A stretch of DNA of 64,000 nt from an uncultured delta proteobacterium (GTDB taxonomy: Bacteria > Desulfobacterota > Binatia > UBA9968): NCBI GenBank assembly GCA_963745835.1, contig CAVUZH010000016.1, positions 416,001 to 480,000 of the forward strand. The letters run 5' to 3'. Positions within the stretch are counted from its first letter, which is position 1. Each line of letters begins with the position of its first letter. The position numbers and the translations under genes are program-made. Positions 1 through 64,000 of the stretch are shown here, piece by piece. The notes under the pieces are model-generated. The model was not told where the DNA came from and did no database searches. It was given only the letters and a program-made list of their open reading frames with translations.

Positions 1-211
1 GAGATATACATACGGACCAGAGAGGTAAAAGTCGTTAGGACAGATTCTTGAGACTTCTTCGGAAAGCGTTCCCTTAGAATAACTGCTGTAGGTCCATCGG
101 GCCAAACAAGGCGAATAGATGCCGCCGGACCAATTCCATACGATCCTCAAAGAATCTCGCGGTTTCCCTATCACAATTGCATATTCCGCAAAGAATTTTT
201 CGAACCGTTCA

Positions 212-1507
212 TTATTCGATTTGGTTGTCTGTGCCATACCGAGTATAAACGTCCTGCCATCGTTTCAGATCAAGGATAAAGGCTGTCAGAATGATCAAAC
301 TCACTGCGATGTATAGAGCTCTGAATTTCGAATTGGACGAGCCTAGTAGCCTATGCACTAAAGCAAGGAGGAGAGGCAAAATGGCTGCTAAAGCCAGGAG
401 GTAGGTCGCACTATAATGCTTTAAAATAAGCACCATTGTCACTATGAGTTGCACGGTTAGCCCAACAACTAGAGCCTTTATGACGGGACCACAGTCGTAG
501 TCACGCCGGCGTAACAACAACGCCACACCTATCATTGAAAGCACCAAAACGATGGCAATACATAACGGTGAGTTGTCAGCCCACATTCGCAATAAGTTCG
601 CTTGAATCTGGGCAGTGGAGACGATTCCTGGGTCCCCTCTACCGTAAAGCCCCTGATGAAATAAGATTCCGTTGATCCAGGTTATAAACTCCGTTTTGCA
701 AGTCGGAGTCGTAAATGGAACCGTGGATGCCACGAAGCCTAGCAATGAGGCCACTCCTATATAGCAGCAACGCAATATTATTTGGTTCCAGGAATGCCTT
801 TGAATCAGAGACAGAGTTGTCACAGTAACGAGCAAGCCGATCACCCAGGTCACAAAATAGACTTGCGCCGCAGTGAGCACTCCTGCGGCAAAGCCTATAG
901 CCGCGATTCGCCACCACACGGTTCGTTCAGAGAACAGCGCAACAAACAGCGCCAGCAACAATAGCGTCCCGCCTGGCAAATTTAGCGAATTATGATCCCA
1001 GAGAATAACCGATCGGAATCCCAAGAAAGGTGCCACTACGTAAAAGCACAAGGCCACCGCTACTGCGAAGAGAGCATCGACCCAGTGTTTAACTTGGACC
1101 GCGTGTTTGATCAAAAGGATGCCAGTAACTATATGCGCGATCGTTAACAGTCCGCGCGCGATGCTCATGAAAAGCTCGGGATTCTGCAGGTGATACAGCA
1201 AAAACTCGTTCTTAGCTCCCAAAAAGGGATAGGTGAGCGCGAACACAAAGGAACCGACCAAGGCCACGGGAGTGCCAGGGTGTTGGCAGAAATCGTACAG
1301 TTCTCCCTTAAAAAGCCCCAACGAATCAATCATGTAGGCCATTTCCGGATCATGGTAAAAATGATACGGCGACGGATGAATGTAGTGGACGAAAAGCCAC
1401 ACGTAAGCGAGTGCACAAGCAATTCCGAGGATGCCAATGTTTTGAATCCTTTCGGCAGCCTTAGTTTTCGAACTGCTGATGGGATTACTAAACGAGACGT
1501 GATCCAT
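212..1507 (-). CDS. Polytopic membrane protein, probable GT-C (ArnT/PMT-like) glycosyltransferase; C-terminus probably continues past the window start after a frameshift
   Basis: About 11 hydrophobic segments; acidic 'YHDPE' after TM1 and 'HPG' motif as in GT-C enzymes. An alternate frame from ~237 (MAQTTKSNNERFEKFFAEY...) stays open to position 1. Confidence 0.6.
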   Translation of the reverse strand: MDHVSFSNPISSSKTKAAERIQNIGILGIACALAYVWLFVHYIHPSPYHFYHDPEMAYMIDSLGLFKGELYDFCQHPGTPVALVGSFVFALTYPFLGAKNEFLLYHLQNPELFMSIARGLLTIAHIVTGILLIKHAVQVKHWVDALFAVAVALCFYVVAPFLGFRSVILWDHNSLNLPGGTLLLLALFVALFSERTVWWRIAAIGFAAGVLTAAQVYFVTWVIGLLVTVTTLSLIQRHSWNQIILRCCYIGVASLLGFVASTVPFTTPTCKTEFITWINGILFHQGLYGRGDPGIVSTAQIQANLLRMWADNSPLCIAIVLVLSMIGVALLLRRRDYDCGPVIKALVVGLTVQLIVTMVLILKHYSATYLLALAAILPLLLALVHRLLGSSNSKFRALYIAVSLIILTAFILDLKRWQDVYTRYGTDNQIE

Positions 1508-1523
1508 TGGTCGAGAAGGTAGT

Positions 1524-2291
1524 TTACTGACGGATCAACAGGATCTGAGCAAACATTGCCAGATTATTTATTGCAGGCTGTAGCAGGTTTTCCAGACCGC
1601 GCCATAACCTAAAGCTCCAGCCTGGCATTAGGCTACGCAACGAAACGCCACCTGACACGAGGTAGCAGAAGGGCATCATTGGCTCAATTGCATGAATTCG
1701 CCACATGGGAAACTCACGCTCGAACTGTAGCCGATCTCTGGCAAAGACAATATGTGGCAACGCTCCATTGGCGCCGGATAATGGGCCACTGTTTGGAAAT
1801 TCCCACTGCTTTGCTTGTGGCTGAAATGGTTCATGATGCAGCCGCGTGTAAACAAGCCGCGACCAAACTGTAACCCAAGGCTCGATCATCAAAACGACAC
1901 CACCCGGACGGACACAGCGAGCCGCCTCTGTGAAAAAGCGGCGGGGTTTCGATATATGATGGAACACGTCGATCATAACAATTGCTTGCAAAGCACGGTC
2001 GGCAAATGGCAACTCTGTACCATTCAAGACAAGATCAATTCCGCGACAGTGAAAAACCTCGGACGTAATTAGGTCAGGTACGAAATCCTTCAGAAAGCCG
2101 GCCCCTGATCCTAACTCCAACACCGGCCCCTCTTTGGTTGAGAGCTTACTAGCTATCCCTGCATACCATTCATGATAGATCTGCCGTAGAAAGTTTTTTT
2201 CTCGAATAATCTGCCGTCTTAACTCTGTCGTATTTGGGTCGTCGATGTCCAACCCTCTCGTGAGAGGATGGGCGAGCAAGAACCTGATCAT
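1524..2291 (-). CDS. Class I SAM-dependent methyltransferase
   Basis: VLELGSGAG motif I; DVFHH and LMIEP motifs. Confidence 0.85.
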   Translation of the reverse strand: MIRFLLAHPLTRGLDIDDPNTTELRRQIIREKNFLRQIYHEWYAGIASKLSTKEGPVLELGSGAGFLKDFVPDLITSEVFHCRGIDLVLNGTELPFADRALQAIVMIDVFHHISKPRRFFTEAARCVRPGGVVLMIEPWVTVWSRLVYTRLHHEPFQPQAKQWEFPNSGPLSGANGALPHIVFARDRLQFEREFPMWRIHAIEPMMPFCYLVSGGVSLRSLMPGWSFRLWRGLENLLQPAINNLAMFAQILLIRQ

Positions 2292-2306
2292 CAGTTCACT
2301 AGCAAC

Positions 2307-3806
2307 TCAGACGAATTTGATTCGCCCAGCAGCAAACCGAACCATTTTCAAAAGGAGCCAAGCATGCTTCCAGCGCTGGATATTGGTCGTGCCATAGGTA
2401 CGCTCTCGGTAGCGAATTGGCATGTCGGCGATTTTAAGATTGAGTTTGGCCGCGCCAAACAAAAGGTCGAAGTCACCAAATGGATCAAAATCGCCGAAAT
2501 AAGCGCGGTTAGCCTTAATCAACTCATAATCCTTTTTCCAAAACACTTTCGTGCCGCATAGAGTGTCTTTAATGGATTGGCTGAGCAGCCAGGAAAATGC
2601 GAGGCTAAAAAACTTGTTCCCAATAAGATTAATGAAACGCATTGCCTGATCTTCCATTGGATATACCAGACGAACGCCGTTCACGAATTCTGCTTTACCG
2701 GATACGAGCAAGTCGTAAAACCGTGGCAAATCTTCAGGAGGAACCGTCAGGTCAGCGTCAAGAATCATTAAGATATCGCCGTCGGCCTGATCAAAGCCTA
2801 ATCTGACTGCATCACCTTTTCCTTCGCCTTCTTGTTTCATCAGTCTGCAGGACCGATCAGGATATTTTACCATTGCTCGTTCTATCGCTGCATAAGTATC
2901 ATCTCTGGAATGTCCCTCAACAAACACAAGTTCCGTGTTCGCACCTAGAGCCGGTGTCCGAACGAAAATACGCTCAATGTTACCGCTTTCATTCCGCGCT
3001 GGAACAACTATGGAGACGCGTGGCTGTTCACGAGCAGTTTTAGTTGCCGCTGAATTCATGGGCCGAGCAATGACAAAATTAGTCGTCGCCAACATAGAGA
3101 TTGGCCATACTTTGACCAAAAATCGATTGGCGAAATTAGCGGCCAGCGGCAAAGGAAGAGGGCACAAGATCTCCTGCGTATGTTTGATGACTTCGAAATC
3201 CGCCAAGCTGAGCAAGTTGGCAAGATCTTCGACGGTGAGCCAGTTTTGTTCTAGGGTTGGTTTGCTCAACCGCAATCGTTGCGACAATGCAAGCAACGGT
3301 TGCCAAACGTAACTATATGTATTTAGGATTAGGCGCGTGCGATGGTGACTGAGCGCCCGCAGTTGTTTAAAGGCTGCTTGAACATCCCACAAATCATTGA
3401 CCAAATCCGAAAGTACAATAACGTCGAATTGACCATCAAAAACGAGTTCGTGTGCATCAGCTTCTATAAAGTGCAGCTGCGGGTATTTCTCTCTCGCCTG
3501 TCTAATCATCCCTCTTGAAAAATCTACGCCGACGCCGAAACATGGGTTCAATGCGGCCAATAGGTCGCCCGTGCCACAGCCGACTTCCAGCACTCGCGTT
3601 CCGGGTGAGATCATAAGTGAATAATAGTGAGCGAGTTGCTTTTGGTAAAAGGCTCCCGAGCCGTTCCAACCGTCAGCAATGCTTCGAGCCACCTGATCCC
3701 AGTGAGCCATTCGAGCACTCTGGTAACCAAGCGCGCTCATGTCCACGTGCTCGACAACTGGAGCGAGATCTCGCGTTTTTTGATCCGCGTGAACCACATC
3801 TAGCAT
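2307..3806 (-). CDS. Methyltransferase / GT2 (polyprenyl-phosphate glycosyltransferase-like) fusion
   Basis: N-terminal VLEVGCGTG; C-terminal SIVVPARNE, GKGDAV, ILDADL, DTLCG. Confidence 0.9.
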   Translation of the reverse strand: MLDVVHADQKTRDLAPVVEHVDMSALGYQSARMAHWDQVARSIADGWNGSGAFYQKQLAHYYSLMISPGTRVLEVGCGTGDLLAALNPCFGVGVDFSRGMIRQAREKYPQLHFIEADAHELVFDGQFDVIVLSDLVNDLWDVQAAFKQLRALSHHRTRLILNTYSYVWQPLLALSQRLRLSKPTLEQNWLTVEDLANLLSLADFEVIKHTQEILCPLPLPLAANFANRFLVKVWPISMLATTNFVIARPMNSAATKTAREQPRVSIVVPARNESGNIERIFVRTPALGANTELVFVEGHSRDDTYAAIERAMVKYPDRSCRLMKQEGEGKGDAVRLGFDQADGDILMILDADLTVPPEDLPRFYDLLVSGKAEFVNGVRLVYPMEDQAMRFINLIGNKFFSLAFSWLLSQSIKDTLCGTKVFWKKDYELIKANRAYFGDFDPFGDFDLLFGAAKLNLKIADMPIRYRERTYGTTNIQRWKHAWLLLKMVRFAAGRIKFV

Positions 3807-4025
3807 AGTAGACGCTCCTTAATGATAGCAGCAGTTACTTGAATGGACCCGTGGTGTCGCCTAGAGCAAGGCAAATGGCGCTAGCAGTAGCACAGGCCCA
3901 GAATAAAGAACTAAACGAATGCAATTCTATTCGAACAGTAGCATGGCACTGGACTCAGTTATCCTCTACCATCGAAACTCAAGTTTCGTTGAACTGCAAG
4001 CAAGTTTCATGAAGCCAACGACCTA

Positions 4026-4814
4026 TTAAGTCCAAAAAAATTTTTCCCGCAGGAATTGAAAATAGTACGCTCCACCCCATTGTATGACTCGAAGCTTTCT
4101 TTGGCCGCCTATCCGTGGTGGTTCGTCGGCCGGTATCTCGCCGACCTTCAGTCTTCGTTTAGCCGCCCTCACCGACATTAGAGGCTCCCAACTGATCGTG
4201 GTGTGGAAAAGCTTCTCAGCGGCGGAGTAGGCTTCATCGGTATGCAACTCGAGATCGTAGATCAATTGAGTTTTGTAAGCGCGGAAGATCACCATTGAAT
4301 CGGTATAGCACCCGCCATGCAGGACGTTGATAGTTTTAGTGAACAGCCAGTTGCCGAATGCTGTAATCACGTCATCATCATCGCTCTTAGCTCCGTCCAG
4401 ATAACGGGAGCCAATCACCATGTCGTATCCTTCTTTCATTTTCTCGGTCAATGCAGGAATTCGCTCCGGAACCGAGTTGCCGTCGGGGCTGAAGGTAACG
4501 ATCACGTCTCCTTCAATGTACGGCAATACTTCAGTATAAGCGTGGCGAAATCCGCGTCTTTTCTGGACGTACACGAAGTATCCCTGTTCTTTAGCATACT
4601 CGATAGTTCCATCGGTCGAGCCGCCGTCTAAAATGATGATCTGGTGATACCATTCTTTTTTCACCCGCGGCATGATCGCCTTCATCCCGTCGATTTCGTT
4701 TAACGTCAGAACTAAAAGTGTGACTTTCCCAATCGGGAATCCAGCGGCGTGTGTCAGTTCTTCTGCCCGACGATCGCTATAGGGGTGAAGGATTGTAGAT
4801 CCATCGGTGCTCAT
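4026..4814 (-). CDS. GT2 glycosyltransferase (DPM synthase-like)
   Basis: LNEIDG, ILDGGSTDGT, FSPDG, DMVIGSRY; start uncertain (ATG 4814 or TTG 4838). Confidence 0.85.
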   Translation of the reverse strand: MSTDGSTILHPYSDRRAEELTHAAGFPIGKVTLLVLTLNEIDGMKAIMPRVKKEWYHQIIILDGGSTDGTIEYAKEQGYFVYVQKRRGFRHAYTEVLPYIEGDVIVTFSPDGNSVPERIPALTEKMKEGYDMVIGSRYLDGAKSDDDDVITAFGNWLFTKTINVLHGGCYTDSMVIFRAYKTQLIYDLELHTDEAYSAAEKLFHTTISWEPLMSVRAAKRRLKVGEIPADEPPRIGGQRKLRVIQWGGAYYFQFLREKFFWT

Positions 4815-5009
4815 AGAGTTCACATGATTGCGGTTCAAAGTACGTCAGCTCCAGCTTGTGAAAGACCCTATTTTCTTAACTTGATGTGGCCTAAACTTCC
4901 AGCCCCCTCGTGACCCTATCAAAGTATTTCGGTCTATAGAAATGGACGGCAAAAATCATCGCCAAACATACACCACCCTAAGGTTCCCACCGCGACGTGA
5001 TTCATGCCT

Positions 5010-5726
5010 CTAAAGCGAATAGCCAGCCTTCACTGCATCCTCACGAAACATCTTCACCGTGTCTAATGAGTATTCTTTTAGATCCTTTCCCACTAAGCCT
5101 AGCTTACCGAGGATGTCATTAGTAGCAGTGATGATGTGACAGCCGACCGTGTGAGCTTGGAAAATATTCAGCAGCTCCCGTGGACTAGCCCAAATCAGTT
5201 CAATGTTCGGATACGGCCGCAACAGTTCTACCGCTGCTGCCATGAGCGGCATAGGATCGCGACCCGAATCAGCAATGCGTCCGGCGAAGACCGATATACA
5301 GCTCGCCGGGCCCTGTGCAAGCGCTGCACTGGTCTCTCGAACCTGGTCGAGCGTCATCAGCGCGGTCACGTTGACCTTTATGCCTATCCTCGCCAGACGG
5401 CGGATCAATTCGGTAGAAGATTGTCCGAGCGTGTTGGTCACTGGTATTTTTACATATACGTTGTCGCCCCATTCGGCAATTTGACAAGCTTGGCGCTGCA
5501 TCTCTTCGAAATCGTCGGAAAACACCTCAAACGAGATAAGTTTATCGGGAATTGCACGGAGTATATCGCGCGCGAAGGCGCGATAATCCGTTATACCCGC
5601 CTTGCGCATCAAAGTCGGATTGGTCGTAAAACCTTTGATTAAATCGTTACGATACATTTCAAGCATTCCAGCTTTGTCCGCACCATCCGCAAATATTTTC
5701 ACTCGCAACTCAGCCAAAGCTGTCAT
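5010..5726 (-). CDS. tal: Transaldolase (short type; LmbR-like context)
   Basis: KIFADGAD, GFTTNPTL, Schiff-base VYVKIP, SVFAGRIAD, WASPRE. Confidence 0.92.
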   Translation of the reverse strand: MTALAELRVKIFADGADKAGMLEMYRNDLIKGFTTNPTLMRKAGITDYRAFARDILRAIPDKLISFEVFSDDFEEMQRQACQIAEWGDNVYVKIPVTNTLGQSSTELIRRLARIGIKVNVTALMTLDQVRETSAALAQGPASCISVFAGRIADSGRDPMPLMAAAVELLRPYPNIELIWASPRELLNIFQAHTVGCHIITATNDILGKLGLVGKDLKEYSLDTVKMFREDAVKAGYSL

Positions 5727-6256
5727 TTGGAAGCCTCCTCCAGAATGATGGCCGCAGCGGTCGTGAGATCACTGACTACCCAATCTGCCTGACAACGTTC
5801 ACTACTGCTATAGCTGCGTTCGATGAGAATCGTGGAACACCCGCAGGCGTGACCGGCCTCCACATCACTCCAACGATCCCCGATCATAAAACTCTCGTCG
5901 AGATTAAGATGCCAGTGAACCGCCGCCTGAAGTAAAAGTCCAGGTTTCGGCTTCCGACAATCGCAATTATCATTATTATCGTGATAGCAGGTTAAAACTT
6001 CTTCCACGGGCAATTCACTTCGGACTCGGTCGTTAAGCGTCTCAACGCACTGGCGCGTCTGGGTTCCACGGGCGACATCAGGCTGATTGGTAACAACAAT
6101 CAACACATAACCGGCTGCGCGTAGTGCTTGACAGGCCTGCGCAACCCCAGGCAGAAACCTGAACTCTTCGAGGCTTAGTGGCGGGTGCGGCGTGCTCTCC
6201 CGGACAAAGACGGCATTGATAACCCCGTCTCGATCCAGGAACACGGCCCTATTCAT
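5723..6256 (-). CDS. gmhB: Heptose/octose bisphosphate phosphatase (HAD, GmhB-like)
   Basis: FLDRDGVIN, VVTNQPD, CYH...CDCRKPKPG, IGDRWSD; ATG 6256 overlaps the upstream TGA. Confidence 0.9.
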   Translation of the reverse strand: MNRAVFLDRDGVINAVFVRESTPHPPLSLEEFRFLPGVAQACQALRAAGYVLIVVTNQPDVARGTQTRQCVETLNDRVRSELPVEEVLTCYHDNNDNCDCRKPKPGLLLQAAVHWHLNLDESFMIGDRWSDVEAGHACGCSTILIERSYSSSERCQADWVVSDLTTAAAIILEEASK

Positions 6257-6849
6257 CCTATTGATTCCCATTTGGTTTGCGATGCTTTTAGAAGCGGGTG
6301 CGAAACCATGAGATGCCATATAATCGATTGGAAGGCTTCGGTATGCGGTGTGACGTTCTGTGAATTGACCGTCGGTACAATCAAGCAGGCATCAGCCACT
6401 TGAGCTGTATAACCACCGTCGCGACCCACCACACCAATAATGCGCGCCCCCACTTTCCGCGAATACTCGAGAGCCTTCACCAAATTGGGGCTGATATTTT
6501 TCTCTAGGCTGCCTCCCCCGACTGAAAATACGAAAACCAAGTCATCCTTTCCGAGATGGCTTACCGCCAACCAGCCTTCGAAAACGCCAGCCCAACCTTC
6601 ATCATTGATGCGGGCGGTTAACTCGGATACGTTATCTGTCGGTGCATAGGCTTCAATCCCGACTATTTTGCGAAAATCGTTGACAGCATGAGACGCGTTG
6701 CCCGCACTTCCCCCCAACCCTAAAATGAATAATCGACCGCCCCTTGAACGCGTACTTTTCACCAACTCGACCATGCGCTCCACCGCGTCTCCATCTAATT
6801 GCTCAATGATTTTCTTAGCCTCAGAAAGAAACTCTGCGATGAAAGTCAT
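6253..6849 (-). CDS. gmhA: SIS-domain phosphosugar isomerase (GmhA/LmbN-like)
   Basis: GLGGSAGNASHAVND, TARIND, FSVGGG, HTEAFQ. Confidence 0.88.
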   Translation of the reverse strand: MTFIAEFLSEAKKIIEQLDGDAVERMVELVKSTRSRGGRLFILGLGGSAGNASHAVNDFRKIVGIEAYAPTDNVSELTARINDEGWAGVFEGWLAVSHLGKDDLVFVFSVGGGSLEKNISPNLVKALEYSRKVGARIIGVVGRDGGYTAQVADACLIVPTVNSQNVTPHTEAFQSIIWHLMVSHPLLKASQTKWESIG

Positions 6850-6862
6850 ACGACCTCATATC

Positions 6863-7591
6863 CTAACGGACTCTGTCAGAACGTGAACGCAGATGGCGGC
6901 GCATTTCCTCGATCCCCTCAAAGGATCCGATCTCGTAAAAGCGGTGACGGACCTCAAGAGCAGCTAACTCGCGACTTGCCAACAACTCCTGATATACAGC
7001 TGCCAAGTCATAGGCTTGATTGTCCGGAATCTTTTCAAATGCAGACCTCCTAAAGACTCCTAAGCCATAGTCGATATGACGCATGGCTGAGGTCTGCCGT
7101 TGTTTGTCGTAGACGCAAAGAGCGCCATCCTTGTATTCAACATTACTTCTGTCCCAAAATCCGTCGTTTCTGTAGACCGTCATCAAAGCCGGTTTGCCGC
7201 TTGCCTCGAAAACCGACTGTACTTCGCGGTAGTCACAGTCCAGATATGAATCGCCGTACAAAACGAAGAAGGTGTCTCCCAACAAGGGCAATGCCTTTTT
7301 AATCGCCCCCGCGGTGCCGAGTAGGTTCGGTCCATCAAACGAGTACTGAATTTCGAGCTTAAACTCTTCCCCGCCACCGATTTTTTCGCGAATCATTTCA
7401 CCTAGATGCCCGACGCAGATGATGACCTTCTCAATCCCATGAGCACGTAATAAACGTAAATCGTGAGCTAGGAAGGGTTCTCCATCGATATCAATCAACG
7501 CCTTTGGAACAGTCTCAGTTAATGGTTGCAATCGTGTCGCCAAACCACCCGCGAGAACCGCAACTGGAAACATCCTCTGACTCACAATCAC
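6863..7591 (-). CDS. Sugar-1-phosphate nucleotidyltransferase (HddC/LmbO-like)
   Basis: LAGGLATRL...PKAL, LGTAGA, LYGDSY. Confidence 0.88.
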   Translation of the reverse strand: MIVSQRMFPVAVLAGGLATRLQPLTETVPKALIDIDGEPFLAHDLRLLRAHGIEKVIICVGHLGEMIREKIGGGEEFKLEIQYSFDGPNLLGTAGAIKKALPLLGDTFFVLYGDSYLDCDYREVQSVFEASGKPALMTVYRNDGFWDRSNVEYKDGALCVYDKQRQTSAMRHIDYGLGVFRRSAFEKIPDNQAYDLAAVYQELLASRELAALEVRHRFYEIGSFEGIEEMRRHLRSRSDRVR

Positions 7592-8565
7592 GCGATCACT
7601 TTTGTACCTTCAAAATCGAAACGGAAACGGACTTCTTCCAATCCCGCGCCTCTCATCGCTCGCCTTAAGGCCATTTTGTCTTCAGCATAAAACATCAAAA
7701 ACCCGCCTCCCCCAGCGCCGATCAATTTCCCACCCATCGCCCCATTCTCTCGGGCTACTTCATACCAATGATCAATTTGGTTATTAGTCATAACGCCGGA
7801 ACGCTTCTTCTTATGCTCCCAATGCACATTCATCAACTCCGCAAATTTTCTCAGATCTCCTCCCTCCAATGCTTCTTTGCTCTCTCGACCGATTTCTTTT
7901 ACAAAATGAAGGTTAGTGATCATCTCCTTATCGTTTTGCCTGCTTTTCACGTCCTGCTCTCTGAGAATTTCAGATGCAGATCTTGAGTAACCTGTAAAAA
8001 ATAGCAATAAATTTTCCTCAAGGTTGTACAGTGTATCTGTATCGATCTCCAGCGGAGAAGCTTCGACCTGACCGTTTGGCAAAAAACGAAAAAAAGTGAC
8101 ACCTCCGTATGCAGCGATATACTGATCCTGTTTTCCGATTGGTTCTTTCAAAACATCCATCTCGACGTAGCAGGCCTGCTGCGCCAGATCCTCCGGATGA
8201 ATAAGATTTTTTTTAAGAGTGTGCAGAGCCTTTAGCAAAGCTGTAGTGAAGCTGCCGGAGGAACCCAGACCCGTACCGGCCGGGATATCGGCCATACTCG
8301 TGATCTCTAGATAAGGCGCCTCTACTTTCGTTAATCTCAGGGTTTCCCGGATGAGAGGATGTTGTACTTCGTCTACTGATTTAACTCGCTCCATCTTTGA
8401 GTATTTAATGATCAGTTCTTCGACAAAGGTTTGATGGAGCGTGATATAAACGTGCTTGTCAATTGCCGCTGCAAGCACGAAACCGCTATGCTCGCGGTAA
8501 TAGGAGGGTAAGTCAGTTCCTCCGCCACCCAAAGAGACGCGCAAAGGGCTGCGAGTAATAATCAT
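7588..8565 (-). CDS. GHMP sugar-phosphate kinase (HddA/LmbP-like)
   Basis: PLRVSLGGGGTD, PAGTGLGSS, GKQDQY, GAGGGGF. Confidence 0.9.
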   Translation of the reverse strand: MIITRSPLRVSLGGGGTDLPSYYREHSGFVLAAAIDKHVYITLHQTFVEELIIKYSKMERVKSVDEVQHPLIRETLRLTKVEAPYLEITSMADIPAGTGLGSSGSFTTALLKALHTLKKNLIHPEDLAQQACYVEMDVLKEPIGKQDQYIAAYGGVTFFRFLPNGQVEASPLEIDTDTLYNLEENLLLFFTGYSRSASEILREQDVKSRQNDKEMITNLHFVKEIGRESKEALEGGDLRKFAELMNVHWEHKKKRSGVMTNNQIDHWYEVARENGAMGGKLIGAGGGGFLMFYAEDKMALRRAMRGAGLEEVRFRFDFEGTKVIA

Positions 8566-9539
8566 AGAGCGGAAATTTTATAGATATGTTCGACGACCTG
8601 CAGGGCCGCTCGGGCATCATACAGATCAGCTGAGGGGCGACGTTGTAGCCGAATGTCTTCCAAAAAATCGGCAAACTCATTATTCCACGAGGTGTCCCGC
8701 ATCGGATATTCCCAACTGGTTATCTCCGGCGGTCCCATCTGAGGTAGCATCCGATAGTAGATGAGTCTTTCGACACCGTAACTACCACCCAAGCCTTCTA
8801 TTTGCAGTTTCCCTAAACGGCCAAAGATCTCGAACGAAAAAAGGTTCTTCCATTCTGTGCAACTGGCATGCAGAAAGGCAACCTGCTGCCGGGCACTCCT
8901 TAGAAGCATGAATCCGTTGTCCTCTACCGGCATATCCCAATAAAAAGTCGAAGCAAAGCCCTCGACATTTACAATGTCGCCTAGAAACCAACGTGCAAGG
9001 TCGATCAAGTGGACTCCCTGATCGATGAGTTCACCGCCGCCCGACTGTTCCGGATTGGCTCGCCATTCTTTTTCATAGCCGACGCGCCCGCCATGTCCAT
9101 AACGGCCGCGTATATACATGAGTTCACCAATCGCCCCGGATACGCACAATTCCTTAGCCTTGCAGAGCGCTGGGTGGTAGCGGTGATTAAACCCAACCCG
9201 CACTAATAGATTGAGGCGTTCTGCCATCTCTATTACAGGGTCGAGTTCTGCCACGGAACGCGCTGCCGGCTTCTCAACGAGCACATGCTTCCCCGCGGCG
9301 ATGGCGGCCAACATGATTTTTACGAGCAGATCGTTTGTCGCCGAGACGATGACAACGTCCACATTCTTTCGTTCAAGCACAACTCGCCAATCAGTCGCCG
9401 ACACCGCGCCTGATACCGTTCGCGCAAGCGCTTCCGCTCGCGTCGACAGAACGTCTGCGCACGCTACCAACCGACTGCCAGCGAGCGAAGATGCGCGCTT
9501 TTGTCCAACGCGGCCACAACCGATGATGGCAACGTTCAT
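8562..9539 (-). CDS. Gfo/Idh/MocA oxidoreductase (LmbZ-like context)
   Basis: IIGCGRVG, VLVEKP, VGFNHRY, GGGELIDQGVHLID. Confidence 0.9.
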   Translation of the reverse strand: MNVAIIGCGRVGQKRASSLAGSRLVACADVLSTRAEALARTVSGAVSATDWRVVLERKNVDVVIVSATNDLLVKIMLAAIAAGKHVLVEKPAARSVAELDPVIEMAERLNLLVRVGFNHRYHPALCKAKELCVSGAIGELMYIRGRYGHGGRVGYEKEWRANPEQSGGGELIDQGVHLIDLARWFLGDIVNVEGFASTFYWDMPVEDNGFMLLRSARQQVAFLHASCTEWKNLFSFEIFGRLGKLQIEGLGGSYGVERLIYYRMLPQMGPPEITSWEYPMRDTSWNNEFADFLEDIRLQRRPSADLYDARAALQVVEHIYKISAL

Positions 9540-10411
9540 GTTTTTGTTTTAGACCATTCTAACCCGCGATCTTTAGGAACAATGCGACGAAGTGTATAGA
9601 TGTCCGTTCCGCCGAACTCGGCGACTCGTTGTGCAAAGGTGTCCCAAGGATCCCAAACAGCGCTAATGAGTCTGCCGGTAATGCCGTCACTATCATTAGA
9701 GACTAAGAAAACACATAGCGCAGCACCCTTCTCTAGAGGCGTACCGCCGCGTTTTTTTTGTTCAAGAGCTTGTTCGTAGAAGGCGTTGCCAACCTTCTCT
9801 GGTCCAGCCTCCAAGACTTCATCGAGCAAGCGCGTATTGAGCGGCCCCGGTGCAACGGCATTAACATTAATACCGCAGTCCCGTGTCTCCTCAGCCATAG
9901 TTTCGGTAAGTCGCACCACGGCTGCCTTGGAAGCTGCATAGGCGCTGAAGCGGGGCAAAGGCGCCGTTGCCCCGCCGCCGGAAAGATTAACGATCTTGCC
10001 GTAGTTCTGCTTTCGGAAAACAGGAAGCAGAGCGCGGCAGAGAAGCGCCGTGCCCACCAGATTTATTTCAATAGCTCGTAGCCATTCTTGCAGATCTACT
10101 TCTTCAATAAGACCTTTTGGCCCGTATGCACCGGCATTGTTTATCAAACCATCGATTCGCGGCAGATTCTTCAGAGCGAATTCAACTAAGTTCCTGACAT
10201 CATCGGGCTTTGAAACGTCTGCCGATAGCGCCAACACCTGCTGCCCGGCTCGCGCCCGCAACCCTAATTCCGCTTGTGCTGCGGCTAATAAGAGCGGATC
10301 GCGGGCACAAACGACAATGTTGGCACCCTCCATTAAGCAGGCTTCAGCAATAGCTTTGCCTAAGCCCTGACTAGCACCCGTTATCAATATGCCACGGCGC
10401 TCTAGTTTCAC
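9536..10411 (-). CDS. Short-chain dehydrogenase/reductase
   Basis: TGASQGLG, NNAG, YAASK. Confidence 0.92.
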   Translation of the reverse strand: MKLERRGILITGASQGLGKAIAEACLMEGANIVVCARDPLLLAAAQAELGLRARAGQQVLALSADVSKPDDVRNLVEFALKNLPRIDGLINNAGAYGPKGLIEEVDLQEWLRAIEINLVGTALLCRALLPVFRKQNYGKIVNLSGGGATAPLPRFSAYAASKAAVVRLTETMAEETRDCGINVNAVAPGPLNTRLLDEVLEAGPEKVGNAFYEQALEQKKRGGTPLEKGAALCVFLVSNDSDGITGRLISAVWDPWDTFAQRVAEFGGTDIYTLRRIVPKDRGLEWSKTKT

Positions 10412-10420
10412 GACAGTCCC

Positions 10421-11710
10421 CTATACTTTGCCAACAGCGATATAGCGCAAGCGAGAATCGGCGCCGAGTGTCGTACGCAGAAATCGATTGGGGTCTAACA
10501 CGACAGGTGTACGCATCTGGCGCACACAATCGTCAGACGATAAAGATTTAAAGGCCGGCCAATCATTTGTCACGATCAATGCGTCCGCCTGCTGTAAGGC
10601 TTCATTGGCTGTGGCGCAAAGGGTAATATACTGCTCTAGATCAGATGGGAGCTGAGACACACCTGGATCGTTAGCCCTAACTCGCACTCCCCGTTGGGCC
10701 AACCAGATGCATAGCTCAATTGCGCTGGAACGCCGCAGCGTGTCGGTCCCAGGCTTGTAGGTTAATCCCAGCACGACCACAGTCTTGCCTGATAACTCAC
10801 CAAAGAGTTCCTGTAGTTTACGTCTTGGCCAAGCCTTGTGCTCGTCATTACTAATGCGTATCGCGGTCATCAAATGAGCAGACACTCTTTTCTGTTGACC
10901 GAGCTGACTCAGAAAATTAACGTCGCGCGCCAACGTGCCTCCCGCAAAGGCGCTACCGGGACTCAGGTAAGCCGATGGTCCGATGCGACTATCACTCCTC
11001 AGACCCCGTTCGACTTCCTTGACGTCGGCACCTACATGCTCACACAATGTCGCCAGCTCGTTAACAAAGACTACAGACGCAGCTAAGAAGGCATTCAACG
11101 CGTGTTTGGTCATCTCGGCCGATTCGACCGACATCCATTCAAGTCGTCTACAAAACGGGCTCAGCAACTGACTCAGGCGCGCCTGGTCTGATTGGTGACG
11201 CACTCCGATAACGATGCGCTCCGGACAACGAAAAGCATCAAGCGCCTTTCCGACTCGAAGATTCTCTTGCGCGTAAGCGAAGCTGACACGCCGCTCCGAG
11301 CAATTTAAACGGAACCCTGCTTCGGCCGAAGCGGTAAAACCTACCGGGACCTGTGATGAAACCAAAACCATCGCTTTGTCTGACAAATGGGAAAACAAAG
11401 CTGCCATTTGACGTGACACAAAACCAACGTCAGCAATATCGTTGTCATCGACAGGCGTATCGAAAGTTATCCAAACAATATCTGCTCCATTGACAGCGGA
11501 TGCGATGTCGTTAGTGAAAGACAGCCTGCCGGCGGAGAACCCTGCGTGTATTAGTTCTGCAAGGCCCGTTTCAAAAACCGGTGGCTGACCGCGACTCAGA
11601 TTGGAAATTACATTCGCATCGGGATCATAGCCCACGGTTGTAAAATGCTCCGCCACAGAAGCTGCTATGACGGAACCGAGATGCCAAAGACCGCATACAC
11701 AAACCTTCAT
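10421..11710 (-). CDS. UDP-glucose/GDP-mannose dehydrogenase-like protein lacking the catalytic Cys (LmbL-like)
   Basis: GLWHLG, EMTKHALN, GLTYKPGTD; canonical GGSCxxKD reads GGTLARD. Confidence 0.85.
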   Translation of the reverse strand: MKVCVCGLWHLGSVIAASVAEHFTTVGYDPDANVISNLSRGQPPVFETGLAELIHAGFSAGRLSFTNDIASAVNGADIVWITFDTPVDDNDIADVGFVSRQMAALFSHLSDKAMVLVSSQVPVGFTASAEAGFRLNCSERRVSFAYAQENLRVGKALDAFRCPERIVIGVRHQSDQARLSQLLSPFCRRLEWMSVESAEMTKHALNAFLAASVVFVNELATLCEHVGADVKEVERGLRSDSRIGPSAYLSPGSAFAGGTLARDVNFLSQLGQQKRVSAHLMTAIRISNDEHKAWPRRKLQELFGELSGKTVVVLGLTYKPGTDTLRRSSAIELCIWLAQRGVRVRANDPGVSQLPSDLEQYITLCATANEALQQADALIVTNDWPAFKSLSSDDCVRQMRTPVVLDPNRFLRTTLGADSRLRYIAVGKV

Positions 11711-12663
11711 GAACGCCGATCCAGCACCCAAGGATTCTCTTGCAAATAGCGAAGCGTGCGGAGGATTCCCTCCTGAATGCTCAGCTTAGGGCGCCAACCT
11801 AGAGTACGAATCCGGGAGCAGTCAAGAAAGATGAACGGATTGTCTCCAACCCAGCCACGTGAACCGCCAGAATATGTGATCTTGGGGTTAAGCCCCAAAT
11901 GAGCAGTAATCCAACGGAGTGAATCATTAACCGAACAATACTCTGCGGTACCTAGATTAAAAAGATTCACCTTTTCGTGAGCCCGCTCAATCGCCAGGAG
12001 CATAGCGTCGATACAGTCCTGAACATATAAGTACGACTTGCGTTGACTGCCGTCGCCAAGAACACACAATTCGTTAGGATTAGATCGAAGCTGCTTGTAG
12101 AAATCGAATATGTGTCCGTGCGTATAACGTTCCCCCAACATGGAGACGAAACGAAAAATCCATGCCTGAAAGTCAAACCCTTCGCAGTGGGCTTCAATGA
12201 ATCCTTCGCTCGCCAGTTTGGCCGCTCCATAAAGAGATGTTTGAATGGGAATGTTGGTTTCTTCCGGCGTAGGGATTATCTGAGCTTCCCCGTAAATGGA
12301 AGCAGTCGAAGTAAAAGCAATCTGTCTCACCCCATTGGCACGCATGGCGTCCAAAACATTAAACGTCACAATTGTGTTCTGCTCCAAGTCCCTCCGCGGA
12401 TGTTCCGTCCCAAAACGCACATCGGCATTGGCGGCTAGATGAAAAACAAAATTTGCGCCCGCCATAGCCCGGCTCAAGGATTCCAAATCCAGTGCATCGC
12501 CTCGGACCAGGCTGAAACTAGGATTCCTCAGACAGTCTTCGATGAACTCCATCTGACCTGTGCTGAAATTGTCATATCCAACCACTGAATGACCGTTGAG
12601 CAACAAACGGTCGGCCAGGTTGCTGCCAACATAGCCCGCACAGCCTGTTACAAAATAACGCAA
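11707..12663 (-). CDS. NAD-dependent nucleotide-sugar epimerase (extended SDR; LmbM-like context)
   Basis: TGCAGYVGS, HLAANADV, TSTASIYG, YGAAK. Confidence 0.9.
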   Translation of the reverse strand: MRYFVTGCAGYVGSNLADRLLLNGHSVVGYDNFSTGQMEFIEDCLRNPSFSLVRGDALDLESLSRAMAGANFVFHLAANADVRFGTEHPRRDLEQNTIVTFNVLDAMRANGVRQIAFTSTASIYGEAQIIPTPEETNIPIQTSLYGAAKLASEGFIEAHCEGFDFQAWIFRFVSMLGERYTHGHIFDFYKQLRSNPNELCVLGDGSQRKSYLYVQDCIDAMLLAIERAHEKVNLFNLGTAEYCSVNDSLRWITAHLGLNPKITYSGGSRGWVGDNPFIFLDCSRIRTLGWRPKLSIQEGILRTLRYLQENPWVLDRRS

Positions 12664-12684
12664 ACAAGTCTCCGTCCTTGAAGC

Positions 12685-13521
12685 TTATCTCTTTTGTTTT
12701 CGGTTCCGGGTTTGCCGAAATATCCCGGCGCTTCCTTTTTGGATCGTTCCGAATCTATCAGTTCCGCTTTGCTTAGAGACTGCAAGCGCATGACAATGTG
12801 CAAACCGGATTCTGAAAATGTCGAGCCCGTTGCGAATATTCCCGCTGACCAACCGCAGCCTGCTGTCCCCATCGTCGCGCCACCTTACTGGAACCTGCGC
12901 GATCCTATAGCCACGAAGGTGCGCTAAGTATAAAACCTCAACATCAAACATATAGCCGTCTATTATCTGTCGTCCAAAAAGATCGATTGCGACATGGCGT
13001 TTAAAAAATTTGAATCCGCATTGAGTGTCAACGATGTCACGAAGGCCCACCAACGCATGTACAAACAAGCGAAAGCCTTTTGAGCCGAGCCGTCGATAAA
13101 GTGGCTGAGATTGTTCGATGCTTGACTCGGAAAGGGCACGAGAACCAATCACGATATCGTAGCCGTTACGGATTACGTCCTCGATCTTGTCCAGCTCATC
13201 AATCGGAGTCTTGTTGTCCGCGTCGGCAAATCCTATCATTTCGCCGCTGGCCATAGCGATTGCATGGCGAATGCCGTATCCTTTGCCCCGACGTTCAACA
13301 TTGCCAGTGACCTTTAACGCCGGAAGAGACACGGCCATCTCAGTCACCAATTCACGCGTGCCGTCATCTCCATCGGCGGACACAATGATCTCATAGCTCA
13401 TATTTCGCTGCCGAAAATAAGATATCGCATCCTCGATGGTCTGCCCAATACTGCTGACTTCGTTATACGCAGGCAGGATCAAACTGATATGTGGATTGTT
13501 TCTCACCAGCGCCGTACTCAT
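12685..13521 (-). CDS. Dolichyl/undecaprenyl-phosphate glycosyltransferase (GT2, ALG5-like)
   Basis: LILPAYNE, GKGYGIR, FADAD, DTQCGFK, FDVEVL. Confidence 0.9.
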   Translation of the reverse strand: MSTALVRNNPHISLILPAYNEVSSIGQTIEDAISYFRQRNMSYEIIVSADGDDGTRELVTEMAVSLPALKVTGNVERRGKGYGIRHAIAMASGEMIGFADADNKTPIDELDKIEDVIRNGYDIVIGSRALSESSIEQSQPLYRRLGSKGFRLFVHALVGLRDIVDTQCGFKFFKRHVAIDLFGRQIIDGYMFDVEVLYLAHLRGYRIAQVPVRWRDDGDSRLRLVSGNIRNGLDIFRIRFAHCHALAVSKQSGTDRFGTIQKGSAGIFRQTRNRKQKR

Positions 13522-13544
13522 GAAGGCATTCGGGAACCGTTCTT

Positions 13545-16253
13545 TCAAGCCACGGAATTTTGTAATTGGTATTTCTCTGCAATTCTTGGATAAATCCAAA
13601 GAACCAACGTGATCAACAAAAACAACCCGATGGCCGTCTTAGCTACTATGACGCTTGCCGTAAACGTTACGGGTTCAAATTTAAAAATGATGCGGCTTTG
13701 GCCAGTGCCGACTGTCGTCGCCATAAACTGAAAATTTGCCGGGATAATCGTGCCTTGTTTCCCGTTTATAAACACCCTCCAGCCCTCGTCATACGAATCG
13801 CCAAAAAAAAGCACCGCCGGTTTTTTGGTGATGATATTCAGCTCCACTCTACTCGGGGTCGCGTGGGTGGTTTGAACCATAACAGCTTTCTCTGGATACT
13901 CCGACGAATCGATAGCTGGCTCATCTCGTAAAACAATCGTTGTCAGTGGATTGAACTCGACCGCTTTCAATCGCGCGAGAGCTGCGGTCTCGTTTTCGAT
14001 CGCCTCAAAATGAGTGAAAAGCATAAACCTGGATAGTGCGTTGGGGCGGATCGACACCTCGCCGGCTTTACCAACGTCGTATCGTGCACCAACGAGATCT
14101 AAAAAACGTGGGTCTTCAATGGTATGAGCGATGGAAGACGCTAAGGCCTGATCCCCATAATCGAAATTACGGATGAAAGAAGTGTATTTTTTTGAAAACT
14201 GTGAATTGAGTCCGCCGTATAATCTCACTCCATAATAATTAGGAATATTCGTCTCAATTTCGTTGCCCGATAACCCAAGCACTAAATGCGGATGATTGAC
14301 GCGGTAATTTTCGAGGTCCAATGCTACTTTAGATTCTGCTCCAAGGATCTCGCCTGGAGTCGTCAGAGCCGGATAGAGCGACTTTCTCTTAAAAAATGGT
14401 TCCGTAACAATGCGGCTGTATATCTTATTAAAGGGCAATAAATCGCCAAGCGAAACGAGCAAAAGCACCAAAAGAAAATATTTCGTTTCAAGCTTTCGCG
14501 TCTTAAGAGACGAAAGTAAAATTACCAATAGAACACTAACTAAAACGAATCGGGCTGAGCCCATCACTACCAACAGAAACGATTCAGGCATGGATGGATG
14601 CTTACTGAACCCGGTAAACGGGATTATCAGCACACCCAAGAGTACGAGCAACGCAACTGCCGTCGCAATACCAGAGACATTTCTAAAACGAGAATTCATC
14701 ACAAAAAATAGAACTGTCAGAAGGAGAGTTGAAATGAAGGCAAGGCTGGTCAGCAAATACATTGCGCCCAATCGAAATACGTATGAAGATCCTTTCTCTT
14801 GAAGAAAATTCTTCACCTCCTGCGGCAGAATTAGATAATAGATTCCAGCAACACTCAATAAGATAAGTGCTGCAACTAGTCTCTTGAGCGGTGGTCTAAC
14901 CAAGGCATTTTCAAACAGCAAATACGAAACAAACAGCAAAACAAGGGTTATGACGCCGGCGAGCCTGACATTACCCAATATATGCGGGTAGACCTTTAGC
15001 CAAACGGAAACTACTCCTAGCAGAACCAAGCCGCAGACAAGAAGAAAAATAAGAATTTTTTCTGTGCTTACCGAAGTTGGATGTTCTTCAATATGTTTAG
15101 CTATGTAACCGACCATCAGGCACATCCCCATCGGCAGCAAGTAGAGTGAACCCAATGGATGGAGTAACGGAAAGAATCCGATATTGAATACGCCGGCTAT
15201 CGGTTGAACATTCATTAACCACAGCCAAATGGGTAAGAACATGAGCGTGAGGATTTTTATTGGTTTGTTTTTTCGTATCGCTATCAATGACCAGATGACA
15301 AGCGATATAGAAGCAGCTCCCATGTAGAAACTTGCAGCACCGTGAATGTGACCCTTAAAGCCTAAAGCTGCAAGAACAGGTTCAGATGAAGCGAAGTTGA
15401 CGCCGAGAGTTTCGGGGATAAACGTAAAATAATGAAGAAAAATAACGTCTTGAAAACCCAAGTTTGCGATACTGTCAAGCAGCCGGGTGCCATCCCTGAG
15501 AGCTTCGGCAAACGGTAAAAGGCGTACGGCACCAATCGACGCACTAATCATCACTGCCAATGCAAAAACTCCCCAATACTTTGCCTGGCAGACGATTGCC
15601 GCAGGGTGAGTGAGCGTGAAGAACGCGTAGAGGAGCATGACGCTCAACATGATATATGCCACATAAACAATGTGGCCGGAGAGAAACATCGTTCCGATGC
15701 TAAGAGTCAACAAAGCGAAGGAAATGTAGAGTTTTCGCTGACCCATCGTGAACAGCAGGTATGTCGTGATCGTGGCAAGCAGCATGGTCGTCAGGGCGGG
15801 GTACAGTGTAGTCCCGAGGAACATAAGGCTACACAATTGATAGTTTAGTGACGAGAAAAAGGCCCATTTTCTGCTACCTAAGGCAGCAGTAAAAGCAAGA
15901 AAGCCAAACACACCGACGAGCCACATCTCAATGAAGATTCGAACAGTCAGTCCCAAGTGAAAGTACTGCTCCGGAAGCAGGAATAGGATCCAGTTGAACG
16001 GGGAATAGACGTAGTTATGCGTGCTGCCTGTAAAGTTAATTCCGCAGGCAATATAAGGGTTCCATAAACCGAGGTCCCCCTGAACTAAAGCTCGTAGAGA
16101 GAAGAAGTAGTTGGGCACGAGATGAAACTTATTATCACTACTGGCAATAAGCTTCATCCCCCTCAATAAAAAGGGCGAGAAGAAGAATGCGATTAGTGTC
16201 AGGTGTGCAACGATCACGAATCTCGTTTTAGACTCCGGTGATCGTACAAACAA
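13545..16253 (-). CDS. YfhO-family polytopic membrane protein (GT-C fold)
   Basis: LWNPYIACG near the N-terminus, many TM helices, C-terminal 'SYDEGWRVFING...ANFQFMA...F.FEP'. Confidence 0.85.
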   Translation of the reverse strand: MFVRSPESKTRFVIVAHLTLIAFFFSPFLLRGMKLIASSDNKFHLVPNYFFSLRALVQGDLGLWNPYIACGINFTGSTHNYVYSPFNWILFLLPEQYFHLGLTVRIFIEMWLVGVFGFLAFTAALGSRKWAFFSSLNYQLCSLMFLGTTLYPALTTMLLATITTYLLFTMGQRKLYISFALLTLSIGTMFLSGHIVYVAYIMLSVMLLYAFFTLTHPAAIVCQAKYWGVFALAVMISASIGAVRLLPFAEALRDGTRLLDSIANLGFQDVIFLHYFTFIPETLGVNFASSEPVLAALGFKGHIHGAASFYMGAASISLVIWSLIAIRKNKPIKILTLMFLPIWLWLMNVQPIAGVFNIGFFPLLHPLGSLYLLPMGMCLMVGYIAKHIEEHPTSVSTEKILIFLLVCGLVLLGVVSVWLKVYPHILGNVRLAGVITLVLLFVSYLLFENALVRPPLKRLVAALILLSVAGIYYLILPQEVKNFLQEKGSSYVFRLGAMYLLTSLAFISTLLLTVLFFVMNSRFRNVSGIATAVALLVLLGVLIIPFTGFSKHPSMPESFLLVVMGSARFVLVSVLLVILLSSLKTRKLETKYFLLVLLLVSLGDLLPFNKIYSRIVTEPFFKRKSLYPALTTPGEILGAESKVALDLENYRVNHPHLVLGLSGNEIETNIPNYYGVRLYGGLNSQFSKKYTSFIRNFDYGDQALASSIAHTIEDPRFLDLVGARYDVGKAGEVSIRPNALSRFMLFTHFEAIENETAALARLKAVEFNPLTTIVLRDEPAIDSSEYPEKAVMVQTTHATPSRVELNIITKKPAVLFFGDSYDEGWRVFINGKQGTIIPANFQFMATTVGTGQSRIIFKFEPVTFTASVIVAKTAIGLFLLITLVLWIYPRIAEKYQLQNSVA

Positions 16254-16486
16254 TTGCCTGGCACAAACGGTTGAAACGCATTTTATTGGACATGGATCGT
16301 ACTAACAAGATAACACTGTGATTCGGAATCCGTAGGATTAAACTAAATGATTGCTCGCCGCCATTGCGTTGGTTGCTCCATAAACTCGACAATGAAACGA
16401 CGATTCGGCCAGCTAGCCAACAAATGTTAAGGACTTCAGGACAATCAAAGGGATTCTACAGAGCAGAAAATCGGATCTGATGTTGC

Positions 16487-16589
16487 GTCTAAAATAATGA
16501 TGATACGCACATTCTCTTTTCACCCGCGGCATGATCGCCTTCATGCCCTCGACTTCATTCAGCGCTAAAACTAGCAGAGTCACTTTCAC
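16487..16589 (-). pseudogene. 5' remnant of a GT2 gene paralogous to 4026-4814
   Basis: GTG overlapping the NUDIX stop encodes VKVTLLVLALNEVEGMKAIMPRVKRE, versus KVTLLVLTLNEIDGMKAIMPRVKKE in the intact gene; then frameshift and loss of similarity. Confidence 0.85.
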
Positions 16590-17221
16590 ACTGGACCGTC
16601 CAGAGCCTGGTTCTCAAATCGACTGTACATAAAGAATGCTATAACTGTTGATGGGTCCTGGACCTCAGAACGGAGTATCATTTCTTCGACTTCTTGAATA
16701 TTGAAAAACCGGAGTTCTCGGTGCCCGATTTCCGCGGGCGCATACTCCCGTTCCTTTACACACTCGGTCGCCGCAAACAGCTGCACTCTGGCCGCCAAAA
16801 TTCCCCCATCCGGAGTGATAAAGCCCAACGATCGAATTGCTTCGGATTTGCAATCGAGTCCTGTCTCTTCCTTTAGTTCTCGACCCGCTGCGCTCGCAGA
16901 CACCTCTTGCCGATCGATAAAACCTCGCGGAATCTCCCATGAGTATTGTCCAATGGGATGACGGTAAATACGGATTAGGCCGATTTTGCCGTCAACGATC
17001 GGCAGAACCGCCACTCCGGTGACGAGATTAGAGGCGACACGTTTTGGCGCAACCACCAGATAATCTCTGATGGTCATGCGGCCTTGTGAAGTCAGTTCGT
17101 CAAAGAAGATATTAAACTGGCTGTTCTCGCAGACAAGTTTTCGCTTTTTTTGCTCCGGCTGCTGAGGTTTCGCACCCATCGAATCAGCAGATCGTCGCTT
17201 TCGCACAGAATCGCGTCGCAC
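16586..17221 (-). CDS. NUDIX hydrolase (NDP-sugar pyrophosphatase-like)
   Basis: WEIPRG...AAGRELKEETG Nudix box; start could be 17179. Confidence 0.88.
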   Translation of the reverse strand: MRRDSVRKRRSADSMGAKPQQPEQKKRKLVCENSQFNIFFDELTSQGRMTIRDYLVVAPKRVASNLVTGVAVLPIVDGKIGLIRIYRHPIGQYSWEIPRGFIDRQEVSASAAGRELKEETGLDCKSEAIRSLGFITPDGGILAARVQLFAATECVKEREYAPAEIGHRELRFFNIQEVEEMILRSEVQDPSTVIAFFMYSRFENQALDGPV

Positions 17222-17232
17222 GCACTAAGGGT

Positions 17233-18747
17233 TCAGGCTGCAGCCAAGATTCTTCTGACTAATCGTTGTGACGCCATTTCGCGGATGTGCTCAGCCGTAA
17301 GCGAACCGTATTTTGCCTCGATCATCCGCAAATACTGTGGACTGCTGAAATACCGGTGAAAAGCCTCATCACGAAACTTCAGCACGGCCGCGCCTGATAG
17401 GTACTTCGTGGGCAAGGGCAAGGTGTCGATGGCATGCTGCGAATAGCCGGACCACTTCTCCGGGAGCGGCCAACTTTCTCTCATCGCCAGGTTGTATAAC
17501 TGGGATCCAGGATAGGCCATGGCAGAATAGAAGTTCGCGAATTCACAGTTGAGTTCGAGAGCTAAATTAAGCGTCGACTCCATGCTCTCCAGATCATCTT
17601 CCGGAAGACCAAAAATATAGTTGGCGATCACGTTAACATCGGCTGCTCTCACGTTCTCCAAAGTGCGAAAGATCACCTCCTGATCGAATCCTTTATCCAC
17701 GTCATCACGCACCCGATCGCTAGCCGCCTCGATGCCAAACGCCAGCCAGTTGAAGCCTGCGCGTTTGAGCTTTTCCAGCATCCCGTCCTTGACCGTGTCG
17801 ACGCGCGCGTAAGCCCAGATATTCAGGTCGTAACCGCGTTCGATAATCGCATCGCATATCCCAAGTATGTGACGTGAATTCAGGACGAACATCTCGTCGG
17901 CTATCTTAATATTACGAATGCCATACTGGTTGACAAGTTTATCGATCTGGGCGATCACCGCCTGCGCGCTCCAGAAGCGATAGCTATTGACGCTTTCCTT
18001 CCATCCCGCTTCCTTTTCTCCGGTCTTAAACGGCGCTTGAATACAGCAGAAACTGCAATGAAAAGGACAGCCGAAGGTTGTGTAGAACGAGGCATAGGGC
18101 TCTCGTTGAAGATCTCCGAAGCAGTGCCAGTTGTGCGCTCGGTACTTGTCCATAGGCAAAAGATCCCATGCGAGTTCCGGGATTTCGTCATCTAGATTTT
18201 TGACCAGTGGAGCTGCGGGTGTGGAGATGACAACGCCGTCTTTCCAATAACAGATTCCCCGCACCTTCGAATAGTCCGGTGATGTAGATTTTGCCGCCTG
18301 CAACAAATCGACGAGAGTATAGGGTCCTTCTCCGGTGCACACGAAATCCGCCGCTTCCTCCCGCAACGTACGCTCCGGAAGCGCCGCGACATGTCCGCCC
18401 ACCAGCGCTAATTTGCGATTCGGATTGAGTTCTTTAAGCGCATCGCAGATCAAGCCGGAGACCGTCATGTTTTGGGTAGAGGCCGATGGTTGATGGCCAT
18501 AAACGACAATCACCGCCAATCGAGGATCCATGTCCTCGATCCGCGTCGCGGTTTCTTCGGGTGTTAGATTCTCCGCTTCCGCATCTACGATTTGAACCGA
18601 GAAACCGTGTTTACGAACAAACGTTGCCAACAAGCTTGCCCATACCGGAGGCTCGATGGCCGCCAGCTTCGATCCCAAAGATTGATAAACCTGCATGCGG
18701 GTTCCGGGGTGAACCAGTACCAGGTCCAATTGGCCATTACGAGACAT
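17233..18747 (-). CDS. Cobalamin-binding radical SAM enzyme
   Basis: N-terminal B12-binding domain (GGHVAALP, TGEG); GCPFHCSFC; FGIEA; YIFGLP. Confidence 0.92.
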   Translation of the reverse strand: MSRNGQLDLVLVHPGTRMQVYQSLGSKLAAIEPPVWASLLATFVRKHGFSVQIVDAEAENLTPEETATRIEDMDPRLAVIVVYGHQPSASTQNMTVSGLICDALKELNPNRKLALVGGHVAALPERTLREEAADFVCTGEGPYTLVDLLQAAKSTSPDYSKVRGICYWKDGVVISTPAAPLVKNLDDEIPELAWDLLPMDKYRAHNWHCFGDLQREPYASFYTTFGCPFHCSFCCIQAPFKTGEKEAGWKESVNSYRFWSAQAVIAQIDKLVNQYGIRNIKIADEMFVLNSRHILGICDAIIERGYDLNIWAYARVDTVKDGMLEKLKRAGFNWLAFGIEAASDRVRDDVDKGFDQEVIFRTLENVRAADVNVIANYIFGLPEDDLESMESTLNLALELNCEFANFYSAMAYPGSQLYNLAMRESWPLPEKWSGYSQHAIDTLPLPTKYLSGAAVLKFRDEAFHRYFSSPQYLRMIEAKYGSLTAEHIREMASQRLVRRILAAA

Positions 18748-19948
18748 AACGTTCGCCCTCACCGGAGACGCTGTTCAGGAGAGAACATAACTGAAGGATT
18801 TTTTCTCGCTCGAGATCCGGATAATTACCTATGTAGAAGCCGTAGAAATGAACATGATCGACGTTTGGATACTTTTCAAACTCGCGCTCGCCCATTATTC
18901 TTCTTAGATAAGGCTGCCTCAATTGATTTCCGCCGCCCGAGGTGCCGCGGCGGAATTCTACGTTGTAGCGCCGCATCATTTGCATCACGTTTTCACATAA
19001 CACCGGATCAGCGCGATTGAGCACCAACGTGAACGCATAATTGCAGCTTCCCGCCGTGACAAAATCGGTCTGGTACTTCTCAGGGTCTAGATGATCGAGA
19101 AACAAGTCTAAATTCTCCGATCTGATCCTGTTGTTGGCATCGAGCCGCTTGAGTTGAGAACGGCCAATGACAGCGTTGATTTCCGTGCTTCGAACATTGT
19201 ATGCCGGGAATGCGAATATGAAGTCGGGGTTCAGATCCGGGTAGTTTCGATAGAAACTCTCCTTAAGCTCGGGCGAACTCGACTCTCGTACCATGCCATG
19301 GGAACGAAGCATGCGCAGCGTTTCATATAGATCAGAATCGTTGGTGCAAATCATACCACCCTCGATGGTGCTCATATGATGCGCATAGTAGAAGGAAAAG
19401 TTGGACATCAGCCCGAAAGTTCCTAGCTTTTGCCCCCCGCAGGTCGCTCCATGTGATTCACAAACATCTTCGATAAGCGGAATACCTCGACCTTTAAGCT
19501 CGGCTAGAACCGACTTTTGCAAAGCATTGAAACCTAACACGTGAGTCATGAATACGGCTCTGGTGTTGGGCGAAATTTTTTCGAGGATCTGTTGGTTATC
19601 CATTCCAAGCGTGCGACGATCGATGTCGACGAATACGGGTTTAAACCCGGACTGGATGACCGAAGCAATATCGGACACCCAAGTCAATGGTGGCACGATT
19701 ATTTCTCCCGAGCCATAGCGCTCTTTTAGCGCGCACATAGTTAAGAGATTCGCCGAGGAACCGGAATTTACAAAGACGCTGTATTTGACACCCAGCCAAG
19801 CCGACCACTCTTTTTCAAACTCCTTGACGTGATCAGATTGCGTCAAGATCGGGTCCTGCTGATGCAGCAGCTCGACAACCCTGGCGAAATCCTCCTTAGC
19901 CAGATTGTTCTTCATTAATGGCCAAGCGAGATTTTGGATAGTATTCAT
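18737..19948 (-). CDS. PLP-dependent DegT-family enzyme, ColD-type NDP-4-keto-sugar 3-dehydratase
   Basis: FVNSGSSANL, IEDVCESHGA; FSFYYAHHMSTIEGG has His at the Schiff-base Lys position. Confidence 0.82.
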   Translation of the reverse strand: MNTIQNLAWPLMKNNLAKEDFARVVELLHQQDPILTQSDHVKEFEKEWSAWLGVKYSVFVNSGSSANLLTMCALKERYGSGEIIVPPLTWVSDIASVIQSGFKPVFVDIDRRTLGMDNQQILEKISPNTRAVFMTHVLGFNALQKSVLAELKGRGIPLIEDVCESHGATCGGQKLGTFGLMSNFSFYYAHHMSTIEGGMICTNDSDLYETLRMLRSHGMVRESSSPELKESFYRNYPDLNPDFIFAFPAYNVRSTEINAVIGRSQLKRLDANNRIRSENLDLFLDHLDPEKYQTDFVTAGSCNYAFTLVLNRADPVLCENVMQMMRRYNVEFRRGTSGGGNQLRQPYLRRIMGEREFEKYPNVDHVHFYGFYIGNYPDLEREKILQLCSLLNSVSGEGERYVS

Positions 19949-19955
19949 GGTTCGA

Positions 19956-21002
19956 CTAAAATGGCCCGCGAAATTCGAACTCCGCAAGGTCTTTCCGTTC
20001 CTGCGGCAACCAAGCGTTTTTGCCTCCTTTGACCAGATCATAGGCGGTCGATGCGATGGTGCGTGCGTTTGGATAATAGAGCTCCTCCAGAACCGGAGTC
20101 GGCGGGCAGGTCACCGGCGCATATCCTAGACGTTGGACAGCCACTTGCCTGTCGTGTTGCAGCCTTTCTATTACCTGGCTGACTATTTCCGCGCCAGCAC
20201 CGCAGATTGTCCATCCATTGTCGACGACACACAGACGGCCGGTTTTTCGCGCGGATTTTACGATCGTGTCGATGTCAAGCGGGCTAAGCCAGACGGGATC
20301 GATCACTTCCGCATCGATGCCGGTTGATGCAAGGTAATCACGCGCTCTCAGACATTCCAATACCATGTACGAAATTCCGACAAGTGTAATATCTTGGCCT
20401 TGCGCTAAAACGCGGGCTTTGCCAGCTGGAACGGCGTATTCGGATTCAGGAACCACGCCTTTTTGGAAATGGAGAATCCGATGCTCAACATAGATGACCG
20501 GATCACCATCGCGGATCGCCTGGATCAAGCATCCCTTTGCATCATAAGGATTGGCCGGCGCAACCACTTTCAGGCCGGGAATGTGCATGAAGAGCGAGTG
20601 TAATCCCTGGGAATGCTGAGCGCCCTGCCCCCAACTCTTCCCGATCATGCAGCGAACAACCATCGGGACATGAACTTGACCGCCGTACATGTAGCGACTC
20701 TTGGCCGCGATGTTCACCAATTGATTCATCGCCAACAGCATGAAATCCATGCGGATGTGAACGTGAATCGGCCGCAGTCCCGCTAAAGCCATTCCAATGG
20801 CGACTCCGGTCATGGCGTCCTCGGAAAGTGGAGTTCCGAAGACACGTTGCGGGCCATATTTTTCAAGCAGCCCGCGCGTGGTTCCTTGGATTGCCTTGGG
20901 ATCGTCGACATCGAGACCAAAAATCACCACTGATCCGTCTCGCGCCATCTCCTGATCCGTAGCTTCGCGAATCGCGTCGATATACGACAGAGTGCGTTCC
21001 AT
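19956..21002 (-). CDS. ThDP-dependent 2-oxoacid dehydrogenase E1 beta-like subunit
   Basis: TPLSE, GAQHSQ, IPGLKVVAP, KTGRL. Confidence 0.9.
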   Translation of the reverse strand: MERTLSYIDAIREATDQEMARDGSVVIFGLDVDDPKAIQGTTRGLLEKYGPQRVFGTPLSEDAMTGVAIGMALAGLRPIHVHIRMDFMLLAMNQLVNIAAKSRYMYGGQVHVPMVVRCMIGKSWGQGAQHSQGLHSLFMHIPGLKVVAPANPYDAKGCLIQAIRDGDPVIYVEHRILHFQKGVVPESEYAVPAGKARVLAQGQDITLVGISYMVLECLRARDYLASTGIDAEVIDPVWLSPLDIDTIVKSARKTGRLCVVDNGWTICGAGAEIVSQVIERLQHDRQVAVQRLGYAPVTCPPTPVLEELYYPNARTIASTAYDLVKGGKNAWLPQERKDLAEFEFRGPF

Positions 21003-21941
21003 TTAGTCGCCGATCACATCCATATATAACTCTTCCGGTTGTGGATACGGGCTTTCCTCCGCAAAGCGGATGGCCGCACTGATTTCCTCTTCCACTTCGG
21101 TTTTCAACCGGCTGCAAGCTTCCGCTGACAGAAGGCATTCTATCCGCGGCAACGCGTCGCGTTCGAGCCACGGGCTCGCTTCTTGCCGGCTCCGGTAACC
21201 CAAATCAAAATCTTCGTTCGGGCCGACGTGTTCTTTCCAACGATATGTAAGGCATTCAAAAAAATACGGCCCACTCCGGCCTGCGCGCATGAGGTCCGCC
21301 GCGGCATTAATCCGGTTATAAAGCCGCTGCGTATCGCCATCGCCGATCTGCTCCGCTACGATGCCATGGGCTTTGGCCTTGTCGCACGGGTTCGGAGCCT
21401 TCTGACGACGCGATATATGAGTATGGATGGCGTAGAAATTATTCTCGCAGACAAAAATCACCGGGAGCTCCTTCAGGGCGGCGAAATTAAGGCTCTCGTG
21501 AAAAACCCCCTCCTCGGTCGCTCCATCGCCAAAAAAACTCACGACGACATTTTTTCTCTTCTGTAGTTTCATGGCGTACGCATAACCGACCGCATTAGGG
21601 ATAGTCGTTCCGACGACTGCCGAGGCTCCCATGACACCGTGAGCGACATCAACGAGGTGCATCGACCCACCCTTTCCTTTCGCGCACCCTGTAGCCTTGC
21701 CGTAAAGCTCAGCGAACATTTTTTTTAAGTCACCGCCTTTAGCCAAATAGTACGCGTGACTTCGATAACTGCCAAAGACGGTGTCGTCGGACCGCAGAGC
21801 CTCGCACACCCCCACGGCTATCCACTCCTGACCGATTGAGAGATGCACGGGACTTTTGATCTTATCGGTGGGATAAATCCGGGCAATCTCTTCCTCCACC
21901 CGGCGGATCCGATATAGAGATCTAAAAATACGTTCGTTCAT
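21003..21941 (-). CDS. ThDP-dependent E1 alpha-like subunit
   Basis: HLSIGQE, YRSH, GKGGSMH, GDGA...ENN ThDP motif, TYRWKEHVG. Confidence 0.9.
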   Translation of the reverse strand: MNERIFRSLYRIRRVEEEIARIYPTDKIKSPVHLSIGQEWIAVGVCEALRSDDTVFGSYRSHAYYLAKGGDLKKMFAELYGKATGCAKGKGGSMHLVDVAHGVMGASAVVGTTIPNAVGYAYAMKLQKRKNVVVSFFGDGATEEGVFHESLNFAALKELPVIFVCENNFYAIHTHISRRQKAPNPCDKAKAHGIVAEQIGDGDTQRLYNRINAAADLMRAGRSGPYFFECLTYRWKEHVGPNEDFDLGYRSRQEASPWLERDALPRIECLLSAEACSRLKTEVEEEISAAIRFAEESPYPQPEELYMDVIGD

Positions 21942-21945
21942 GAGG

Positions 21946-22882
21946 TTATATATTCCTGTGACAAGTCTCGAGGTACCACTGGTAGGTTTTTTCCAGACCT
22001 AAACGCAGTGATATCTTTGGCTGCCATCCAAGAGCGAAAAGCTCGCTGGAATCCAGCGACTTCAACGGCATACCGTCCGGCTTCTTCGGGTCAAAGCGTA
22101 GCTCTCCGGAGTACCCGACTACTTCTTTAATCAGTTCGGCAATCTCCCTGATTGACGCGTCTGAGCCGCTTCCCAGATTGATCGGCACTGAGCTGCTATA
22201 ATGGTTCATCAAGAAAATGGCTGCATCAGCGACGTCGGCGACATAAATAAATTCCCGGCGCGGCGAACCCGATCCCCAGACTTCGACATTATCCGCTTGG
22301 GAAAGCTTTGCCTGATGCATTTTGCACCATCAAGGCGGCAATCACATGCGAGTCCTCGACGCCAAAGTCGTCGCCTGGTCCAAAGACATTGGCGGGAATG
22401 GCGCTGATCATATCGATGCCATGTTGCTGCCGATATGCTTGACTCAATTTGATCCCGGCAAGCTTAGCGGTCGCATAAGCCTCGTTAGTAGACTCCAGAA
22501 CTCCCGTCATCAAAGACGAAACCTGCATGGGTTGCAAGCAAGCTCGCGGATAGCAGCAGGAGCTGCCCATATAAAGCAATTTCTTAACGCCGCAACGACA
22601 CGCACTGTCGATGACATGGCAATCCACAAGCAAATTATTCAGCATCAGATCCGCCGGGAGTTTTTGATTAGCGCCGATGCCGCCCGACTTGCCGCCTACA
22701 GCAAAAACATATTCAGGCACAGTCCGTAAGAAAAAAGCTTCGACCTCTCGGGCATCGATTAACGAAGGTTTTCCAGGATCGCCGAGAAGATTCTCATAGC
22801 CGTCCGCTCTCAACCGTGTTCTGATGGCCTCTCCGATGAGTCCATGGTCGTCCGCAATAAAGATTCTCGCGTCCTTCTCCAT
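21946..22882 (-). CDS. fcl: GDP-L-fucose synthase / GDP-4-keto-sugar epimerase-reductase family; split by a 1-nt frameshift near 22325
   Basis: ORF 22289-22882 (GGIGAN, GSSCCYP, YATAK, SHVIAAL) plus ORF 21946-22320 (WGSGSPRREF, KPDG) form one Fcl. Confidence 0.85.
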
Positions 22883-22930
22883 TTATAAGCGAATAGAAAT
22901 CGAGGGTGCCAAGCTGTAGGGCTGGTCCGT

Positions 22931-24004
22931 CTACAAATCTCTGTCCAATCGGTCATTCAGTTCGCCGACAAAATCGTATTCCCGTGAATCGCGAATTTTT
23001 TCTTCGGCCGAGTAATCCTTTTCGTGATCGTAGAAAATGATTTGACTCCCAGAGAAATCAAAATGAAACGGGACCGATATAAACTTTTTGAGCGCCTCTT
23101 TAACTTGATTGTGTTTGCCCGGAGGCACAAACAGGAGCATAAAACCTCCGCCGCCGGCGCCCAGCAACTTTCCCCCGAGAGCGCCGTTCGCGATGGCGTG
23201 CGCATAGAGCTCATCGACGTAGCTGTTTGAAACTCTCGCGCTCAGGCTGCGCTTGGCTTGCCATCCCTCGTCGAGGAGAGTGCCAAAAGCAGTTATATCC
23301 CGCCCATTATTTAGAACTGCGAGGCTTTCTTCGACCAGACCTTTCATGATGCGCAATTGGCTTCTTTTTCCGTCGACATCGGCAACGTAACTGCCGGCAA
23401 CATCCGAGGCGGTGCGCTCTATGCCTGTATAGAAAAGCATTAGATGAGAGCTTAACTCGCGCAGGCGATCCCCTGATAACGTAATCGGTTTGACGGTGAT
23501 TTCACCGTCTTGGGAAAAAACCACATGATTGAATCCGCCAAATGCCGCCAAAACCTGATCCTGCGAACCGACGGTTTCCTTGATCATCTCCTGTTCGATC
23601 TGAATGCTTTCCGCCGCCAGTTGTCGCTTGGTCGGCATCTGTCCCTTGAGAGCGTACAAGGCGTGCAACAAACCCACCGTAAAGGCAGAACTTGAGCCCA
23701 TGCCGCTCCGAGCCGGAAGGTCACCATCGTGGTGAATCTCCACGCCTCGATCAATTTTTAAGTAACGCAGCACTTCACGCACGGCGGGATGAGCGATTTC
23801 ATCGACGATTTGGCAGTTCTCAATCTGCGAATAGACAACGCGAATCCTATGTTTAAAAAACGGCGGAAGGTAACGGCAGGTGAGATAGCAGTATTTGTCG
23901 ATGGTTGCGCCCAGCACCGTGCCGCCGTGGTCGCGGTACCATGCAGGGTAATCGGTGCCACCACCAAAGAAAGAAATACGAAATGGCGTCCTGCTAATGA
24001 TCAT
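22931..24004 (-). CDS. hddA: D-glycero-D-manno-heptose 7-phosphate kinase
   Basis: TPFRISFFGGGTD, PARSGMGSSS, GSQDQ, GAGGGGF. Confidence 0.9.
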   Translation of the reverse strand: MIISRTPFRISFFGGGTDYPAWYRDHGGTVLGATIDKYCYLTCRYLPPFFKHRIRVVYSQIENCQIVDEIAHPAVREVLRYLKIDRGVEIHHDGDLPARSGMGSSSAFTVGLLHALYALKGQMPTKRQLAAESIQIEQEMIKETVGSQDQVLAAFGGFNHVVFSQDGEITVKPITLSGDRLRELSSHLMLFYTGIERTASDVAGSYVADVDGKRSQLRIMKGLVEESLAVLNNGRDITAFGTLLDEGWQAKRSLSARVSNSYVDELYAHAIANGALGGKLLGAGGGGFMLLFVPPGKHNQVKEALKKFISVPFHFDFSGSQIIFYDHEKDYSAEEKIRDSREYDFVGELNDRLDRDL

Positions 24005-24564
24005 TGATCACGCACCTTTCTAAAGATCCTGTCGATGACTTCCACGGCTGCGGGCAGATCATCGACGATGTAATCCGGCGCAACCTTCTGCTCAGAAGCT
24101 ACTTGAGCCCCATAGCCCGTGCGTACCAGCATCGTCATAGCTCCAACCCGGCAACCCATCTCGATATCGCTCAACTTGTCACCAATAACAATGCTGCCTG
24201 ACAAATCAAAGTTCAAATCGTCCGATGCCTTTTGGATTAATCCAGGGCGCGGTTTACGGCAGAAACATTGGTCTTGAGGAGTATGCGGGCAAAAATAGAG
24301 ACCATCGAGAGTTATCTCTTCAGCACGCAGCATCTCTAAAAACCTGTCATGAATCCGCGTCAACTGCGCTTCATCAAAATATCCCCGTCCGACCGCCGAT
24401 TGATTGGTAATGACAACCAGCCCGAGGCCCATGGCACCGAGATCCCGGAGCGCCTTGCCTGCCCCGGGAATCAGCGCAATCTGTTTCGGATCCGACAGGT
24501 AAGACACCTCTTCGATGATCGTGCCATCCCTATCGAGTACTACAAACCGCCGTTTCACGTTCAT
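24001..24564 (-). CDS. gmhB: Heptose 1,7-bisphosphate phosphatase
   Basis: LDRDGT, ITNQS, CPH...CFCRKP, IGDKLSD. Confidence 0.9.
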   Translation of the reverse strand: MNVKRRFVVLDRDGTIIEEVSYLSDPKQIALIPGAGKALRDLGAMGLGLVVITNQSAVGRGYFDEAQLTRIHDRFLEMLRAEEITLDGLYFCPHTPQDQCFCRKPRPGLIQKASDDLNFDLSGSIVIGDKLSDIEMGCRVGAMTMLVRTGYGAQVASEQKVAPDYIVDDLPAAVEVIDRIFRKVRDQ

Positions 24565-25282
24565 TGATCGCCGCAAAAAATTGTTCGGCGGCAGCAAAAT
24601 CCTCCGGCGTGCCGATATCGAGAAAACGTCCCCGCTCCTGATAACCATAAAGCCCGTGGTTCATCAGGGTGGGGAAAATGTCATGTTCCAGTGAAACAAC
24701 GGTATCTTCGGCGATCGAGCGGATAACCCGACGGCTAAGCAAATACACGCCGGCGTTAATCGACCCTGAACCGCCTTGTTTTTTTTCGACAAATTGGGTC
24801 ACAGTCCCGTCAGAATCAATCTTTACCGAGCCGTAACGCTCTGTGTTCGGCACCTCGGCCAACAACATCGTCGCTTGGGAACCGCGGTTACAATGCCAAG
24901 CCCACAAGCTGGTCAAATCCGTCGCGCAGAATGAGTCTCCGTTCATGACCAGAACAGGATCGGACAGAAGATAGGGCGAAGCCAATCGTAGAGCGCCGCC
25001 CGTGCCTAGAGGCCGCGTTTCGCGCGAATATGAAATCTGCAATTTTCGATATCTTTTTCCGAATGTTTGCTCGATCTGTTCTCCCATATGTCCGGTACAT
25101 AACACAACTCTAGAAGATCCTGCATTTGATAACTGGTCCAGCAAGTATGTCAAAAAAGGCCGCCCATGAATCTCCGCCAGTGCTTTTGGCCGGTCCGAGA
25201 CCACTGGAAGCAACCGTGTTCCTAATCCACCTGCGAGCACTGCCACGCTGAGATCTGAAAAAGCGTTGACGTCCTGCCCCAC
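24530..25282 (-). CDS. hddC: Heptose-1-phosphate guanylyltransferase
   Basis: LAGGLGTRL...PKAL, LGTGGA, MNGDS, FLDIGTPED. Confidence 0.85.
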   Translation of the reverse strand: MGQDVNAFSDLSVAVLAGGLGTRLLPVVSDRPKALAEIHGRPFLTYLLDQLSNAGSSRVVLCTGHMGEQIEQTFGKRYRKLQISYSRETRPLGTGGALRLASPYLLSDPVLVMNGDSFCATDLTSLWAWHCNRGSQATMLLAEVPNTERYGSVKIDSDGTVTQFVEKKQGGSGSINAGVYLLSRRVIRSIAEDTVVSLEHDIFPTLMNHGLYGYQERGRFLDIGTPEDFAAAEQFFAAINERETAVCSTR

Positions 25283-25309
25283 TACGATTTCTCTTCGCCC
25301 TGAACAAAA

Positions 25310-26248
25310 CTAAATATTCGCGAACTCAGCCCGGCCCATCATGCGATATCCCTTCAGTAACTCCTGGATACCTGAGTCCAATGAGCGTTTGGCTTCGAAG
25401 CCAGCATCTCGCAGGCGTTGGTTGGAAACGATGTAATTGCGTTTATCCGGATCGGTTCCGACCTGGCCGAAGTGAATGTAAAAATTAGGCACGTATTCTT
25501 TTATCTTCAATGCCAGCGCTTCTTTGGAAAGGTTGGCGCTATCGAGTCCAGCATTATAGGGTCGACCCGCCATTTTCTTGCCGTTTTCTATGCAATGAAT
25601 GAAGCAATCCGCCACATCGCGTATATGGATGTAATTCCGTTTGAAATCTTTTTCGAAGATAACAATATAGCCGTCCGTGACGGCGGCATAGACAAAGTGA
25701 TTGACTAGCAGATCAAGACGCATGCGAGGCGACATGCCAAAAACCGTTGCAAGGCGCAGCGTAACCGTATTGGTCCTTTCCAGGATCTCCGCTTCAGCCT
25801 CGGTCTTTGTTTGGCCATAAAGCGAAATCGGCTCGAGCGGAGTGTCCTCGGTACAGAAGACATCTCCCGATTTGGTGCCATAGCCGCTGTTTGTGGTTGG
25901 ATAAACGATCAACTGATCGTTGCTGCGTAGACGCGCAAGCAGTCTGATAGCTTCAAGATTGACCGACCGAGCCAACCAGGGATCACGATCGCATGCCGGC
26001 GCGCCGACTATGGCCGCAAGAGGAATCAGCACGTCCGCATCTTTGACCAGACGACGTATAAGACCTTCGTCGCGAACGTCTCCGACGACGAAGTCAAACC
26101 GCGGATTGGCGCAGAGATGAAACAGGGTTCGTTGCCGATAGGTGAGGCTATCGGCTGCGGTAACGTGAAACCCGGCCGCGAGCAAATGCTCGCACAAAAC
26201 AGATCCTAGATATCCGGCGGCGCCGGTTACAACGACGTGGACTGGCAT
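25310..26248 (-). CDS. GDP-D-glycero-D-manno-heptose 4-dehydrogenase-like extended SDR (Cj1427/WcaG-like)
   Basis: IPLAAIVGAPAC, YPTTNSGYG, RLATVFGMSPRMRLDLLVN, DPDKRNY and C-terminal FAN match the recalled Cj1427 motifs. Confidence 0.8.
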   Translation of the reverse strand: MPVHVVVTGAAGYLGSVLCEHLLAAGFHVTAADSLTYRQRTLFHLCANPRFDFVVGDVRDEGLIRRLVKDADVLIPLAAIVGAPACDRDPWLARSVNLEAIRLLARLRSNDQLIVYPTTNSGYGTKSGDVFCTEDTPLEPISLYGQTKTEAEAEILERTNTVTLRLATVFGMSPRMRLDLLVNHFVYAAVTDGYIVIFEKDFKRNYIHIRDVADCFIHCIENGKKMAGRPYNAGLDSANLSKEALALKIKEYVPNFYIHFGQVGTDPDKRNYIVSNQRLRDAGFEAKRSLDSGIQELLKGYRMMGRAEFANI

Positions 26249-26458
26249 TGGTGCTTGAAAGTTCCTTTGATTCGCAAATTACGGAGCCGCGTCATCTTAC
26301 TACCACATTAGAGTCATGTATTGAAACGGTTAGCGGACTTTTTTATGTCGCGAAAGTGACCCATTTAGTCTGAATGCCTTGAAGGAACGATTTTTCGGGT
26401 GTTAGTTCGCGGGAACAGGCGACCCCTGTCAAAACCGAGGGAACGTTCCCATTGCGGC

Positions 26459-28778
26459 TCACTTGAGTGAACTCTGCTCGGAGCCACCTAGGCCGAGCAA
26501 GCTCACAGCGAAGTTGAAAGTAGTCTTGGCAGGATTGATGTCGCGGTGTACGCCCACCGTTAAAGTCCAACACTCGCAGCGAGAGAGAAGCTTGGCGGCG
26601 GCTCGGACGTTTAAGAAGCGGTTTTCTCGCGCATCGTATGTCGTATTGACGTTAGTTAACAGGTGTTCAGTTAAATGATAGAGACCTCCCAAGACCAAAT
26701 TGCCAACGGTGGTCTTGTTCACAACTGATGGGCAAGCGGGATCGAATGGATTATCGACGCAGTCAATGTTGGCGTTCTCGGCCAAGAAGCCATTAACCCC
26801 CCTGCTCAGGTAATGGTAACCGATGCTGATTGAGTTAGGGCGGTTGAAATCTGCGTCCAAATAGAGACGCGTCGGCGGTCGAGGATCGCTAAACGTAACA
26901 TTCGCACGCGCTTGAGTTATCTCCCAGGGTCCGGGGTCAAATCCGCCATCAAAAGTAAAGCTGAGATAATTTGACGGGGTGAGATACAGGTTTATATCCA
27001 AGTCGGAGAGGGTATCACCGCCTTTTCGCTCTTTGTCGATGTCATACGTTAACGCAAATCTCAAAGATCCCATATTGCGCACATCTCCGCCGAGACCGAC
27101 ATTAAACGGTTCGACCCGTTGATCAGCGTCGAGAACTGTCAGGGGACTGATAGGTTTGCCTAAGAAGCGATTCGTTACGCCGAAGGTAACAACGTTCCTG
27201 CGGCGAACTCGATCGATGTCGTCCATGATTGGAATTCGACTCTGGTCCGTACCAGGAACAAACAGATAACTCAACTCAGGCTCAACCACATGCTTGATTC
27301 TGCTGAGTCCTAAGCCGCTCCATGGAAACACCCGACCAAGCGATGTGCCGATATTGCCGCGGATTTCAACAAGCTCACGGGACACGTTGTGGTCGGAAGA
27401 CTGGACCGTTTCATAGAGATGGTATAGCGTCTGGCGCGGCGCAACCGAGAAGGAACCAAACAGGGACGACATTCGCAGCGGCAGCAGAAGTTCCGGCCGA
27501 AGATCCAAACGCATGCCATCGCCGCCTTGTCTCCGGATGTAATTGACGCCTTCTGCTCGCCAGCGCATTTCCAACGGAAAATCTTCCAAGCCTTTTCTTC
27601 CCCAAAAAGAAATTTGTGGCGTTCGATGCAAAGTCGTCGCATCCGGCTGGACGAAATCCTGATAGAAATTCCATTCGCCTTGTAGATGAGTGTCTCCCCA
27701 GCTCCTGAAAACCCCGAATCTAGAAGTGGCATACCGGCTGCTTCGGATGTCGCCTTGCGCCGTCGGCGAAAGGTCGAAGCGTTCCACCAACTCTCTTGTA
27801 AATAGATCGTCTCCGTAAGCGGCAATGTCGCTATAGGTCAGCCAGTTTGAAGCGAAGTCATGCCGATGCGTTCCCATGACTCCCCAGCGATCAATAGGGA
27901 TCTCCGGGTCCGCGATAGTCGAATCGGCAATGGACCGCTGGTCGCGCAGTCGTTCGTTGAAATAACTGGTTTGTAAGAGGAAATCGGAGTCACGATCAAA
28001 GAGCGTGCGGAATTCGTTCAAAAAACCGTAGCGCGCCTCGCTCTGATAATCGAACGCCAATGTGGTATCGGTGCTTTTGGAGATAGCCCAGAAGAAAGGC
28101 TGCTGAAAACGGAAACCTTCTTCCGTCGAAGTGCCGAATTTTGGGAACAGGAAACCGGTTTGCCGCTCGGTTTTCAACGGGAAGAACCCGTAAGGGAGGT
28201 AAAAAACCGGGATGTCATAGATATAGAAATAGCCGTTTCTTGATCGTTCCCAGGCCACCCGCTGTGAGGTCGAGTTGTTCGGCCGAAAACCTCCATGGGG
28301 CCGGACCCGATTCGCACAGGCAGGTGGTAAAGAAGCCTTCATCAACGTGATAGGTCTGGCCGCCCAACTTCTGAAATCGGCGGCCGCTTATGCTGATGTG
28401 CCCTTGTTCAATAAACAGGTCGGCGTTGGTAATTTCGCCGGTTTCGTTGCCCAGGTTTAGCCGTATGGACTCTGCGGAATTTATTTTCCATTCGGGATCG
28501 TCCAGCGAAATCTTTCCTGTCGCCTCAATGTCTTGAGTGGTCCGGTTTACATTAATTTGCTCGGCCTTAAGTGTGGTTCCTTGGCGCTCGATCTCGACGT
28601 TGCCGCTGGCTTCGATCTGAGCGCCGCTTTCGCTGACCGTCAACTTGTCAGCCGTCATGTTGATTTGATCGTCCGAGCCGCTACCTCGCTGGGTTGTTTG
28701 TGCCTGCCCATAACCTGCGCCTGCGGACAAACACCACAGGGCGAAAATATTGATGAGAAGAATTTTTCTTGGCTTCAT
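26459..28778 (-). CDS. lptD: LPS-assembly protein LptD; 1-nt frameshift near 28237
   Basis: Signal peptide plus OstA-like N-terminus (ADKL, GNVEI, FTTC...PW); downstream PVFYLPY...RQTGFLFP beta-barrel. Confidence 0.9.
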
Positions 28779-28798
28779 TTTCTACGGCCGGGGAGAAC

Positions 28799-30103
28799 TC
28801 AGTTGAAGTTACTGTGCCCAGATTGTCTTGTCTGCGCCATGGTTGTGAGCAGAGGGCGTACTTCGCCAAGCAGGTAAAGCGATCCTGTGATGACGATCAC
28901 TTCATTGGGTGCGGCGCCTTGGACGAGAGATTCGACAGCTAAACGGGGATCCGGAATAACTTGAGACTGCAGTTTGCCAGCCACTTGCTGTTGCAACTGA
29001 ACCGGGTCAGCGCTCCTTTCCAGTTGACTGACTCGAGTAAAAACGATCTCGTCCACGACTCCTGCCAGAGTGTCGAGCATGAATCGCCAGTCTTTATCCT
29101 CCATGACGGCAAACAACACTCTTATTCGTCGGCCACCCCGCAACTGGCGAAGTTCATCGATTAGAACGTCAATGCCTTCCCTATTATGCGCGCCATCAAT
29201 GATCACGGTCGGATCCGTTAAGATCACTTCCATCCGTCCAGGCCATGATACATTTTGCAAACCAGAACGTATTGCTACCTCGCTGGCGGGGAATCGATCG
29301 TCAACGACCTCCAGCGCCGCAGTGGCAACACCGGCGTTACGAATTTGATGCGCGCCGCGCAGCGCCACTGTGAGATCCGGCAAATTCCATTTCGCACTCT
29401 TATAGTCGAAAGCGCCGTTGCTTTTCAACTTTAAAGTGAAGTTTTGTCCCAATCGGTAGCTTGCAGCTTGGTTCTTATGAGCTATCTCCTCGATTACCTC
29501 CGTAGCTTCCGGCGGCAGAGAGCCACAGACGACCGGAACCCCTTTCTTGATGATGCCGGCCTTCTCCCGCGCGATGGAAGCTATATCAGAGCCGAGAAAA
29601 GCTTCATGGTCTTTAGAGATAGTCGTGATAACGGATACGATTGAGTGAACTAGATTAGTGGCATCGAATCGACCGCCAAGCCCCACTTCGATCACTGCCA
29701 GGTCAATCTGTCGGCGGGCAAAATATACCAATGCCATCACCGTTACGATTTCAAAAAACGTCAAGAGAATATTAGTCGCCTCTGTTCGGCGCCAAATTTC
29801 GTTGGCGAGCGCGACAACTTCATCCGGCGTAATTTCTTCGTCGCCAATGCGCATACGTTCGGTGAAGGAGACCAAATGCGGAGAGGTATACAGCGCGGTG
29901 CGATAACCGGCGCAGCAGAGGATTCGATGCAGCATCGCGGCAGTCGATCCTTTACCGTTGGTGCCGGCAATGTGAACAGAAGGAAATGTTTTCTCCGGAT
30001 GATCAAACAGCGCCAGCGCCCGTTCCATCCGCTCCAGGCGCAAATCGATAATGCCGCCGCGCAGGTTATAAATTCGATTCAGAGTTTCTAGGTAGGCATC
30101 CAT
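28799..30103 (-). CDS. folC: Folylpolyglutamate synthase / dihydrofolate synthase
   Basis: HIAGTNGKGS, YTSPHL, EVGLGGRFDATN, DGAHN. Confidence 0.97.
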   Translation of the reverse strand: MDAYLETLNRIYNLRGGIIDLRLERMERALALFDHPEKTFPSVHIAGTNGKGSTAAMLHRILCCAGYRTALYTSPHLVSFTERMRIGDEEITPDEVVALANEIWRRTEATNILLTFFEIVTVMALVYFARRQIDLAVIEVGLGGRFDATNLVHSIVSVITTISKDHEAFLGSDIASIAREKAGIIKKGVPVVCGSLPPEATEVIEEIAHKNQAASYRLGQNFTLKLKSNGAFDYKSAKWNLPDLTVALRGAHQIRNAGVATAALEVVDDRFPASEVAIRSGLQNVSWPGRMEVILTDPTVIIDGAHNREGIDVLIDELRQLRGGRRIRVLFAVMEDKDWRFMLDTLAGVVDEIVFTRVSQLERSADPVQLQQQVAGKLQSQVIPDPRLAVESLVQGAAPNEVIVITGSLYLLGEVRPLLTTMAQTRQSGHSNFN

Positions 30104-30150
30104 AGGGTTTGATACTCATCCGGGAGAGGGTGCCTGTAGGAACCGGGGCT

Positions 30151-30972
30151 CTAGCGTTTTCGACCGTTACTGCGGGATCTTTTCATCGCGCGTTTGATCT
30201 TCGAGACAAAATCTGCGGCGGCTTGGGCCTTGGCCAAGCTCCCGCTGGCGCGCTCAATAGTTTCAACCAGTGCGCTGCCAATAACTACTGCATCGGCGAA
30301 TTCAACGATCCATGCGGCTTGCTGCGGGGTGGAAATGCCGAATCCAACACCGACTGGAATCGACGTCATCCGTCGCACTTGGGCTATCTGAGAACGCAGC
30401 TGCTCATCCAGGGATCGCCGCGCTCCAGTGACTCCGGTCACGGATACGTAGTAAATAAAACCGCGAGCCTTTCGAGCCACAAGTTCTAATCGCGCCTTGC
30501 CGCTGGCCGGAGACAAGAGAAAAATCAAGTCCATTCCTTCGGCGTCAGTCCACTGCTTCAACTCCTCGCCCTCTTCCGGCGGCAAGTCGACACAGAGAAC
30601 ACCGTCGGCTCCGGCTCGCGCCGACTGGCGGGAAAACTCTTCTAAGCCGAATCTAAAAAATGGATTGAAATAACCAAAGAGAATTACCGGAATCTCAGAA
30701 GTGGAGCGGAATCGCCGAAGCATTTGCAGGATCTGGGTGAGAGTAAGCTGATTTTTCAACGCGCGTTCGGACGCGCGTTGGATCGTAGGGCCGTCCGCAG
30801 TCGGATCGGAGAAAGGAATTCCCAGCTCGATGCAATCGGCTCCACCCGCTTCAAGGGCGCGCATGATTGCAAGCGTGGTCTGGAGATCCGGATCTCCGGC
30901 CGTGATAAACGGAATGAGCGCCGCTTCGTCGGCCTTTTTAAGCTCAGAGAATTTTTTTTGTATTCGACTCAT
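30151..30972 (-). CDS. trpA: Tryptophan synthase alpha
   Basis: ELGIPFSDPTADGPTIQ, GVTG, GFGIS. Confidence 0.97.
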   Translation of the reverse strand: MSRIQKKFSELKKADEAALIPFITAGDPDLQTTLAIMRALEAGGADCIELGIPFSDPTADGPTIQRASERALKNQLTLTQILQMLRRFRSTSEIPVILFGYFNPFFRFGLEEFSRQSARAGADGVLCVDLPPEEGEELKQWTDAEGMDLIFLLSPASGKARLELVARKARGFIYYVSVTGVTGARRSLDEQLRSQIAQVRRMTSIPVGVGFGISTPQQAAWIVEFADAVVIGSALVETIERASGSLAKAQAAADFVSKIKRAMKRSRSNGRKR

Positions 30973-31061
30973 CCTGAATCAAGTTGTTAGCTTGAGCTGA
31001 AAGCTTACTGCGCGGCGATTCTGCGGCGCTAAGATCTGTGGCAAGCACGATCCACGGGTGC

Positions 31062-32285
31062 CTACAACTTCACTCCCAGGTAATCTCCCACGGTGCCCAT
31101 ATCTTTATCACCCCTGCCGGATAAATTAACCAAGATTGTCTTACGTTTCCCTAATCGCGGCGCGAGCTGCATCACGGCAGCGATGGCATGAGCGCTTTCC
31201 AGCGCGGGGATGATTCCTTCAACCTGAGCGAGAAACTGGATCGCCTCCATCGCCGCGCGATCGGTCGCCGACGCAAACTCCACTCGACCCAGATCCTTGA
31301 AATAGCTCAGCTCGGGTCCGACGCCCGGATAGTCCAGTCCGGCAGCGATCGAATGGGTCTCGCGGATTTGTCCGGCATCATCTTGCAAGATGTAGCTCTT
31401 GCTGCCATGCAACACACCGACCTCGCCGCCAAGGACCGAGGCGGCGTGCTTGCCGCTTCTCAGCCCGCGTCCGGCTGCCTCGACACCGACCATACGCACA
31501 TTTCGATCGTTGACGAACGGGTAAAACAATCCCATGGAGTTGCTGCCGCCGCCGACGCATGCAACCAGGCAATCAGGGAGTCTGCCTTCCTGTTTCAATA
31601 TCTGCCGGCGCGCTTCTTGTCCGATCACCGACTGAAAATCGCGCACCATCATCGGGTATGGATGAGGGCCGGCCACGGAACCGATCAAGTAATACGTGTG
31701 GAAAACATTTGTCACCCAATCGCGCAACGCTTCGTTCATCGCGTCTTTCAAGGTCTTGCTGCCGGATTCGACGACGCGCACCTTCGCGCCAAGAAGCTTC
31801 ATCCGAAAAACGTTGAGCGACTGCCGAGCGACGTCTTCCTTTCCCATGAAAATTTCGCATTGCATGCCGAATCGCGCGGCTACGGTTGCGGTGGCGACGC
31901 CGTGCTGCCCCGCGCCGGTTTCCGCGATGATTCGGGCCTTTTTCATTCGCCGGGCCAGCAGAATCTGGCCGATGGTATTGTTGATCTTATGGGCGCCGGT
32001 GTGACAAAGATCTTCCCGTTTTAGATATATCTTGGCACCACCCAATTTCTCGGTGAGCCGTTCAGCAAAGTAGAGCGGAGTTTCCCGACCGGCATACTCC
32101 CGCAGGTGAAGATGAAACATTTTTCGAAAGATGGAGTCACGACGCGCCTTACCGTAAGCCGCTTCCAGCTCCATGAGAGCCGGCATCAGTGTTTCGGCGA
32201 CGTAGCGCCCGCCATATGGGCCAAAATGGCCGTGTCGGTCAGGCAGCTTCTTTAGCTGTGCGGATGAAGTGTTTGATTTTTTCAT
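31062..32285 (-). CDS. trpB: Tryptophan synthase beta
   Basis: [26 protein letters not shown]. Confidence 0.98.
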
Positions 32286-32868
32286 GATCCTTAAAACCGG
32301 GCCGAACCTCTACGCCGCTGCACACGTCAACGGCGTAGGGATGAAGCCGCCGAATAGCGTCGGCGACGTTGTCGAGATTTAGCCCGCCCGACAGAATGAT
32401 TTTTCCAGTATCGAATCCTTCCAACCATTCCCACGGAAATGACGCGCCGGAGCCGCCGTATCCGGCCGACCAAGAGTCGAGAAGGTAATAATCCGCAGGG
32501 AAGTCGTGAATCATCTCTAAAGAATGTTTATCTTTGAGCCGAAAAGCCTTGATCACTCGGATGCCCCAGCCACGGCAATCATCGGGACTCTCTTCGCCAT
32601 GGAATTGGACACCTTGATACCCGGATTGCCCGTCAGGCAGCGCGCTGTCAGCTAAAATTTGCCTGATCCGCTCTTTGGCCTCGTTGACGAACAATGCGAC
32701 ATTACATGACCTCGCCGGCAATTGGCGCACGATGGCGCAAGCCTCATCCGGGGCAAGATAGCGCGGGCTTGGCGGATAGAAATTAAAACCCAGCGCGTCG
32801 GCGCCATATTCCAACGCCTTCTCGGCATCCGCCAGATTTGTAATACCGCAGACTTTTACCTTAACCAT
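32239..32868 (-). CDS. trpF: Phosphoribosylanthranilate isomerase
   Basis: VKVCGIT, QFHGEE, LSGGL, DVCSGVE. Confidence 0.96.
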
Positions 32869-32924
32869 TGATGATGGGCCGATCTCATAGGCAATAGCAG
32901 ATTGCGGGCTGCTTTCTTACGAAT

Positions 32925-33705
32925 CTAGGATCGCAGCAACTCTTGAAGCTTCTCACCCGGACTGGGGGCGCGCATGAGAGATTCGCCGATCAGAAAGGTA
33001 TGGATGCCCCACCGTTCAACTTGCCTGATTTGTTCAGCGCCGTCGATACCGCTCTCACAAACAGTCAGAGTACCGGCGGGAACTCGCGATGCCAGCTTCT
33101 CCGTAGTTGCCAAGCTGACTTCAAAGGTCCTGAGATCCCGGTTGTTGATGCCGATTATTTCCGCGTCCGCCTGCAGCGCTTGCTCCAACTCTTCCTCATT
33201 GTGAACTTCGACCAGAGCTGTCCAGCGATAAAGCAGCCGCTGTTTCCCGCAGTTCGCGCAGAAGTGATGGCTCCAGCAATGCAGCAATCAGCAAGACTGC
33301 GTCGGCGCCATAACTTCGTGCCTCAGTCACCTGGTAGCGGTCGATGATGAAATCTTTTCGCAACAGCGGCACCTTAACCGCGGCTTTAATCTCTTCCAGG
33401 TATGTCAAACTGCCCTGAAAAAAACGCTCCTCGGTGAGCACCGAGATCGCACTGGCGCCATGATCGGCATAATCTCTGGCGATAACCACCGGACTGAAAT
33501 CGGCTCGAATCAAACCTTTCGAGGGTGAGGATCGTTTAATCTCTGCGATGATGCGCCGGCTAGGGCCATTCAGGCTCCGGGCAAAGCCCCTGGTCGGTTG
33601 ATGATACAATGGCCGCTCATGCAACGCCGCCAGCGGAGTTTGCTTTTGCCGATTTTCAACTACAGCGCGCACATGCTCGACAATGTTGGCGAGAAAGTCA
33701 GCCAT
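32925..33705 (-). CDS. trpC: Indole-3-glycerol phosphate synthase; 1-nt frameshift near 33219
   Basis: IAEIKRSSPSKG and LRKDF in one frame; LVEVH, GINNRDL, ESGI, GESLM in another. Confidence 0.95.
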
Positions 33706-33711
33706 AAGCCT

Positions 33712-34728
33712 TTATGCGGCGTTGGTCAGTTGCGCCAAGTGCTCGAGCTTTTGCCGCGCCTTTCCCGAATCGATGGAATCTGCCGCAACCCGGATGGCGT
33801 GTTCGAATGTCTCGGCTTTCCCGCTGACGTACAATGCTGCGCCACTGTTGAGTAGCACCACATCCCGCGCCGGGCCCTTCTCACCTTGGAAAACGCGCTT
33901 GATTATCGCGGCGCTCTCGGTGGCGCTGCCGGCGTGGAGAGCTTCCAGAGGATATATCTTGAAATTCAGCTTCTCCGGTTCGAGCGTATACTCTTTGACT
34001 TCGCCGTGGCGCAACTCGGCAATTTTTGTCGGGCCGCACAGCGATATCTCATCCAACCCCTCCATGCCATGAACCACCATGGCGCGCGCGCTGCCCAGAT
34101 TTCTTAACACGTGGGCGATCACCGAAACGAGCTCACCGTCGTAAACGCCGATCAATTGGTGGTTTGCCATAGCCGGGTTGGTGAGCGGCCCGAGCAAATT
34201 AAAGATCGTTCGTATACCGATATCGCGGCGCGGTTGCACGGCATATTTCATCGCTTCATGGAGCAACGGGGCGAACAAGAATCCAATGCCGATCTTTTGG
34301 ATACAGCTTTCAACGCATTCTCTGGGAGCATCGACTTTAACCCCCAATTCGGCGAGCACATCGGCGCTTCCCGACTGGCTCGACACCGAACGGTTGCCAT
34401 GTTTGGCAACATCGACTCCAGCTCCCGCCGCGACAAAGGCCGAAGCTGTCGATATATTGAAAGTGCCTTTTTGATCCCCGCCAGTGCCACAGGTGTCCAA
34501 CACAACTTTAGAACCGACTTGAACACGATGGGCCTTTTCGCGCATCACACGCGCCGCGCCGGTAATTTCTTCTACGGTCTCCCCTTTCATACGGAGCGCA
34601 GTGAGAAAGGATGCCACCTGCAAAGGTGTCGCCTCACCTGTCATAATCTGATTTATGACATCGACGGTTTCCTCTTCGGAAAGGTTATTGCGTTTGACCA
34701 CTCTCTCGATCGCTTCTCGGATATTCAT
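33712..34728 (-). CDS. trpD: Anthranilate phosphoribosyltransferase
   Basis: DTCGTGGD, KHGNRSVSS, GLDE. Confidence 0.97.
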   Translation of the reverse strand: MNIREAIERVVKRNNLSEEETVDVINQIMTGEATPLQVASFLTALRMKGETVEEITGAARVMREKAHRVQVGSKVVLDTCGTGGDQKGTFNISTASAFVAAGAGVDVAKHGNRSVSSQSGSADVLAELGVKVDAPRECVESCIQKIGIGFLFAPLLHEAMKYAVQPRRDIGIRTIFNLLGPLTNPAMANHQLIGVYDGELVSVIAHVLRNLGSARAMVVHGMEGLDEISLCGPTKIAELRHGEVKEYTLEPEKLNFKIYPLEALHAGSATESAAIIKRVFQGEKGPARDVVLLNSGAALYVSGKAETFEHAIRVAADSIDSGKARQKLEHLAQLTNAA

Positions 34729-34746
34729 AATCGCCTGGATCTTCAG

Positions 34747-35436
34747 TCATCTGCTCGTGGCAAACGCTTTGGCCAAGTGTTCCTTTCTTTTCAAAGACTC
34801 TTGTGTTTTCTCGGCCTCGTCACGTGACTCAAAACGGCCCACTCGAACCCGATACCAGACTCTCCCCTGATTGCGTGACTCAGATAAGTAGGCGTTGTAG
34901 CCTTTATCCCTGAGCCTATCAACCCAGGTTTTGGCGGACTTTTCATCCGGAAATGCGTTGACTTGAACAGTCCAGGGCTTGCTAGATTCTTTAGCATCAG
35001 CTTCAGCAGGCCGAGGTTTGCTGGCAGCCTGCGCGGTCTTGTCCTCAGCCCGTTTGGCCACTGATGCCACCTCTTGCTTAGCCGACAATCTAATTTCTCT
35101 GGAATCAGCTTTAGAGTTTTTCTCGGCTTTTTTGGCTTCTCGCGTTTCTTCTTCGGACCGGGCTTGCGCCGGAGCCGGCCTAGTCAAGGTGTCATAAAAC
35201 GTTATTTCCTCCTTCGAGGCAGCAGTCCCTGAGTTGGCCCCCTGCGTCGGCCTGATGGGAATTCTCATCGCCGGCTCGGCCGGTTTGACAATTTTCCGTT
35301 CTTCCGTCCCCTGTCCCACCAACATGCCCAAAAAGAAAACGATCATGGAAGCAACGCTAAAGCCGCAACCCAGCAGGAGGAACTGGCCGCGACTAAAGTA
35401 GAAGCGTTTATCCTTTCCCTTGCGATTCTCTGCCAT
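34747..35436 (-). CDS. SPOR domain-containing membrane protein
   Basis: N-terminal TM helix; C-terminal WTVQVNAF...WYRVRVG; follows argS. Confidence 0.9.
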   Translation of the reverse strand: MAENRKGKDKRFYFSRGQFLLLGCGFSVASMIVFFLGMLVGQGTEERKIVKPAEPAMRIPIRPTQGANSGTAASKEEITFYDTLTRPAPAQARSEEETREAKKAEKNSKADSREIRLSAKQEVASVAKRAEDKTAQAASKPRPAEADAKESSKPWTVQVNAFPDEKSAKTWVDRLRDKGYNAYLSESRNQGRVWYRVRVGRFESRDEAEKTQESLKRKEHLAKAFATSR

Positions 35437-35470
35437 AGATGCCTTTCCTTTGGGGATAAGGTGGCGATCG

Positions 35471-37159
35471 TCACCGTTCGAGGTCAGATCGCGAATTCAT
35501 CTTCATCGGAGCATCGATGCCCAATAAGGTCAGGCCGCGGCGAATGGTCAACTGGACCATGTGCGCCAACAACATGCGCGCCCGGGTCAACTCTCGATCT
35601 TCGGAGAGGATGCGAGTCCGATTGTAGTAGCGATGGAATTCTCCAGCTAAATCCAACAGAAAAAAAACCATGCGGTGCGGTTCGAGCTCTCGGACGCTCT
35701 CTTCCAGAACATCGTTGAATTGAGCCATTCGGCGGATGAGCTCGATCTCCTCAGCCAGTTGCAGCGGCTCCACCGCGATTGCCCCAAGATCTGCCGCATT
35801 CCAGACTATTCCGCTCCTGTGCGCCCGTTCGAAAATACTCGCGACGCGAGCGTGAGCGTACTGTACATAAAATACCGGATTCTCGCTCGACTGCTGCTTG
35901 GCTAGATCCAAGTCAAAATCGAGGTGACTATCGGCCTTGCGCATTAGAAAGAAGAAGCGCGCCGCATCTCGTCCTACTTCGTCCAAAACTTCCTGCAGCG
36001 CGACGAATTCTCCGGTGCGTTTACCCATGCGAACAGGTTCCCCAGCTCTGGTGAGTTGAACCATTTGCACGAGAACAACGCGCAAGATGCTGTCATCGTA
36101 ACCTAGTCCGCGCAGAGATGCCTTCAACCGCGGCACATAGCCATGGTGGTCGGCACCCCAGACGTTGATGAGTTTGCCAAAGCCGCGTTCGAGCTTATTG
36201 CGGTGGTAGGCGATATCCGCAGCAAAATAGGTGAGCTCACCATCGCTCTTAATCACCGTCCGGTCCTTATCGTCGCCAAAGGCGGTGGACTGAAACCATT
36301 CAGCGCCATCGTTGGAGTAAACCAAACCCCGGTCGCGCAACAAGCTAATTGACTCAGCGATCTCGCCTCGCTCTCGCATGGCTTTTTCGCTGAAAAAAGA
36401 GTCGAAGCGAATATCAAAAGCGCTCAACTGCTGCCGGATCATATGGAGCAGAGAATCGCCGCCATAGCGGCGAAAAAATTCTACTGCAGCTTCTCGGCTC
36501 TGGCTGAGAAACTTATCGCCGTGTTGATTCTTGATTTCCGCGGCAATGTCTTTGACATACTCGCCGGGGTAACCGCCTTCGGGAAGCTCCAATGTATCGC
36601 CGAATAGTTCGCGATATCGCGCATACACCGACAGCCCGAGATTCTCCATTTGATTGCCGGCGTCGTTGACGTAATACTCCCGCTCGACATTGAAGCCGGT
36701 GGCTTCATGCAACCGAGCCAGCACATCGCCGATCACCGCGACTCTTCCATGACCCACATGTAAGGGGCCGGTCGGATTTACGCTGGCAAATTCGATCTGA
36801 ACCTTCTTCCCATGTCCAAGATCCAGCTGTGCATCCTTACCAGCCACCAGATCGCGCACACGCTGGTAATAAAATTTTTTCGAAAAGGTAAAGTTTAAAA
36901 AACCGGGACCAGCAATGTCGATGCGCTGAAGTATCCCTTCCGGATCTTCGATATTCTTGGCGATAGCGTCGGCGATGAGTCTCGGCGGTTTCTTCGCTGT
37001 CTTTGCCCAGTGCATCGCAATGTTGGTCGCCAAATCGCCAAACTCCCGTTGTTTTGGCAGCTCAAAAACTAAAGGGGGGATTTCTGTCAGATTCAGATCT
37101 CCCGCCTTCGATGTCTTCTCGATGGCTCGGGTTAACAAACCCGCAAGGTGATTTCGCAT
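35471..37159 (-). CDS. argS: Arginine--tRNA ligase
   Basis: FGDLATN, GPGFLNF, SVNPTGPLHVGHGR, YVQYAHAR. Confidence 0.98.
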   Translation of the reverse strand: MRNHLAGLLTRAIEKTSKAGDLNLTEIPPLVFELPKQREFGDLATNIAMHWAKTAKKPPRLIADAIAKNIEDPEGILQRIDIAGPGFLNFTFSKKFYYQRVRDLVAGKDAQLDLGHGKKVQIEFASVNPTGPLHVGHGRVAVIGDVLARLHEATGFNVEREYYVNDAGNQMENLGLSVYARYRELFGDTLELPEGGYPGEYVKDIAAEIKNQHGDKFLSQSREAAVEFFRRYGGDSLLHMIRQQLSAFDIRFDSFFSEKAMRERGEIAESISLLRDRGLVYSNDGAEWFQSTAFGDDKDRTVIKSDGELTYFAADIAYHRNKLERGFGKLINVWGADHHGYVPRLKASLRGLGYDDSILRVVLVQMVQLTRAGEPVRMGKRTGEFVALQEVLDEVGRDAARFFFLMRKADSHLDFDLDLAKQQSSENPVFYVQYAHARVASIFERAHRSGIVWNAADLGAIAVEPLQLAEEIELIRRMAQFNDVLEESVRELEPHRMVFFLLDLAGEFHRYYNRTRILSEDRELTRARMLLAHMVQLTIRRGLTLLGIDAPMKMNSRSDLER

Positions 37160-37231
37160 GGGTGGCTTAATGGATTGATTTTCTTCCGCTCAGGCGGTGA
37201 CACGCCGCAGACGATGACTTAGCACGGCTCG

Positions 37232-37285
37232 ATTATACTGGGAAAGCGGTTGAAAAACACCGTTATAACGAACATTTATAACGGT
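37232..37285 (-). promoter_or_regulatory. Putative argS promoter: -10 TATAAT plus an adjacent perfect 10-bp inverted repeat
   Basis: TATAAT on the minus strand at 37232-37237; ACCGTTATAA-N7-TTATAACGGT at 37259-37285. Confidence 0.4.
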
Positions 37286-37377
37286 TTATCGGGCTTCAAG
37301 TCAACGAGAACCCTAGCTAACCGGAGCGCCAGCAAGGTTATGTCGATGCGCCGGATCGTCCGAGAGCGGCGCTTTAA

Positions 37378-37863
37378 CTATGTCGATTTACCTGAAGAAC
37401 TGTCGAACCTGTCCTCAAGTTCTCCAATGTAAGCCGCCAAGCTGTTTCCGGTCTGTTCTAAAGCTCCTCGCAAGTCGCGCTCGAGCTGATCCAATCTGGT
37501 TAACAGCAGAGATTTTGATTGCTCCATATCACCGGCCAACTTCTCTAACTCAGTCTCCAGTGAGGTTCGCAATTGATTGAAACGGGAGGTTTCGGCTTGC
37601 TCGGCCAATTCACGCTGCGACTGCAGTTCGCGTGCATGGCGGCGGCTCTCCAGGAGAACGGTTGATTGCAAATAGGTGATGTAAACGAGAAAGAGAAGAG
37701 TTAACAACGCTACGATCGCCAATAAAATCAACCCAAGAGGCGCTTCAACTGATGTAAATCCTAGAGAAAGCGCCGTCGGCGCTATAAAAGCGCTCCAATT
37801 TAGCGCCGAAAAAACCGCTATCAGGCCCAAGACAGCCAATATCATCAGCGTGCGCAAATACAT
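37378..37863 (-). CDS. LapA-family membrane protein
   Basis: Two TM helices with ALNW...LSLGF...PLGL, then coiled coil. Confidence 0.75.
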   Translation of the reverse strand: MYLRTLMILAVLGLIAVFSALNWSAFIAPTALSLGFTSVEAPLGLILLAIVALLTLLFLVYITYLQSTVLLESRRHARELQSQRELAEQAETSRFNQLRTSLETELEKLAGDMEQSKSLLLTRLDQLERDLRGALEQTGNSLAAYIGELEDRFDSSSGKST

Positions 37864-38062
37864 GAAGACCTCCTGACGGCTGCGCTCCCGTTAGACGCGC
37901 CTCAAGCCGCAGCTACCTTGAAGAATGCTCGATCAGCGTGACGCCGGAAAGTTCCAGAACAATGCTCCAGAACCTGAGATTGCGGTTCCGAAGGGGTCCC
38001 AGCTCGGGTTGGACTAACGAGAGAGCGGCCACTGCCCGAATACTCGGTGAAATGCCGCCGTT

Positions 38063-38953
38063 CTATGACTCTAATTCAGGCTTCCTCCCGGTGATAAGAT
38101 CGTAGACGTTGCAGGCGATTCCGGTGGCTTCGTAGCCATCCGTCCCCGTAGCTTGAGCGATTGAAAACATCTGATAGGCCAAAGCAACAAATGGCATGGG
38201 AACTTCCATCTGACGCGCCATGTCCAATCCGAATCCGACGTCTTTGGGCATCCATGATTTGCGCGGCTTGAATTTCCGGTTGACAACGATCTCGCAAATG
38301 CGATCGATAGCGACGGAGTTTTGCTGCGAATTTTTGAGCACGGTGCGAAAAGTTTCTTCGGAAAGTCCCCCCTTTTTTAGCCAGGCGGCAATTTCCACCA
38401 GACTCAAGTGCTGCACTGCGGCAAACATGGCCATAGCATTTTTCACCAGTTTGGCATTGCCGAGGTCGCCGACGTAGAGGACTTTATTACCCATGGCGTT
38501 AAATACCGGCTGATGTTCGTCAAACAACTCTTTAGAACCGGAAATCCATAACGAGAGAGTTCCTGCAGCCGCCGCTTCTTCGACCCCGCCGGCCGAGCCA
38601 TCGAGAACCGTCCAACCCTTTTGGGCCAGCTGATTAGCGACATCAACAATGGTTTTTTTGTCGATGCTGCTGAAGTCGATCCAGAGCTTGGTCCCACGGG
38701 TTGCCTGATGCAACCCGCCATTACCCAGACCGACGGCCTGCACCGCTTCGTTGTATGGCAGCATAGACATAACGATATCACAGGATTCGGCAACCGCTCT
38801 GGGTGATTCCTTGAACACCGCTCCCTGGCTTTCCAAGCTGCTACACTGCTCTCGGCGTAAATCATGAATCACCAACCGGTGTCCTGCCTTGATCAGATTA
38901 GCAGCCATACCACTGCCCATGCCGCCGGTTCCGATAAAGCCTAGTGTTTTCAT
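38063..38953 (-). CDS. 3-hydroxyisobutyrate dehydrogenase-family NAD(P) oxidoreductase
   Basis: GFIGTGGMG, IDFSS, AKLVKN, KD. Confidence 0.9.
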   Translation of the reverse strand: MKTLGFIGTGGMGSGMAANLIKAGHRLVIHDLRREQCSSLESQGAVFKESPRAVAESCDIVMSMLPYNEAVQAVGLGNGGLHQATRGTKLWIDFSSIDKKTIVDVANQLAQKGWTVLDGSAGGVEEAAAAGTLSLWISGSKELFDEHQPVFNAMGNKVLYVGDLGNAKLVKNAMAMFAAVQHLSLVEIAAWLKKGGLSEETFRTVLKNSQQNSVAIDRICEIVVNRKFKPRKSWMPKDVGFGLDMARQMEVPMPFVALAYQMFSIAQATGTDGYEATGIACNVYDLITGRKPELES

Positions 38954-38972
38954 TTAACCTCCCACAGCAAAT

Positions 38973-39359
38973 TCATTGGGCCTTCTCTGCGGAGACGAGT
39001 CGCACACCTTCGGGCCACAACACCAAAACTAGAGTATCACCGACAGCCCGCGGCGTGTGAACCGAATGTGCGTCAAGGTACACGACATCGCCTTTGTCGA
39101 ATCGGCCGCTTTCATCGTCGATCCTACCCTTCAACACGAGATAAAACTCTCCGCCCAGATGCTCATGCTTGACGAACGCATCCGCAGCGGCATCGGCGGC
39201 GATTCGATAAAGCACCAGTTCCCGTTTGCCCTCCTTCGCCAACCGGGCCATTGACAGGCCATTGCCGAAGTCGCGCCAGGATAAACGATTGATGCTATCT
39301 TCAACTAACTGGATGTCGACGATATCTTTAATCGATGTTCGAAAAACTGTCGTGCCCAT
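38973..39359 (-). CDS. Cupin (ChrR-like) protein
   Basis: HEHLGGEFYLVLKG...GD...HTP. Confidence 0.8.
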   Translation of the reverse strand: MGTTVFRTSIKDIVDIQLVEDSINRLSWRDFGNGLSMARLAKEGKRELVLYRIAADAAADAFVKHEHLGGEFYLVLKGRIDDESGRFDKGDVVYLDAHSVHTPRAVGDTLVLVLWPEGVRLVSAEKAQ

Positions 39360-39501
39360 GTTCCTTCCTGGGCTAAATAACATGCGGCTTGATCGAACGA
39401 AAGCGCATTGCGAGTGTCGCGCTGCGCATCAACTGGCCAAATTACCCAAATTGAATTTGATACATAGTCCTCGAAAACGGCCGGACAGCGTGCAGCTTCG
39501 A

Positions 39502-40101
39502 CTATTCGATCGCCCGATTCCATTCCTTGATCGCCGGGATCCCTTGATAATAACTGAGAATGTTCAGAGTCCCAGTATCAAGAAGAAAATGACGCCCAAC
39601 ACCCGCCGCGAATCCCAACCAGCGCGCCGCAACCACCCGCAGCAAGTGCCCGTGGGCGAAGAGCGCAACGTTTCCTTGCTGGCGACGCGCTTTGGCGATG
39701 ATGCGATCAGCACGGTCACCCACCTGCTCAGGTGTCTCGCCGCCCGGGGAGCCGTGGTCAAAGAGCAACCAGCCTGGGACCTTTTGGTGAATCTCACGTG
39801 ACGTCAATCCTTCGTATTCGCCGTAATTCCACTCCATCAGATCGTCATCGATCTCCGCGGCAGCGCCCAGTCCGCTAAGTTCACAGGTCTCCCTGGCGCG
39901 CTTAAGCGGGCTGGTTAGGACCATGACAAACCTCTGCTTGGCCAAAAATGGTTCCAGCCGCTTCGCCAGCATCCGGCCATTTTCCGTCAGCGGAAGATCG
40001 GTGATTCCGGTGTGCTGCCCGGTGAGGCTCCACTCCGTTTCGCCATGCCGGATGAGAAAGACCTGCTGGTTGTCTCTATTGATATTTTGGGTTGCCAGCA
40101 G
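39502..40101 (-). CDS. Histidine phosphatase (phosphoglycerate mutase family)
   Basis: LIRHGETEWS lies in frame upstream of the tracked ORF; SPLKRA, EWNYG, AHG; start is CTG or an indel-obscured ATG at 40129. Confidence 0.88.
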   Translation of the reverse strand: MLATQNINRDNQQVFLIRHGETEWSLTGQHTGITDLPLTENGRMLAKRLEPFLAKQRFVMVLTSPLKRARETCELSGLGAAAEIDDDLMEWNYGEYEGLTSREIHQKVPGWLLFDHGSPGGETPEQVGDRADRIIAKARRQQGNVALFAHGHLLRVVAARWLGFAAGVGRHFLLDTGTLNILSYYQGIPAIKEWNRAIE

Positions 40102-40221
40102 ATTACCCCTTGGTTCGAATTCGTCTCATGCGCCCTTGAAGCCATAGCGCGAGGAAGCGATCGGACTAAACAAATCCATTTCCCATGAGCGTTGATACGA
40201 CAGCAGCCGTATCTGTCTATT

Positions 40222-40650
40222 TTACGCTCTACCCTCCGGTCGCACGATTAAAGCCGAACAAGGCGCTTCCTTGATAGCGTGTTCGGCGGTGCCGCCTAAA
40301 AAAATTTGCTCCAGCGAGGTAGTTCCTTTGGTTCCCAACACGATGAGATCGGCGCGCCAATCACGCGCGCGATTGACGATCTCATCGAAGGCGCGCCCGC
40401 TGGCAACCTCAGTAGTGAGTGTCACCTTTTCGAGAGCCGACTGCGAGGACGCGACTAGCTGTTCGATCGCAGCGTTCGCCTTTTGAACGAATTCCACGGC
40501 GGCTTCCCCCGGCGCCGCCGGCCAGGCTTCAATCACATGAAGGAGATGCAAGGACGCCGAATGGACAGAGGCCATGTCAGCGGCGATGCGAAACGCCTCG
40601 AGTGAGTTGGGCGAGAAATCGACGGCGATCAATATTCGCTTGAATGGCAT
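40222..40650 (-). CDS. Universal stress protein
   Basis: ILIAVDFS, DLIVLGTKG, LGGTA, APCS. Confidence 0.93.
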   Translation of the reverse strand: MPFKRILIAVDFSPNSLEAFRIAADMASVHSASLHLLHVIEAWPAAPGEAAVEFVQKANAAIEQLVASSQSALEKVTLTTEVASGRAFDEIVNRARDWRADLIVLGTKGTTSLEQIFLGGTAEHAIKEAPCSALIVRPEGRA

Positions 40651-40993
40651 GATTGATCTCCTGTTCCTGCTTCAAAGTCTTAGTTACGTTAGCATACACA
40701 GAAACGAGCCGAGGAAGTAAGCAGGCTTACACTGAATGTCACGAGCTGCATCGATTGTGGGACAAAACGGGGCAACCTAGCCCCGCAAGAGCGCTCCATA
40801 AGTATATAAATCACGGTATCCGCTATTTCTATCCGTGTAATCAGATATCCGACCAAAGATATTAGACTTTTAACGGCTACTGTGATTTCGATATGTGGAT
40901 GCCTGCACAAGATGAGACCGACGGCTCCGAACAAACTTCGATGACAGAAAAACACACTGGCCAAGCACTAGCGACTGATGGAATCGTACAACC

Positions 40994-42877
40994 ATGAGCG
41001 CCGCCAGCGAGTCTCGCAACAACAGACTCGATCCCCCAGTAAATGGCCGCCCCGATCACACTCTCGGCGATCCCAACGCCCCCATCACCCTCGTAGAATA
41101 CGGCAGCTATAACTGCCCGTCTTGCCGCGCGGCCGACGAAATCATTGCCGACTTGCGCGATCGCTTCGGCGACCGATTGCGCTACGTCTTCCGCCATCGA
41201 CCGATTAGCGGCGACGCGACAGCGCGGCGCGCCGCTGAGCTGGCGCAATATGCCTATGAGACCACCGGCGAGTACTGGCCGGCGCACGCTGCGCTGATGA
41301 AGCGTGGACCGACTCTTCGGTCCGAAGATTTTGATGAAGTGACAGCCGAGCTCGGCCTTCCGCCCACCGATGGTCCGGGCCGAGAGTCGTGGGGCCGTGC
41401 GCAGGCTAGGGTGCAGGAGGACATCGACAGCGTCTGGCGCAGCGGCGCGCGGGTGTCGCCGACGTTTTTTATCAACAATCGCCGCTATGAAGGGCCCTGG
41501 GACGAGAGCGCGCTGACGGAAGCCCTGCTTGGCTCCCTCGGTCACCGGGTGCAGACGGCGGCGCTGGATTTCGCTCGATGGGCGCCATCCACTGGTTTGC
41601 TGCTGCTAACGATGATCATTGCAGCGCTCCTATTGACCAACTCGCCCGCGGGCCCGGCCTTCGAAGCGCTTTGGGAAATGCCGGTTGGATGGATTGCCGG
41701 CGGCGCGGCATTTCAGCTGCCGCTAAGAGACTGGTTCAATGACGGCTTGCTGACGATTTTTTTTCTGGTTGTCGGGCTGGAAATAAAGCGCGAGCTGACG
41801 GTGGGACGTTTGTCAAAAGCCCGGGTAGCCGCGTTTCCGTTGGCGGCCGCCGCCGGCGGCATGCTGCTTCCCGCATCTCTATACCTGCTGGTGGTGCCGT
41901 CGGGTCCGTTGGCCGCGGGATGGGCCATTCCAACGACCACCGATACAGCCTTCGCAATCGCGCTGATTGCGCTGTTAGGCGCGCGCGTGCCGGTGGAGTT
42001 GCGGATTTTCCTCACCGCCGCGGTTGTCGTTGATGATCTCGTCGCAATCGCGATTCTCGCGTTGTTTTACTCCGCCGGCATTAATCTGCAATATACCGCC
42101 GCCTCTATCGCCACGACAGCAGTGATGATCATGTTCAATCGCGGCGGTATCTACGCGCCGCTGCCTTACGCTTTGCTCGGAATCGTTTTGTGGGGCTGCC
42201 TTCACGGTGCCGGTCTGCACCCTACTCTGGCCGGGGTCATCGTTGCCGCCCTGACTCCGACGCGACCGCCCGGAAACCTCCGGGCGTTGATGGCACAGGC
42301 GGAGACGGTGATCGGCCACGAACTGCGCCGCGCTGAAGAAGGGGTTTTGCGGCATGGCCCTTCCGAACCAACATTGCGCGCGCTGGATGCGATTCACGAT
42401 CGGATCGAATCCCCGGCTTCCAAGCTGCTGCGGTCCGTGGAGCCGTGGTCGAGTTATTTTGTGCTGCCGCTGTTTGCTCTCGCAAACTCGGGCCTAGCCT
42501 GGTCCGCCGTGGTTCTGCAAGGACACGAGAGGCTCGTCTCCGCCATCGTGCTCGGACTGGTGCTGGGCAAGCCCATCGGTATGGCGCTCGGCGCCGCGCT
42601 TGCTGTAAGCCTCGGTATCGCCGTAAAGCCGCAGGAGTATTCGTGGGTTCAGATGATCGGCGCCGGGGCGCTTGCCGGGATCGGCTTTACGATGTCGCTC
42701 TACATTGCCCACAAGGCATTTCCCAATGAATCGGATTTCGCCGCCGCAAAGGTTGGAATTTTTCTTGCCTCCTTGATCGCCGGTGGGCTAGGAACTGCGC
42801 TGCTTTGGTGCGCCGCAAAATCGGAGTCGGGCAAGAACGATCGCCTGGCCTCAACGAGCACCGCGCTCGGAAGCTAG
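40994..42877 (+). CDS. nhaA: Na+/H+ antiporter NhaA with N-terminal DsbA/thioredoxin domain
   Basis: [19 protein letters not shown]; then NDGL...[28 protein letters not shown]. Confidence 0.92.
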
Positions 42878-42911
42878 CGCCAGCGCGACACTGCGCCCCT
42901 GGCAAGCAGCC

Positions 42912-44368
42912 ATGCTCATGGAGACTATCTTCACCATATTGGCCACGGCGCTGGCTCTCTATGCACTGGTTGTGAGCATCCTCGTGATCACCGAGAACCG
43001 CAGGCCGCAATCGACACTGGCATGGATGCTCGTGCTTTTCTTTACTCCAGGAATCGGGCTGCTCATCTATCTTTTTTTCGGCAGAGACAACAAGGCTTTC
43101 AGCAAGCGCAGCAAGTTGCTGATGCAAGATCTCCAGGGCAACGCGCGGCCGCTGTTATCGCCGATTCTGTCCCGTCAGGACCGCGAGCTGGCGCGGCTTT
43201 CGAAAGAGAGTCTTGCCGGTAAAAAGCTGGCAATGCTCGTGCGACGAAACTCTCTTTCGGCGCTGACAACTCGCAACCGTGTCGAGATCCAGCAGGATGC
43301 AGCCAGGTTTTACTCCAGCCTCATCGAAGACTTGAAGGCTGCGCGGCAGTCGATTCATTTGCAATATTTCATCTGGGGCGTAGACCCGTTCACCGAAAGC
43401 GTAAAGCAGATTTTGATCGAGAAGGCGAGCGCCGGCATCGAGGTACGGCTGCTTTATGATCCGCAAGGCTCCCAGGCACATGTGGGCCGGCGCTATGTCA
43501 AAGATATGCGAGCGCACGGCATTCGAATGGCCCCGACATCGCCGCGCTATCATCTGCATACGCTCAGTTATCGAAATCACCGCAAGATAACTGTCATCGA
43601 CGGGGGGTCGGCTATACCGGCGGCATGAATATGGGCCAGGAACACCTCGATGGCGGAGAAGGATTTGACAGCTGGCGTGACACTCAGGTGCGGCTCGTGG
43701 GAGAAAGCATAGCCATTCTACAGGCCGTGTTCATGGTGGACTGGTACAACGCGGTGGGGGAGAATCTCTTCCAAGCCAAGTACTTTCCCACTGACAGCGC
43801 GGAGCCGGTAGAAAGCAACATCCCGGTGCAAATCCTGACCTCGGGTCCGGATTCGCAGTGGGCGGCGATCAGACAGCTTTATGGCCTCATGGTGATCTCG
43901 GCTCGGCAACACGTCTACCTTCAATCACCCTTCTTCCTTCCCGACGCCACCCTCGCCGAAGCTCTTACGGCGGCGGCCTTATCGGGGATGGACGTCAAGG
44001 TAATGGTGAGCGCAAGGCCGTCGGGTAACAGGCTCCCGGACTGGGCAGGGCACACTTTTATCGAGGAGATCGCCACAGCGGGCGTCCGTGTGTTTCTCTA
44101 CGAGAAGGGCTACTTGCATGCGAAGACAGTCAGCATCGACTCGGAAATCTGTTCGATCGGCTCGGCGAACATCGATATCCGCAGCTTCAGCATCAACTAC
44201 GAGCTCAATGCCGTATTCTACAGCGAGCAAGTTGCTAAACAGCTGGAAACTGACTTCGAGCGTGACCTGACTTATTGCAGGGAATTTGACCCCGAGGAAT
44301 ATCGCGAGCGCGGCACCGTGGCGCGCTTCAGAGATTCGGTTGCGCGGCTCCTCTCGCCATTGCTGTAA
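42912..44368 (+). CDS. cls: Cardiolipin synthase; frameshift in a G-run near 43605
   Basis: HKD motifs NHRKITVID and LHAKTVSID; one extra G restores IDGGVGYTGGMN. Confidence 0.92.
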
Positions 44369-44930
44369 TAATCGTAACCGTGGAATCCAGACCGATCCTT
44401 TGTCCGCGCGGATCAATCTCTCGGCGCAATGAAGCAGCTTTACTCTGACCGATGTTCAACGTCCTCAAAAATGCCCCGCCTGTTTTGTTATTTATGGATT
44501 GCGAAGTAACCGCGCTCCGCTACCGACGAGAGTGTCAGCGGTGCCGATAGTCACGGCGGTTTCCGGGACAAACCAGTGATCGGAGATTGATAGAATAGCG
44601 TTTGGTTTAATCGTCTTCTCGCACGCGATGCGGCGCAACCTTCACTAAAACGATTGTTCGTCAACGGCATTCATGCGGTTGCCGTGACCGAGAAAGATCG
44701 CCGGCATTGGGCTCGGTCATACGATCCTGAGGGATTCGATTTAAATGGTCCCGTTTTACGGCAGATCGACGAAGAGAATTCCGCTTTCTTCGAAGATTCG
44801 ATTCTGCAGCCCTTTTATTGCCGATCGCAGCGCTCCTGTCTTCACTAGCGAGCGAAGTTGCTCGTTGCCCTTCTTCGAAATGCGCATGCAGAGCACGAAC
44901 CCCGGAACACTCGCCTGGTTTTCCTGCGCT

Positions 44931-46151
44931 TCACTGCCGGCGGAACTCCTGCCCTGAAGCGTTGTTCACCGGCCTGATTCTCAAAATCCGGCCGTTGCGC
45001 GCATCGGTGAGAAGATAGAGCGAGCCGTCTGATGCCTGGCGCACATCGCGAATGCGCTCTCCTAAATCACCCAGGTAACGTTCTTCTTGCTCGACTTTGC
45101 CGTCTTTTAATATCAGCCGCACCAATCCGCCGGGAGTGAGCGAGCCCACCAGGATGTTACCCTTCCAGGCGGCGAACAGCTCACCCGTGTAAAAGACCAT
45201 CCCCGAGGGCGCGATCACCGGGTCCCAATAGTAGACCGGTTGCTCCATGCCTCCCTTCACTGTACCTTCGCCGATCGGAAGAAAAGAGTAATGACGGCCA
45301 TACGAGATCACCGGCCAACCGTAATTCTTGCCGGCCTCGGGATGATTCAACTCGTCGCCGCCGCGCGCGCCGTGCTCCACGGTCCAGAGCTGTCCGCTCT
45401 CGAGATGGAGCGCGGCGGCTTGCACGTTGCGGTGACCGTACGACCAGATTTCCGGGCGCGCGCCGGCGCGTCCAACAAACGGATTATCCTTCGGCGCCGA
45501 GCCATCCGGGTTGATGCGGACGATCTTGCCTATGGTCGTGGATAAATCCTGCGCGCTGTCGGAATAGTTGAAGCGCTCGCCCAAAGTTACGAACAGAGTG
45601 CCGTCGCGGCGAAACACGATTCGCGACCCGAAGTGATTGGAGCCGCTCACCTTGGGCTGCTGTCGCCAAATCACCTGCGTGTTCTCAAGCCCACGTTCTC
45701 CAAGTCGCCCCCGGGCAACAGCCGTGCCTGCGCCGCCTTCGCCGGACTCGGCGAAAGATAGATAGACGAGCCGATCCTTATCGAATCCCGGACTCAGCGC
45801 CACGTCCAGCAGCCCGCCTTGACCGCTCACATAAACCCGCGGGACTCCTGTGATCGGCTCGGAGACGCGCCCGTCCGAACTCACAACGCGCAAGCGACCT
45901 GGACGTTCGGTAACCAGCATCCGCCCATCCGGGAGGAAAGCGAGACTCCAGGGGTGCTCGAGCCCTTTGGCAATCGTCTGGAAGTCAACAACTCCCTTGA
46001 CCGACTCCGGCGTCGGCGAGCGCGGCGCCTGGGCTTGAACGAGCTGCGGCGCGACGCTCGCCAAGCAGATGATGAACATGGCGCCGACCAACTTTGCCAT
46101 CCGGCCTAACTGAACGGCAGATGGTGGGACTTGTAATTCTTTGTCCGACAT
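44931..46151 (-). CDS. PQQ-dependent sugar dehydrogenase (YliI/Asd-like)
   Basis: LEHPWSLAFLPDG, GQGGLLDV, YGHRNVQ, NYGWP. Confidence 0.93.
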   Translation of the reverse strand: MSDKELQVPPSAVQLGRMAKLVGAMFIICLASVAPQLVQAQAPRSPTPESVKGVVDFQTIAKGLEHPWSLAFLPDGRMLVTERPGRLRVVSSDGRVSEPITGVPRVYVSGQGGLLDVALSPGFDKDRLVYLSFAESGEGGAGTAVARGRLGERGLENTQVIWRQQPKVSGSNHFGSRIVFRRDGTLFVTLGERFNYSDSAQDLSTTIGKIVRINPDGSAPKDNPFVGRAGARPEIWSYGHRNVQAAALHLESGQLWTVEHGARGGDELNHPEAGKNYGWPVISYGRHYSFLPIGEGTVKGGMEQPVYYWDPVIAPSGMVFYTGELFAAWKGNILVGSLTPGGLVRLILKDGKVEQEERYLGDLGERIRDVRQASDGSLYLLTDARNGRILRIRPVNNASGQEFRRQ

Positions 46152-46405
46152 TTCTTCCCTCTTCGATGACGAACCGTCCGATAGACTGTAGTTTCGTTTT
46201 CGTGTAACTGGCGAGTAGCCAATCCCTAAAGCTCGCGTTGACGTCCGGAAAAAATCCTAACTGCTGTAGCGAAGTACTGTTGTATCAAACCTCAGGAACC
46301 GAATGTCAGAGCGCCGCAGGTTGTACCGAATTGTGTCTTCGGGAATTCAGAAACTGCTGGCTACAAAATCGACGGCGAGGAAGGGTGAGGCGCTACTCCT
46401 GCGTA

Positions 46406-46852
46406 CTAGGCGGCCGCTCTTTCCAGCCGCTGAACAATCGCCGCTTTGGGCTGCACGCCAACAATACGGTCCACTTCGCGCCCTCCCCTGAGCACCAGCA
46501 GAGTAGGAATGCTCTGGACGTGGAAGCGCGCCGCGGTCGCCGGATTTTCGTCGACGTTGAGTTTCGCCACCCGCACGCGACTCGCCAGTTCCACGGCCAG
46601 CTCTTCAATCACCGGCGCTACCATCCGGCAGGGTGCGCACCATGGCGCCCACATATCGAGCAGCACCGGCACAGCGGAGCGCTCGACTTCGGCCGCAAAC
46701 GTAACGTCCGTGATCGTCACCGGTTTGGTGTCCGCGGCCAAAGGTGTTTTGCACCGGCCGCATACGGGTCTAAGCCGCTGAGCGATTTTTTCCAGCGGCA
46801 CTCGGTTAGTCGCACCGCAGGAGGGACAACGAATCAATTGCGGATCAGACAT
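46406..46852 (-). CDS. trxC: Thioredoxin 2 with N-terminal zinc finger
   Basis: CPSC...CGRC plus WCAPC. Confidence 0.93.
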
Positions 46853-47612
46853 AGGTTTGACCTTTCATAACTTGAGTTCTGCTTGCTGCGTGCTCCTCCG
46901 AGGCCGTGCGCCGGATGCGTTCATCGGCAAATATTAACAAAGGCCAAAACTGTCATACACGGCGCTTCATCTGATTGATTTTAGTTTTCAATCGCGCCTG
47001 CGGCTTGAATCACTTCATCTATGTCGAAAGTTCGCCCGGTCTTTGACGGCAATCACAGCTTCGCTACCTACCTTACGATCACGCGAGTCGCCCGGTCCAC
47101 CCCACAAGATTTCGGAGCAGCGGGTGCATATGATCTTTCGTTGCCTCATCCGTGAGGTTCCCCGGCGCATCAAAAAACGCGCGGCAGCGTTGTCACGATC
47201 AGAATCGCATTGGCATTTCGAACACGCTGCTTTAACTCCACTCTGTCCTCATACTTGAGCCTACAACTATGACCGGACCGATCAAGGTGAGTCGCTTGTC
47301 TCAATGCGGCGCAATGAGCGGATCTTAGACGAACGCGATGCCAGTGAGCATTACGGGCGCAGCTCCGTGCGCACAGCAGCCAGGCGGGAGCTAGGGATTA
47401 CTCGCAAACCTGGACCAGCAAAGAAAGAAGCATAATGAGCACGCCACTATCAGAGACATCCGCAAAACTCGTGCGCTGCTGAACCGTCGCGGGCATCATT
47501 CGAGCAAAAGCATAATTATTCTTGTTGTCATGGGATGTGAATGATAGTCGTCAATCATCATTGCATGGATTTTTGCCTGTCGTTAGGCAAACAGTATTGG
47601 TAGGAGGTTTCC

Positions 47613-49697
47613 ATGAGTTCGACGGGGCAGCAGACAAGGCGCGGCGACTCCGGTCCGGCCAGCCGGCTTCAGTCGCCCAACAATAAGCCTGGAGACGCGA
47701 AGAGTGCCGAGAAGTGGAAGATGCCGCCCGGCAGAACCTGGCTCTGGTTCGTAGGCATTTTACTCGCGAACTATTTAGTAATGAGACTTCTGGTTCCGAG
47801 CCCGGAAGCGCCGGTCACGATTCCCTATACTCTGTTCAAAGAGGAGATCGGTAAGGGCAATGTCGAGTCGATCTACAGCCAGGGTGAGTCGATCACCGGC
47901 CGCTTCAAGACTGCGGTCACCTATCCGCCTAAGGAGGAAAAAAGCGAGGCCGCCAGCAATGAAACCAAACAGCCGAGAGAGCGCAGCGTGATTCCCCGCC
48001 CCGCACCGAAAACGGCAACGAACTTCACGACTACACTGCCGGCCTTTGTCGACCCGGGGCTGGAGTCATTCCTGATCGACAACGGGGTCGAGATCAGCGC
48101 TAAACCGATCGATGAAGGCGGCGGCCCGTTATCCACGCTTCTCTTTGGATTTGGCCCGGCCCTGCTCTTTATCGGCTTTTATGTCTGGATGTTCCGGCGC
48201 GCGGCGCAGCAGGGCGGCGGCATGGGCGGGCTGATGGGGATCGGCAGGAGCAAGGCGCGCCGCTATGACCAGGAGAAGGATACCAAGGTTACCTTCAACG
48301 ACGTCGCCGGCATCGACGAAGCCGAAAATGAACTGGTCGAGATCGTCGATTTTCTGAAGGATCCAAAGAAGTACACCCGCCTTGGCGGAACCGCTCCGAA
48401 AGGCGTGTTGCTGATCGGCGCGCCGGGAACGGGAAAGACCCTGCTCGCAAGGGCCGTCGCCGGAGAGGCCGGCGTGCCGTTCTTCTCGATGAGCGCCGCG
48501 GAGTTTGTCGAGATGATCGTCGGAGTGGGCGCCGCGCGAGTGCGCGATTTATTCAAACAGGCGCGCGAGCAGGCCCCTGCCATTGTCTTCATCGACGAAC
48601 TGGACGCCATCGGGCGCGCGCGGGGACAGGTAGCGATCGGCGGATCGAGCGAGCAGGAACAGACCCTCAATCAAATTCTCACTGAAATGGACGGCTTCTC
48701 GAGCCGCGAGGGAATCATCGTGCTGGCCGCAACCAACCAGCCCGACGTGCTCGATAAAGCGCTCCTGCGGCCCGGACGCTTCGACCGGCGCGTCGTGGTC
48801 AATCTCCCTGATAAGAACGGCCGCGAGGCGATCCTCAAAGTCCACACCCGCACCGTACCGCTCGCAAAGGATGCAAGCTTGGAAGAGATTGCCGCTGCGA
48901 CACCGGGGTTCTCCGGCGCGGATCTGAAAAATCTAGTCAATGAGGCGGCGCTGCTGGCGGCACGGCGGGAGCAGAACGATGTCTGTCAGAAAGACTTCCT
49001 CGATGCTCTGGAGAAAATCGTGCTCGGTCCCGAGCGCCCGCTGCTGCTCAGCCGTGCCGACAAAGAACGCATCGCTTACCACGAAGGCGGACACGCCATC
49101 CTCGGTCTGGTGGTGCCTGGCGCCGATCCGGTAAACCGGGTCACGATCGTGCCGCGCGGGCAGGCCCTCGGCGTGACCTATCAGCGGCCGGACAGCGACC
49201 GCTACAATTACCCCGAAGCTTATCTTCGCGCCCGCATCGTCGGCATGCTCGGCGGTCGTGCCGCCGAGGAGATTGTGTACGGCACCAAGACCACTGGCGC
49301 CGAAAGCGACATCGAGCAGGCTACGGGTCTTGCCCGGCGCATGGTGACCCGCTGGGGAATGAGTGACCGCCTTGGATTGGTGCAGCTTGCGCCACGAGAA
49401 AACCCCTATTTGAACGGCTCGGGCGGTTACGCAGGTTCGCGGCCCTTCAGCGAAGAAACCGCTGAAGCCATCGATGCCGAGGTGCGCAAGATTATCGGTG
49501 ACAGCCACGATCAGGCCAAGCGCCTGTTGATGGGACACCGCAAACAACTCGACGCGCTCGTCGAAGCCTTGTTGGCGCGTGAGACTCTCAACGAGCAGGA
49601 AATTCTCGAGATAACCGGGCTTCCGCCGGCGCCGCCGCTGGAGACCCGAATGTTGCCCGCTGATGGAGATGGAAGCGCTCGTCACTCAATCTCATGA
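47613..49697 (+). CDS. ftsH: ATP-dependent zinc metalloprotease FtsH
   Basis: Two TM helices, [26 protein letters not shown]. Confidence 0.96.
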
Positions 49698-49759
49698 TCT
49701 CAGCGCGCCGTCGAGATTCCTGTAAAGGAGAGGTCGTAGGGGGCGCTGGCGCTCGGGTG

Positions 49760-49905
49760 GAGAATTAGAAGCACTAATTCCGCAGCTCGAAACAAATGCA
49801 AATAATAAAAATACGAAGATTTCAAACACGCCATCAGCTTTTTTAATTTGATATTTGAATTTTGAAATTGTTTCGGACTTCGATATCCAGATTTCGGATT
49901 TCATT
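49760..49905. repeat. AT-rich, imperfectly palindromic short-period intergenic repeat
   Basis: 'ctcgaaacaaatgcaaat...tttcaaac' followed by 'tttgatatttgaattttgaaattgtttcggacttcgatatccagatttcggatttc'. Confidence 0.5.
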
Positions 49906-49928
49906 TCACGCCAGAGAATAGCGCATGC

Positions 49929-50071
49929 CTAGTACAACTCCGGTCGTCACGCTCTCGCCCGGGATTTCGATCTCCGGTCATGTTGCGTGGCGCTCGGCGC
50001 GATTCCTTCTCGGCGAAATCGTGGGCGAGCTTTTGAACGTCGGCGAGTTCTTCCGGCAACTCAAAGTCCAT
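49929..50071 (-). pseudogene. 5' remnant of a second acyl-CoA dehydrogenase
   Basis: MDFELPEELADVQKLAHDFAEKE..., then frameshift and stop. Confidence 0.7.
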
Positions 50072-51221
50072 GAGAACGCTCCTTATGGATCAGGTTTTTG
50101 GCGATCACTAATTTTTGTATCTCGGAAGATCCTTCGTAAATGCGCAGAGCGCGCACGTCGCGGTAAAGCCGTTCCATGATATGACCGGCCACCACGCCGT
50201 TACCCCCGTGGATCTGCAATGCCTGATCGACGATTCTCTGGGCAGCTTCGGTGGCAAAGAGCTTGGCGATGGATGACTTGAGCGACAGCTCCGGGTCGTG
50301 CATGTCATGGGCCCAGGCGGCTTGGTAGACGAGCAGACGCGCCGCCTCTAAATCTGCCGCCATCTCGGCGATTTTAAATTGAATCCCTTGAAACTCGCTG
50401 ATGGGTCGCCCGAATTGCCGCCGCCGCTGGCTATAGGAGATCGCTTCAGCCAACGCTCTGCGGGCAAAGCCCACGCCAGCGGCGCCGACGGTCGAGCGCA
50501 ATGTATCCAGAGTGCGGTAAGCGATATTGAGCCCATCGCCTTCGCTGCCGAGCCGTTGCTGTTGCGGCACAAAACAACCGTCAAAGGCCAGGACGCCGAT
50601 CGGATGAGGTGAAAGCAATCGGGTTTTTTCCTTGACCGTGACGCCCGGAGTATCAGCCGGCACGATAAACGCGCTGATGCCTTTGGCTTTGGCGCCGGGT
50701 GTGGTTGACGCGAAAACTACGTAAATCTGAGCGATCCCCGCGTTCGAGATAAATCGCTTGACTCCGTGCAAGCGGTAACCGCTGCTGACTCTTTGGGCCT
50801 CGGTGCTAATCGCCGCAGCATCCGATCCCGCTTCGGGTTCGCTCAAGGCGAAGGCAGCAAGGCTCTCCGCGCTCGCTAGAGCCGGCAAGTATTTTTTCTT
50901 TTGTTCTTCCGTGCCGGCGATGACAATAGGGTAGCTGCCGAGAGCCTGAACACCGAACATGACATCGGCTAGAGCTGCATGGGACGCCAATTCCTCACGG
51001 ATGACACACAGATCGCGCGCCTGAACGGTTTTACGCAAACCCCCGTAGGGACGGGGAATCGCGTACGCCATCAAGCCCTCTCGGCCGAGTCGTTGGGCCA
51101 GTTCGCAAGCGTCGCGTTCAAGCGTTTCTGAACTGGGCTCGACATCAAGCGGATTCTTGCGCGTCCAGGAATGGACTTTTTGGCGCAGACTCCGGGATTG
51201 GTCATCGTCTAGAAATTCCAT
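50061..51221 (-). CDS. Acyl-CoA dehydrogenase
   Basis: FALSEPEAGSD, KRFISNA, RRQFG, QIHGG, IYEGSSEIQ. Confidence 0.95.
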   Translation of the reverse strand: MEFLDDDQSRSLRQKVHSWTRKNPLDVEPSSETLERDACELAQRLGREGLMAYAIPRPYGGLRKTVQARDLCVIREELASHAALADVMFGVQALGSYPIVIAGTEEQKKKYLPALASAESLAAFALSEPEAGSDAAAISTEAQRVSSGYRLHGVKRFISNAGIAQIYVVFASTTPGAKAKGISAFIVPADTPGVTVKEKTRLLSPHPIGVLAFDGCFVPQQQRLGSEGDGLNIAYRTLDTLRSTVGAAGVGFARRALAEAISYSQRRRQFGRPISEFQGIQFKIAEMAADLEAARLLVYQAAWAHDMHDPELSLKSSIAKLFATEAAQRIVDQALQIHGGNGVVAGHIMERLYRDVRALRIYEGSSEIQKLVIAKNLIHKERSHGL

Positions 51222-51230
51222 AATAGCTGT

Positions 51231-51667
51231 TTAACCGGGAAGCTCCTTTTGATAGGGCAGCATTTTGTCGTGAACGAAACCCAGTCTGCTGAAAAAATGT
51301 TGCATCTCGTCCTGGCTGTTGCTGACCAGAGTAAAAATCGTCTTGATACCGTGATCTTCAGCCGATTCGGGGAATTGTCCGACGAGTTCCTGGGCGATCC
51401 CTTGGCCGCGATCCGCCGGGTCAACCCCCGATTATTTCAATCCAACGCTATGGCGCCGGGTAATCCGAACTCAAATTCACCGGCCCGCACCCAACACAAG
51501 CCGACGACGCGATTGTCGAAGGCCCAGTGGGGCCGCATGGTCTCGGAGATTTCAATTCTCTTGTCCCGATACGCGGGACGCGCTATTCCGGTCTGGCGCT
51601 CCTCCAAGCTAACGATCGCAGGTAGATCGCGCTTCTCCAGATTTCTGACGTAAATCTCTTTTTTCAT
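51231..51667 (-). pseudogene. GNAT acetyltransferase, frameshifted
   Basis: N-terminus VRNLEKRDLPAI...; after indels near 51425-51445 reads WIEIIGVDPADRGQGIAQEL...FFSRLGF. Confidence 0.7.
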
Positions 51668-51861
51668 ATCGTCCGCTAACCCCTGTTTACGTCGGTGAAA
51701 CTTTTAACTTGGCGCACCGAAGATACTATCTCACCACGAACCATACGAAATTCGGCAGGGTTTCGGACATGAATTTCTCATCCTTGTCCCTTGATGGCCT
51801 CGGCTACCTTAGAGGTAAGGTTTGCTTTCCATTCTTCTTCCAAGCTCGGCCCAGCGCTGGG

Positions 51862-52656
51862 TCAGCTGCGGTTAAATCGTAGCGGACGTTTTTCAGTGAA
51901 CGCATTATAGCCCTCGGCGAAATCCGGTGTTTCCATACACCGCGCCTGCGCCATGGCTTCCATTTCCAGTGCGGTTTCTAAATCCATGTTTGCTTCGTAT
52001 TCGAGCAGTTCCTTGGTGACACCGAGCGCATAGAGCGGCCCATCCTTCAACCGGTTAGCCCATCTGTAGGCTTCGTCCATTAAAGTGTCACCCGGCACGA
52101 CCCGGTTGGCCAAGCCGATGCACTGCGCTTCGTGGGCATCGATGGTGTCGCCGAAGTAGACCAGCTCGGTGGCTTTTCCCAAGCCGACGATTCTCGGCAG
52201 CAAATAGAGCGCGCCCATATCGGCGCCCGATAAACCGACTTTTACGAATAGAAACGCCGCCCGCGCTTTGTCTGAGAAGATGCGCAGATCCGACGCCAGC
52301 ATGAGCATTGCGCCAGCGCCGGCAGCAATGCCGTTGACTGCGGCGATGATCGGCTTTTTCAAGCTGCGCATGTTTTTGACCACATTGCAGGTCATCCGGG
52401 TGAATTTATAAAGCTCGTCGCCTCTCATTTTGAGCAGCGGCCCGATGATATCGTCGACTCGACCGCCGGAACAAAAACCTTTGCCGGTTCCCGTGAGCAC
52501 AACGACCTTCACAGTAGGGTCATGGGCCAATTCCGCCGTGATTTTCTCCAGGTCGGCATAAGTTTGAAAAGTTAGCGCATTGAGCCTTTCCGGATCATTG
52601 AGCCGGATCGTCGCGACACCGTCGTTGTTCTCGAAAATAAAACTGGAATAACTCAT
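51862..52656 (-). CDS. Enoyl-CoA hydratase family protein
   Basis: LNDPERLNALT, FCSGG, AVNGIAAGAG, GLSGADMG. Confidence 0.93.
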   Translation of the reverse strand: MSYSSFIFENNDGVATIRLNDPERLNALTFQTYADLEKITAELAHDPTVKVVVLTGTGKGFCSGGRVDDIIGPLLKMRGDELYKFTRMTCNVVKNMRSLKKPIIAAVNGIAAGAGAMLMLASDLRIFSDKARAAFLFVKVGLSGADMGALYLLPRIVGLGKATELVYFGDTIDAHEAQCIGLANRVVPGDTLMDEAYRWANRLKDGPLYALGVTKELLEYEANMDLETALEMEAMAQARCMETPDFAEGYNAFTEKRPLRFNRS

Positions 52657-52687
52657 CCAAGGATCTCCTTGCCGTTGTCGTTTCTGT

Positions 52688-53467
52688 TCAAGCCATGACG
52701 GCGCCGCCGTCGACTTGGATCGCCTGGCCGGTGATCCCTCGGGCGCGATCAGACGCCAGCATCAGCGTCACATAGGCAACTTCTTCCGGCTCGATGAGAC
52801 GCCGTTGCGGACAGCTTGCCGCGAGCATGGCGAGCGCCTGATCCAGCGATTGGCCGCGTTTTTCGGCCAGTCGCCGCGCGTTTTCGCGGGTCAACTCGGT
52901 ATTGACATAGCCCGGGCATACCGCATTCACGGTGACCCCAGATCTAGAGGTTTCCACAGCCAACGCCCGAGTCAGGCCGAGGCTTGCGTGTTTGGATGTC
53001 GCATATGCTGCGATTCCTGGATAAGCAACCCGGGCCACGGTTGAAGCGATGTTGATGATGCGCCCCCAGCGGGCGTCGATCATGGGCGCCAAAAAGATTT
53101 TGCAGCAGTTGTAGGTCCCGTTTACATTGACACGCATGACTTCATCCCACAGCTTGTCGGCCATCTCCAAGAAATCCGCTGCCGGCGCGATCCCGGCATT
53201 GTTCACGAGAATTTCGACCGCGCCAAAACATTTTTCGATCTCCTGCCGAAGACTTTCCACCTCCGGTTTTTGAGTCACATCGCATTGGCGTGCCAATACT
53301 TCAGCGCCTGTGGAGCGTAGCATTGCCGCGACTTCTTCAAGCGCGGCTACGGTTCTGCCGGTGATGACCACGCGGCTTTGCTCAGCGCCAAACGCTAAGG
53401 CAATTGCTTTGCCGATGCCGCGTGCCGCGCCGGTGACGAGCACGATTTTTCCAACGAGATCCTTCAT
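52688..53467 (-). CDS. SDR oxidoreductase (3-hydroxyacyl-CoA/3-hydroxybutyrate dehydrogenase-like)
   Basis: TGAARGIG, NNAG, YATSK, VCPGYV. Confidence 0.92.
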   Translation of the reverse strand: MKDLVGKIVLVTGAARGIGKAIALAFGAEQSRVVITGRTVAALEEVAAMLRSTGAEVLARQCDVTQKPEVESLRQEIEKCFGAVEILVNNAGIAPAADFLEMADKLWDEVMRVNVNGTYNCCKIFLAPMIDARWGRIINIASTVARVAYPGIAAYATSKHASLGLTRALAVETSRSGVTVNAVCPGYVNTELTRENARRLAEKRGQSLDQALAMLAASCPQRRLIEPEEVAYVTLMLASDRARGITGQAIQVDGGAVMA

Positions 53468-53470
53468 CTG

Positions 53471-53670
53471 CTAATTGCCGGTAAAATTTTCCTTACGCTT
53501 CTCCAGAAAGGCTTTCGTTCCCTCAGCCAGATCATGCGTGTGCGCGCTAGCCGCAAAGTGTGGGCTTCGATTCGAGCCCGGTGGCTAAATCCAATTCTGG
53601 CTCCGATTGATCAGCATCTTCGATGCTTCCAACGCGAGACGGGGCAGTGCCGCCAGCTTGGCGGCAAATG
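53471..53670 (-). pseudogene. 3' remnant of an enoyl-CoA hydratase
   Basis: AKLAALPRLALEASKMLIN...THDLAEGTKAFLEKRKENFTGN* with no 5' part. Confidence 0.7.
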
Positions 53671-53895
53671 AACATAACAGCAGCAAGAACCAGAGGACCG
53701 TTTCCTTATGGCTGCCTTTTACTGCTGTTCACTATAACTTGTCTAATGGTTTTATTCTGGAGGTCATGGTTTATCATTCATGCCAGCCTTGACTCGCCTT
53801 GTGCTAGCAAGGCCGAATCACAGCGCATGCGAATAGAGTAAACTTGTCGCTGATCTCGACGAATGTAGATAACCGATGAAGTTGTTTGCCCTCAA

Positions 53896-54700
53896 CTAAC
53901 GAGCGAGCGGCAGATAAACGTGAAGGGTACTACCATGGCCGCCTGCGTATCAACGTCAAAGAAACCATGGGGGCTCTTAACTATTCCGCAACGATAGAAA
54001 GCCCTAGGCCCGTTCCCTTGCGCTTCTGGTTTCGTTGAGAAGAATGGTTCGAAATATGCTGGCGAATGTTTTCATCCATTCCCGGACCAGTATCCGCAAC
54101 CGTGATGCAGACGTGATTCCGATTTTCAGTTTCAGAAAAGCCGTCTCGCATTTCATTGCCGGCAATGGTAGTGGTGCTCAATCTAAGGGTTCCCGATTCG
54201 CTCATGGCGTCCCTCGCATTGATGCAGAGATTCAGCAACACTCCGTGTAGCTGACTGGCATCAGCCAATATGTGGGGAATAGTTGGTCCAGGTCTGCAGT
54301 AATCGTAATTGTCTTAGGAATGGTACTCTCTAGCCCTTTAACCACGGTCATGATCAATCGTTGATATTAGTGGGATGGAACTGTAGTTTGGTTTGTCGCG
54401 CAACCGTAAAAAGCTGCTGAGTCAAGACAATTCCCTCTGTCAACTGTCTTCTCGATAATTTCAAGATGTTGCTCCAGCGACAATGGGTTTTTAGGTCCAT
54501 TCGCATGAGTGTGGCGTATGACTGGACGATATTTAGCAAGCTGTTAAATCGTGAGCGATGCCTCCAGCGAGCGTTCCTATGCTTTCCATCTTACGTGCGT
54601 GCTCTAGCTGCTCTCGAAGCTTGGTTTCTCTTGCTAGGCTGCGCGAGAGATCGTGCCTGGTGGGAACAGCCACGGGTTCAACTCTCCCCTCGCCTTCCAT
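53896..54700 (-). pseudogene. Degraded sensor histidine kinase
   Basis: Fragments in several frames: KMESIGTLAGGIAHD, LLNLCINARDAM, DTGPGM, GTGLGLS, HVYLP. Confidence 0.85.
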
Positions 54701-55083
54701 AGCTGCCATCCAGCCGCGGCGAAGTTAGCCAGAGTTTTTTATGATTGGCTCATCCTCTAGATACTTGCGATCGTCACTGTGTGCAACAACCCAACTGACT
54801 GATTCTAACATGGAAAAGGGGGCCTAACAGCGCTTCAACTATTGGGGTTCAATCTTCAAGGGCGGAAAAAAAACGCTGCGGCAAATACATGAGCTGTGTA
54901 ACATCCCGGTTGAGTGTGATTCCGCAGGGACTGGCATTTCGCGGCAGCGTCTGAGCGAGCAAAAAAGCTAAGGATCCGCGGCTATGATGTCACATTCCCT
55001 CCGCCTCACGTTGCGCGCCCTCAATCTCTTCGCATTAAAACGCCGCGGTCGTAATACGCGACAGTACCGGAGAGGTGCATTCC

Positions 55084-55311
55084 TTATGCGACCTTGCCGC
55101 CCTGACCCCTAATCTTAGGCAGGGCGGCGGATAACTCCTCAATGCTCTGAGTGTCCTTTTCTCCGCGGTAAATGCCCATCGTAAGCTCTGTTTTTAGCTG
55201 CTCTATCTCCGCATCCTGCCGGTTGATAAGAGCCAGAATCCATTCCCGATCCGCGATGCTAATTCCAAACCTTCCCAGTTCCTCGAGCCGAAGTTTATCT
55301 TCCGGTGTCAT
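55084..55311 (-). CDS. Hypothetical protein
   Basis: ATG preceded by GGAGG; charged helical composition. Confidence 0.5.
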   Translation of the reverse strand: MTPEDKLRLEELGRFGISIADREWILALINRQDAEIEQLKTELTMGIYRGEKDTQSIEELSAALPKIRGQGGKVA

Positions 55312-56130
55312 ATCGTCCTCCGCTAAATCCCGAACCGCATAGCCGTTTTTCTTGCCTTCAACTTGTGGCCCCGCAATCTTGAGTTTTGTATTGGACCATG
55401 GCGCAATGGCGCGATGAGATTAACAGACGGTGTTGCGAAGCTACTTGGTGAGGCTTCTTTAACCAGGTGAGAAGGGATTTAACAGCGAAGCAAGCAAGGA
55501 TCACTACACATACAACAACGAATGCCGCTGGAACCATCACGTCCCATACCATTGGAGTTAACCTCCTGGCTGACATCCCTAACCGACGGGGACATGGAAT
55601 CTATCATATGCTTTGTTCTTTGCAAGGATGATTTGGATTAGCGTCTTTGGCGAAGTCTGGCGGAGGGGTATCTATTGGCACAGGCTCTCCGCATATTCGT
55701 GATTGGCCGGTTAACGGCTCACTGACGCACGATTGATCATTGGCCCTGGCGTTTTGGATCAATCGGCTTCATCTGAATGGATTATAGGCAGTAACAACTG
55801 TGACTATTTTCGCCGGCCGTAGCCTCGGCCATCTCAGGCATCAGCCCGCATAAGAGATAGCAGAAGGAATCGCCGAGATCGGACTATGGATGTGACTTCT
55901 TGCGAATGTCTTTTATGACATTGCCGAGACGGTCCTCAGAATAGTGCCGCCTGCTAAACAAAGCTTTTTGTCACTTCTTCGTCACGGCTTTTAGGTGAGT
56001 TCGCCGCTGGTGGAGCCCCGGTTCCTTCCTTGGCTTAAGGGATCCGGACTGACAAGAGAGTGCGTTGCCCAAGAAGCCTTCTTCGCTGAGTCTTACACGT
56101 TTGCCGGATTGTCTGTTTTGTCGTGATCAT

Positions 56131-56307
56131 CTACTTTTCGAATGCAGCAAGTTTTCCCAGGGCCTCACTGATCTTTCTTAGAGAGATCTCAATGCCCCGG
56201 CGCACCTCTTCGTTAACCGACTTATCTTTAAACCAGAGTTCAAGACAAGCCTGTTCCTCTTTAAGTGTAGCGACAACTTCCCGAAGCATTGTATCTATAG
56301 GTGTCAT
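56131..56307 (-). CDS. Small hypothetical protein (58 aa; below the ORF-track cutoff)
   Basis: MTPIDTMLREVVATLKEEQACLELWFKDKSVNEEVRRGIEISLRKISEALGKLAAFEK; amphipathic helices. Confidence 0.45.
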   Translation of the reverse strand: MTPIDTMLREVVATLKEEQACLELWFKDKSVNEEVRRGIEISLRKISEALGKLAAFEK

Positions 56308-56900
56308 TCTCTTGATGCCTGTTCTTCATCTCAAAACCGCATCATCCGCATCTTCTCTGCATCCATACGGGGCGGGGTATATATCTCTCCGGGCGTCTGT
56401 AAGTCAATGCAGTGGTCGCTGCATTACAGGAGGGGAAGCGTGAATCGCTTACCGTCCCAACGCACTGGGGGCTGTCATACCTGGCTTATTGACCAGCGGT
56501 GAAACGTCATGTGCCTGCATCTGTTTAGATGGGGAACGGGGCAAGCACACCCGCGATGTCCGCCGGCCGGGTACTGAGTCGATTACATGCGAAGACGTTC
56601 GGATAAGCCGCGCATGAGTTTGCCAGCGCGGAACTCACGACCGATACACGGTTGATGACTACTGCATCGCGTTTTTGATTGTTTGTTGCTGAAGCCTATC
56701 TTGCTCCCAAGCAACTAAGCCGTTCTTCCCGGCAAAGCTCAAGCTACTTACCACAATTACACGGGCACCTCGATATAGTAGCACCGCCAGTTGTGCCACG
56801 CTGCCAGTCATGAGAGCTATGACAAGGGCGAACGTTGTCAGCCGTTTTTTTATCTTAATGTTATTCTGCGGTGTCGCCGTTAGTGTGCTGCTCATTGTGA

Positions 56901-57359
56901 TCACCGCGCTTTGCGGGGATTCACCATCTGCGCTGGTGATTTGTCGTGTAGGCGTGACTCGTGTGTCGGGTGCAAGCTGCACCAGCATCGGATCTTGACG
57001 TCACTGCCGGCGCGACTCGTCGAAATTTTGAGGCAGAGATCATGTCTATTGTTTTTGCATTGTCTACAGATCCAATACAGTGCTTGTTTACTCCTGGATA
57101 TAGCTGATGAGACGTGTTTACGATTAGGCTTCACCAGCAGTGCACCGCGAAGTCTATGATCCACCCATTGTTTGGCTTCTTTAATGGTAAACCGCTTAGC
57201 TTGCACTTCAGTCTGAAAGGCATCGCCGAACTTTAAAACGACCGTATGAATTTTGAGTTTTTCAGTGAACTCGATGTGAACACTAGCTGTCCAATCGCCG
57301 ATAGCCGAATCGAAGAAAGCTACCGGAAGAATAAGATGCTGGCGGTATAGACACTCCAT
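56901..57359 (-). CDS. Hypothetical protein with a C-terminal Cys/His cluster
   Basis: GAAGGG upstream of ATG 57359; CxxC...HxxC...CxCxxH. Confidence 0.5.
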   Translation of the reverse strand: MECLYRQHLILPVAFFDSAIGDWTASVHIEFTEKLKIHTVVLKFGDAFQTEVQAKRFTIKEAKQWVDHRLRGALLVKPNRKHVSSAISRSKQALYWICRQCKNNRHDLCLKISTSRAGSDVKIRCWCSLHPTHESRLHDKSPAQMVNPRKAR

Positions 57360-58160
57360 CGCTGCCCTTCCTTCTGCTCTTCGCGGGACGTCGTTCTCAT
57401 TAAGCGGTATGACCAATGTAAGAGATCTCAGAGTTTGTAGGTCCAAGAATAAAGCTTCTTTAGCCACGGCAAGCGCATAGTCACGAAGCCGTCTCGGTTG
57501 ATATAAATCGAGCCGGAGCGTCTTAGTATTTCTCTGACTATCAACTTCAAATGCTTCGGTTACCTGCGTTAAGATCCTCGGGTGATTGGTCGAAAATTAT
57601 CAACTTGGCCCTCCTACAGCATGGAGCATGCCGGCTGTGGATTACTATTGCTTCGGAAATGAGCACGTCTTTTAACCGAAGCGGCTGACAAATAAACCCG
57701 ATCATTATCCGCCGTCGGTTTAGCAGGCAAAGCTGCCGCCGAATGTGACCAGACAGAACCATGCGTAACTCGCGAAACGCTTCAAACTCGTAGCTGGCCT
57801 GATGAAAGTTGAGGGGGGCATAACCCTTGCTCAGAGTGCGGCGTCAGCGGGGGCGAAGAAGCGCAGCTTGTAACGACACCATGGATCTTCTTCGCTTCCC
57901 CGCGCCACTGGTTTTGGGGAGTCTTAGCGACAATTGGACCGGCGGGTCGAATGAAACTCTTGATGATCGAAGACTCGGTTCGGCTATTAAAGAGTGAAGC
58001 AATCCTTATAATTCTAGTTGTTCTCTTTATATGGAACATGGGGTACATCACCGAGGCGGAAGTCACCCGTATGTGGGAGAAGACAACGATTATGCACGAC
58101 TGCATCTTCACACCAGCACCTGAAAACAGTAGTCGCGCATAAGCCGAAGGACGGGACTTC

Positions 58161-58379
58161 ATGAAGTGGCTAGAAATTCCCGCTCATAGAGTACTTGAGG
58201 TGGAGTGTCAGGAACTTGAAGACCAGTTCGATATGTATGATGACGAGGGTAAGCTTTGCGGTGGGAGCAGCGTATATCTGTTATTTCGTAGGAAGGACGG
58301 CAAGAGATTTAAGTTCGCTAAGTTCGGTGACGTCTACGGGGCAATCAAGCGAAATCGCGCTTATCTGCAAGAGGTCTGA
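58161..58379 (+). CDS. Hypothetical protein
   Basis: ATG with a purine-rich leader; protein-like composition. Confidence 0.45.
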   Translation: MKWLEIPAHRVLEVECQELEDQFDMYDDEGKLCGGSSVYLLFRRKDGKRFKFAKFGDVYGAIKRNRAYLQEV

Positions 58380-58418
58380 ACCGTCACTGATCAGGGACAA
58401 CAGGTTGTAGATCGATCG

Positions 58419-58799
58419 ATGAAACAACGATACCAAAGAGTTGATCCTAACGTTTTCGATCTCGCCTGGCTTGACGATAAAGAGCTTGAAGCACTACAAC
58501 GGACAATGCTTTCAAACCGTGAGAACGAGATTTGCGCGTATTGGCTGCGCTCGTTGAATGAACAGGCCGCCATTCGCACCGGAAAACTTCGGATCATCCC
58601 CGGTACCGAGGCCAGAGACCCGGACTTCAAACAATATTCGATCAGCGAACTTGATGCAGCGCGGCTAATCTTCGGCGGTATTGAAAATCAACTCAACGCC
58701 ACGGGTAAGTCAACGGGCGAGCGCTTTTGTGAACTGCTAGTTAAATGTTGCAGTCAGGCCATGGAGCGCAAGCAAGAGTCTTCATCCGTCGATCACTGA
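58419..58799 (+). CDS. Hypothetical protein
   Basis: 126-aa ORF, co-oriented with 58161-58379. Confidence 0.5.
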   Translation: MKQRYQRVDPNVFDLAWLDDKELEALQRTMLSNRENEICAYWLRSLNEQAAIRTGKLRIIPGTEARDPDFKQYSISELDAARLIFGGIENQLNATGKSTGERFCELLVKCCSQAMERKQESSSVDH

Positions 58800-59285
58800 G
58801 GCAAGAATTACTCCCCGCCCATCAGGTAGAGATTGGACGGTGGGCCGCCCGATGCTCGTCCTGTCGTGATCTCATTGCAATGGCGTGAGACAATATGCTG
58901 CTGGTCATCTTATTTGGCTCCGACGTGCAGTGACCGAGCTTCTTATACAATGATCACCGATGCGGAAGAGAACTTTTGTGCCAAGAATCTTTTTTGCTTG
59001 ACATTCGTTTATACCCGCTCTAGGAACGTCAGCAATCATTTCGAAATTCATCCTTAGTTTTACATCACGAGCTGATCAACTCAGCTTTCAATTCTGGGGC
59101 TCAGCACTGAAATGATCTCGCCGATTGTACTTAACTGAGTACGGCGGCTCTCATATAAGTTACATTTGTGTCACATGAGAAGCGTGCTGGAGATTGCTGC
59201 AGCGTCCGATTCCAGCGATTTGGTGTAGCAGTACTGAATCTTAGCAACCTGACAAATTGGACACCTGAAGAATGCCGGGGGATAT

Positions 59286-60293
59286 ATGGGCAAAGTCTAT
59301 CAAATAGTCAGAGAAGTAGTGCAAGGAACCTTAAACCGGACACCCGGTCCTACGGTTTCCTCTCAAGCTACAGGAAGCGAAGACAGTCTAAGTGAGGCAC
59401 TAGAGGACCTTGATAAATTATTTGCGGATGGAATCCGTAGGTTAAAGGCAGCGGTCAGTGACAACCGAGCTGTGGCACTAACTAAGACCAAACATGCCGA
59501 GCAAGTTATCGAGGGTCTCAAGGCAAACATCTCCGGACTAGAGGCTAGGGTCAAAGAGGCTGAGGACACCCTTCATAACCAAAACGTCGTCGGGCAAAAG
59601 ATGGAAGAAAGTCTTAGGACCGAGATCGACAATTTACAACGTGCATTGAAGGAGAAAGAAGAATCGCTCCAAAGTCGAATATCCGAAGTAAACGACCTTA
59701 GGTCGAAAATAGATGTTCTGGCGGAGCAGGTAAGCCAGGCGGAGTTGGCGGTCAGCAAGGCAAGAGGAGAGGCGGCGACGAAGGTGCAAGAAGCCGAGCA
59801 GGTTATTGAGGGGCTCCAGGCAAACATCATTGTGCTAGAGGCAACACTGAAAGCTAAACTTTGCCAGGGGGAGCAGAACGGCGTTGACAGCACGGACTCG
59901 TCCATAAACGTGCTCGATCAGGACCGCAACGAGCCGGCAACCGATTTAGACGGCCACTCACAACTCCAAAGGAATGGCAGGACAGCGAGCATGGCACAAG
60001 CTTTTGCTAATCTTCAGGCGCAAGCTGTCGCCCGAATAACGGAGGCCGGTCGCGAAACCGTGACGCCGGAAGCTTTTGTCCGCATCGTCACTGAGTTCAG
60101 TAAATTCGCCAATGTCATTGAAAACATAGCATCCCTGATTGTCCGTGATCACGTTAGGACGCTCGGCGAATCGATGGAACAATTTCCGCAGAAGCGGCTA
60201 CCAGAACTCCTTGAGTCTCTGAGCAAAGAGATATCTGACAATACGCTCAAAGCCGATTTTCGCGCGCGATTTGGCGATAAAACCCTTGGATGA
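59286..60293 (+). CDS. Coiled-coil protein with an internal repeat
   Basis: Heptad-rich; AEQVIEGLxANIxxLEA occurs twice, 99 codons apart. Confidence 0.75.
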   Translation: MGKVYQIVREVVQGTLNRTPGPTVSSQATGSEDSLSEALEDLDKLFADGIRRLKAAVSDNRAVALTKTKHAEQVIEGLKANISGLEARVKEAEDTLHNQNVVGQKMEESLRTEIDNLQRALKEKEESLQSRISEVNDLRSKIDVLAEQVSQAELAVSKARGEAATKVQEAEQVIEGLQANIIVLEATLKAKLCQGEQNGVDSTDSSINVLDQDRNEPATDLDGHSQLQRNGRTASMAQAFANLQAQAVARITEAGRETVTPEAFVRIVTEFSKFANVIENIASLIVRDHVRTLGESMEQFPQKRLPELLESLSKEISDNTLKADFRARFGDKTLG

Positions 60294-60502
60294 AGAGTCT
60301 CCTCAATGCATAAGCACCCGAAAACTTCCTCCGAAGCATTGCACCCGAGCGACTTCAAGGTGATAAAAAGTGGCCGTTCCAGTGCTGGGCGATAAGGCGC
60401 CTCTGGTCAATCGACTAAGGGCCGCTGAATCTCGAAATGAAAAATCCCGGCCGTTCGGGCTAGGCTATATGCGATGGACCTCGGGGAAGCTCGACAACAG
60501 AC

Positions 60503-60865
60503 GTGACTAAAATTCTGCTCGTTGACGATAACCCGCACATACGGCGAACCCTTCAGGTTCTGATCACTTGGATGGGATTTGAGACCATCACCGCTGCTAA
60601 TGGCAAGGAAGCTGTTGAAAGATCTCTAGCGGAGAAACCGGACTTGATCCTAATGGATTTCGTGATGCCGGCTATGGATGGTGGAGAAGCGACGCGAATC
60701 TTGCGACTGAGTCCTAACACTAAGGACATTCCGATCCTCGCCATGACTGCATTATACCGTAGATTTGAGCTTCAACGCTGCATCGATATAGGGTGCAACG
60801 ACTATATAGTCAAACCATTTCCGATAAACGAACTGCAAAGAAAAATCAAAGCTCTAATTCGCTGA
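60503..60865 (+). CDS. Single-domain response regulator (CheY/DivK-like)
   Basis: ILLVDD, PDLILMDFVMP, MTA, YIVKP. Confidence 0.93.
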   Translation: MTKILLVDDNPHIRRTLQVLITWMGFETITAANGKEAVERSLAEKPDLILMDFVMPAMDGGEATRILRLSPNTKDIPILAMTALYRRFELQRCIDIGCNDYIVKPFPINELQRKIKALIR

Positions 60866-60930
60866 GCGGACGCCGTTCTTGTCCTGTCCCACGATTTCGG
60901 AACACGATTTCCCGGCTGATGAGTGAGAGT

Positions 60931-61809
60931 TCAATGGCTGTCCTTGTTTAGATACACCGCTGCCGGTGTGCGGTATCCTAGGCTCATGTGCAGCCTCTCG
61001 TGATTGTAAAACTGTCGATAGGCTTTCACGGCTTCGATCAGCTCGGTTCGATTTCTGGGCAGCACGCGATACAAATGCTCGAGCTTGAGTGATCCATGGA
61101 AGCGTTCCTCGCGGCCAATGGTCTGCGGATGATACTTGCGCGATCGCACATGGATCAACAGCTCAGTTTTCTTCACAAAGTTTCTGAACCGTCGCGCCTT
61201 CATTGCGGGCCCATTGTCGGTTACCAGAATGATCTCGCCCGCAAGCTCATGCTCCAGATCAACGATCTCTTTGAGTGCGCCTTCCACCACTGCAATCAAG
61301 TCCAATGCCGTTTCGGTCTCGGAGACCTCCGAGATCAGATTAAACCGACTCAAGTACTCGGTCACACAACCGATCCGATGCTTCTCGCCATCTTCGCTCA
61401 CGTAATCGGTAAAGTCGCTCTGCAAAACTTGGTTGATCTTCTCGGGCGTCTTGAGCCGCTGCCGACGTTGTTCGGCCGCCTGGCGCAGATCGTGACCGAT
61501 GCGTTTGGGCTGGAGCAAGCCCTCGCTCTTGAGCATCCGGTAGCAACTCATCCGACTGCTCCCAGTCAAATTTACGGTCATCTTCCCCCACGCCAACGCG
61601 TAAGCACGAACTCGACGATGTCCCGCTTCCACTCGCTTGAGCGCCACCTCCCGCAGTACCTCTCGGTGCTGCGCCGAGGGTGCTTGTCGCCCACGCTCGC
61701 GATAGTCTTTCATCCCGCGAACCTGGCGGTAGTAACTGCTCCGCGATAATCCCAATAGCTTCATCGCCCGTTTGACCGTGAGTCCCTCCGCTACTCGCGC
61801 CGCTTCCAC
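60931..61809 (-). CDS. IS3 transposase OrfB (DDE integrase core)
   Basis: QSDFT, TDNG, ERFHGSLK, YNHERLHMSLGYRTP. Confidence 0.92.
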   Translation of the reverse strand: MEAARVAEGLTVKRAMKLLGLSRSSYYRQVRGMKDYRERGRQAPSAQHREVLREVALKRVEAGHRRVRAYALAWGKMTVNLTGSSRMSCYRMLKSEGLLQPKRIGHDLRQAAEQRRQRLKTPEKINQVLQSDFTDYVSEDGEKHRIGCVTEYLSRFNLISEVSETETALDLIAVVEGALKEIVDLEHELAGEIILVTDNGPAMKARRFRNFVKKTELLIHVRSRKYHPQTIGREERFHGSLKLEHLYRVLPRNRTELIEAVKAYRQFYNHERLHMSLGYRTPAAVYLNKDSH

Positions 61810-61826
61810 CTCTGCCCAACTCGGCC

Positions 61827-62120
61827 TTAACTCCTCGACAGCCGTTTTAAAAAACGGATCTCGACCGCCTGCTCTCCGATCAGCTTCTGCAGTTCCTCAA
61901 TTTGTCGCTCCAGGGCTGCTTTCTCACCGTGGCTTACATTGCGCCCATCAAAGGCCAGAGCCGCTTTGCCCCCTTCAAAGAACTTATCTCGCCAGCGATA
62001 GATCAGTCCTTCCGAAACTTGATGCCGTCGAGCAATTTGCCCCACCGGCTCTTTTTGACTGAGCGCTTCTTTCACAATCTGGTAGCGCTTCTCCGCCGTC
62101 CACCGACTCGGTTTGGCCAT
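61827..62120 (-). CDS. IS3 transposase OrfA (HTH)
   Basis: IARRHQVSEGLIYRWR; slippery TTTTTTAAAAC at 61844-61854 gives a -1 fusion into OrfB. Confidence 0.9.
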   Translation of the reverse strand: MAKPSRWTAEKRYQIVKEALSQKEPVGQIARRHQVSEGLIYRWRDKFFEGGKAALAFDGRNVSHGEKAALERQIEELQKLIGEQAVEIRFLKRLSRS

Positions 62121-62230
62121 CTGTTCCTCCCGACTGGCTTCCCAGCACTATCTATGGCCATTTCCACTCTCACTTATCCAGTGTTCCGAATCTGGTGGGA
62201 CGCGACAGGGACGCGACATTCTGTCTCGCC

Positions 62231-62815
62231 TCAGTGCCTAAAGACTCCATGTGGCTCTTTGTCCTTTCGCAACCCGCAGAACTTTGAATGCCTCAAAATA
62301 ACCATCAGGTGTCCACTCCGTGAACTCGATCTGCCCAACCAGCTCAGGTTTGAGCCAGACGCAGTCCTTCATCTCTTCACGTGTGAGCGCCCACTGTGTG
62401 CGTTTCTTCTCTGGCAGGTTAGCGAGCCGACACATTTCAGTCTCTAACGCCTTCAACTTCGACCAAACCAACCGCCGTAAACGCGGGACGAAGCCATTGC
62501 GCACATTGCTCGCAAACATAAGCTTGTCGCCTTCATAGTAGCCGACGATAAGCGCATCAAGTGGGTTGTTTGGGATATACCCGTCGATCGCAACTCCTGT
62601 GCTTTGTTGTCCTTGTACTTGAGCCAGGCGCCGCTGCGCTTACCGGACTCCTAGCAGGAGTCTCGGCGCTTGGCGATGATTTCCTCGAAGCCAAATTTTT
62701 TCACTAACGGGATCAACTCGGCTGAGGTTGTATCAAGCGTATCGGACAATCCGATGAGAGGAGTGCGTGTCTTTAAGTCCGTCGGCTATCTCACTTAGCA
62801 ACTCACGTCTATCCT
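62231..62815 (-). pseudogene. ligD: LigD ATP-dependent DNA ligase C-terminal remnant
   Basis: IIAKRRDSC*ESGKRSGAWLKYK, LIVGYY, WLKPELVGQIEFTEWT; in-frame TAG plus frameshifts. Confidence 0.85.
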
Positions 62816-63338
62816 CACCTACCGCAGAGAGGTACTTGCCCGCTGGTGCTTGCCTTCAGCTCCTTGCAACCATCCGAGAATCACCTTAGCGACGATAAAT
62901 GCGATGATTGCCGCAGCTGCAAGGACCACTGCCAACGCGATGAGGAAGTCAAACAATAATTTGGTCATGATGTTTCTCTCCATGCCCAAACTTCCTGGAG
63001 CTGCCGCACAGCCGCTACTGTATGAGCAACGATAAGCACGCAGAGACAAAACCCCAAAACCCAATCCGATGACGAGAGATTAAAGCCAACCTCGTATGTC
63101 TACCATGATCGCCCCCTTGGGCCTCGCCAGCGCAGCGCCTTTGACAGGGCGTCAAAGGAAGGCGGGTTGTCGCTTGCAGGGTTGTCGCTGCGCAGCGAGG
63201 GCGCGGTTAATAGCACAAACAATACGGGTCGATCAAGGCTCCGTGAGACCGTCATGAAGCAGCGCGGAGACTATGTAGGAGATCCTACTTTTATTCGCGC
63301 CCACCAACTCGGCTGTTTGTGCTAGAATATGTGCCGCT

Positions 63339-63608
63339 ATGGCTGTCCTGCATATCACCTATAACCACAATCCACAGACTTCCAAAGCAGGCTATGTTGG
63401 TTTTTATAAGGTAATAACAAGCTACCAATACCGAAGATTGTCTCAATCGCATTGGACGATCAACACGGAGGAGTCGCCGCAAGCGGTCTGGCAGAAACTC
63501 AAACAATACATCGACCCGAGTGACTACTTGCTTATGATGCCCCTTGATCCGACTTGGTTCTCTGCAAAGGACCGGAGGGTTCTTGGTTGGTTAGCGGCGG
63601 GACCATAG
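63339..63608 (+). CDS. Small ferredoxin-fold protein resembling stand-alone Cas2/VapD-like family
   Basis: LHITY-N...RLSQSHWTI...LKQYIDPSDYLL pattern. Confidence 0.55.
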   Translation: MAVLHITYNHNPQTSKAGYVGFYKVITSYQYRRLSQSHWTINTEESPQAVWQKLKQYIDPSDYLLMMPLDPTWFSAKDRRVLGWLAAGP

Positions 63609-64000
63609 GCGAGCGCTGAAGCGGTAATCCAGTACAGCTATGAGATTGCCGGCCATCCATGTTGATGGATTATGCGAATGGCAGTCGCCGGCCTGAGCGT
63701 AGTCCATCATGAGATCGCGCGTATCGCGGGTAGGATATTTAACACATAGAGGAAGCCGAGGCGCATAGGTCGGAGCTTGCCGAAAACAAGTGGATAAAAG
63801 ATGTTCGGAAGTTTAGTTGCGGGTCTCCTCGTCCTTACGTCGATCGTTTTGGCTCGGCGTGGGAGAACAAGCATCTGCCGGCGATGCCGATCTCGGATCC
63901 GGCGTTGGTTCTCACATTGTCCCGTCTGCGGCGCTAAACAGGATTAATTGGCTTAGCCATACTCTCCGATCAAGCGTTACGTCCTGCCAAGCTGCCGGAC

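Follow-up and report, generated by a model that had tools for sequence, protein, structure and literature searches.

A nine-gene operon of wide occurrence that may make a nucleotide-activated long-chain sugar, perhaps an octose, for a cell-envelope glycan

Introduction

Sugar pathways of two kinds come closest to the locus described here. In the lincosamide pathway of Streptomyces lincolnensis and S. caelestis, LmbR, LmbN, LmbP, LmbK and LmbO act first, followed by LmbM, LmbL, LmbZ and LmbS (or their Ccb homologues). LmbL is homologous to UGDs, LmbZ belongs to the Gfo/Idh/MocA family, and LmbL with LmbZ or CcbZ reportedly carries out a 6,8-dehydration. In the pathway to GDP-D-glycero-α-D-manno-heptose, GmhA, HddA, GmhB and HddC act in turn, and tailoring to 6-deoxyheptoses employs a 4,6-dehydratase and a reductase. 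UGDs themselves oxidise twice, and the second oxidation, to the acid, depends on a thioester formed via a nucleophilic Cys. The enzyme classes of LmbR, LmbN, LmbP, LmbK, LmbO, LmbM, LmbL and LmbZ are listed in Table 2 of PMC4351081, and the Lmb enzymes are also listed in Table 1 and the accompanying text of PMC12945683.

The nine genes described here lie in a window of 64,000 nucleotides, the whole stretch of DNA analysed, from an uncultured delta proteobacterium. Our preferred reading, which we hold as an even call, is that they represent one horizontally mobile operon supplying a cell-envelope glycan with a long-chain, nucleotide-activated sugar, which is most likely an octose. Our literature search found no published description of such a cassette outside lincosamide producers.

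Results

Organisation and distribution of the cassette

Nine ORFs, all on the minus strand at 5010-12663 and inside a cell-envelope sugar locus, were confirmed, and Pfam and NCBIfam assigned them to the families named in the first-pass annotation. The first gene encodes an NDP-sugar epimerase (NAD-dependent epimerase/dehydratase, extended SDR; 11707-12663; Pfam Epimerase, 155 bits). It is followed by genes for a UGD-like nucleotide-sugar dehydrogenase homologue (10421-11710; three UDPG_MGDP_dh domains; TIGR03026, 274 bits), a classical SDR that is a putative ketoreductase (9536-10411; adh_short, 179 bits), a Gfo/Idh/MocA NAD(P)-dependent sugar oxidoreductase (8562-9539; GFO_IDH_MocA and C3 domains), an HddA-like GHMP sugar-phosphate anomeric kinase (7588-8565; GHMP_kinases_N/C), a sugar-1-phosphate nucleotidyltransferase whose nucleotide is not settled (6863-7591; NTP_transferase), a SIS-domain ketose-phosphate isomerase distant from GmhA (6253-6849; SIS_2, 35 bits) and a GmhB-like HAD-IIIA sugar-bisphosphate phosphatase (5723-6256; Hydrolase_like and HAD models). 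The last gene encodes a short transaldolase of TalC/FSA size (5010-5726; TAL_FSA, 140 bits). The ORF of the UGD-like gene starts with TTG at 11731 (10421-11731), and the probable start codon, ATG at 11710, forms an ATGA overlap with the stop of the epimerase gene; the phosphatase ORF extends from 6319 (5723-6319), and the junction sequence places its likely ATG at 6256, overlapping the SIS stop as ATGA. Six junctions of the cassette are ATGA or GTGA overlaps, and at the remaining two the genes are separated by 9 and 13 nt, in agreement with the earlier description of the genes as mostly stop/start-coupled.

Eighty related loci were fetched with a profile of the UGD-like protein, and the frequencies given here describe the nearest relatives of that protein only. 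When homologues were scored at 40% identity or more, all nine genes were present in 28 of the 80 loci, and the order and strand of the window were kept in 24. Chance cannot plausibly account for this arrangement, given that the order of all nine is repeated in these 24 loci of many phyla. The nine genes are one conserved operon and not a chance neighbourhood, a claim that both the translational coupling and the recurrent synteny uphold. Cassette loci span Acidobacteriota, Chloroflexota, Myxococcota, Planctomycetota, Nitrospirota, Elusimicrobiota, Bacillota and Methanoperedens, and the cassette is common to many bacterial phyla and some archaea, in hundreds of genomes. Two plasmids carry all nine genes, in the window's order on pRCCGE525c of Rhizobium jaguaris and rearranged on plasmid 3 of Lawsonia intracellularis. 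Among the 48 loci with room for the cassette, the SDR was present in 48, the Gfo protein in 44, the epimerase in 41, the kinase in 40, the nucleotidyltransferase in 38, the SIS protein in 35, the transaldolase in 34 and the phosphatase in 29. In the wider count over all 80 loci, the SDR was found in 73 and a transaldolase within 10 kb in 41.

The UGD-like protein and the tailoring enzymes

Where solved UGDs read GGSCFPKD, the alignment shows GGTLARD in the UGD-like protein, so that the catalytic Cys is replaced by Thr and the protein is indeed Cys-less. The catalytic Lys and Asn (ESAEMTKH..N) and Asp are retained and are invariant in alignment A1. The same GGTLARD motif was found in 119 of the 120 top homologues and in all 72 ORFs from related loci. 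Since the nucleophilic Cys is a Thr, the thioester-dependent second oxidation should be impossible according to the established UGD mechanism.

The SDR, whose translation shows the TGxxxGxG, NNAG and YxxxK motifs, is an integral member of the cassette, as its presence in every locus with room confirms; its gene always comes next after the UGD-like gene in the related loci. These two genes form the tightest pair and stand on their own in two loci (L002 and L025), where no Gfo gene meeting the search criteria lies beside them. Such a lone pair is as compatible with epimerisation by oxidation and reduction as with a dehydration, and was counted against the octose reading. The best solved relatives of the Gfo/Idh/MocA protein are sugar and inositol dehydrogenases, at 93 bits or less.

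There is no aminotransferase in the cassette, as the first-pass annotation had remarked. A DegT relative lay within 10 kb in only 2 of the 80 loci by tblastn, and ORF clustering placed one in 5 loci, never within the cassette. The only DegT/DnrJ-family gene of the window (18737-20041), 6 kb upstream of the cassette, encodes a ColD-like 3-dehydratase, with His at the position of the PLP-lysine of aminotransferases, and is surrounded by genes for a second sugar pathway.

The epimerase matched PDB 3ehe (283 bits) and 8rdg (279 bits) and is approximately 50% identical to the 8RDG protein over its full length. The latter is PhGal4E_1, a 4-epimerase of Pyrococcus horikoshii described in PMC12171764 as preferring GDP-sugars, and the cassette epimerase is by sequence closest to this GDP-sugar 4-epimerase subgroup.

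The front-end enzymes and the heptose alternative

The main rival to an octose is a modified heptose, which we consider possible but somewhat unlikely. [quoted passage not shown] Such oxidation followed by reduction would suit the tight and sometimes lone UGD-like and SDR pair, and the nearest named families of the four front-end proteins are GmhA, HddA, GmhB and HddC. However, none of the four reached the curated cut-offs of these families. The HddA model gave 167 bits with the kinase (cut-off 600; PDB 3k85, 169 bits), and the gmhA model TIGR00441 gave 54 bits with the SIS protein (cut-off 209; best solved GmhA, 45 bits), whose own family comprises 402 representatives of 50% clusters at E ≤ 1e-30. 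The phosphatase scored 129 bits with PRK08942 (cut-off 178) and 99 bits with TIGR00213 (cut-off 150). The nucleotidyltransferase scored 121 bits with MurU, 81 with an Rv mannose-1-phosphate guanylyltransferase and 79 with HddC (cut-off 300), all below their own cut-offs, and 87 and 63 bits with PDB 4y7t and 5xhw. That its best model is the uridylyltransferase MurU was counted against the octose reading; the epimerase points to GDP, and the nucleotide is probably GDP on this comparison.

These heptose cut-offs are strict and discriminate poorly, as a second, separate kinase/phosphatase/nucleotidyltransferase set of the window (22931-25282) fails them too. This second set lies beside dehydratase, ColD-like and Fcl-like genes, with which it looks like a deoxyheptose route, and this argues against a heptose as the product of the cassette. 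The second set shares only 25-41% identity with the cassette homologues of the related loci, which suggests two different substrates.

The transaldolase scored 326 bits with TIGR02134, above the cut-off (282) of this curated, ordinary Staphylococcus-type family, as the heptose alternative would have it. Since PTS-linked or stand-alone catabolic enzymes of Ligilactobacillus, Lactobacillus, Treponema and Staphylococcus show 47-53% identity to it, its sequence alone offers no argument for a new acceptor. The Lawsonia cassette copy (53% identical to that of the window) is about as near as the catabolic members, and cassette copies were not separated with confidence in a tree. The lysine of 'VKIP', visible in the translation, is presumably the Schiff-base lysine. 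Heptose synthesis from sedoheptulose-7-phosphate does not require a transaldolase, and we know of no described heptose pathway with a dedicated one; its regular presence in the cassette (34 of 48 loci with room) was therefore counted for an octose. Fusions of the two domains, SIS-HAD and HAD-SIS, occur among the representatives (P0242, P0257 and P0247) and were counted likewise.

Proposed route to an octose

A lincomycin-type octose pathway fits these data best, with eight carbons as the predicted chain length and an 8-deoxy sugar as the predicted product. From the enzyme families encoded, the replacement of Cys by Thr, the structure and synteny of the operon and the glycan-assembly context, we infer the following route, each chemical step of which is conditional. 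The transaldolase would transfer a dihydroxyacetone unit from fructose-6-phosphate or sedoheptulose-7-phosphate to ribose-5-phosphate, giving octulose-8-phosphate, which the SIS enzyme would convert to octose-8-phosphate. The GHMP kinase would phosphorylate C1, the HAD phosphatase would remove the terminal phosphate, and the nucleotidyltransferase would produce NDP-octose, probably in the GDP form. The UGD-like enzyme, lacking the Cys, would perform only a single alcohol-to-carbonyl oxidation, proposed at the secondary C6 hydroxyl, and the C8 hydroxyl would be lost with the Gfo/Idh/MocA enzyme on the model of LmbL with LmbZ/CcbZ. The ketone would then be reduced by the SDR in place of amination by an aminotransferase, and the epimerase may set C4 and/or C6. 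Such a route is predicted to end in GDP-8-deoxy-octose or an epimeric octose, which GT2 enzymes would transfer, possibly with O-methylation.

The sequences fix neither the acceptor of the transaldolase nor the sites at which the UGD-like, Gfo and SDR proteins act, and methyltransferases recurring nearby show further tailoring. These points leave room for a long-chain sugar of other length or chemistry, such as a nonose from a hexose-6-phosphate acceptor or an octose without 8-deoxygenation (a keto-octose, a C4/C6 epimer or a 4-deoxy product), which we regard as distinctly improbable; the one-to-one match of classes with the characterised lincosamide route, as tabulated in PMC4351081 and PMC12945683, makes the octose route the simpler proposal.

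Genomic setting

The cassette is surrounded by glycan-assembly genes. Directly upstream, 21 nt from the epimerase, lies a family-2 glycosyltransferase gene (12685-13599, minus strand; Glycos_transf_2), whose product is similar to polyprenyl-phosphate sugar transferases and gives weak matches to the dolichyl-phosphate hexose transferase, AglJ and ArnC models. The gene accompanies the cassette repeatedly, with homologues (identity up to 69%) in 21 of 82 loci (80 genome and two plasmid loci). The adjoining gene (13545-16253, minus strand) encodes a 902-residue polytopic membrane protein with about 16 hydrophobic segments and a YfhO-like C-terminus (44 bits, residues 793-870), a candidate periplasmic (GT-C type) glycosyltransferase noted as context only; a homologue was found in none of the related loci. 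Downstream on the minus strand, and also as context, Pfam identified three genes presumed to tailor the glycan, for a methyltransferase (1524-2291), a methyltransferase-GT2 fusion (2307-3806) and a GT2 (4026-4838). In the related loci, methyltransferase clusters occur in 14 and 12 loci and a methyltransferase-GT2 fusion cluster in 12; the window's own fusion matches ORFs in 6 loci, with identity above 50% in 2. The flanking glycosyltransferases and methyltransferases, together with the GT2, GT4 and Bac_transf genes of the related loci, agree with the envelope-glycosylation setting previously assigned. An LptD gene lies a further 10 kb along in the window.

That the cassette belongs to a lincosamide-like antibiotic cluster rather than to envelope glycan synthesis is very improbable: on the listings of PMC4351081 and PMC12945683, lincomycin and celesticetin synthesis alone among characterised pathways combines these enzyme classes, but the window ORFs scanned included no genes for condensation, thiol transfer, an amino-acid unit or resistance, the neighbours are of the envelope kind (GT2 enzymes, methyltransferases, the YfhO-like protein and, further along, LptD), GT2, GT4 and Bac_transf genes are present in the related loci, and hundreds of genomes from many phyla have the cassette.

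Discussion

The cassette epimerase has the Y145, R83 and H182 of PhGal4E_1 (PMC12171764), read from the alignment, in which P80 is Ala and N174 is Ser. It sits in a fixed operon; PMC12171764, on PhGal4E_1, does not contain the terms 'natural substrate', 'operon', 'genom', 'in vivo' or 'biological role'. With UDP-glucose and GDP-mannose 6-dehydrogenases, the UGD-like protein has in common the three-domain architecture and the catalytic Lys, Asn and Asp, and it differs from them in having Thr for the nucleophilic Cys. The front end has the same four folds as the GDP-D-glycero-α-D-manno-heptose pathway in the same order of reactions (isomerase, anomeric kinase, terminal phosphatase and nucleotidyltransferase), but differs in its scores below the cut-offs, its dedicated transaldolase and its predicted tailoring by UGD-like, Gfo and SDR proteins.

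The claim that eight of the nine families match the lincosamide set stands at the level of enzyme class only: transaldolase, SIS isomerase, kinase, phosphatase, nucleotidyltransferase, epimerase, 'dehydrogenase' and NAD(P)-dependent oxidoreductase are common to both, as given in Table 2 of PMC4351081 and Table 1 of PMC12945683. The cassette differs in having a classical SDR and no aminotransferase, in SIS and Gfo genes free of carrier-protein fusion, and in a glycan-assembly context in place of condensation, thiol or resistance genes. The lincosamide pathway is known from a few Streptomyces, whereas the cassette extends across many phyla and archaea, a breadth with which the suggested ancestral role of the lincosamide sugar genes is in keeping.

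Organisation and conservation of the cassette

Nine consecutive genes of the minus strand at 5010-12663 were assigned by an ORF listing and by Pfam and NCBIfam searches to the families named in the first-pass annotation. The first transcribed gene encodes an NAD-dependent epimerase/dehydratase (11707-12663), which is followed by a nucleotide-sugar dehydrogenase homologue (UGD-like; 10421-11731) with all three UDPG_MGDP_dh domains, a classical SDR (9536-10411), a Gfo/Idh/MocA oxidoreductase (8562-9539), a GHMP kinase (7588-8565), a nucleotidyltransferase (6863-7591), a SIS-domain protein (6253-6849), a HAD-IIIA phosphatase (5723-6319), and, last transcribed, a short transaldolase (5010-5726) that scored 326 bits against TIGR02134 (curated cut-off, 282). 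With translation taken to begin at the likely ATG codons at 11710 and 6256, neighbouring genes overlap by ATGA or GTGA at six of the eight junctions and are separated by 9 and 13 nt at the remaining two, in agreement with the description of the genes as mostly stop/start-coupled. All five front-end enzymes (transaldolase, SIS isomerase, GHMP kinase, HAD phosphatase, and nucleotidyltransferase) are encoded in this one operon.

A profile of the UGD-like family was searched against 185,579 species genomes and detected at least 591 related stretches, the best 80 of which were retrieved together with 10 kb of either flank. Over the 80 loci, a gene was counted as present when tblastn gave E ≤ 1e-10 over at least 60% of the query. 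In 48 loci there was room for the cassette, the sequence extending 1 kb or more upstream of the UGD-like gene and 6.8 kb or more downstream. Among these 80 loci, which are the nearest relatives of one protein rather than a random sample and many of which are short contigs, the SDR was present in 73 and in all 48 of those with room. The corresponding numbers were 65 and 41 for the epimerase, 65 and 44 for Gfo, 53 and 40 for the kinase, 51 and 38 for the nucleotidyltransferase, 41 and 35 for SIS, 41 and 34 for the transaldolase, and 38 and 29 for HAD. The full nine-gene set was found in 26 of the 48 loci with room, and the five front-end families were likewise linked in 26 of the 48. Nine genes at 40% identity or more occurred in 28 of the 80 loci, with the exact order and strand of the window in 24, and the epimerase, UGD-like, and Gfo classes were syntenic across the related loci. 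Judged by the titles of their records, the loci are from Acidobacteriota, Chloroflexota, Myxococcota, Planctomycetota, Nitrospirota, Elusimicrobiota, Bacillota, a bin labelled Enterobacteriaceae, and Candidatus Methanoperedens.

The window itself is from an uncultured lineage, whose ArgRS shares 98% identity with a protein of a 'Deltaproteobacteria bacterium' MAG and 91% with one assigned to 'Candidatus Binatia'. Plasmid records added two further loci: pRCCGE525c of Rhizobium jaguaris carries the nine genes in the order of the window, and plasmid 3 of the pig pathogen Lawsonia intracellularis carries them rearranged. In the Lawsonia locus (L081, 751-20580), an MprF-like transmembrane-domain gene splits the cassette, which adjoins GT2 genes, two very large hypothetical proteins (ca. 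1090 residues), a GH99-like protein, and an ABC permease. The finding is real and, because the nine genes have been transferred widely as a fixed operon, stronger than the first-pass annotation could know. Since complete Escherichia coli genomes gave no match to the cassette DNA of one related locus (L033), no O-antigen of known structure was tied to the cassette.

A UGD-like family without the catalytic cysteine

PF03721 (N-terminal NAD-binding), PF00984 (central), and PF03720 (C-terminal nucleotide-binding) all exceeded their cut-offs in the UGD-like protein. This three-domain architecture is common to UDP-glucose and GDP-mannose 6-dehydrogenases, whereas the cassette protein is without the Cys nucleophile of their GGxCxxKD motif. 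As had been claimed, the protein is Cys-less: in the alignment, the GGSCFPKD of solved UDP-glucose dehydrogenases is replaced by GGTLARD, with Thr in place of Cys, while the catalytic Lys, Asn, and Asp are retained and were invariant across the 21 family members aligned. GGTLxRD was found in 119 of the 120 best homologues (54-95% identical) from a collection of 5.8 billion proteins, and the Thr motif in all 72 UGD-like ORFs of the related loci. Some of these homologues are named 'UDPglucose 6-dehydrogenase' in the source databases, and a search of the ESM Atlas returned only generic nucleotide-sugar dehydrogenase clusters. In UGDs, Cys forms the thiohemiacetal and thioester required for the second oxidation. 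Since Thr stands at this position, the enzyme should perform a single oxidation and halt at the carbonyl, which would suit the oxidation of a secondary alcohol.

Two Bryobacteraceae MAGs carry an isolated UGD-like and SDR pair (L002, 9929-12153; L025, 9998-12162) among unrelated genes (sigma factor, peptidase, Rrf2, and cysteine desulfurase-like). L002 also has an ORF with a Gfo/Idh/MocA domain at 4718-5701, ca. 4 kb upstream. Because the pair occurs on its own in some Bryobacteraceae, UGD-like and SDR form the tightest unit of the cassette.

The epimerase and the sugar nucleotide

Among solved proteins, the cassette epimerase was closest to PhGal4E_1 of Pyrococcus horikoshii (8RDG), described as a 'promiscuous' archaeal GDP-sugar 4-epimerase, and to GalE-1 of Archaeoglobus fulgidus (3EHE). 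The cassette protein is ca. 50% identical to PhGal4E_1 (279 bits over residues 1-310), and the alignment showed that the catalytic Tyr/Lys, R83, and H182 are kept and that P80 and N174 are changed. PhGal4E_1 was shown by the authors who described it to prefer GDP-sugars (PMC12171764). Based on this similarity, the nucleotide of the cassette sugar is likely to be GDP. That article nowhere uses 'natural substrate', 'operon', 'genom', 'in vivo', or 'biological role'. For the PhGal4E_1/GalE-1 subgroup, the cassette sugar is a candidate natural substrate.

Glycan genes around the cassette

The cassette sits within a run of envelope-sugar genes of ca. 26 kb that extends to LptD. Directly upstream is a GT2 gene with weak likeness to polyprenyl-phosphate sugar transferases, homologues of which (up to 69% identity) were found in 21 of the 82 loci searched (80 genome and two plasmid loci), and beyond it lies a gene for a polytopic protein of 902 residues, one end of which is YfhO-like. 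The downstream genes encode a GT2, a methyltransferase-GT2 fusion, and a methyltransferase. In the related loci, the recurrent neighbours were GT2, class I methyltransferases, methyltransferase-GT2 fusions, GT4, and Bac_transf priming enzymes. The glycan-assembly genes around the cassette, both in the window and in the related loci, support the use of its product in a glycan and argue against an antibiotic cluster. The window ORFs scanned included no lincosamide-specific gene for the amino-acid unit, condensation, thiol transfer, or resistance.

A 431-residue ORF (212-1507) that closes the sugar locus on its downstream side has ca. 11 hydrophobic segments, matched no Pfam or NCBIfam model, and could encode a polymerase, ligase, or flippase. 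The G+C content is ca. 0.49 in the sugar locus and 0.55-0.60 at 40-50 kb, and towards the other end of the window there is an integrase-core (rve) ORF (60931-61809).

A second long-chain sugar pathway, with no SIS gene, occupies 16586-26248 of the minus strand. It comprises an extended SDR (25310-26248), a nucleotidyltransferase (24530-25282), a GmhB-like HAD (24001-24648), a GHMP kinase (22931-24004), a GDP-fucose-synthase-like (Fcl-like) gene split into two overlapping ORFs (21946-22882), an E1 alpha/beta thiamine pair (19956-21941), a ColD-like PMP 3-dehydratase (18737-20041), a B12-radical-SAM enzyme (17233-18762), and a NUDIX protein (16586-17221). This looks like a separate route to a 3,6-dideoxy heptose, possibly branched or C-methylated. 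Besides the Fcl-like gene, LptD (26459-28778) and a PLD-type protein (42912-44368) each appear to be split into two ORFs, and an IGPS (33196-33705) of 169 aa, which covers only positions 1-160 of the 254 of its profile, appears to be shortened; these may be frameshifts from assembly error or real pseudogenes.

Pfam detected no aminotransferase within the cassette. The DegT/DnrJ-family gene at 18737-20041 was considered for this role and rejected: its best solved relatives were ColD, GDP-4-keto-6-deoxymannose 3-dehydratase (185 bits), it has His-His at the position of the aminotransferase PLP-lysine, and it has no cassette-linked counterpart elsewhere. Since DegT relatives lay close to the cassette in only two of the 80 loci, the proposal of an SDR in place of the aminotransferase stood for the cassette.

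Octose or heptose

The best reading of the cassette is a lincosamide-like NDP-octose pathway that ends in ketoreduction and feeds envelope glycosylation, for which we judge the odds to be about even. A modified-heptose pathway is unlikely, though to be taken seriously, and sugars of another chain length or chemistry are quite improbable. Heptose is made from sedoheptulose-7-phosphate without need for a transaldolase, so the regular presence of a dedicated transaldolase in the cassette favours octose. LmbR, of the lincosamide pathway, forms octulose-8-phosphate from ribose-5-phosphate, an activity that the cassette transaldolase, a member of the TIGR02134 family, may share. Octose is also favoured because the four other front-end proteins fell far below the NCBIfam equivalog cut-offs for GmhA (54 against 209), HddA (167 against 600), HddC (79 against 300), and GmhB (129 against 178 and 99 against 150), and because a pair of paralogous front ends stands side by side in the window. 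That the second of these was likewise below the cut-offs (HddA, 147 against 600; HddC, 143 against 300; GmhB, 172 against 178) is neutral or adverse to octose. The same applies to the cassette nucleotidyltransferase, whose best score was with the MurU model.

The SIS protein belongs to a large family of its own (402 representatives of 50% clusters at E ≤ 1e-30), and solved GmhA proteins scored 45 bits or less against it, which again favours octose. Natural SIS-HAD and HAD-SIS fusions in this family (representatives P0242, P0257, and P0247) tie the isomerase and phosphatase to one pathway. Fusion to a carrier protein is a mark of LmbN. No carrier-protein domain was found in 20 members picked from the 150 best representatives (16 extended by 40-120 residues at the N terminus, and four long ones), which had SIS or SIS and HAD only; by inspection, seven Arg- and Ala-rich representatives looked like frameshifted read-throughs.

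The transaldolase is 47-53% identical to lactobacillus, Treponema, and Staphylococcus transaldolases whose genes are PTS-linked or stand alone. Its identity to the Lawsonia cassette copy, 53%, is about the same as that to catabolic family members, and this equal distance counts against octose or is neutral. So does a 42-row transaldolase tree in which the cassette copies were not separated with confidence: three non-cassette proteins of lactobacilli and Treponema formed one clade adjoining the Methanoperedens, Bacillota, and Lawsonia cassette copies, and the Streptomyces row was on a very long branch. On a specialised cassette clade the tree is neutral. The lone UGD-like and SDR pair would suit a simple oxidise-reduce epimerisation, which is neutral or adverse to octose. 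The one-for-one match of enzyme classes to the lincosamide sugar route favours octose.

Significance and comparison with the lincosamide pathway

If the cassette makes an octose, eight-carbon neutral sugars would not be peculiar to a single antibiotic. Bacteria of soil and sediment, some archaea, a rhizobial symbiont, and an animal pathogen would commonly build them into their envelope glycans, and glycan analysis would have an additional monosaccharide class to seek. GDP-8-deoxy-octose, if true, would be of a class so far unreported from any cell-envelope glycan. The lincosamide sugar genes would gain an evolutionary source, and the large Cys-less 'UDP-glucose dehydrogenase' family, now annotated as ordinary UGDs, a role. 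We tentatively propose, as a whole that is more doubtful than the octose reading itself, that a cassette mobile among phyla and Methanoperedens makes GDP-8-deoxy-octose, that the amino-octose pathway of Streptomyces is a late recruitment of it in which an aminotransferase took the place of the ketoreductase, and that this octose is the natural substrate of the 'promiscuous' archaeal GDP-sugar 4-epimerases. Since cultured R. jaguaris has the cassette, the question is directly testable.

In the open-access papers searched, no description of an octose pathway outside lincosamide producers was found. Solved structures searched with seven of the nine cassette proteins yielded no Lmb/Ccb sugar enzyme, and the plasmid records yielded no Lmb/Ccb-type cluster. 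The sole Streptomyces plasmid match to the transaldolase was rejected as a sugar cassette, its neighbours being an MFS transporter, a lactone oxidase, and HxpB.

LmbL and LmbZ are presumably members of the same Pfam families as the UGD-like and Gfo proteins of the cassette, and LmbL with LmbZ/CcbZ carries out the 6,8-dehydration. The Lmb enzyme classes are tabulated in two sources (PMC4351081, PMC12945683), and LmbM, LmbL, CcbZ, and CcbS are given as converting GDP-octose to GDP-lincosamide (PMC12945683). At the level of enzyme class, these tables bear out the claim that eight of the nine families match the Lmb set. The lincosamide pathway has a C6 aminotransferase (LmbS/CcbS), unlike the cassette, and shares with it a five-enzyme front end of the same classes together with the epimerase (LmbM), NDP-sugar dehydrogenase homologue (LmbL), and NAD(P) oxidoreductase (LmbZ) classes.

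Follow-up and report, generated by a model that had tools for sequence, protein, structure and literature searches.

This analysis showed that ten genes in the window (the whole stretch of 64,000 nucleotides analysed here) probably form a portable nucleotide-sugar cassette, which would start from a heptose phosphate and yield a GDP-linked heptose derivative with at least nine carbons, deoxygenated at C3 and carbon-branched at C4, for envelope glycans. In the proposed pathway, a Cj1427-like SDR would oxidise C4 with alpha-ketoglutarate as electron sink, as homology and published enzymology suggest, and a ColD-type enzyme would remove the 3-OH to give GDP-3-deoxy-4-keto-heptose. An E1 alpha/beta pair, acting without E2/E3, would then decarboxylate a 2-keto acid, probably pyruvate, and add the acyl anion equivalent at the C4 keto group, so that C4 would carry a tertiary hydroxyl and an acetyl branch. 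An Fcl/ColC-like enzyme may catalyse C5 epimerisation, ketone reduction, or both, and an invariant cobalamin-dependent radical SAM enzyme would carry out a final radical step. The order and roles of the Fcl and E1 steps are uncertain, because reduction of C4 by the Fcl-like enzyme would remove the E1 acceptor. Branched deoxysugar biosynthesis is known in kind, and the present gene combination appears, from its sequences, to be new. Its product would be one of the rarer deoxy, carbon-branched cell-surface sugars, made from a seven-carbon sugar nucleotide.

The ten genes lie head to tail on the minus strand, from 26248 to 16586 in the window ORF list, with intergenic gaps of 0–48 nt or overlaps between ORFs taken from the first start codon. 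Every ORF named in an earlier note on this DNA is present in this interval, and a Pfam scan of 62 ORFs of the window showed neither the E2 nor the E3 family, whose absence beside the E1 pair the note had already pointed out. A relative of the radical SAM enzyme is present in 434 species genomes, the best 80 of which span at least 10 phyla-level groups and include Binatia, cyanobacteria and Planctomycetota, among others. Among the related loci, 51 extend 8.5 kb or more upstream of the radical SAM gene, and in these the arrangement recurs far beyond chance: E1 alpha and E1 beta are found in 47, the ColD-like gene in 48, HddA in 42 and Fcl in 40. The cassette is an uncharacterised, portable gene set that, judged by its radical SAM relatives, recurs in hundreds of environmental bacterial species. 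Our literature search found no glycan structure for any carrier.

Three genes would supply GDP-heptose, in line with the initial reading, by profile matches that all fall below NCBIfam curated cut-offs. The HddC-like sugar-1-phosphate guanylyltransferase (24530–25282; Pfam NTP_transferase) scores 182.6 bits with the mannose-1-phosphate guanylyltransferase model and 143.4 bits with the HddC model. The GmhB-like heptose-1,7-bisphosphate 7-phosphatase (24001–24648; HAD-IIIA) reaches 171.9 bits with NF006506 against a cut-off of 178, and its true start probably lies downstream of the first start codon. For the HddA-like GHMP kinase, a putative heptose-7-phosphate 1-kinase (22931–24004; GHMP_kinases_N and GHMP_kinases_C), the top model is HddA, at 147.4 bits against a cut-off of 600; 41 of its 42 homologues in the related loci share at least 55% identity with it. 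The operon lacks gmhA; there is a SIS gene at a distance of 10 kb (6253–6849), and seven of the 51 relatives carry a SIS gene inside the locus.

The putative GDP-heptose C4 dehydrogenase (25310–26248; Pfam Epimerase) is an SDR with homologues of 45–94% identity in 31 of the 51 loci. Among solved chains it best matches 6vo6 (E 1.3e-104, 353 bits, residues 4–311), deposited as a "putative sugar-nucleotide epimerase/dehydratase", which we take to be Cj1427; the match agrees with the Cj1427-type C4 oxidation suggested earlier. The predicted PMP-dependent 3-dehydrase (18737–20041) belongs to the DegT family, has ColD/WbdK as its nearest solved relative (2gms, E 1.5e-53), and is encoded directly upstream of the radical SAM gene in 56 of 80 loci. 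Its motif FSFYYAHH aligns with FSSFYSHH of ColD, which puts a His at the aminotransferase Lys position. Of the DegT-family matches, 74 span the motif, and 67 of these, including all 54 close orthologues, have His in place of the Schiff-base Lys; the seven that retain Lys are separate, more distant copies (28–35% identity) in the same loci. Three Azospirillum DegT copies and the S. magneticus copy likewise carry His. This signature argues for the ColD-type 3-deoxygenation already proposed, and the available text of PMC10680097 describes GDP-3-deoxy-4-keto-heptose made in vitro by Cj1427 and a C3-dehydratase. The S. magneticus pDMC1 locus additionally contains an L-2-hydroxyglutarate oxidase gene.

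The putative keto-sugar C-branching enzyme consists of an E1 alpha of the ThDP-dependent alpha-ketoacid dehydrogenase-2 type (21003–21941; Pfam E1_dh) and its partner E1 beta (19956–21002; Pfam Transket_pyr and Transketolase_C). E1 alpha scores 286.7 bits with the pyruvate dehydrogenase (PDH) E1 alpha model, below its cut-off, and matches PDH E1 alpha in the PDB at E 2.8e-41; E1 beta matches PDH E1 beta at E 1.2e-64. In two of the four loci without E1 genes, the slot between Fcl and ColD is occupied by a split transketolase (L016) or by a single-chain ThDP enzyme (L033), whose nearest solved relative is the YerE-like JanthE (8rph, E 1.2e-99). A split transketolase also adjoins the radical SAM gene on a plasmid of Azospirillum argentinense Az39. 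Since these replacements, YerE-like in one case and a split transketolase in the other, take the place of the E1 pair in the gene order, ThDP-dependent C4 branching, which had been put forward as a two-carbon addition to the keto sugar, is the better supported. According to the accessible part of a review, three ThDP superfamilies branch keto sugars, the same three as in these cassettes, and the alpha/beta enzyme KbDH is active in vitro with pyruvate (PMC12247030). Plm8/Plm9 and EvdU5/EvdS3 are other E1-type branching pairs.

The Fcl-like gene (21946–22882) belongs to the expected epimerase/reductase family but is interrupted in the window, where it forms two ORFs (22289–22882 and 21946–22320) covering positions 2–186 and 186–305 of the GDP-fucose synthase profile. 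Compared with loci L005 and L002, it carries a 1-bp insertion near 22324–22325. The L005 gene is a single 311-aa ORF whose product matches E. coli GDP-fucose synthetase (1e6u, E 3.3e-78), with Ser, Cys, Tyr, Lys and His conserved in the alignment. The window has further split genes, namely trpC, lptD and one of the PLD/cardiolipin-synthase type, and this makes assembly indels as likely as a true Fcl pseudogene. The insertion would fit a pathway that is inactive in this genome; these other splits point to assembly indels, and the rest of the cassette is intact, its genes sharing 91–98% identity with their L001 and L005 counterparts, so that we regard such a loss as quite unlikely.

The family-defining gene of the cassette encodes the class B radical SAM enzyme (17233–18762; Pfam B12-binding and Radical_SAM). 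C232, C236 and C239 of its CxxxCxxC motif are invariant across 25 sequences. The protein is 61–98% identical across the best 80 loci from the 434 genomes and forms a tight family of its own, with its top 120 matches at 71–95% identity. The highest-scoring curated HMMs are those of two enzymes that do not methylate, HpnJ (162.6 bits) and BchE (152.3 bits); these matches carry little weight, because they fall far below the cut-offs and the same pair tops the list for an unrelated accessory radical SAM enzyme of L033. No curated methylase model reached its cut-off. A fold search with a model of moderate quality (mean pLDDT 69.8) matched CysS, the glutamine methylase 9ccb, OxsB, AprD4, TokK and TsrM, with methylases, OxsB and AprD4 ranked equally. 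In our estimate, methyl transfer onto an unactivated carbon has a substantial but less than even chance, C–C ring closure is unlikely, and other chemistry takes up the rest. The pathway outlined earlier stands for GDP-heptose, C4 oxidation, 3-deoxygenation and branching; the caryose ring closure with which it ended is neither supported nor ruled against, since sequence, HMMs and fold fail to part methylase from cyclase.

If the radical SAM enzyme is a C-methyltransferase, which is plausible but tentative, the product would be an uncyclised, methylated, yersiniose-like branched heptose of ten carbons, for example with an extended branch or a methylated C7, and the Fcl-like enzyme would reduce the branch ketone or C4. 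The class B architecture, the invariant cysteines and the methylases among the modelled fold neighbours (CysS, glutamine methylase, TokK and TsrM) are consistent with this, as is the frequent later reduction or methylation of branch ketones in such sugars (PMC12247030), although the curated methylase models score below cut-off, the structure model is of moderate quality and the target carbon is not identifiable from sequence. A caryose-type product is rather unlikely. Here, after C4 acetylation, the enzyme would abstract a hydrogen from C7 and join C7 to the branch carbonyl, giving a GDP-4,8-cyclo-3,9-dideoxy-nonose. On paper, the predicted intermediates lead to the caryose skeleton, each structural feature of which maps onto an operon gene. 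By Fischer conventions, and to judge from the systematic name of caryose, its D-ido pattern (C2, C4, C5 and C6) would differ from 3-deoxy-D-glycero-D-manno-heptose at C5 only, the centre epimerised by an Fcl/ColC-type enzyme; the neighbouring tertiary hydroxyls at C4 and C8 are as expected from an acyloin addition with subsequent attack on the ketone of the branch, and the best HMM matches, HpnJ and BchE, are at least non-methylating. A 2022 review states that where caryose comes from and how it is formed are unknown, in agreement with the earlier note, and mentions suggestions that radical SAM enzymes make other sugar carbocycles, among them calditol and the BHT cyclitol ether (PMC9092360). 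However, the HMM and fold matches do not favour a cyclase, and most characterised cobalamin radical SAM enzymes are methylases, methylation being the commonest reaction of the class (available text of PMC12931638). Caryose would also leave the reductase half of the Fcl-like enzyme without a role, and it is reported from one species only, Trinickia (Burkholderia) caryophylli, whereas the cassette occurs in hundreds. Burkholderiales, including Burkholderia and Trinickia, are not among the best 80 loci from the 434 genomes, and in the 40 of 43 plasmid records listed, those Burkholderia, Caballeronia and Mycetohabitans matches that bear a feature name are annotated as hpnJ, at about 24% identity.

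Two further readings concern the substrates of the radical SAM enzyme and of the E1 pair. Eight "type-2" loci keep the radical SAM enzyme at 63–70% and the kinase at 55–60% identity to those of the window, with SDR, E1, Fcl, HddC and DegT at only 28–53%. The two genes are adjacent or one gene apart in these loci and in Azospirillum lipoferum, A. ramasamyi, A. argentinense and S. magneticus. The substrate of the radical SAM enzyme may accordingly be an earlier, shared intermediate, and the enzyme could form with the GHMP kinase a separate module that modifies the heptose or its phosphate ahead of the keto-sugar chemistry and independently of the ThDP branch. An A. thermophilum plasmid encoding NUDIX, E1 alpha/beta, DegT, SDR and kinase, and not among the radical SAM-matching plasmids listed, fits this idea; for A. 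thermophilum, the observation covers this one replicon. In the main arrangement, however, the radical SAM gene directly follows ColD, with the kinase four genes off, and the type-2 loci retain the same enzyme families, so that the chemistry and the radical SAM substrate may be unchanged; an early module is accordingly improbable. ThDP E1 and DXS-like enzymes also use aldehydes, and the E1 pair might extend the chain linearly, for example at an oxidised C7, to give a 9-deoxy-nonulose instead of a C4 branch. Both subunits are weakly similar to DXS and transketolase, and the beta-like subunit of the L016 split enzyme also matches DXS models. We consider this very unlikely: the cassette has no evident C7-oxidising enzyme, unless it is the radical SAM enzyme, the neighbouring C4 oxidase and 3-dehydrase would supply the very acceptor that YerE uses, and it is a ketone-accepting YerE-like enzyme that stands in for the pair in L033.

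The favoured C4-branching pathway shares features with several known systems. Yersiniose A biosynthesis (YerE/YerF; ErwE, MMAR_2332, JanthE) likewise relies on ThDP-dependent acyl addition to C4 of a 3-deoxy-4-keto nucleotide sugar and leads to a tertiary alcohol in LPS-type glycans. It differs from the window, which has a two-subunit E1, GDP-heptose in place of a CDP-3,6-dideoxyhexose, no 4,6-dehydratase, and an extra cobalamin radical SAM enzyme. In the GDP-colitose pathway, a ColD-type His enzyme acts before the Fcl-homologous epimerase/reductase ColC on a GDP-4-keto-3-deoxy sugar, as in the window; colitose starts from GDP-mannose via a 4,6-dehydratase, whereas the window pathway would keep the 6-OH and C7 and has two more C–C or C–H functionalising enzymes. 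The radical SAM enzyme shares domain architecture, cluster motif and fold with HpnJ, BchE, GenK/Fom3-type methylases and OxsB, at only 24–28% identity to annotated HpnJ and BchE and 13–17% to solved members. GDP-heptose modification in Campylobacter jejuni (Cj1427; HS:5 C3-dehydratase) shares the Cj1427-type SDR and a PMP-type 3-dehydrase, but is finished by cupin epimerases and C4 reductases and has neither a ThDP nor a radical SAM enzyme; Cj1427 and the dehydratase, as described in the available text, are a laboratory combination from two serotypes (PMC10680097), whereas the window pairing is native. The actinomycete pairs Plm8/Plm9, AviB1/B2, EvdU5/EvdS3 and KbDH-alpha/beta, to which the window pair is likened by description, also lack E2/E3 and stand beside a ketone-making enzyme. 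Encoded in antibiotic clusters, they take pyruvate as donor and dTDP/NDP hexoses or pentoses as acceptors, whereas the window pair belongs to an envelope-glycan cassette spread across many phyla; the alpha-ketoacid dehydrogenase-2 branching superfamily is placed mainly in specialised metabolites in the accessible part of PMC12247030.

The neighbours of the cassette are genes of glycan assembly: Wzm/Wzt, Wzx, GT-C and other glycosyltransferases, and flagellin with TPR-GT2 proteins. The product would pass to such variable assembly systems, in the lineage of the window probably to a polyprenyl-phosphate GT2 enzyme and then GT-C. A candidate dedicated transferase is the GT2 protein encoded at 4026–4838 on the minus strand, which matches AglJ and dolichyl-phosphate hexose transferase models and has homologues in 15 of 80 loci, including one of 61.5% identity on S. 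magneticus pDMC1. The last operon gene (16586–17221; Pfam NUDIX) encodes an NDP-sugar pyrophosphatase-like protein with 2yvm as its top PDB match, followed by ADP-ribose and ADP-sugar pyrophosphatases. It had been counted among the cassette genes and is indeed encoded there, but it is not conserved in the cassette (tblastn matches in 2 of 51 loci) and appears to be a lineage-specific accessory gene, which the loci of Azospirillum and S. magneticus carry as well. In L001, L002, L003 and L005, the GT2 gene directly follows NUDIX.

Window positions 16586-26248 hold ten minus-strand genes, called as eleven ORFs, which are separated by gaps of 0-48 nt or else overlap as called. They form the tightly packed gene set described in the earlier note. 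Within 16000-26700, a scan returned 7 promoter-like sites (9.0 ± 2.8 expected) and 10 terminator-like sites (11.0 ± 3.9 expected), an uninformative outcome. The gene with the highest coordinates (25310-26248) encodes an extended SDR. Among solved chains it matches 6vo6 best, over residues 4-311 of 312 (E 1.3e-104, 353 bits), and the second-best chain is far weaker (E 1.9e-19). The deposit name of 6vo6 is generic, and we take the protein to be Cj1427. It is followed by a sugar-1-phosphate nucleotidyltransferase (24530-25282; mannose-1-P guanylyltransferase model, 182.6 bits; HddC, 143.4 bits, cut-off 300), a GmhB-like HAD-IIIA phosphatase (24001-24648; 171.9 bits, cut-off 178), and a GHMP kinase (22931-24004; best model HddA, 147.4 bits, cut-off 600). 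HddC, GmhB, and HddA are thus the best or near-best models for these genes, with each score below its curated cut-off. GmhA, the sedoheptulose-7-phosphate isomerase, was not found inside the operon, although the neighbouring insert contains a SIS gene (6253-6849). The remaining genes encode an Fcl-like protein (21946-22882), E1 alpha (21003-21941) and E1 beta (19956-21002) subunits identified by family profiles, a DegT-family enzyme (18737-20041), a B12-binding radical SAM protein (rSAM; 17233-18762), and a NUDIX protein (16586-17221), also identified by its family profile. A Pfam scan of 62 window ORFs matched no E2 or E3 family, in agreement with the claim that the E1 pair stands without these partners.

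A scan of one genome per species, with search patterns that might overlook homologues of about 50% identity, returned 434 loci encoding an rSAM relative. The best 80 of the 434 were kept, with rSAM proteins 61-98% identical to that of the window. The 98% match comes from a Candidatus Binatia MAG (L001), and the window is therefore Binatia-like. Carriers among these 80 include delta-proteobacterial MAGs, Omnitrophota, cyanobacteria, Poribacteria, Nitrospirae, Chloroflexota, Acidobacteriota, Planctomycetota, Verrucomicrobiota, Ignavibacteria, Myxococcales, and one Flavobacteriales MAG. Searches with the window proteins (tblastn) revealed a recurring order of SDR, HddC, (GmhB, SIS), HddA, Fcl, E1 alpha, E1 beta, ColD, and rSAM, with identities across loci of typically 50-78%. 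In 51 of the loci, the sequence extends at least 8.5 kb upstream of rSAM; of these, the ColD-like gene is present in 48, E1 alpha and E1 beta in 47 each, HddA in 42, Fcl in 40, SDR in 31, HddC in 25, GmhB in 11, a SIS gene inside the locus in 7, and NUDIX in 2. ColD lies immediately upstream of rSAM in 56 of the 80 loci. In L017, two ORFs of about 545 aa without a Pfam match (5318-8599) separate E1 beta from ColD. Eight type-2 loci (L008, L009, L013, L023, L025, L027, L034, and L035) stand apart from the main, type-1 arrangement: Their rSAM and kinase are 63-70% and 55-60% identical to those of the window, and SDR, E1, Fcl, HddC, and DegT drop to 28-53%. On plasmid AZO_p6 of Azospirillum lipoferum 4B, all cassette parts are present but spread over about 40 kb. 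Named matches among the 120 listed for a protein search with the Azospirillum rSAM belong to Azospirillum, Ferrovibrio, Arenibaculum, Magnetospirillum, and unclassified Alphaproteobacteria. The idea that Azospirillum has rSAM without E1 or ColD was dropped, because the same plasmid encodes SDR, E1 alpha/beta, and DegT at a distance of about 20 kb.

The early steps of the pathway can be predicted from two enzymes. By its close full-length similarity to 6vo6, the SDR is a predicted Cj1427-type GDP-heptose C4 dehydrogenase. The DegT-family enzyme is closest to ColD/WbdK (2gms, E 1.5e-53), and the CDP-hexose E1 dehydrase is more distant (about 1e-30). In a residue-level alignment, its motif FSFYYAHH falls opposite FSSFYSHH of ColD, with His in the place of the Schiff-base Lys of aminotransferases. 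This His is found in 67 of 74 motif-spanning DegT-family matches in the fetched loci, including all 54 close orthologues, and also in three Azospirillum copies and the Solidesulfovibrio magneticus copy; the other 7 matches, which have Lys, are separate and more distant copies (25-35% identity). The enzyme carries the signature of ColD/E1-type PMP-dependent 3-dehydrases, His for Lys, which predicts removal of the 3-hydroxyl. Given the reaction described in PMC10680097, GDP-3-deoxy-4-keto-heptose is the likely intermediate here. The S. magneticus RS-1 plasmid pDMC1 also encodes an L-2-hydroxyglutarate oxidase (28447-29649 of its locus, L084) in the same locus as a Cj1427-like SDR, which fits a role in recycling the L-2-hydroxyglutarate that Cj1427-type enzymes, with tightly bound NADH and a ping-pong mechanism, make from alpha-ketoglutarate.

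In our view, the strongest evidence that the ThDP step branches a keto sugar is the interchange of three ThDP enzyme types at a single position. The E1 pair is absent from 4 of the 51 loci, and in two of these the slot between Fcl and ColD holds another ThDP enzyme: a split transketolase in L016 and a 610-aa single-chain enzyme in L033, whose best solved relative is 8rph (E 1.2e-99). According to PMC12188165, 8rph is JanthE, which is YerE-like and joins 2-keto acids to ketones to give tertiary alcohols. The other two E1-less loci, L019 and L061, have unrelated upstream genes, with a restriction-modification island in L061. A split transketolase is also encoded next to rSAM on a plasmid of A. 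argentinense Az39. In PMC12247030, exactly three ThDP superfamilies are described as using ketone acceptors for branched sugars, namely YerE-like decarboxylases, split transketolases, and two-subunit alpha-ketoacid dehydrogenase-2 enzymes; a member of the last type, KbDH-alpha/beta, is active in vitro with pyruvate. Genetic work or proposals add Plm8/Plm9 and EvdU5/EvdS3 to the two-subunit branching enzymes. On positional evidence, the E1 pair is the predicted equivalent of the YerE-type and transketolase-type branching enzymes, and the pair in the window is a putative keto-sugar branching enzyme in a ketone-generating nucleotide-sugar pathway. Three chemical steps named in the earlier note, Cj1427-type C4 oxidation, ColD-type 3-deoxygenation, and ThDP branching, are supported by the 6vo6 match, the active-site His, and the occupants of the E1 slot in L033 and L016, respectively. 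The yersiniose A pathway relies on a CDP-hexose scaffold, a 4,6-dehydratase, and single-chain YerE, whereas the window operon combines GDP-type enzymes (Cj1427, ColD, Fcl, and HddC-like) with a two-subunit ThDP enzyme and contains no 4,6-dehydratase.

The Fcl-like gene is called as two ORFs, which cover positions 2-186 and 186-305 of the GDP-fucose synthase profile. It is unbroken in L005, a related locus with a single 311-aa ORF, and alignment with L005 and L002 places one extra base near 22324-22325 of the window. Since trpC (32925-33705), a PLD/cardiolipin-synthase-type gene (42912-44368), and lptD (26459-28778) are each also split into two overlapping or abutting ORFs on successive profile parts, this pattern points somewhat more towards single-base assembly indels than towards a true pseudogene. 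The intact L005 protein matches E. coli GDP-fucose synthetase (E 3.3e-78) and keeps its Ser, Cys, Tyr, Lys, and His at aligned sites, which are presumably the catalytic residues. The N-terminal dinucleotide-binding glycine motif (window 22850-22882) is irregular: The GHRGMVG of the E. coli enzyme is replaced by DDHGLIG in the window group, and by GGxTLIG in most type-1 copies; GHxGxxG is kept in type-2 and Azospirillum copies. Given this irregular motif, cofactor use of the enzyme may differ.

The rSAM protein belongs to class B, with an N-terminal B12-binding domain (PF02310, 63.1 bits), a radical SAM domain (PF04055, 62.7 bits) bearing an invariant CxxxCxxC cluster motif (C232, C236, and C239), and a class B fold. 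Its family is very tight: 7,999 of 8,000 scored candidates have E ≤ 1e-30, and the best 120 matches are 71-95% identical. No curated model reaches its cut-off; the best, HpnJ (162.6 bits) and BchE (152.3 bits), both fall far below theirs. We discounted these two matches as support for a cyclase, because an unrelated accessory radical SAM protein in L033 gets the same two top models. Among sequences with a solved structure, AprD4 (1.2e-12) and the glutamine methylase 9ccb (6.8e-12) score best. An AlphaFold model (mean pLDDT 69.8) compared with the PDB by Foldseek matched CysS, 9ccb, OxsB, AprD4, TokK, and TsrM at TM scores of 0.52-0.61, a ranking without discriminating value, and the top matches are class B members or AprD4 throughout. 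Methyl transfer and ring formation can thus not be told apart by the sequence, nor by the fold search. The nearest ESM Atlas neighbours are only unnamed B12 radical SAM clusters; two of the three nearest are labelled mostly viral (Uroviricota) on few members with a taxon record, for which either wrong labels on contigs or copies carried by phages may be the reason. A further B12 radical SAM or cobalamin-dependent protein, only distantly related to rSAM (22-26% identity), occurs in L033 (4313-5812), L025 (about 10928), L034 (about 13301), and L086 (13132-14877), which suggests additional tailoring in some lineages. On A. lipoferum AZO_p6 (L085, 3745-6010), mtnA and a methylthioadenosine phosphorylase gene adjoin the DegT/E1 genes and may serve in salvage of the SAM by-products of rSAM.

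The earlier interpretation of the operon as the source of a caryose-like carbocyclic GDP-sugar probably holds as far as a 3-deoxy, ThDP-branched GDP-heptose derivative, for which the His signature and the interchange of ThDP enzymes speak; the closing of a ring beyond this point is attractive but improbable. According to that proposal, 3-deoxygenation and ThDP-dependent C4-acetylation would be followed by an rSAM reaction joining C7 to the branch carbonyl, so that a C7-C8 bond closes a cyclopentane. [quoted passage not shown] An acyloin addition with subsequent attack on the branch ketone would fit the vicinal tertiary alcohols at C4 and C8. Other observations speak against the proposal or are neutral. 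No Burkholderiales are found among the best 80 of the 434 rSAM loci, and the Burkholderia, Caballeronia, and Mycetohabitans entries with a feature name among the plasmid matches listed are annotated as hpnJ, at about 24% identity. The type-2 loci retain a closer rSAM and kinase than other cassette genes, and rSAM often adjoins the kinase. An A. thermophilum plasmid carries NUDIX, E1 alpha/beta, DegT, SDR, and kinase genes and is absent among the plasmid matches listed for rSAM. These patterns hint, short of proof, that rSAM belongs to a module apart from the branching enzymes. A link to bradyrhizose was dropped, as no genes are known for this sugar and a dTDP-glucose 4,6-dehydratase is encoded in the cluster implicated in it. 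All in all, we consider a carbocyclic, caryose-type product unlikely. The origin of caryose is stated as unknown in a 2022 review (PMC9092360), and the cassette is a concrete, testable candidate for it. If the proposal were true, the biosynthesis of caryose would be solved, and carbocyclic envelope sugars, far from being the curiosity of one carnation pathogen, would be a common feature of Binatia, cyanobacteria, Planctomycetota, Chloroflexota, and Azospirillum.

The preferred reading, branching of a 3-deoxy GDP-heptose derivative, describes a branched deoxysugar biosynthesis of a new kind of combination, set in the production of an envelope-glycan sugar. In it, activation of a GDP-heptose, oxidation of the Cj1427 type, deoxygenation of the ColD type, ThDP carboligation to a ketone, and a cobalamin radical step would act together, five chemistries not known to have been reported as one pathway. 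Our literature search found no paper describing such a pathway. Branched and higher-carbon sugars shape the recognition of bacterial surfaces, and few pathways to them are known; the range of two-subunit ThDP branching enzymes, which covers antibiotic sugars, would here grow to include envelope glycans. With an rSAM relative in 434 species genomes, the cassette is very widespread, and it is highly conserved across phyla. Three culturable, non-pathogenic carriers that give genetic access are A. lipoferum 4B, A. argentinense Az39, and S. magneticus RS-1.

Genes for glycan assembly adjoin the cassette, and their types differ among loci. A GT2 resembling AglJ and dolichyl-phosphate hexose transferases (window 4026-4838) directly follows NUDIX in L001, L002, L003, and L005, recurs in 15 of the 80 loci, and is 61.5% identical on pDMC1, where a GT-C glycosyltransferase also lies downstream. 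Elsewhere, the cassette is flanked by Wzm/Wzt exporters (L004 and L006), Wzx-type flippases (L015 and L048), or PMT_2 or YfhO-type GT-C proteins (L048 and L053), and flagellin and TPR-GT2 proteins are encoded nearby in L028. With such different assembly genes beside it, the cassette appears as a portable module that supplies a donor sugar to one or another system of glycan assembly. In L028, the flagellin gene (12586-13419) lies 8 kb downstream of rSAM, past a TPR-methyltransferase, one unassigned ORF, and two TPR-GT2 proteins, which suggests that one use of the sugar is to glycosylate flagellin. A TylF-like methyltransferase is encoded just upstream of rSAM in the same locus, and TPR and GT41 proteins also occur in Azospirillum loci.

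Within the window, a 431-aa ORF without a Pfam or NCBIfam match (212-1507) lies beside methyltransferase and GT2 genes. About 11.7 kb (4839-16585) are absent between NUDIX and the GT2 in L001, L002, L003, and L005. This insert encodes a YfhO-like GT-C protein (902 aa), a Dol-P-hexose-transferase-like GT2, an epimerase/dehydratase, a nucleotide-sugar dehydrogenase, an SDR, and a GFO/IDH/MocA oxidoreductase. It also contains a second sugar-activation set, consisting of a GHMP kinase, a nucleotidyltransferase, a SIS isomerase, and a HAD phosphatase, together with a Staphylococcus-type transaldolase (326 bits, above cut-off); we take this set to resemble the LmbR/N/P/K/O route to GDP-octose.
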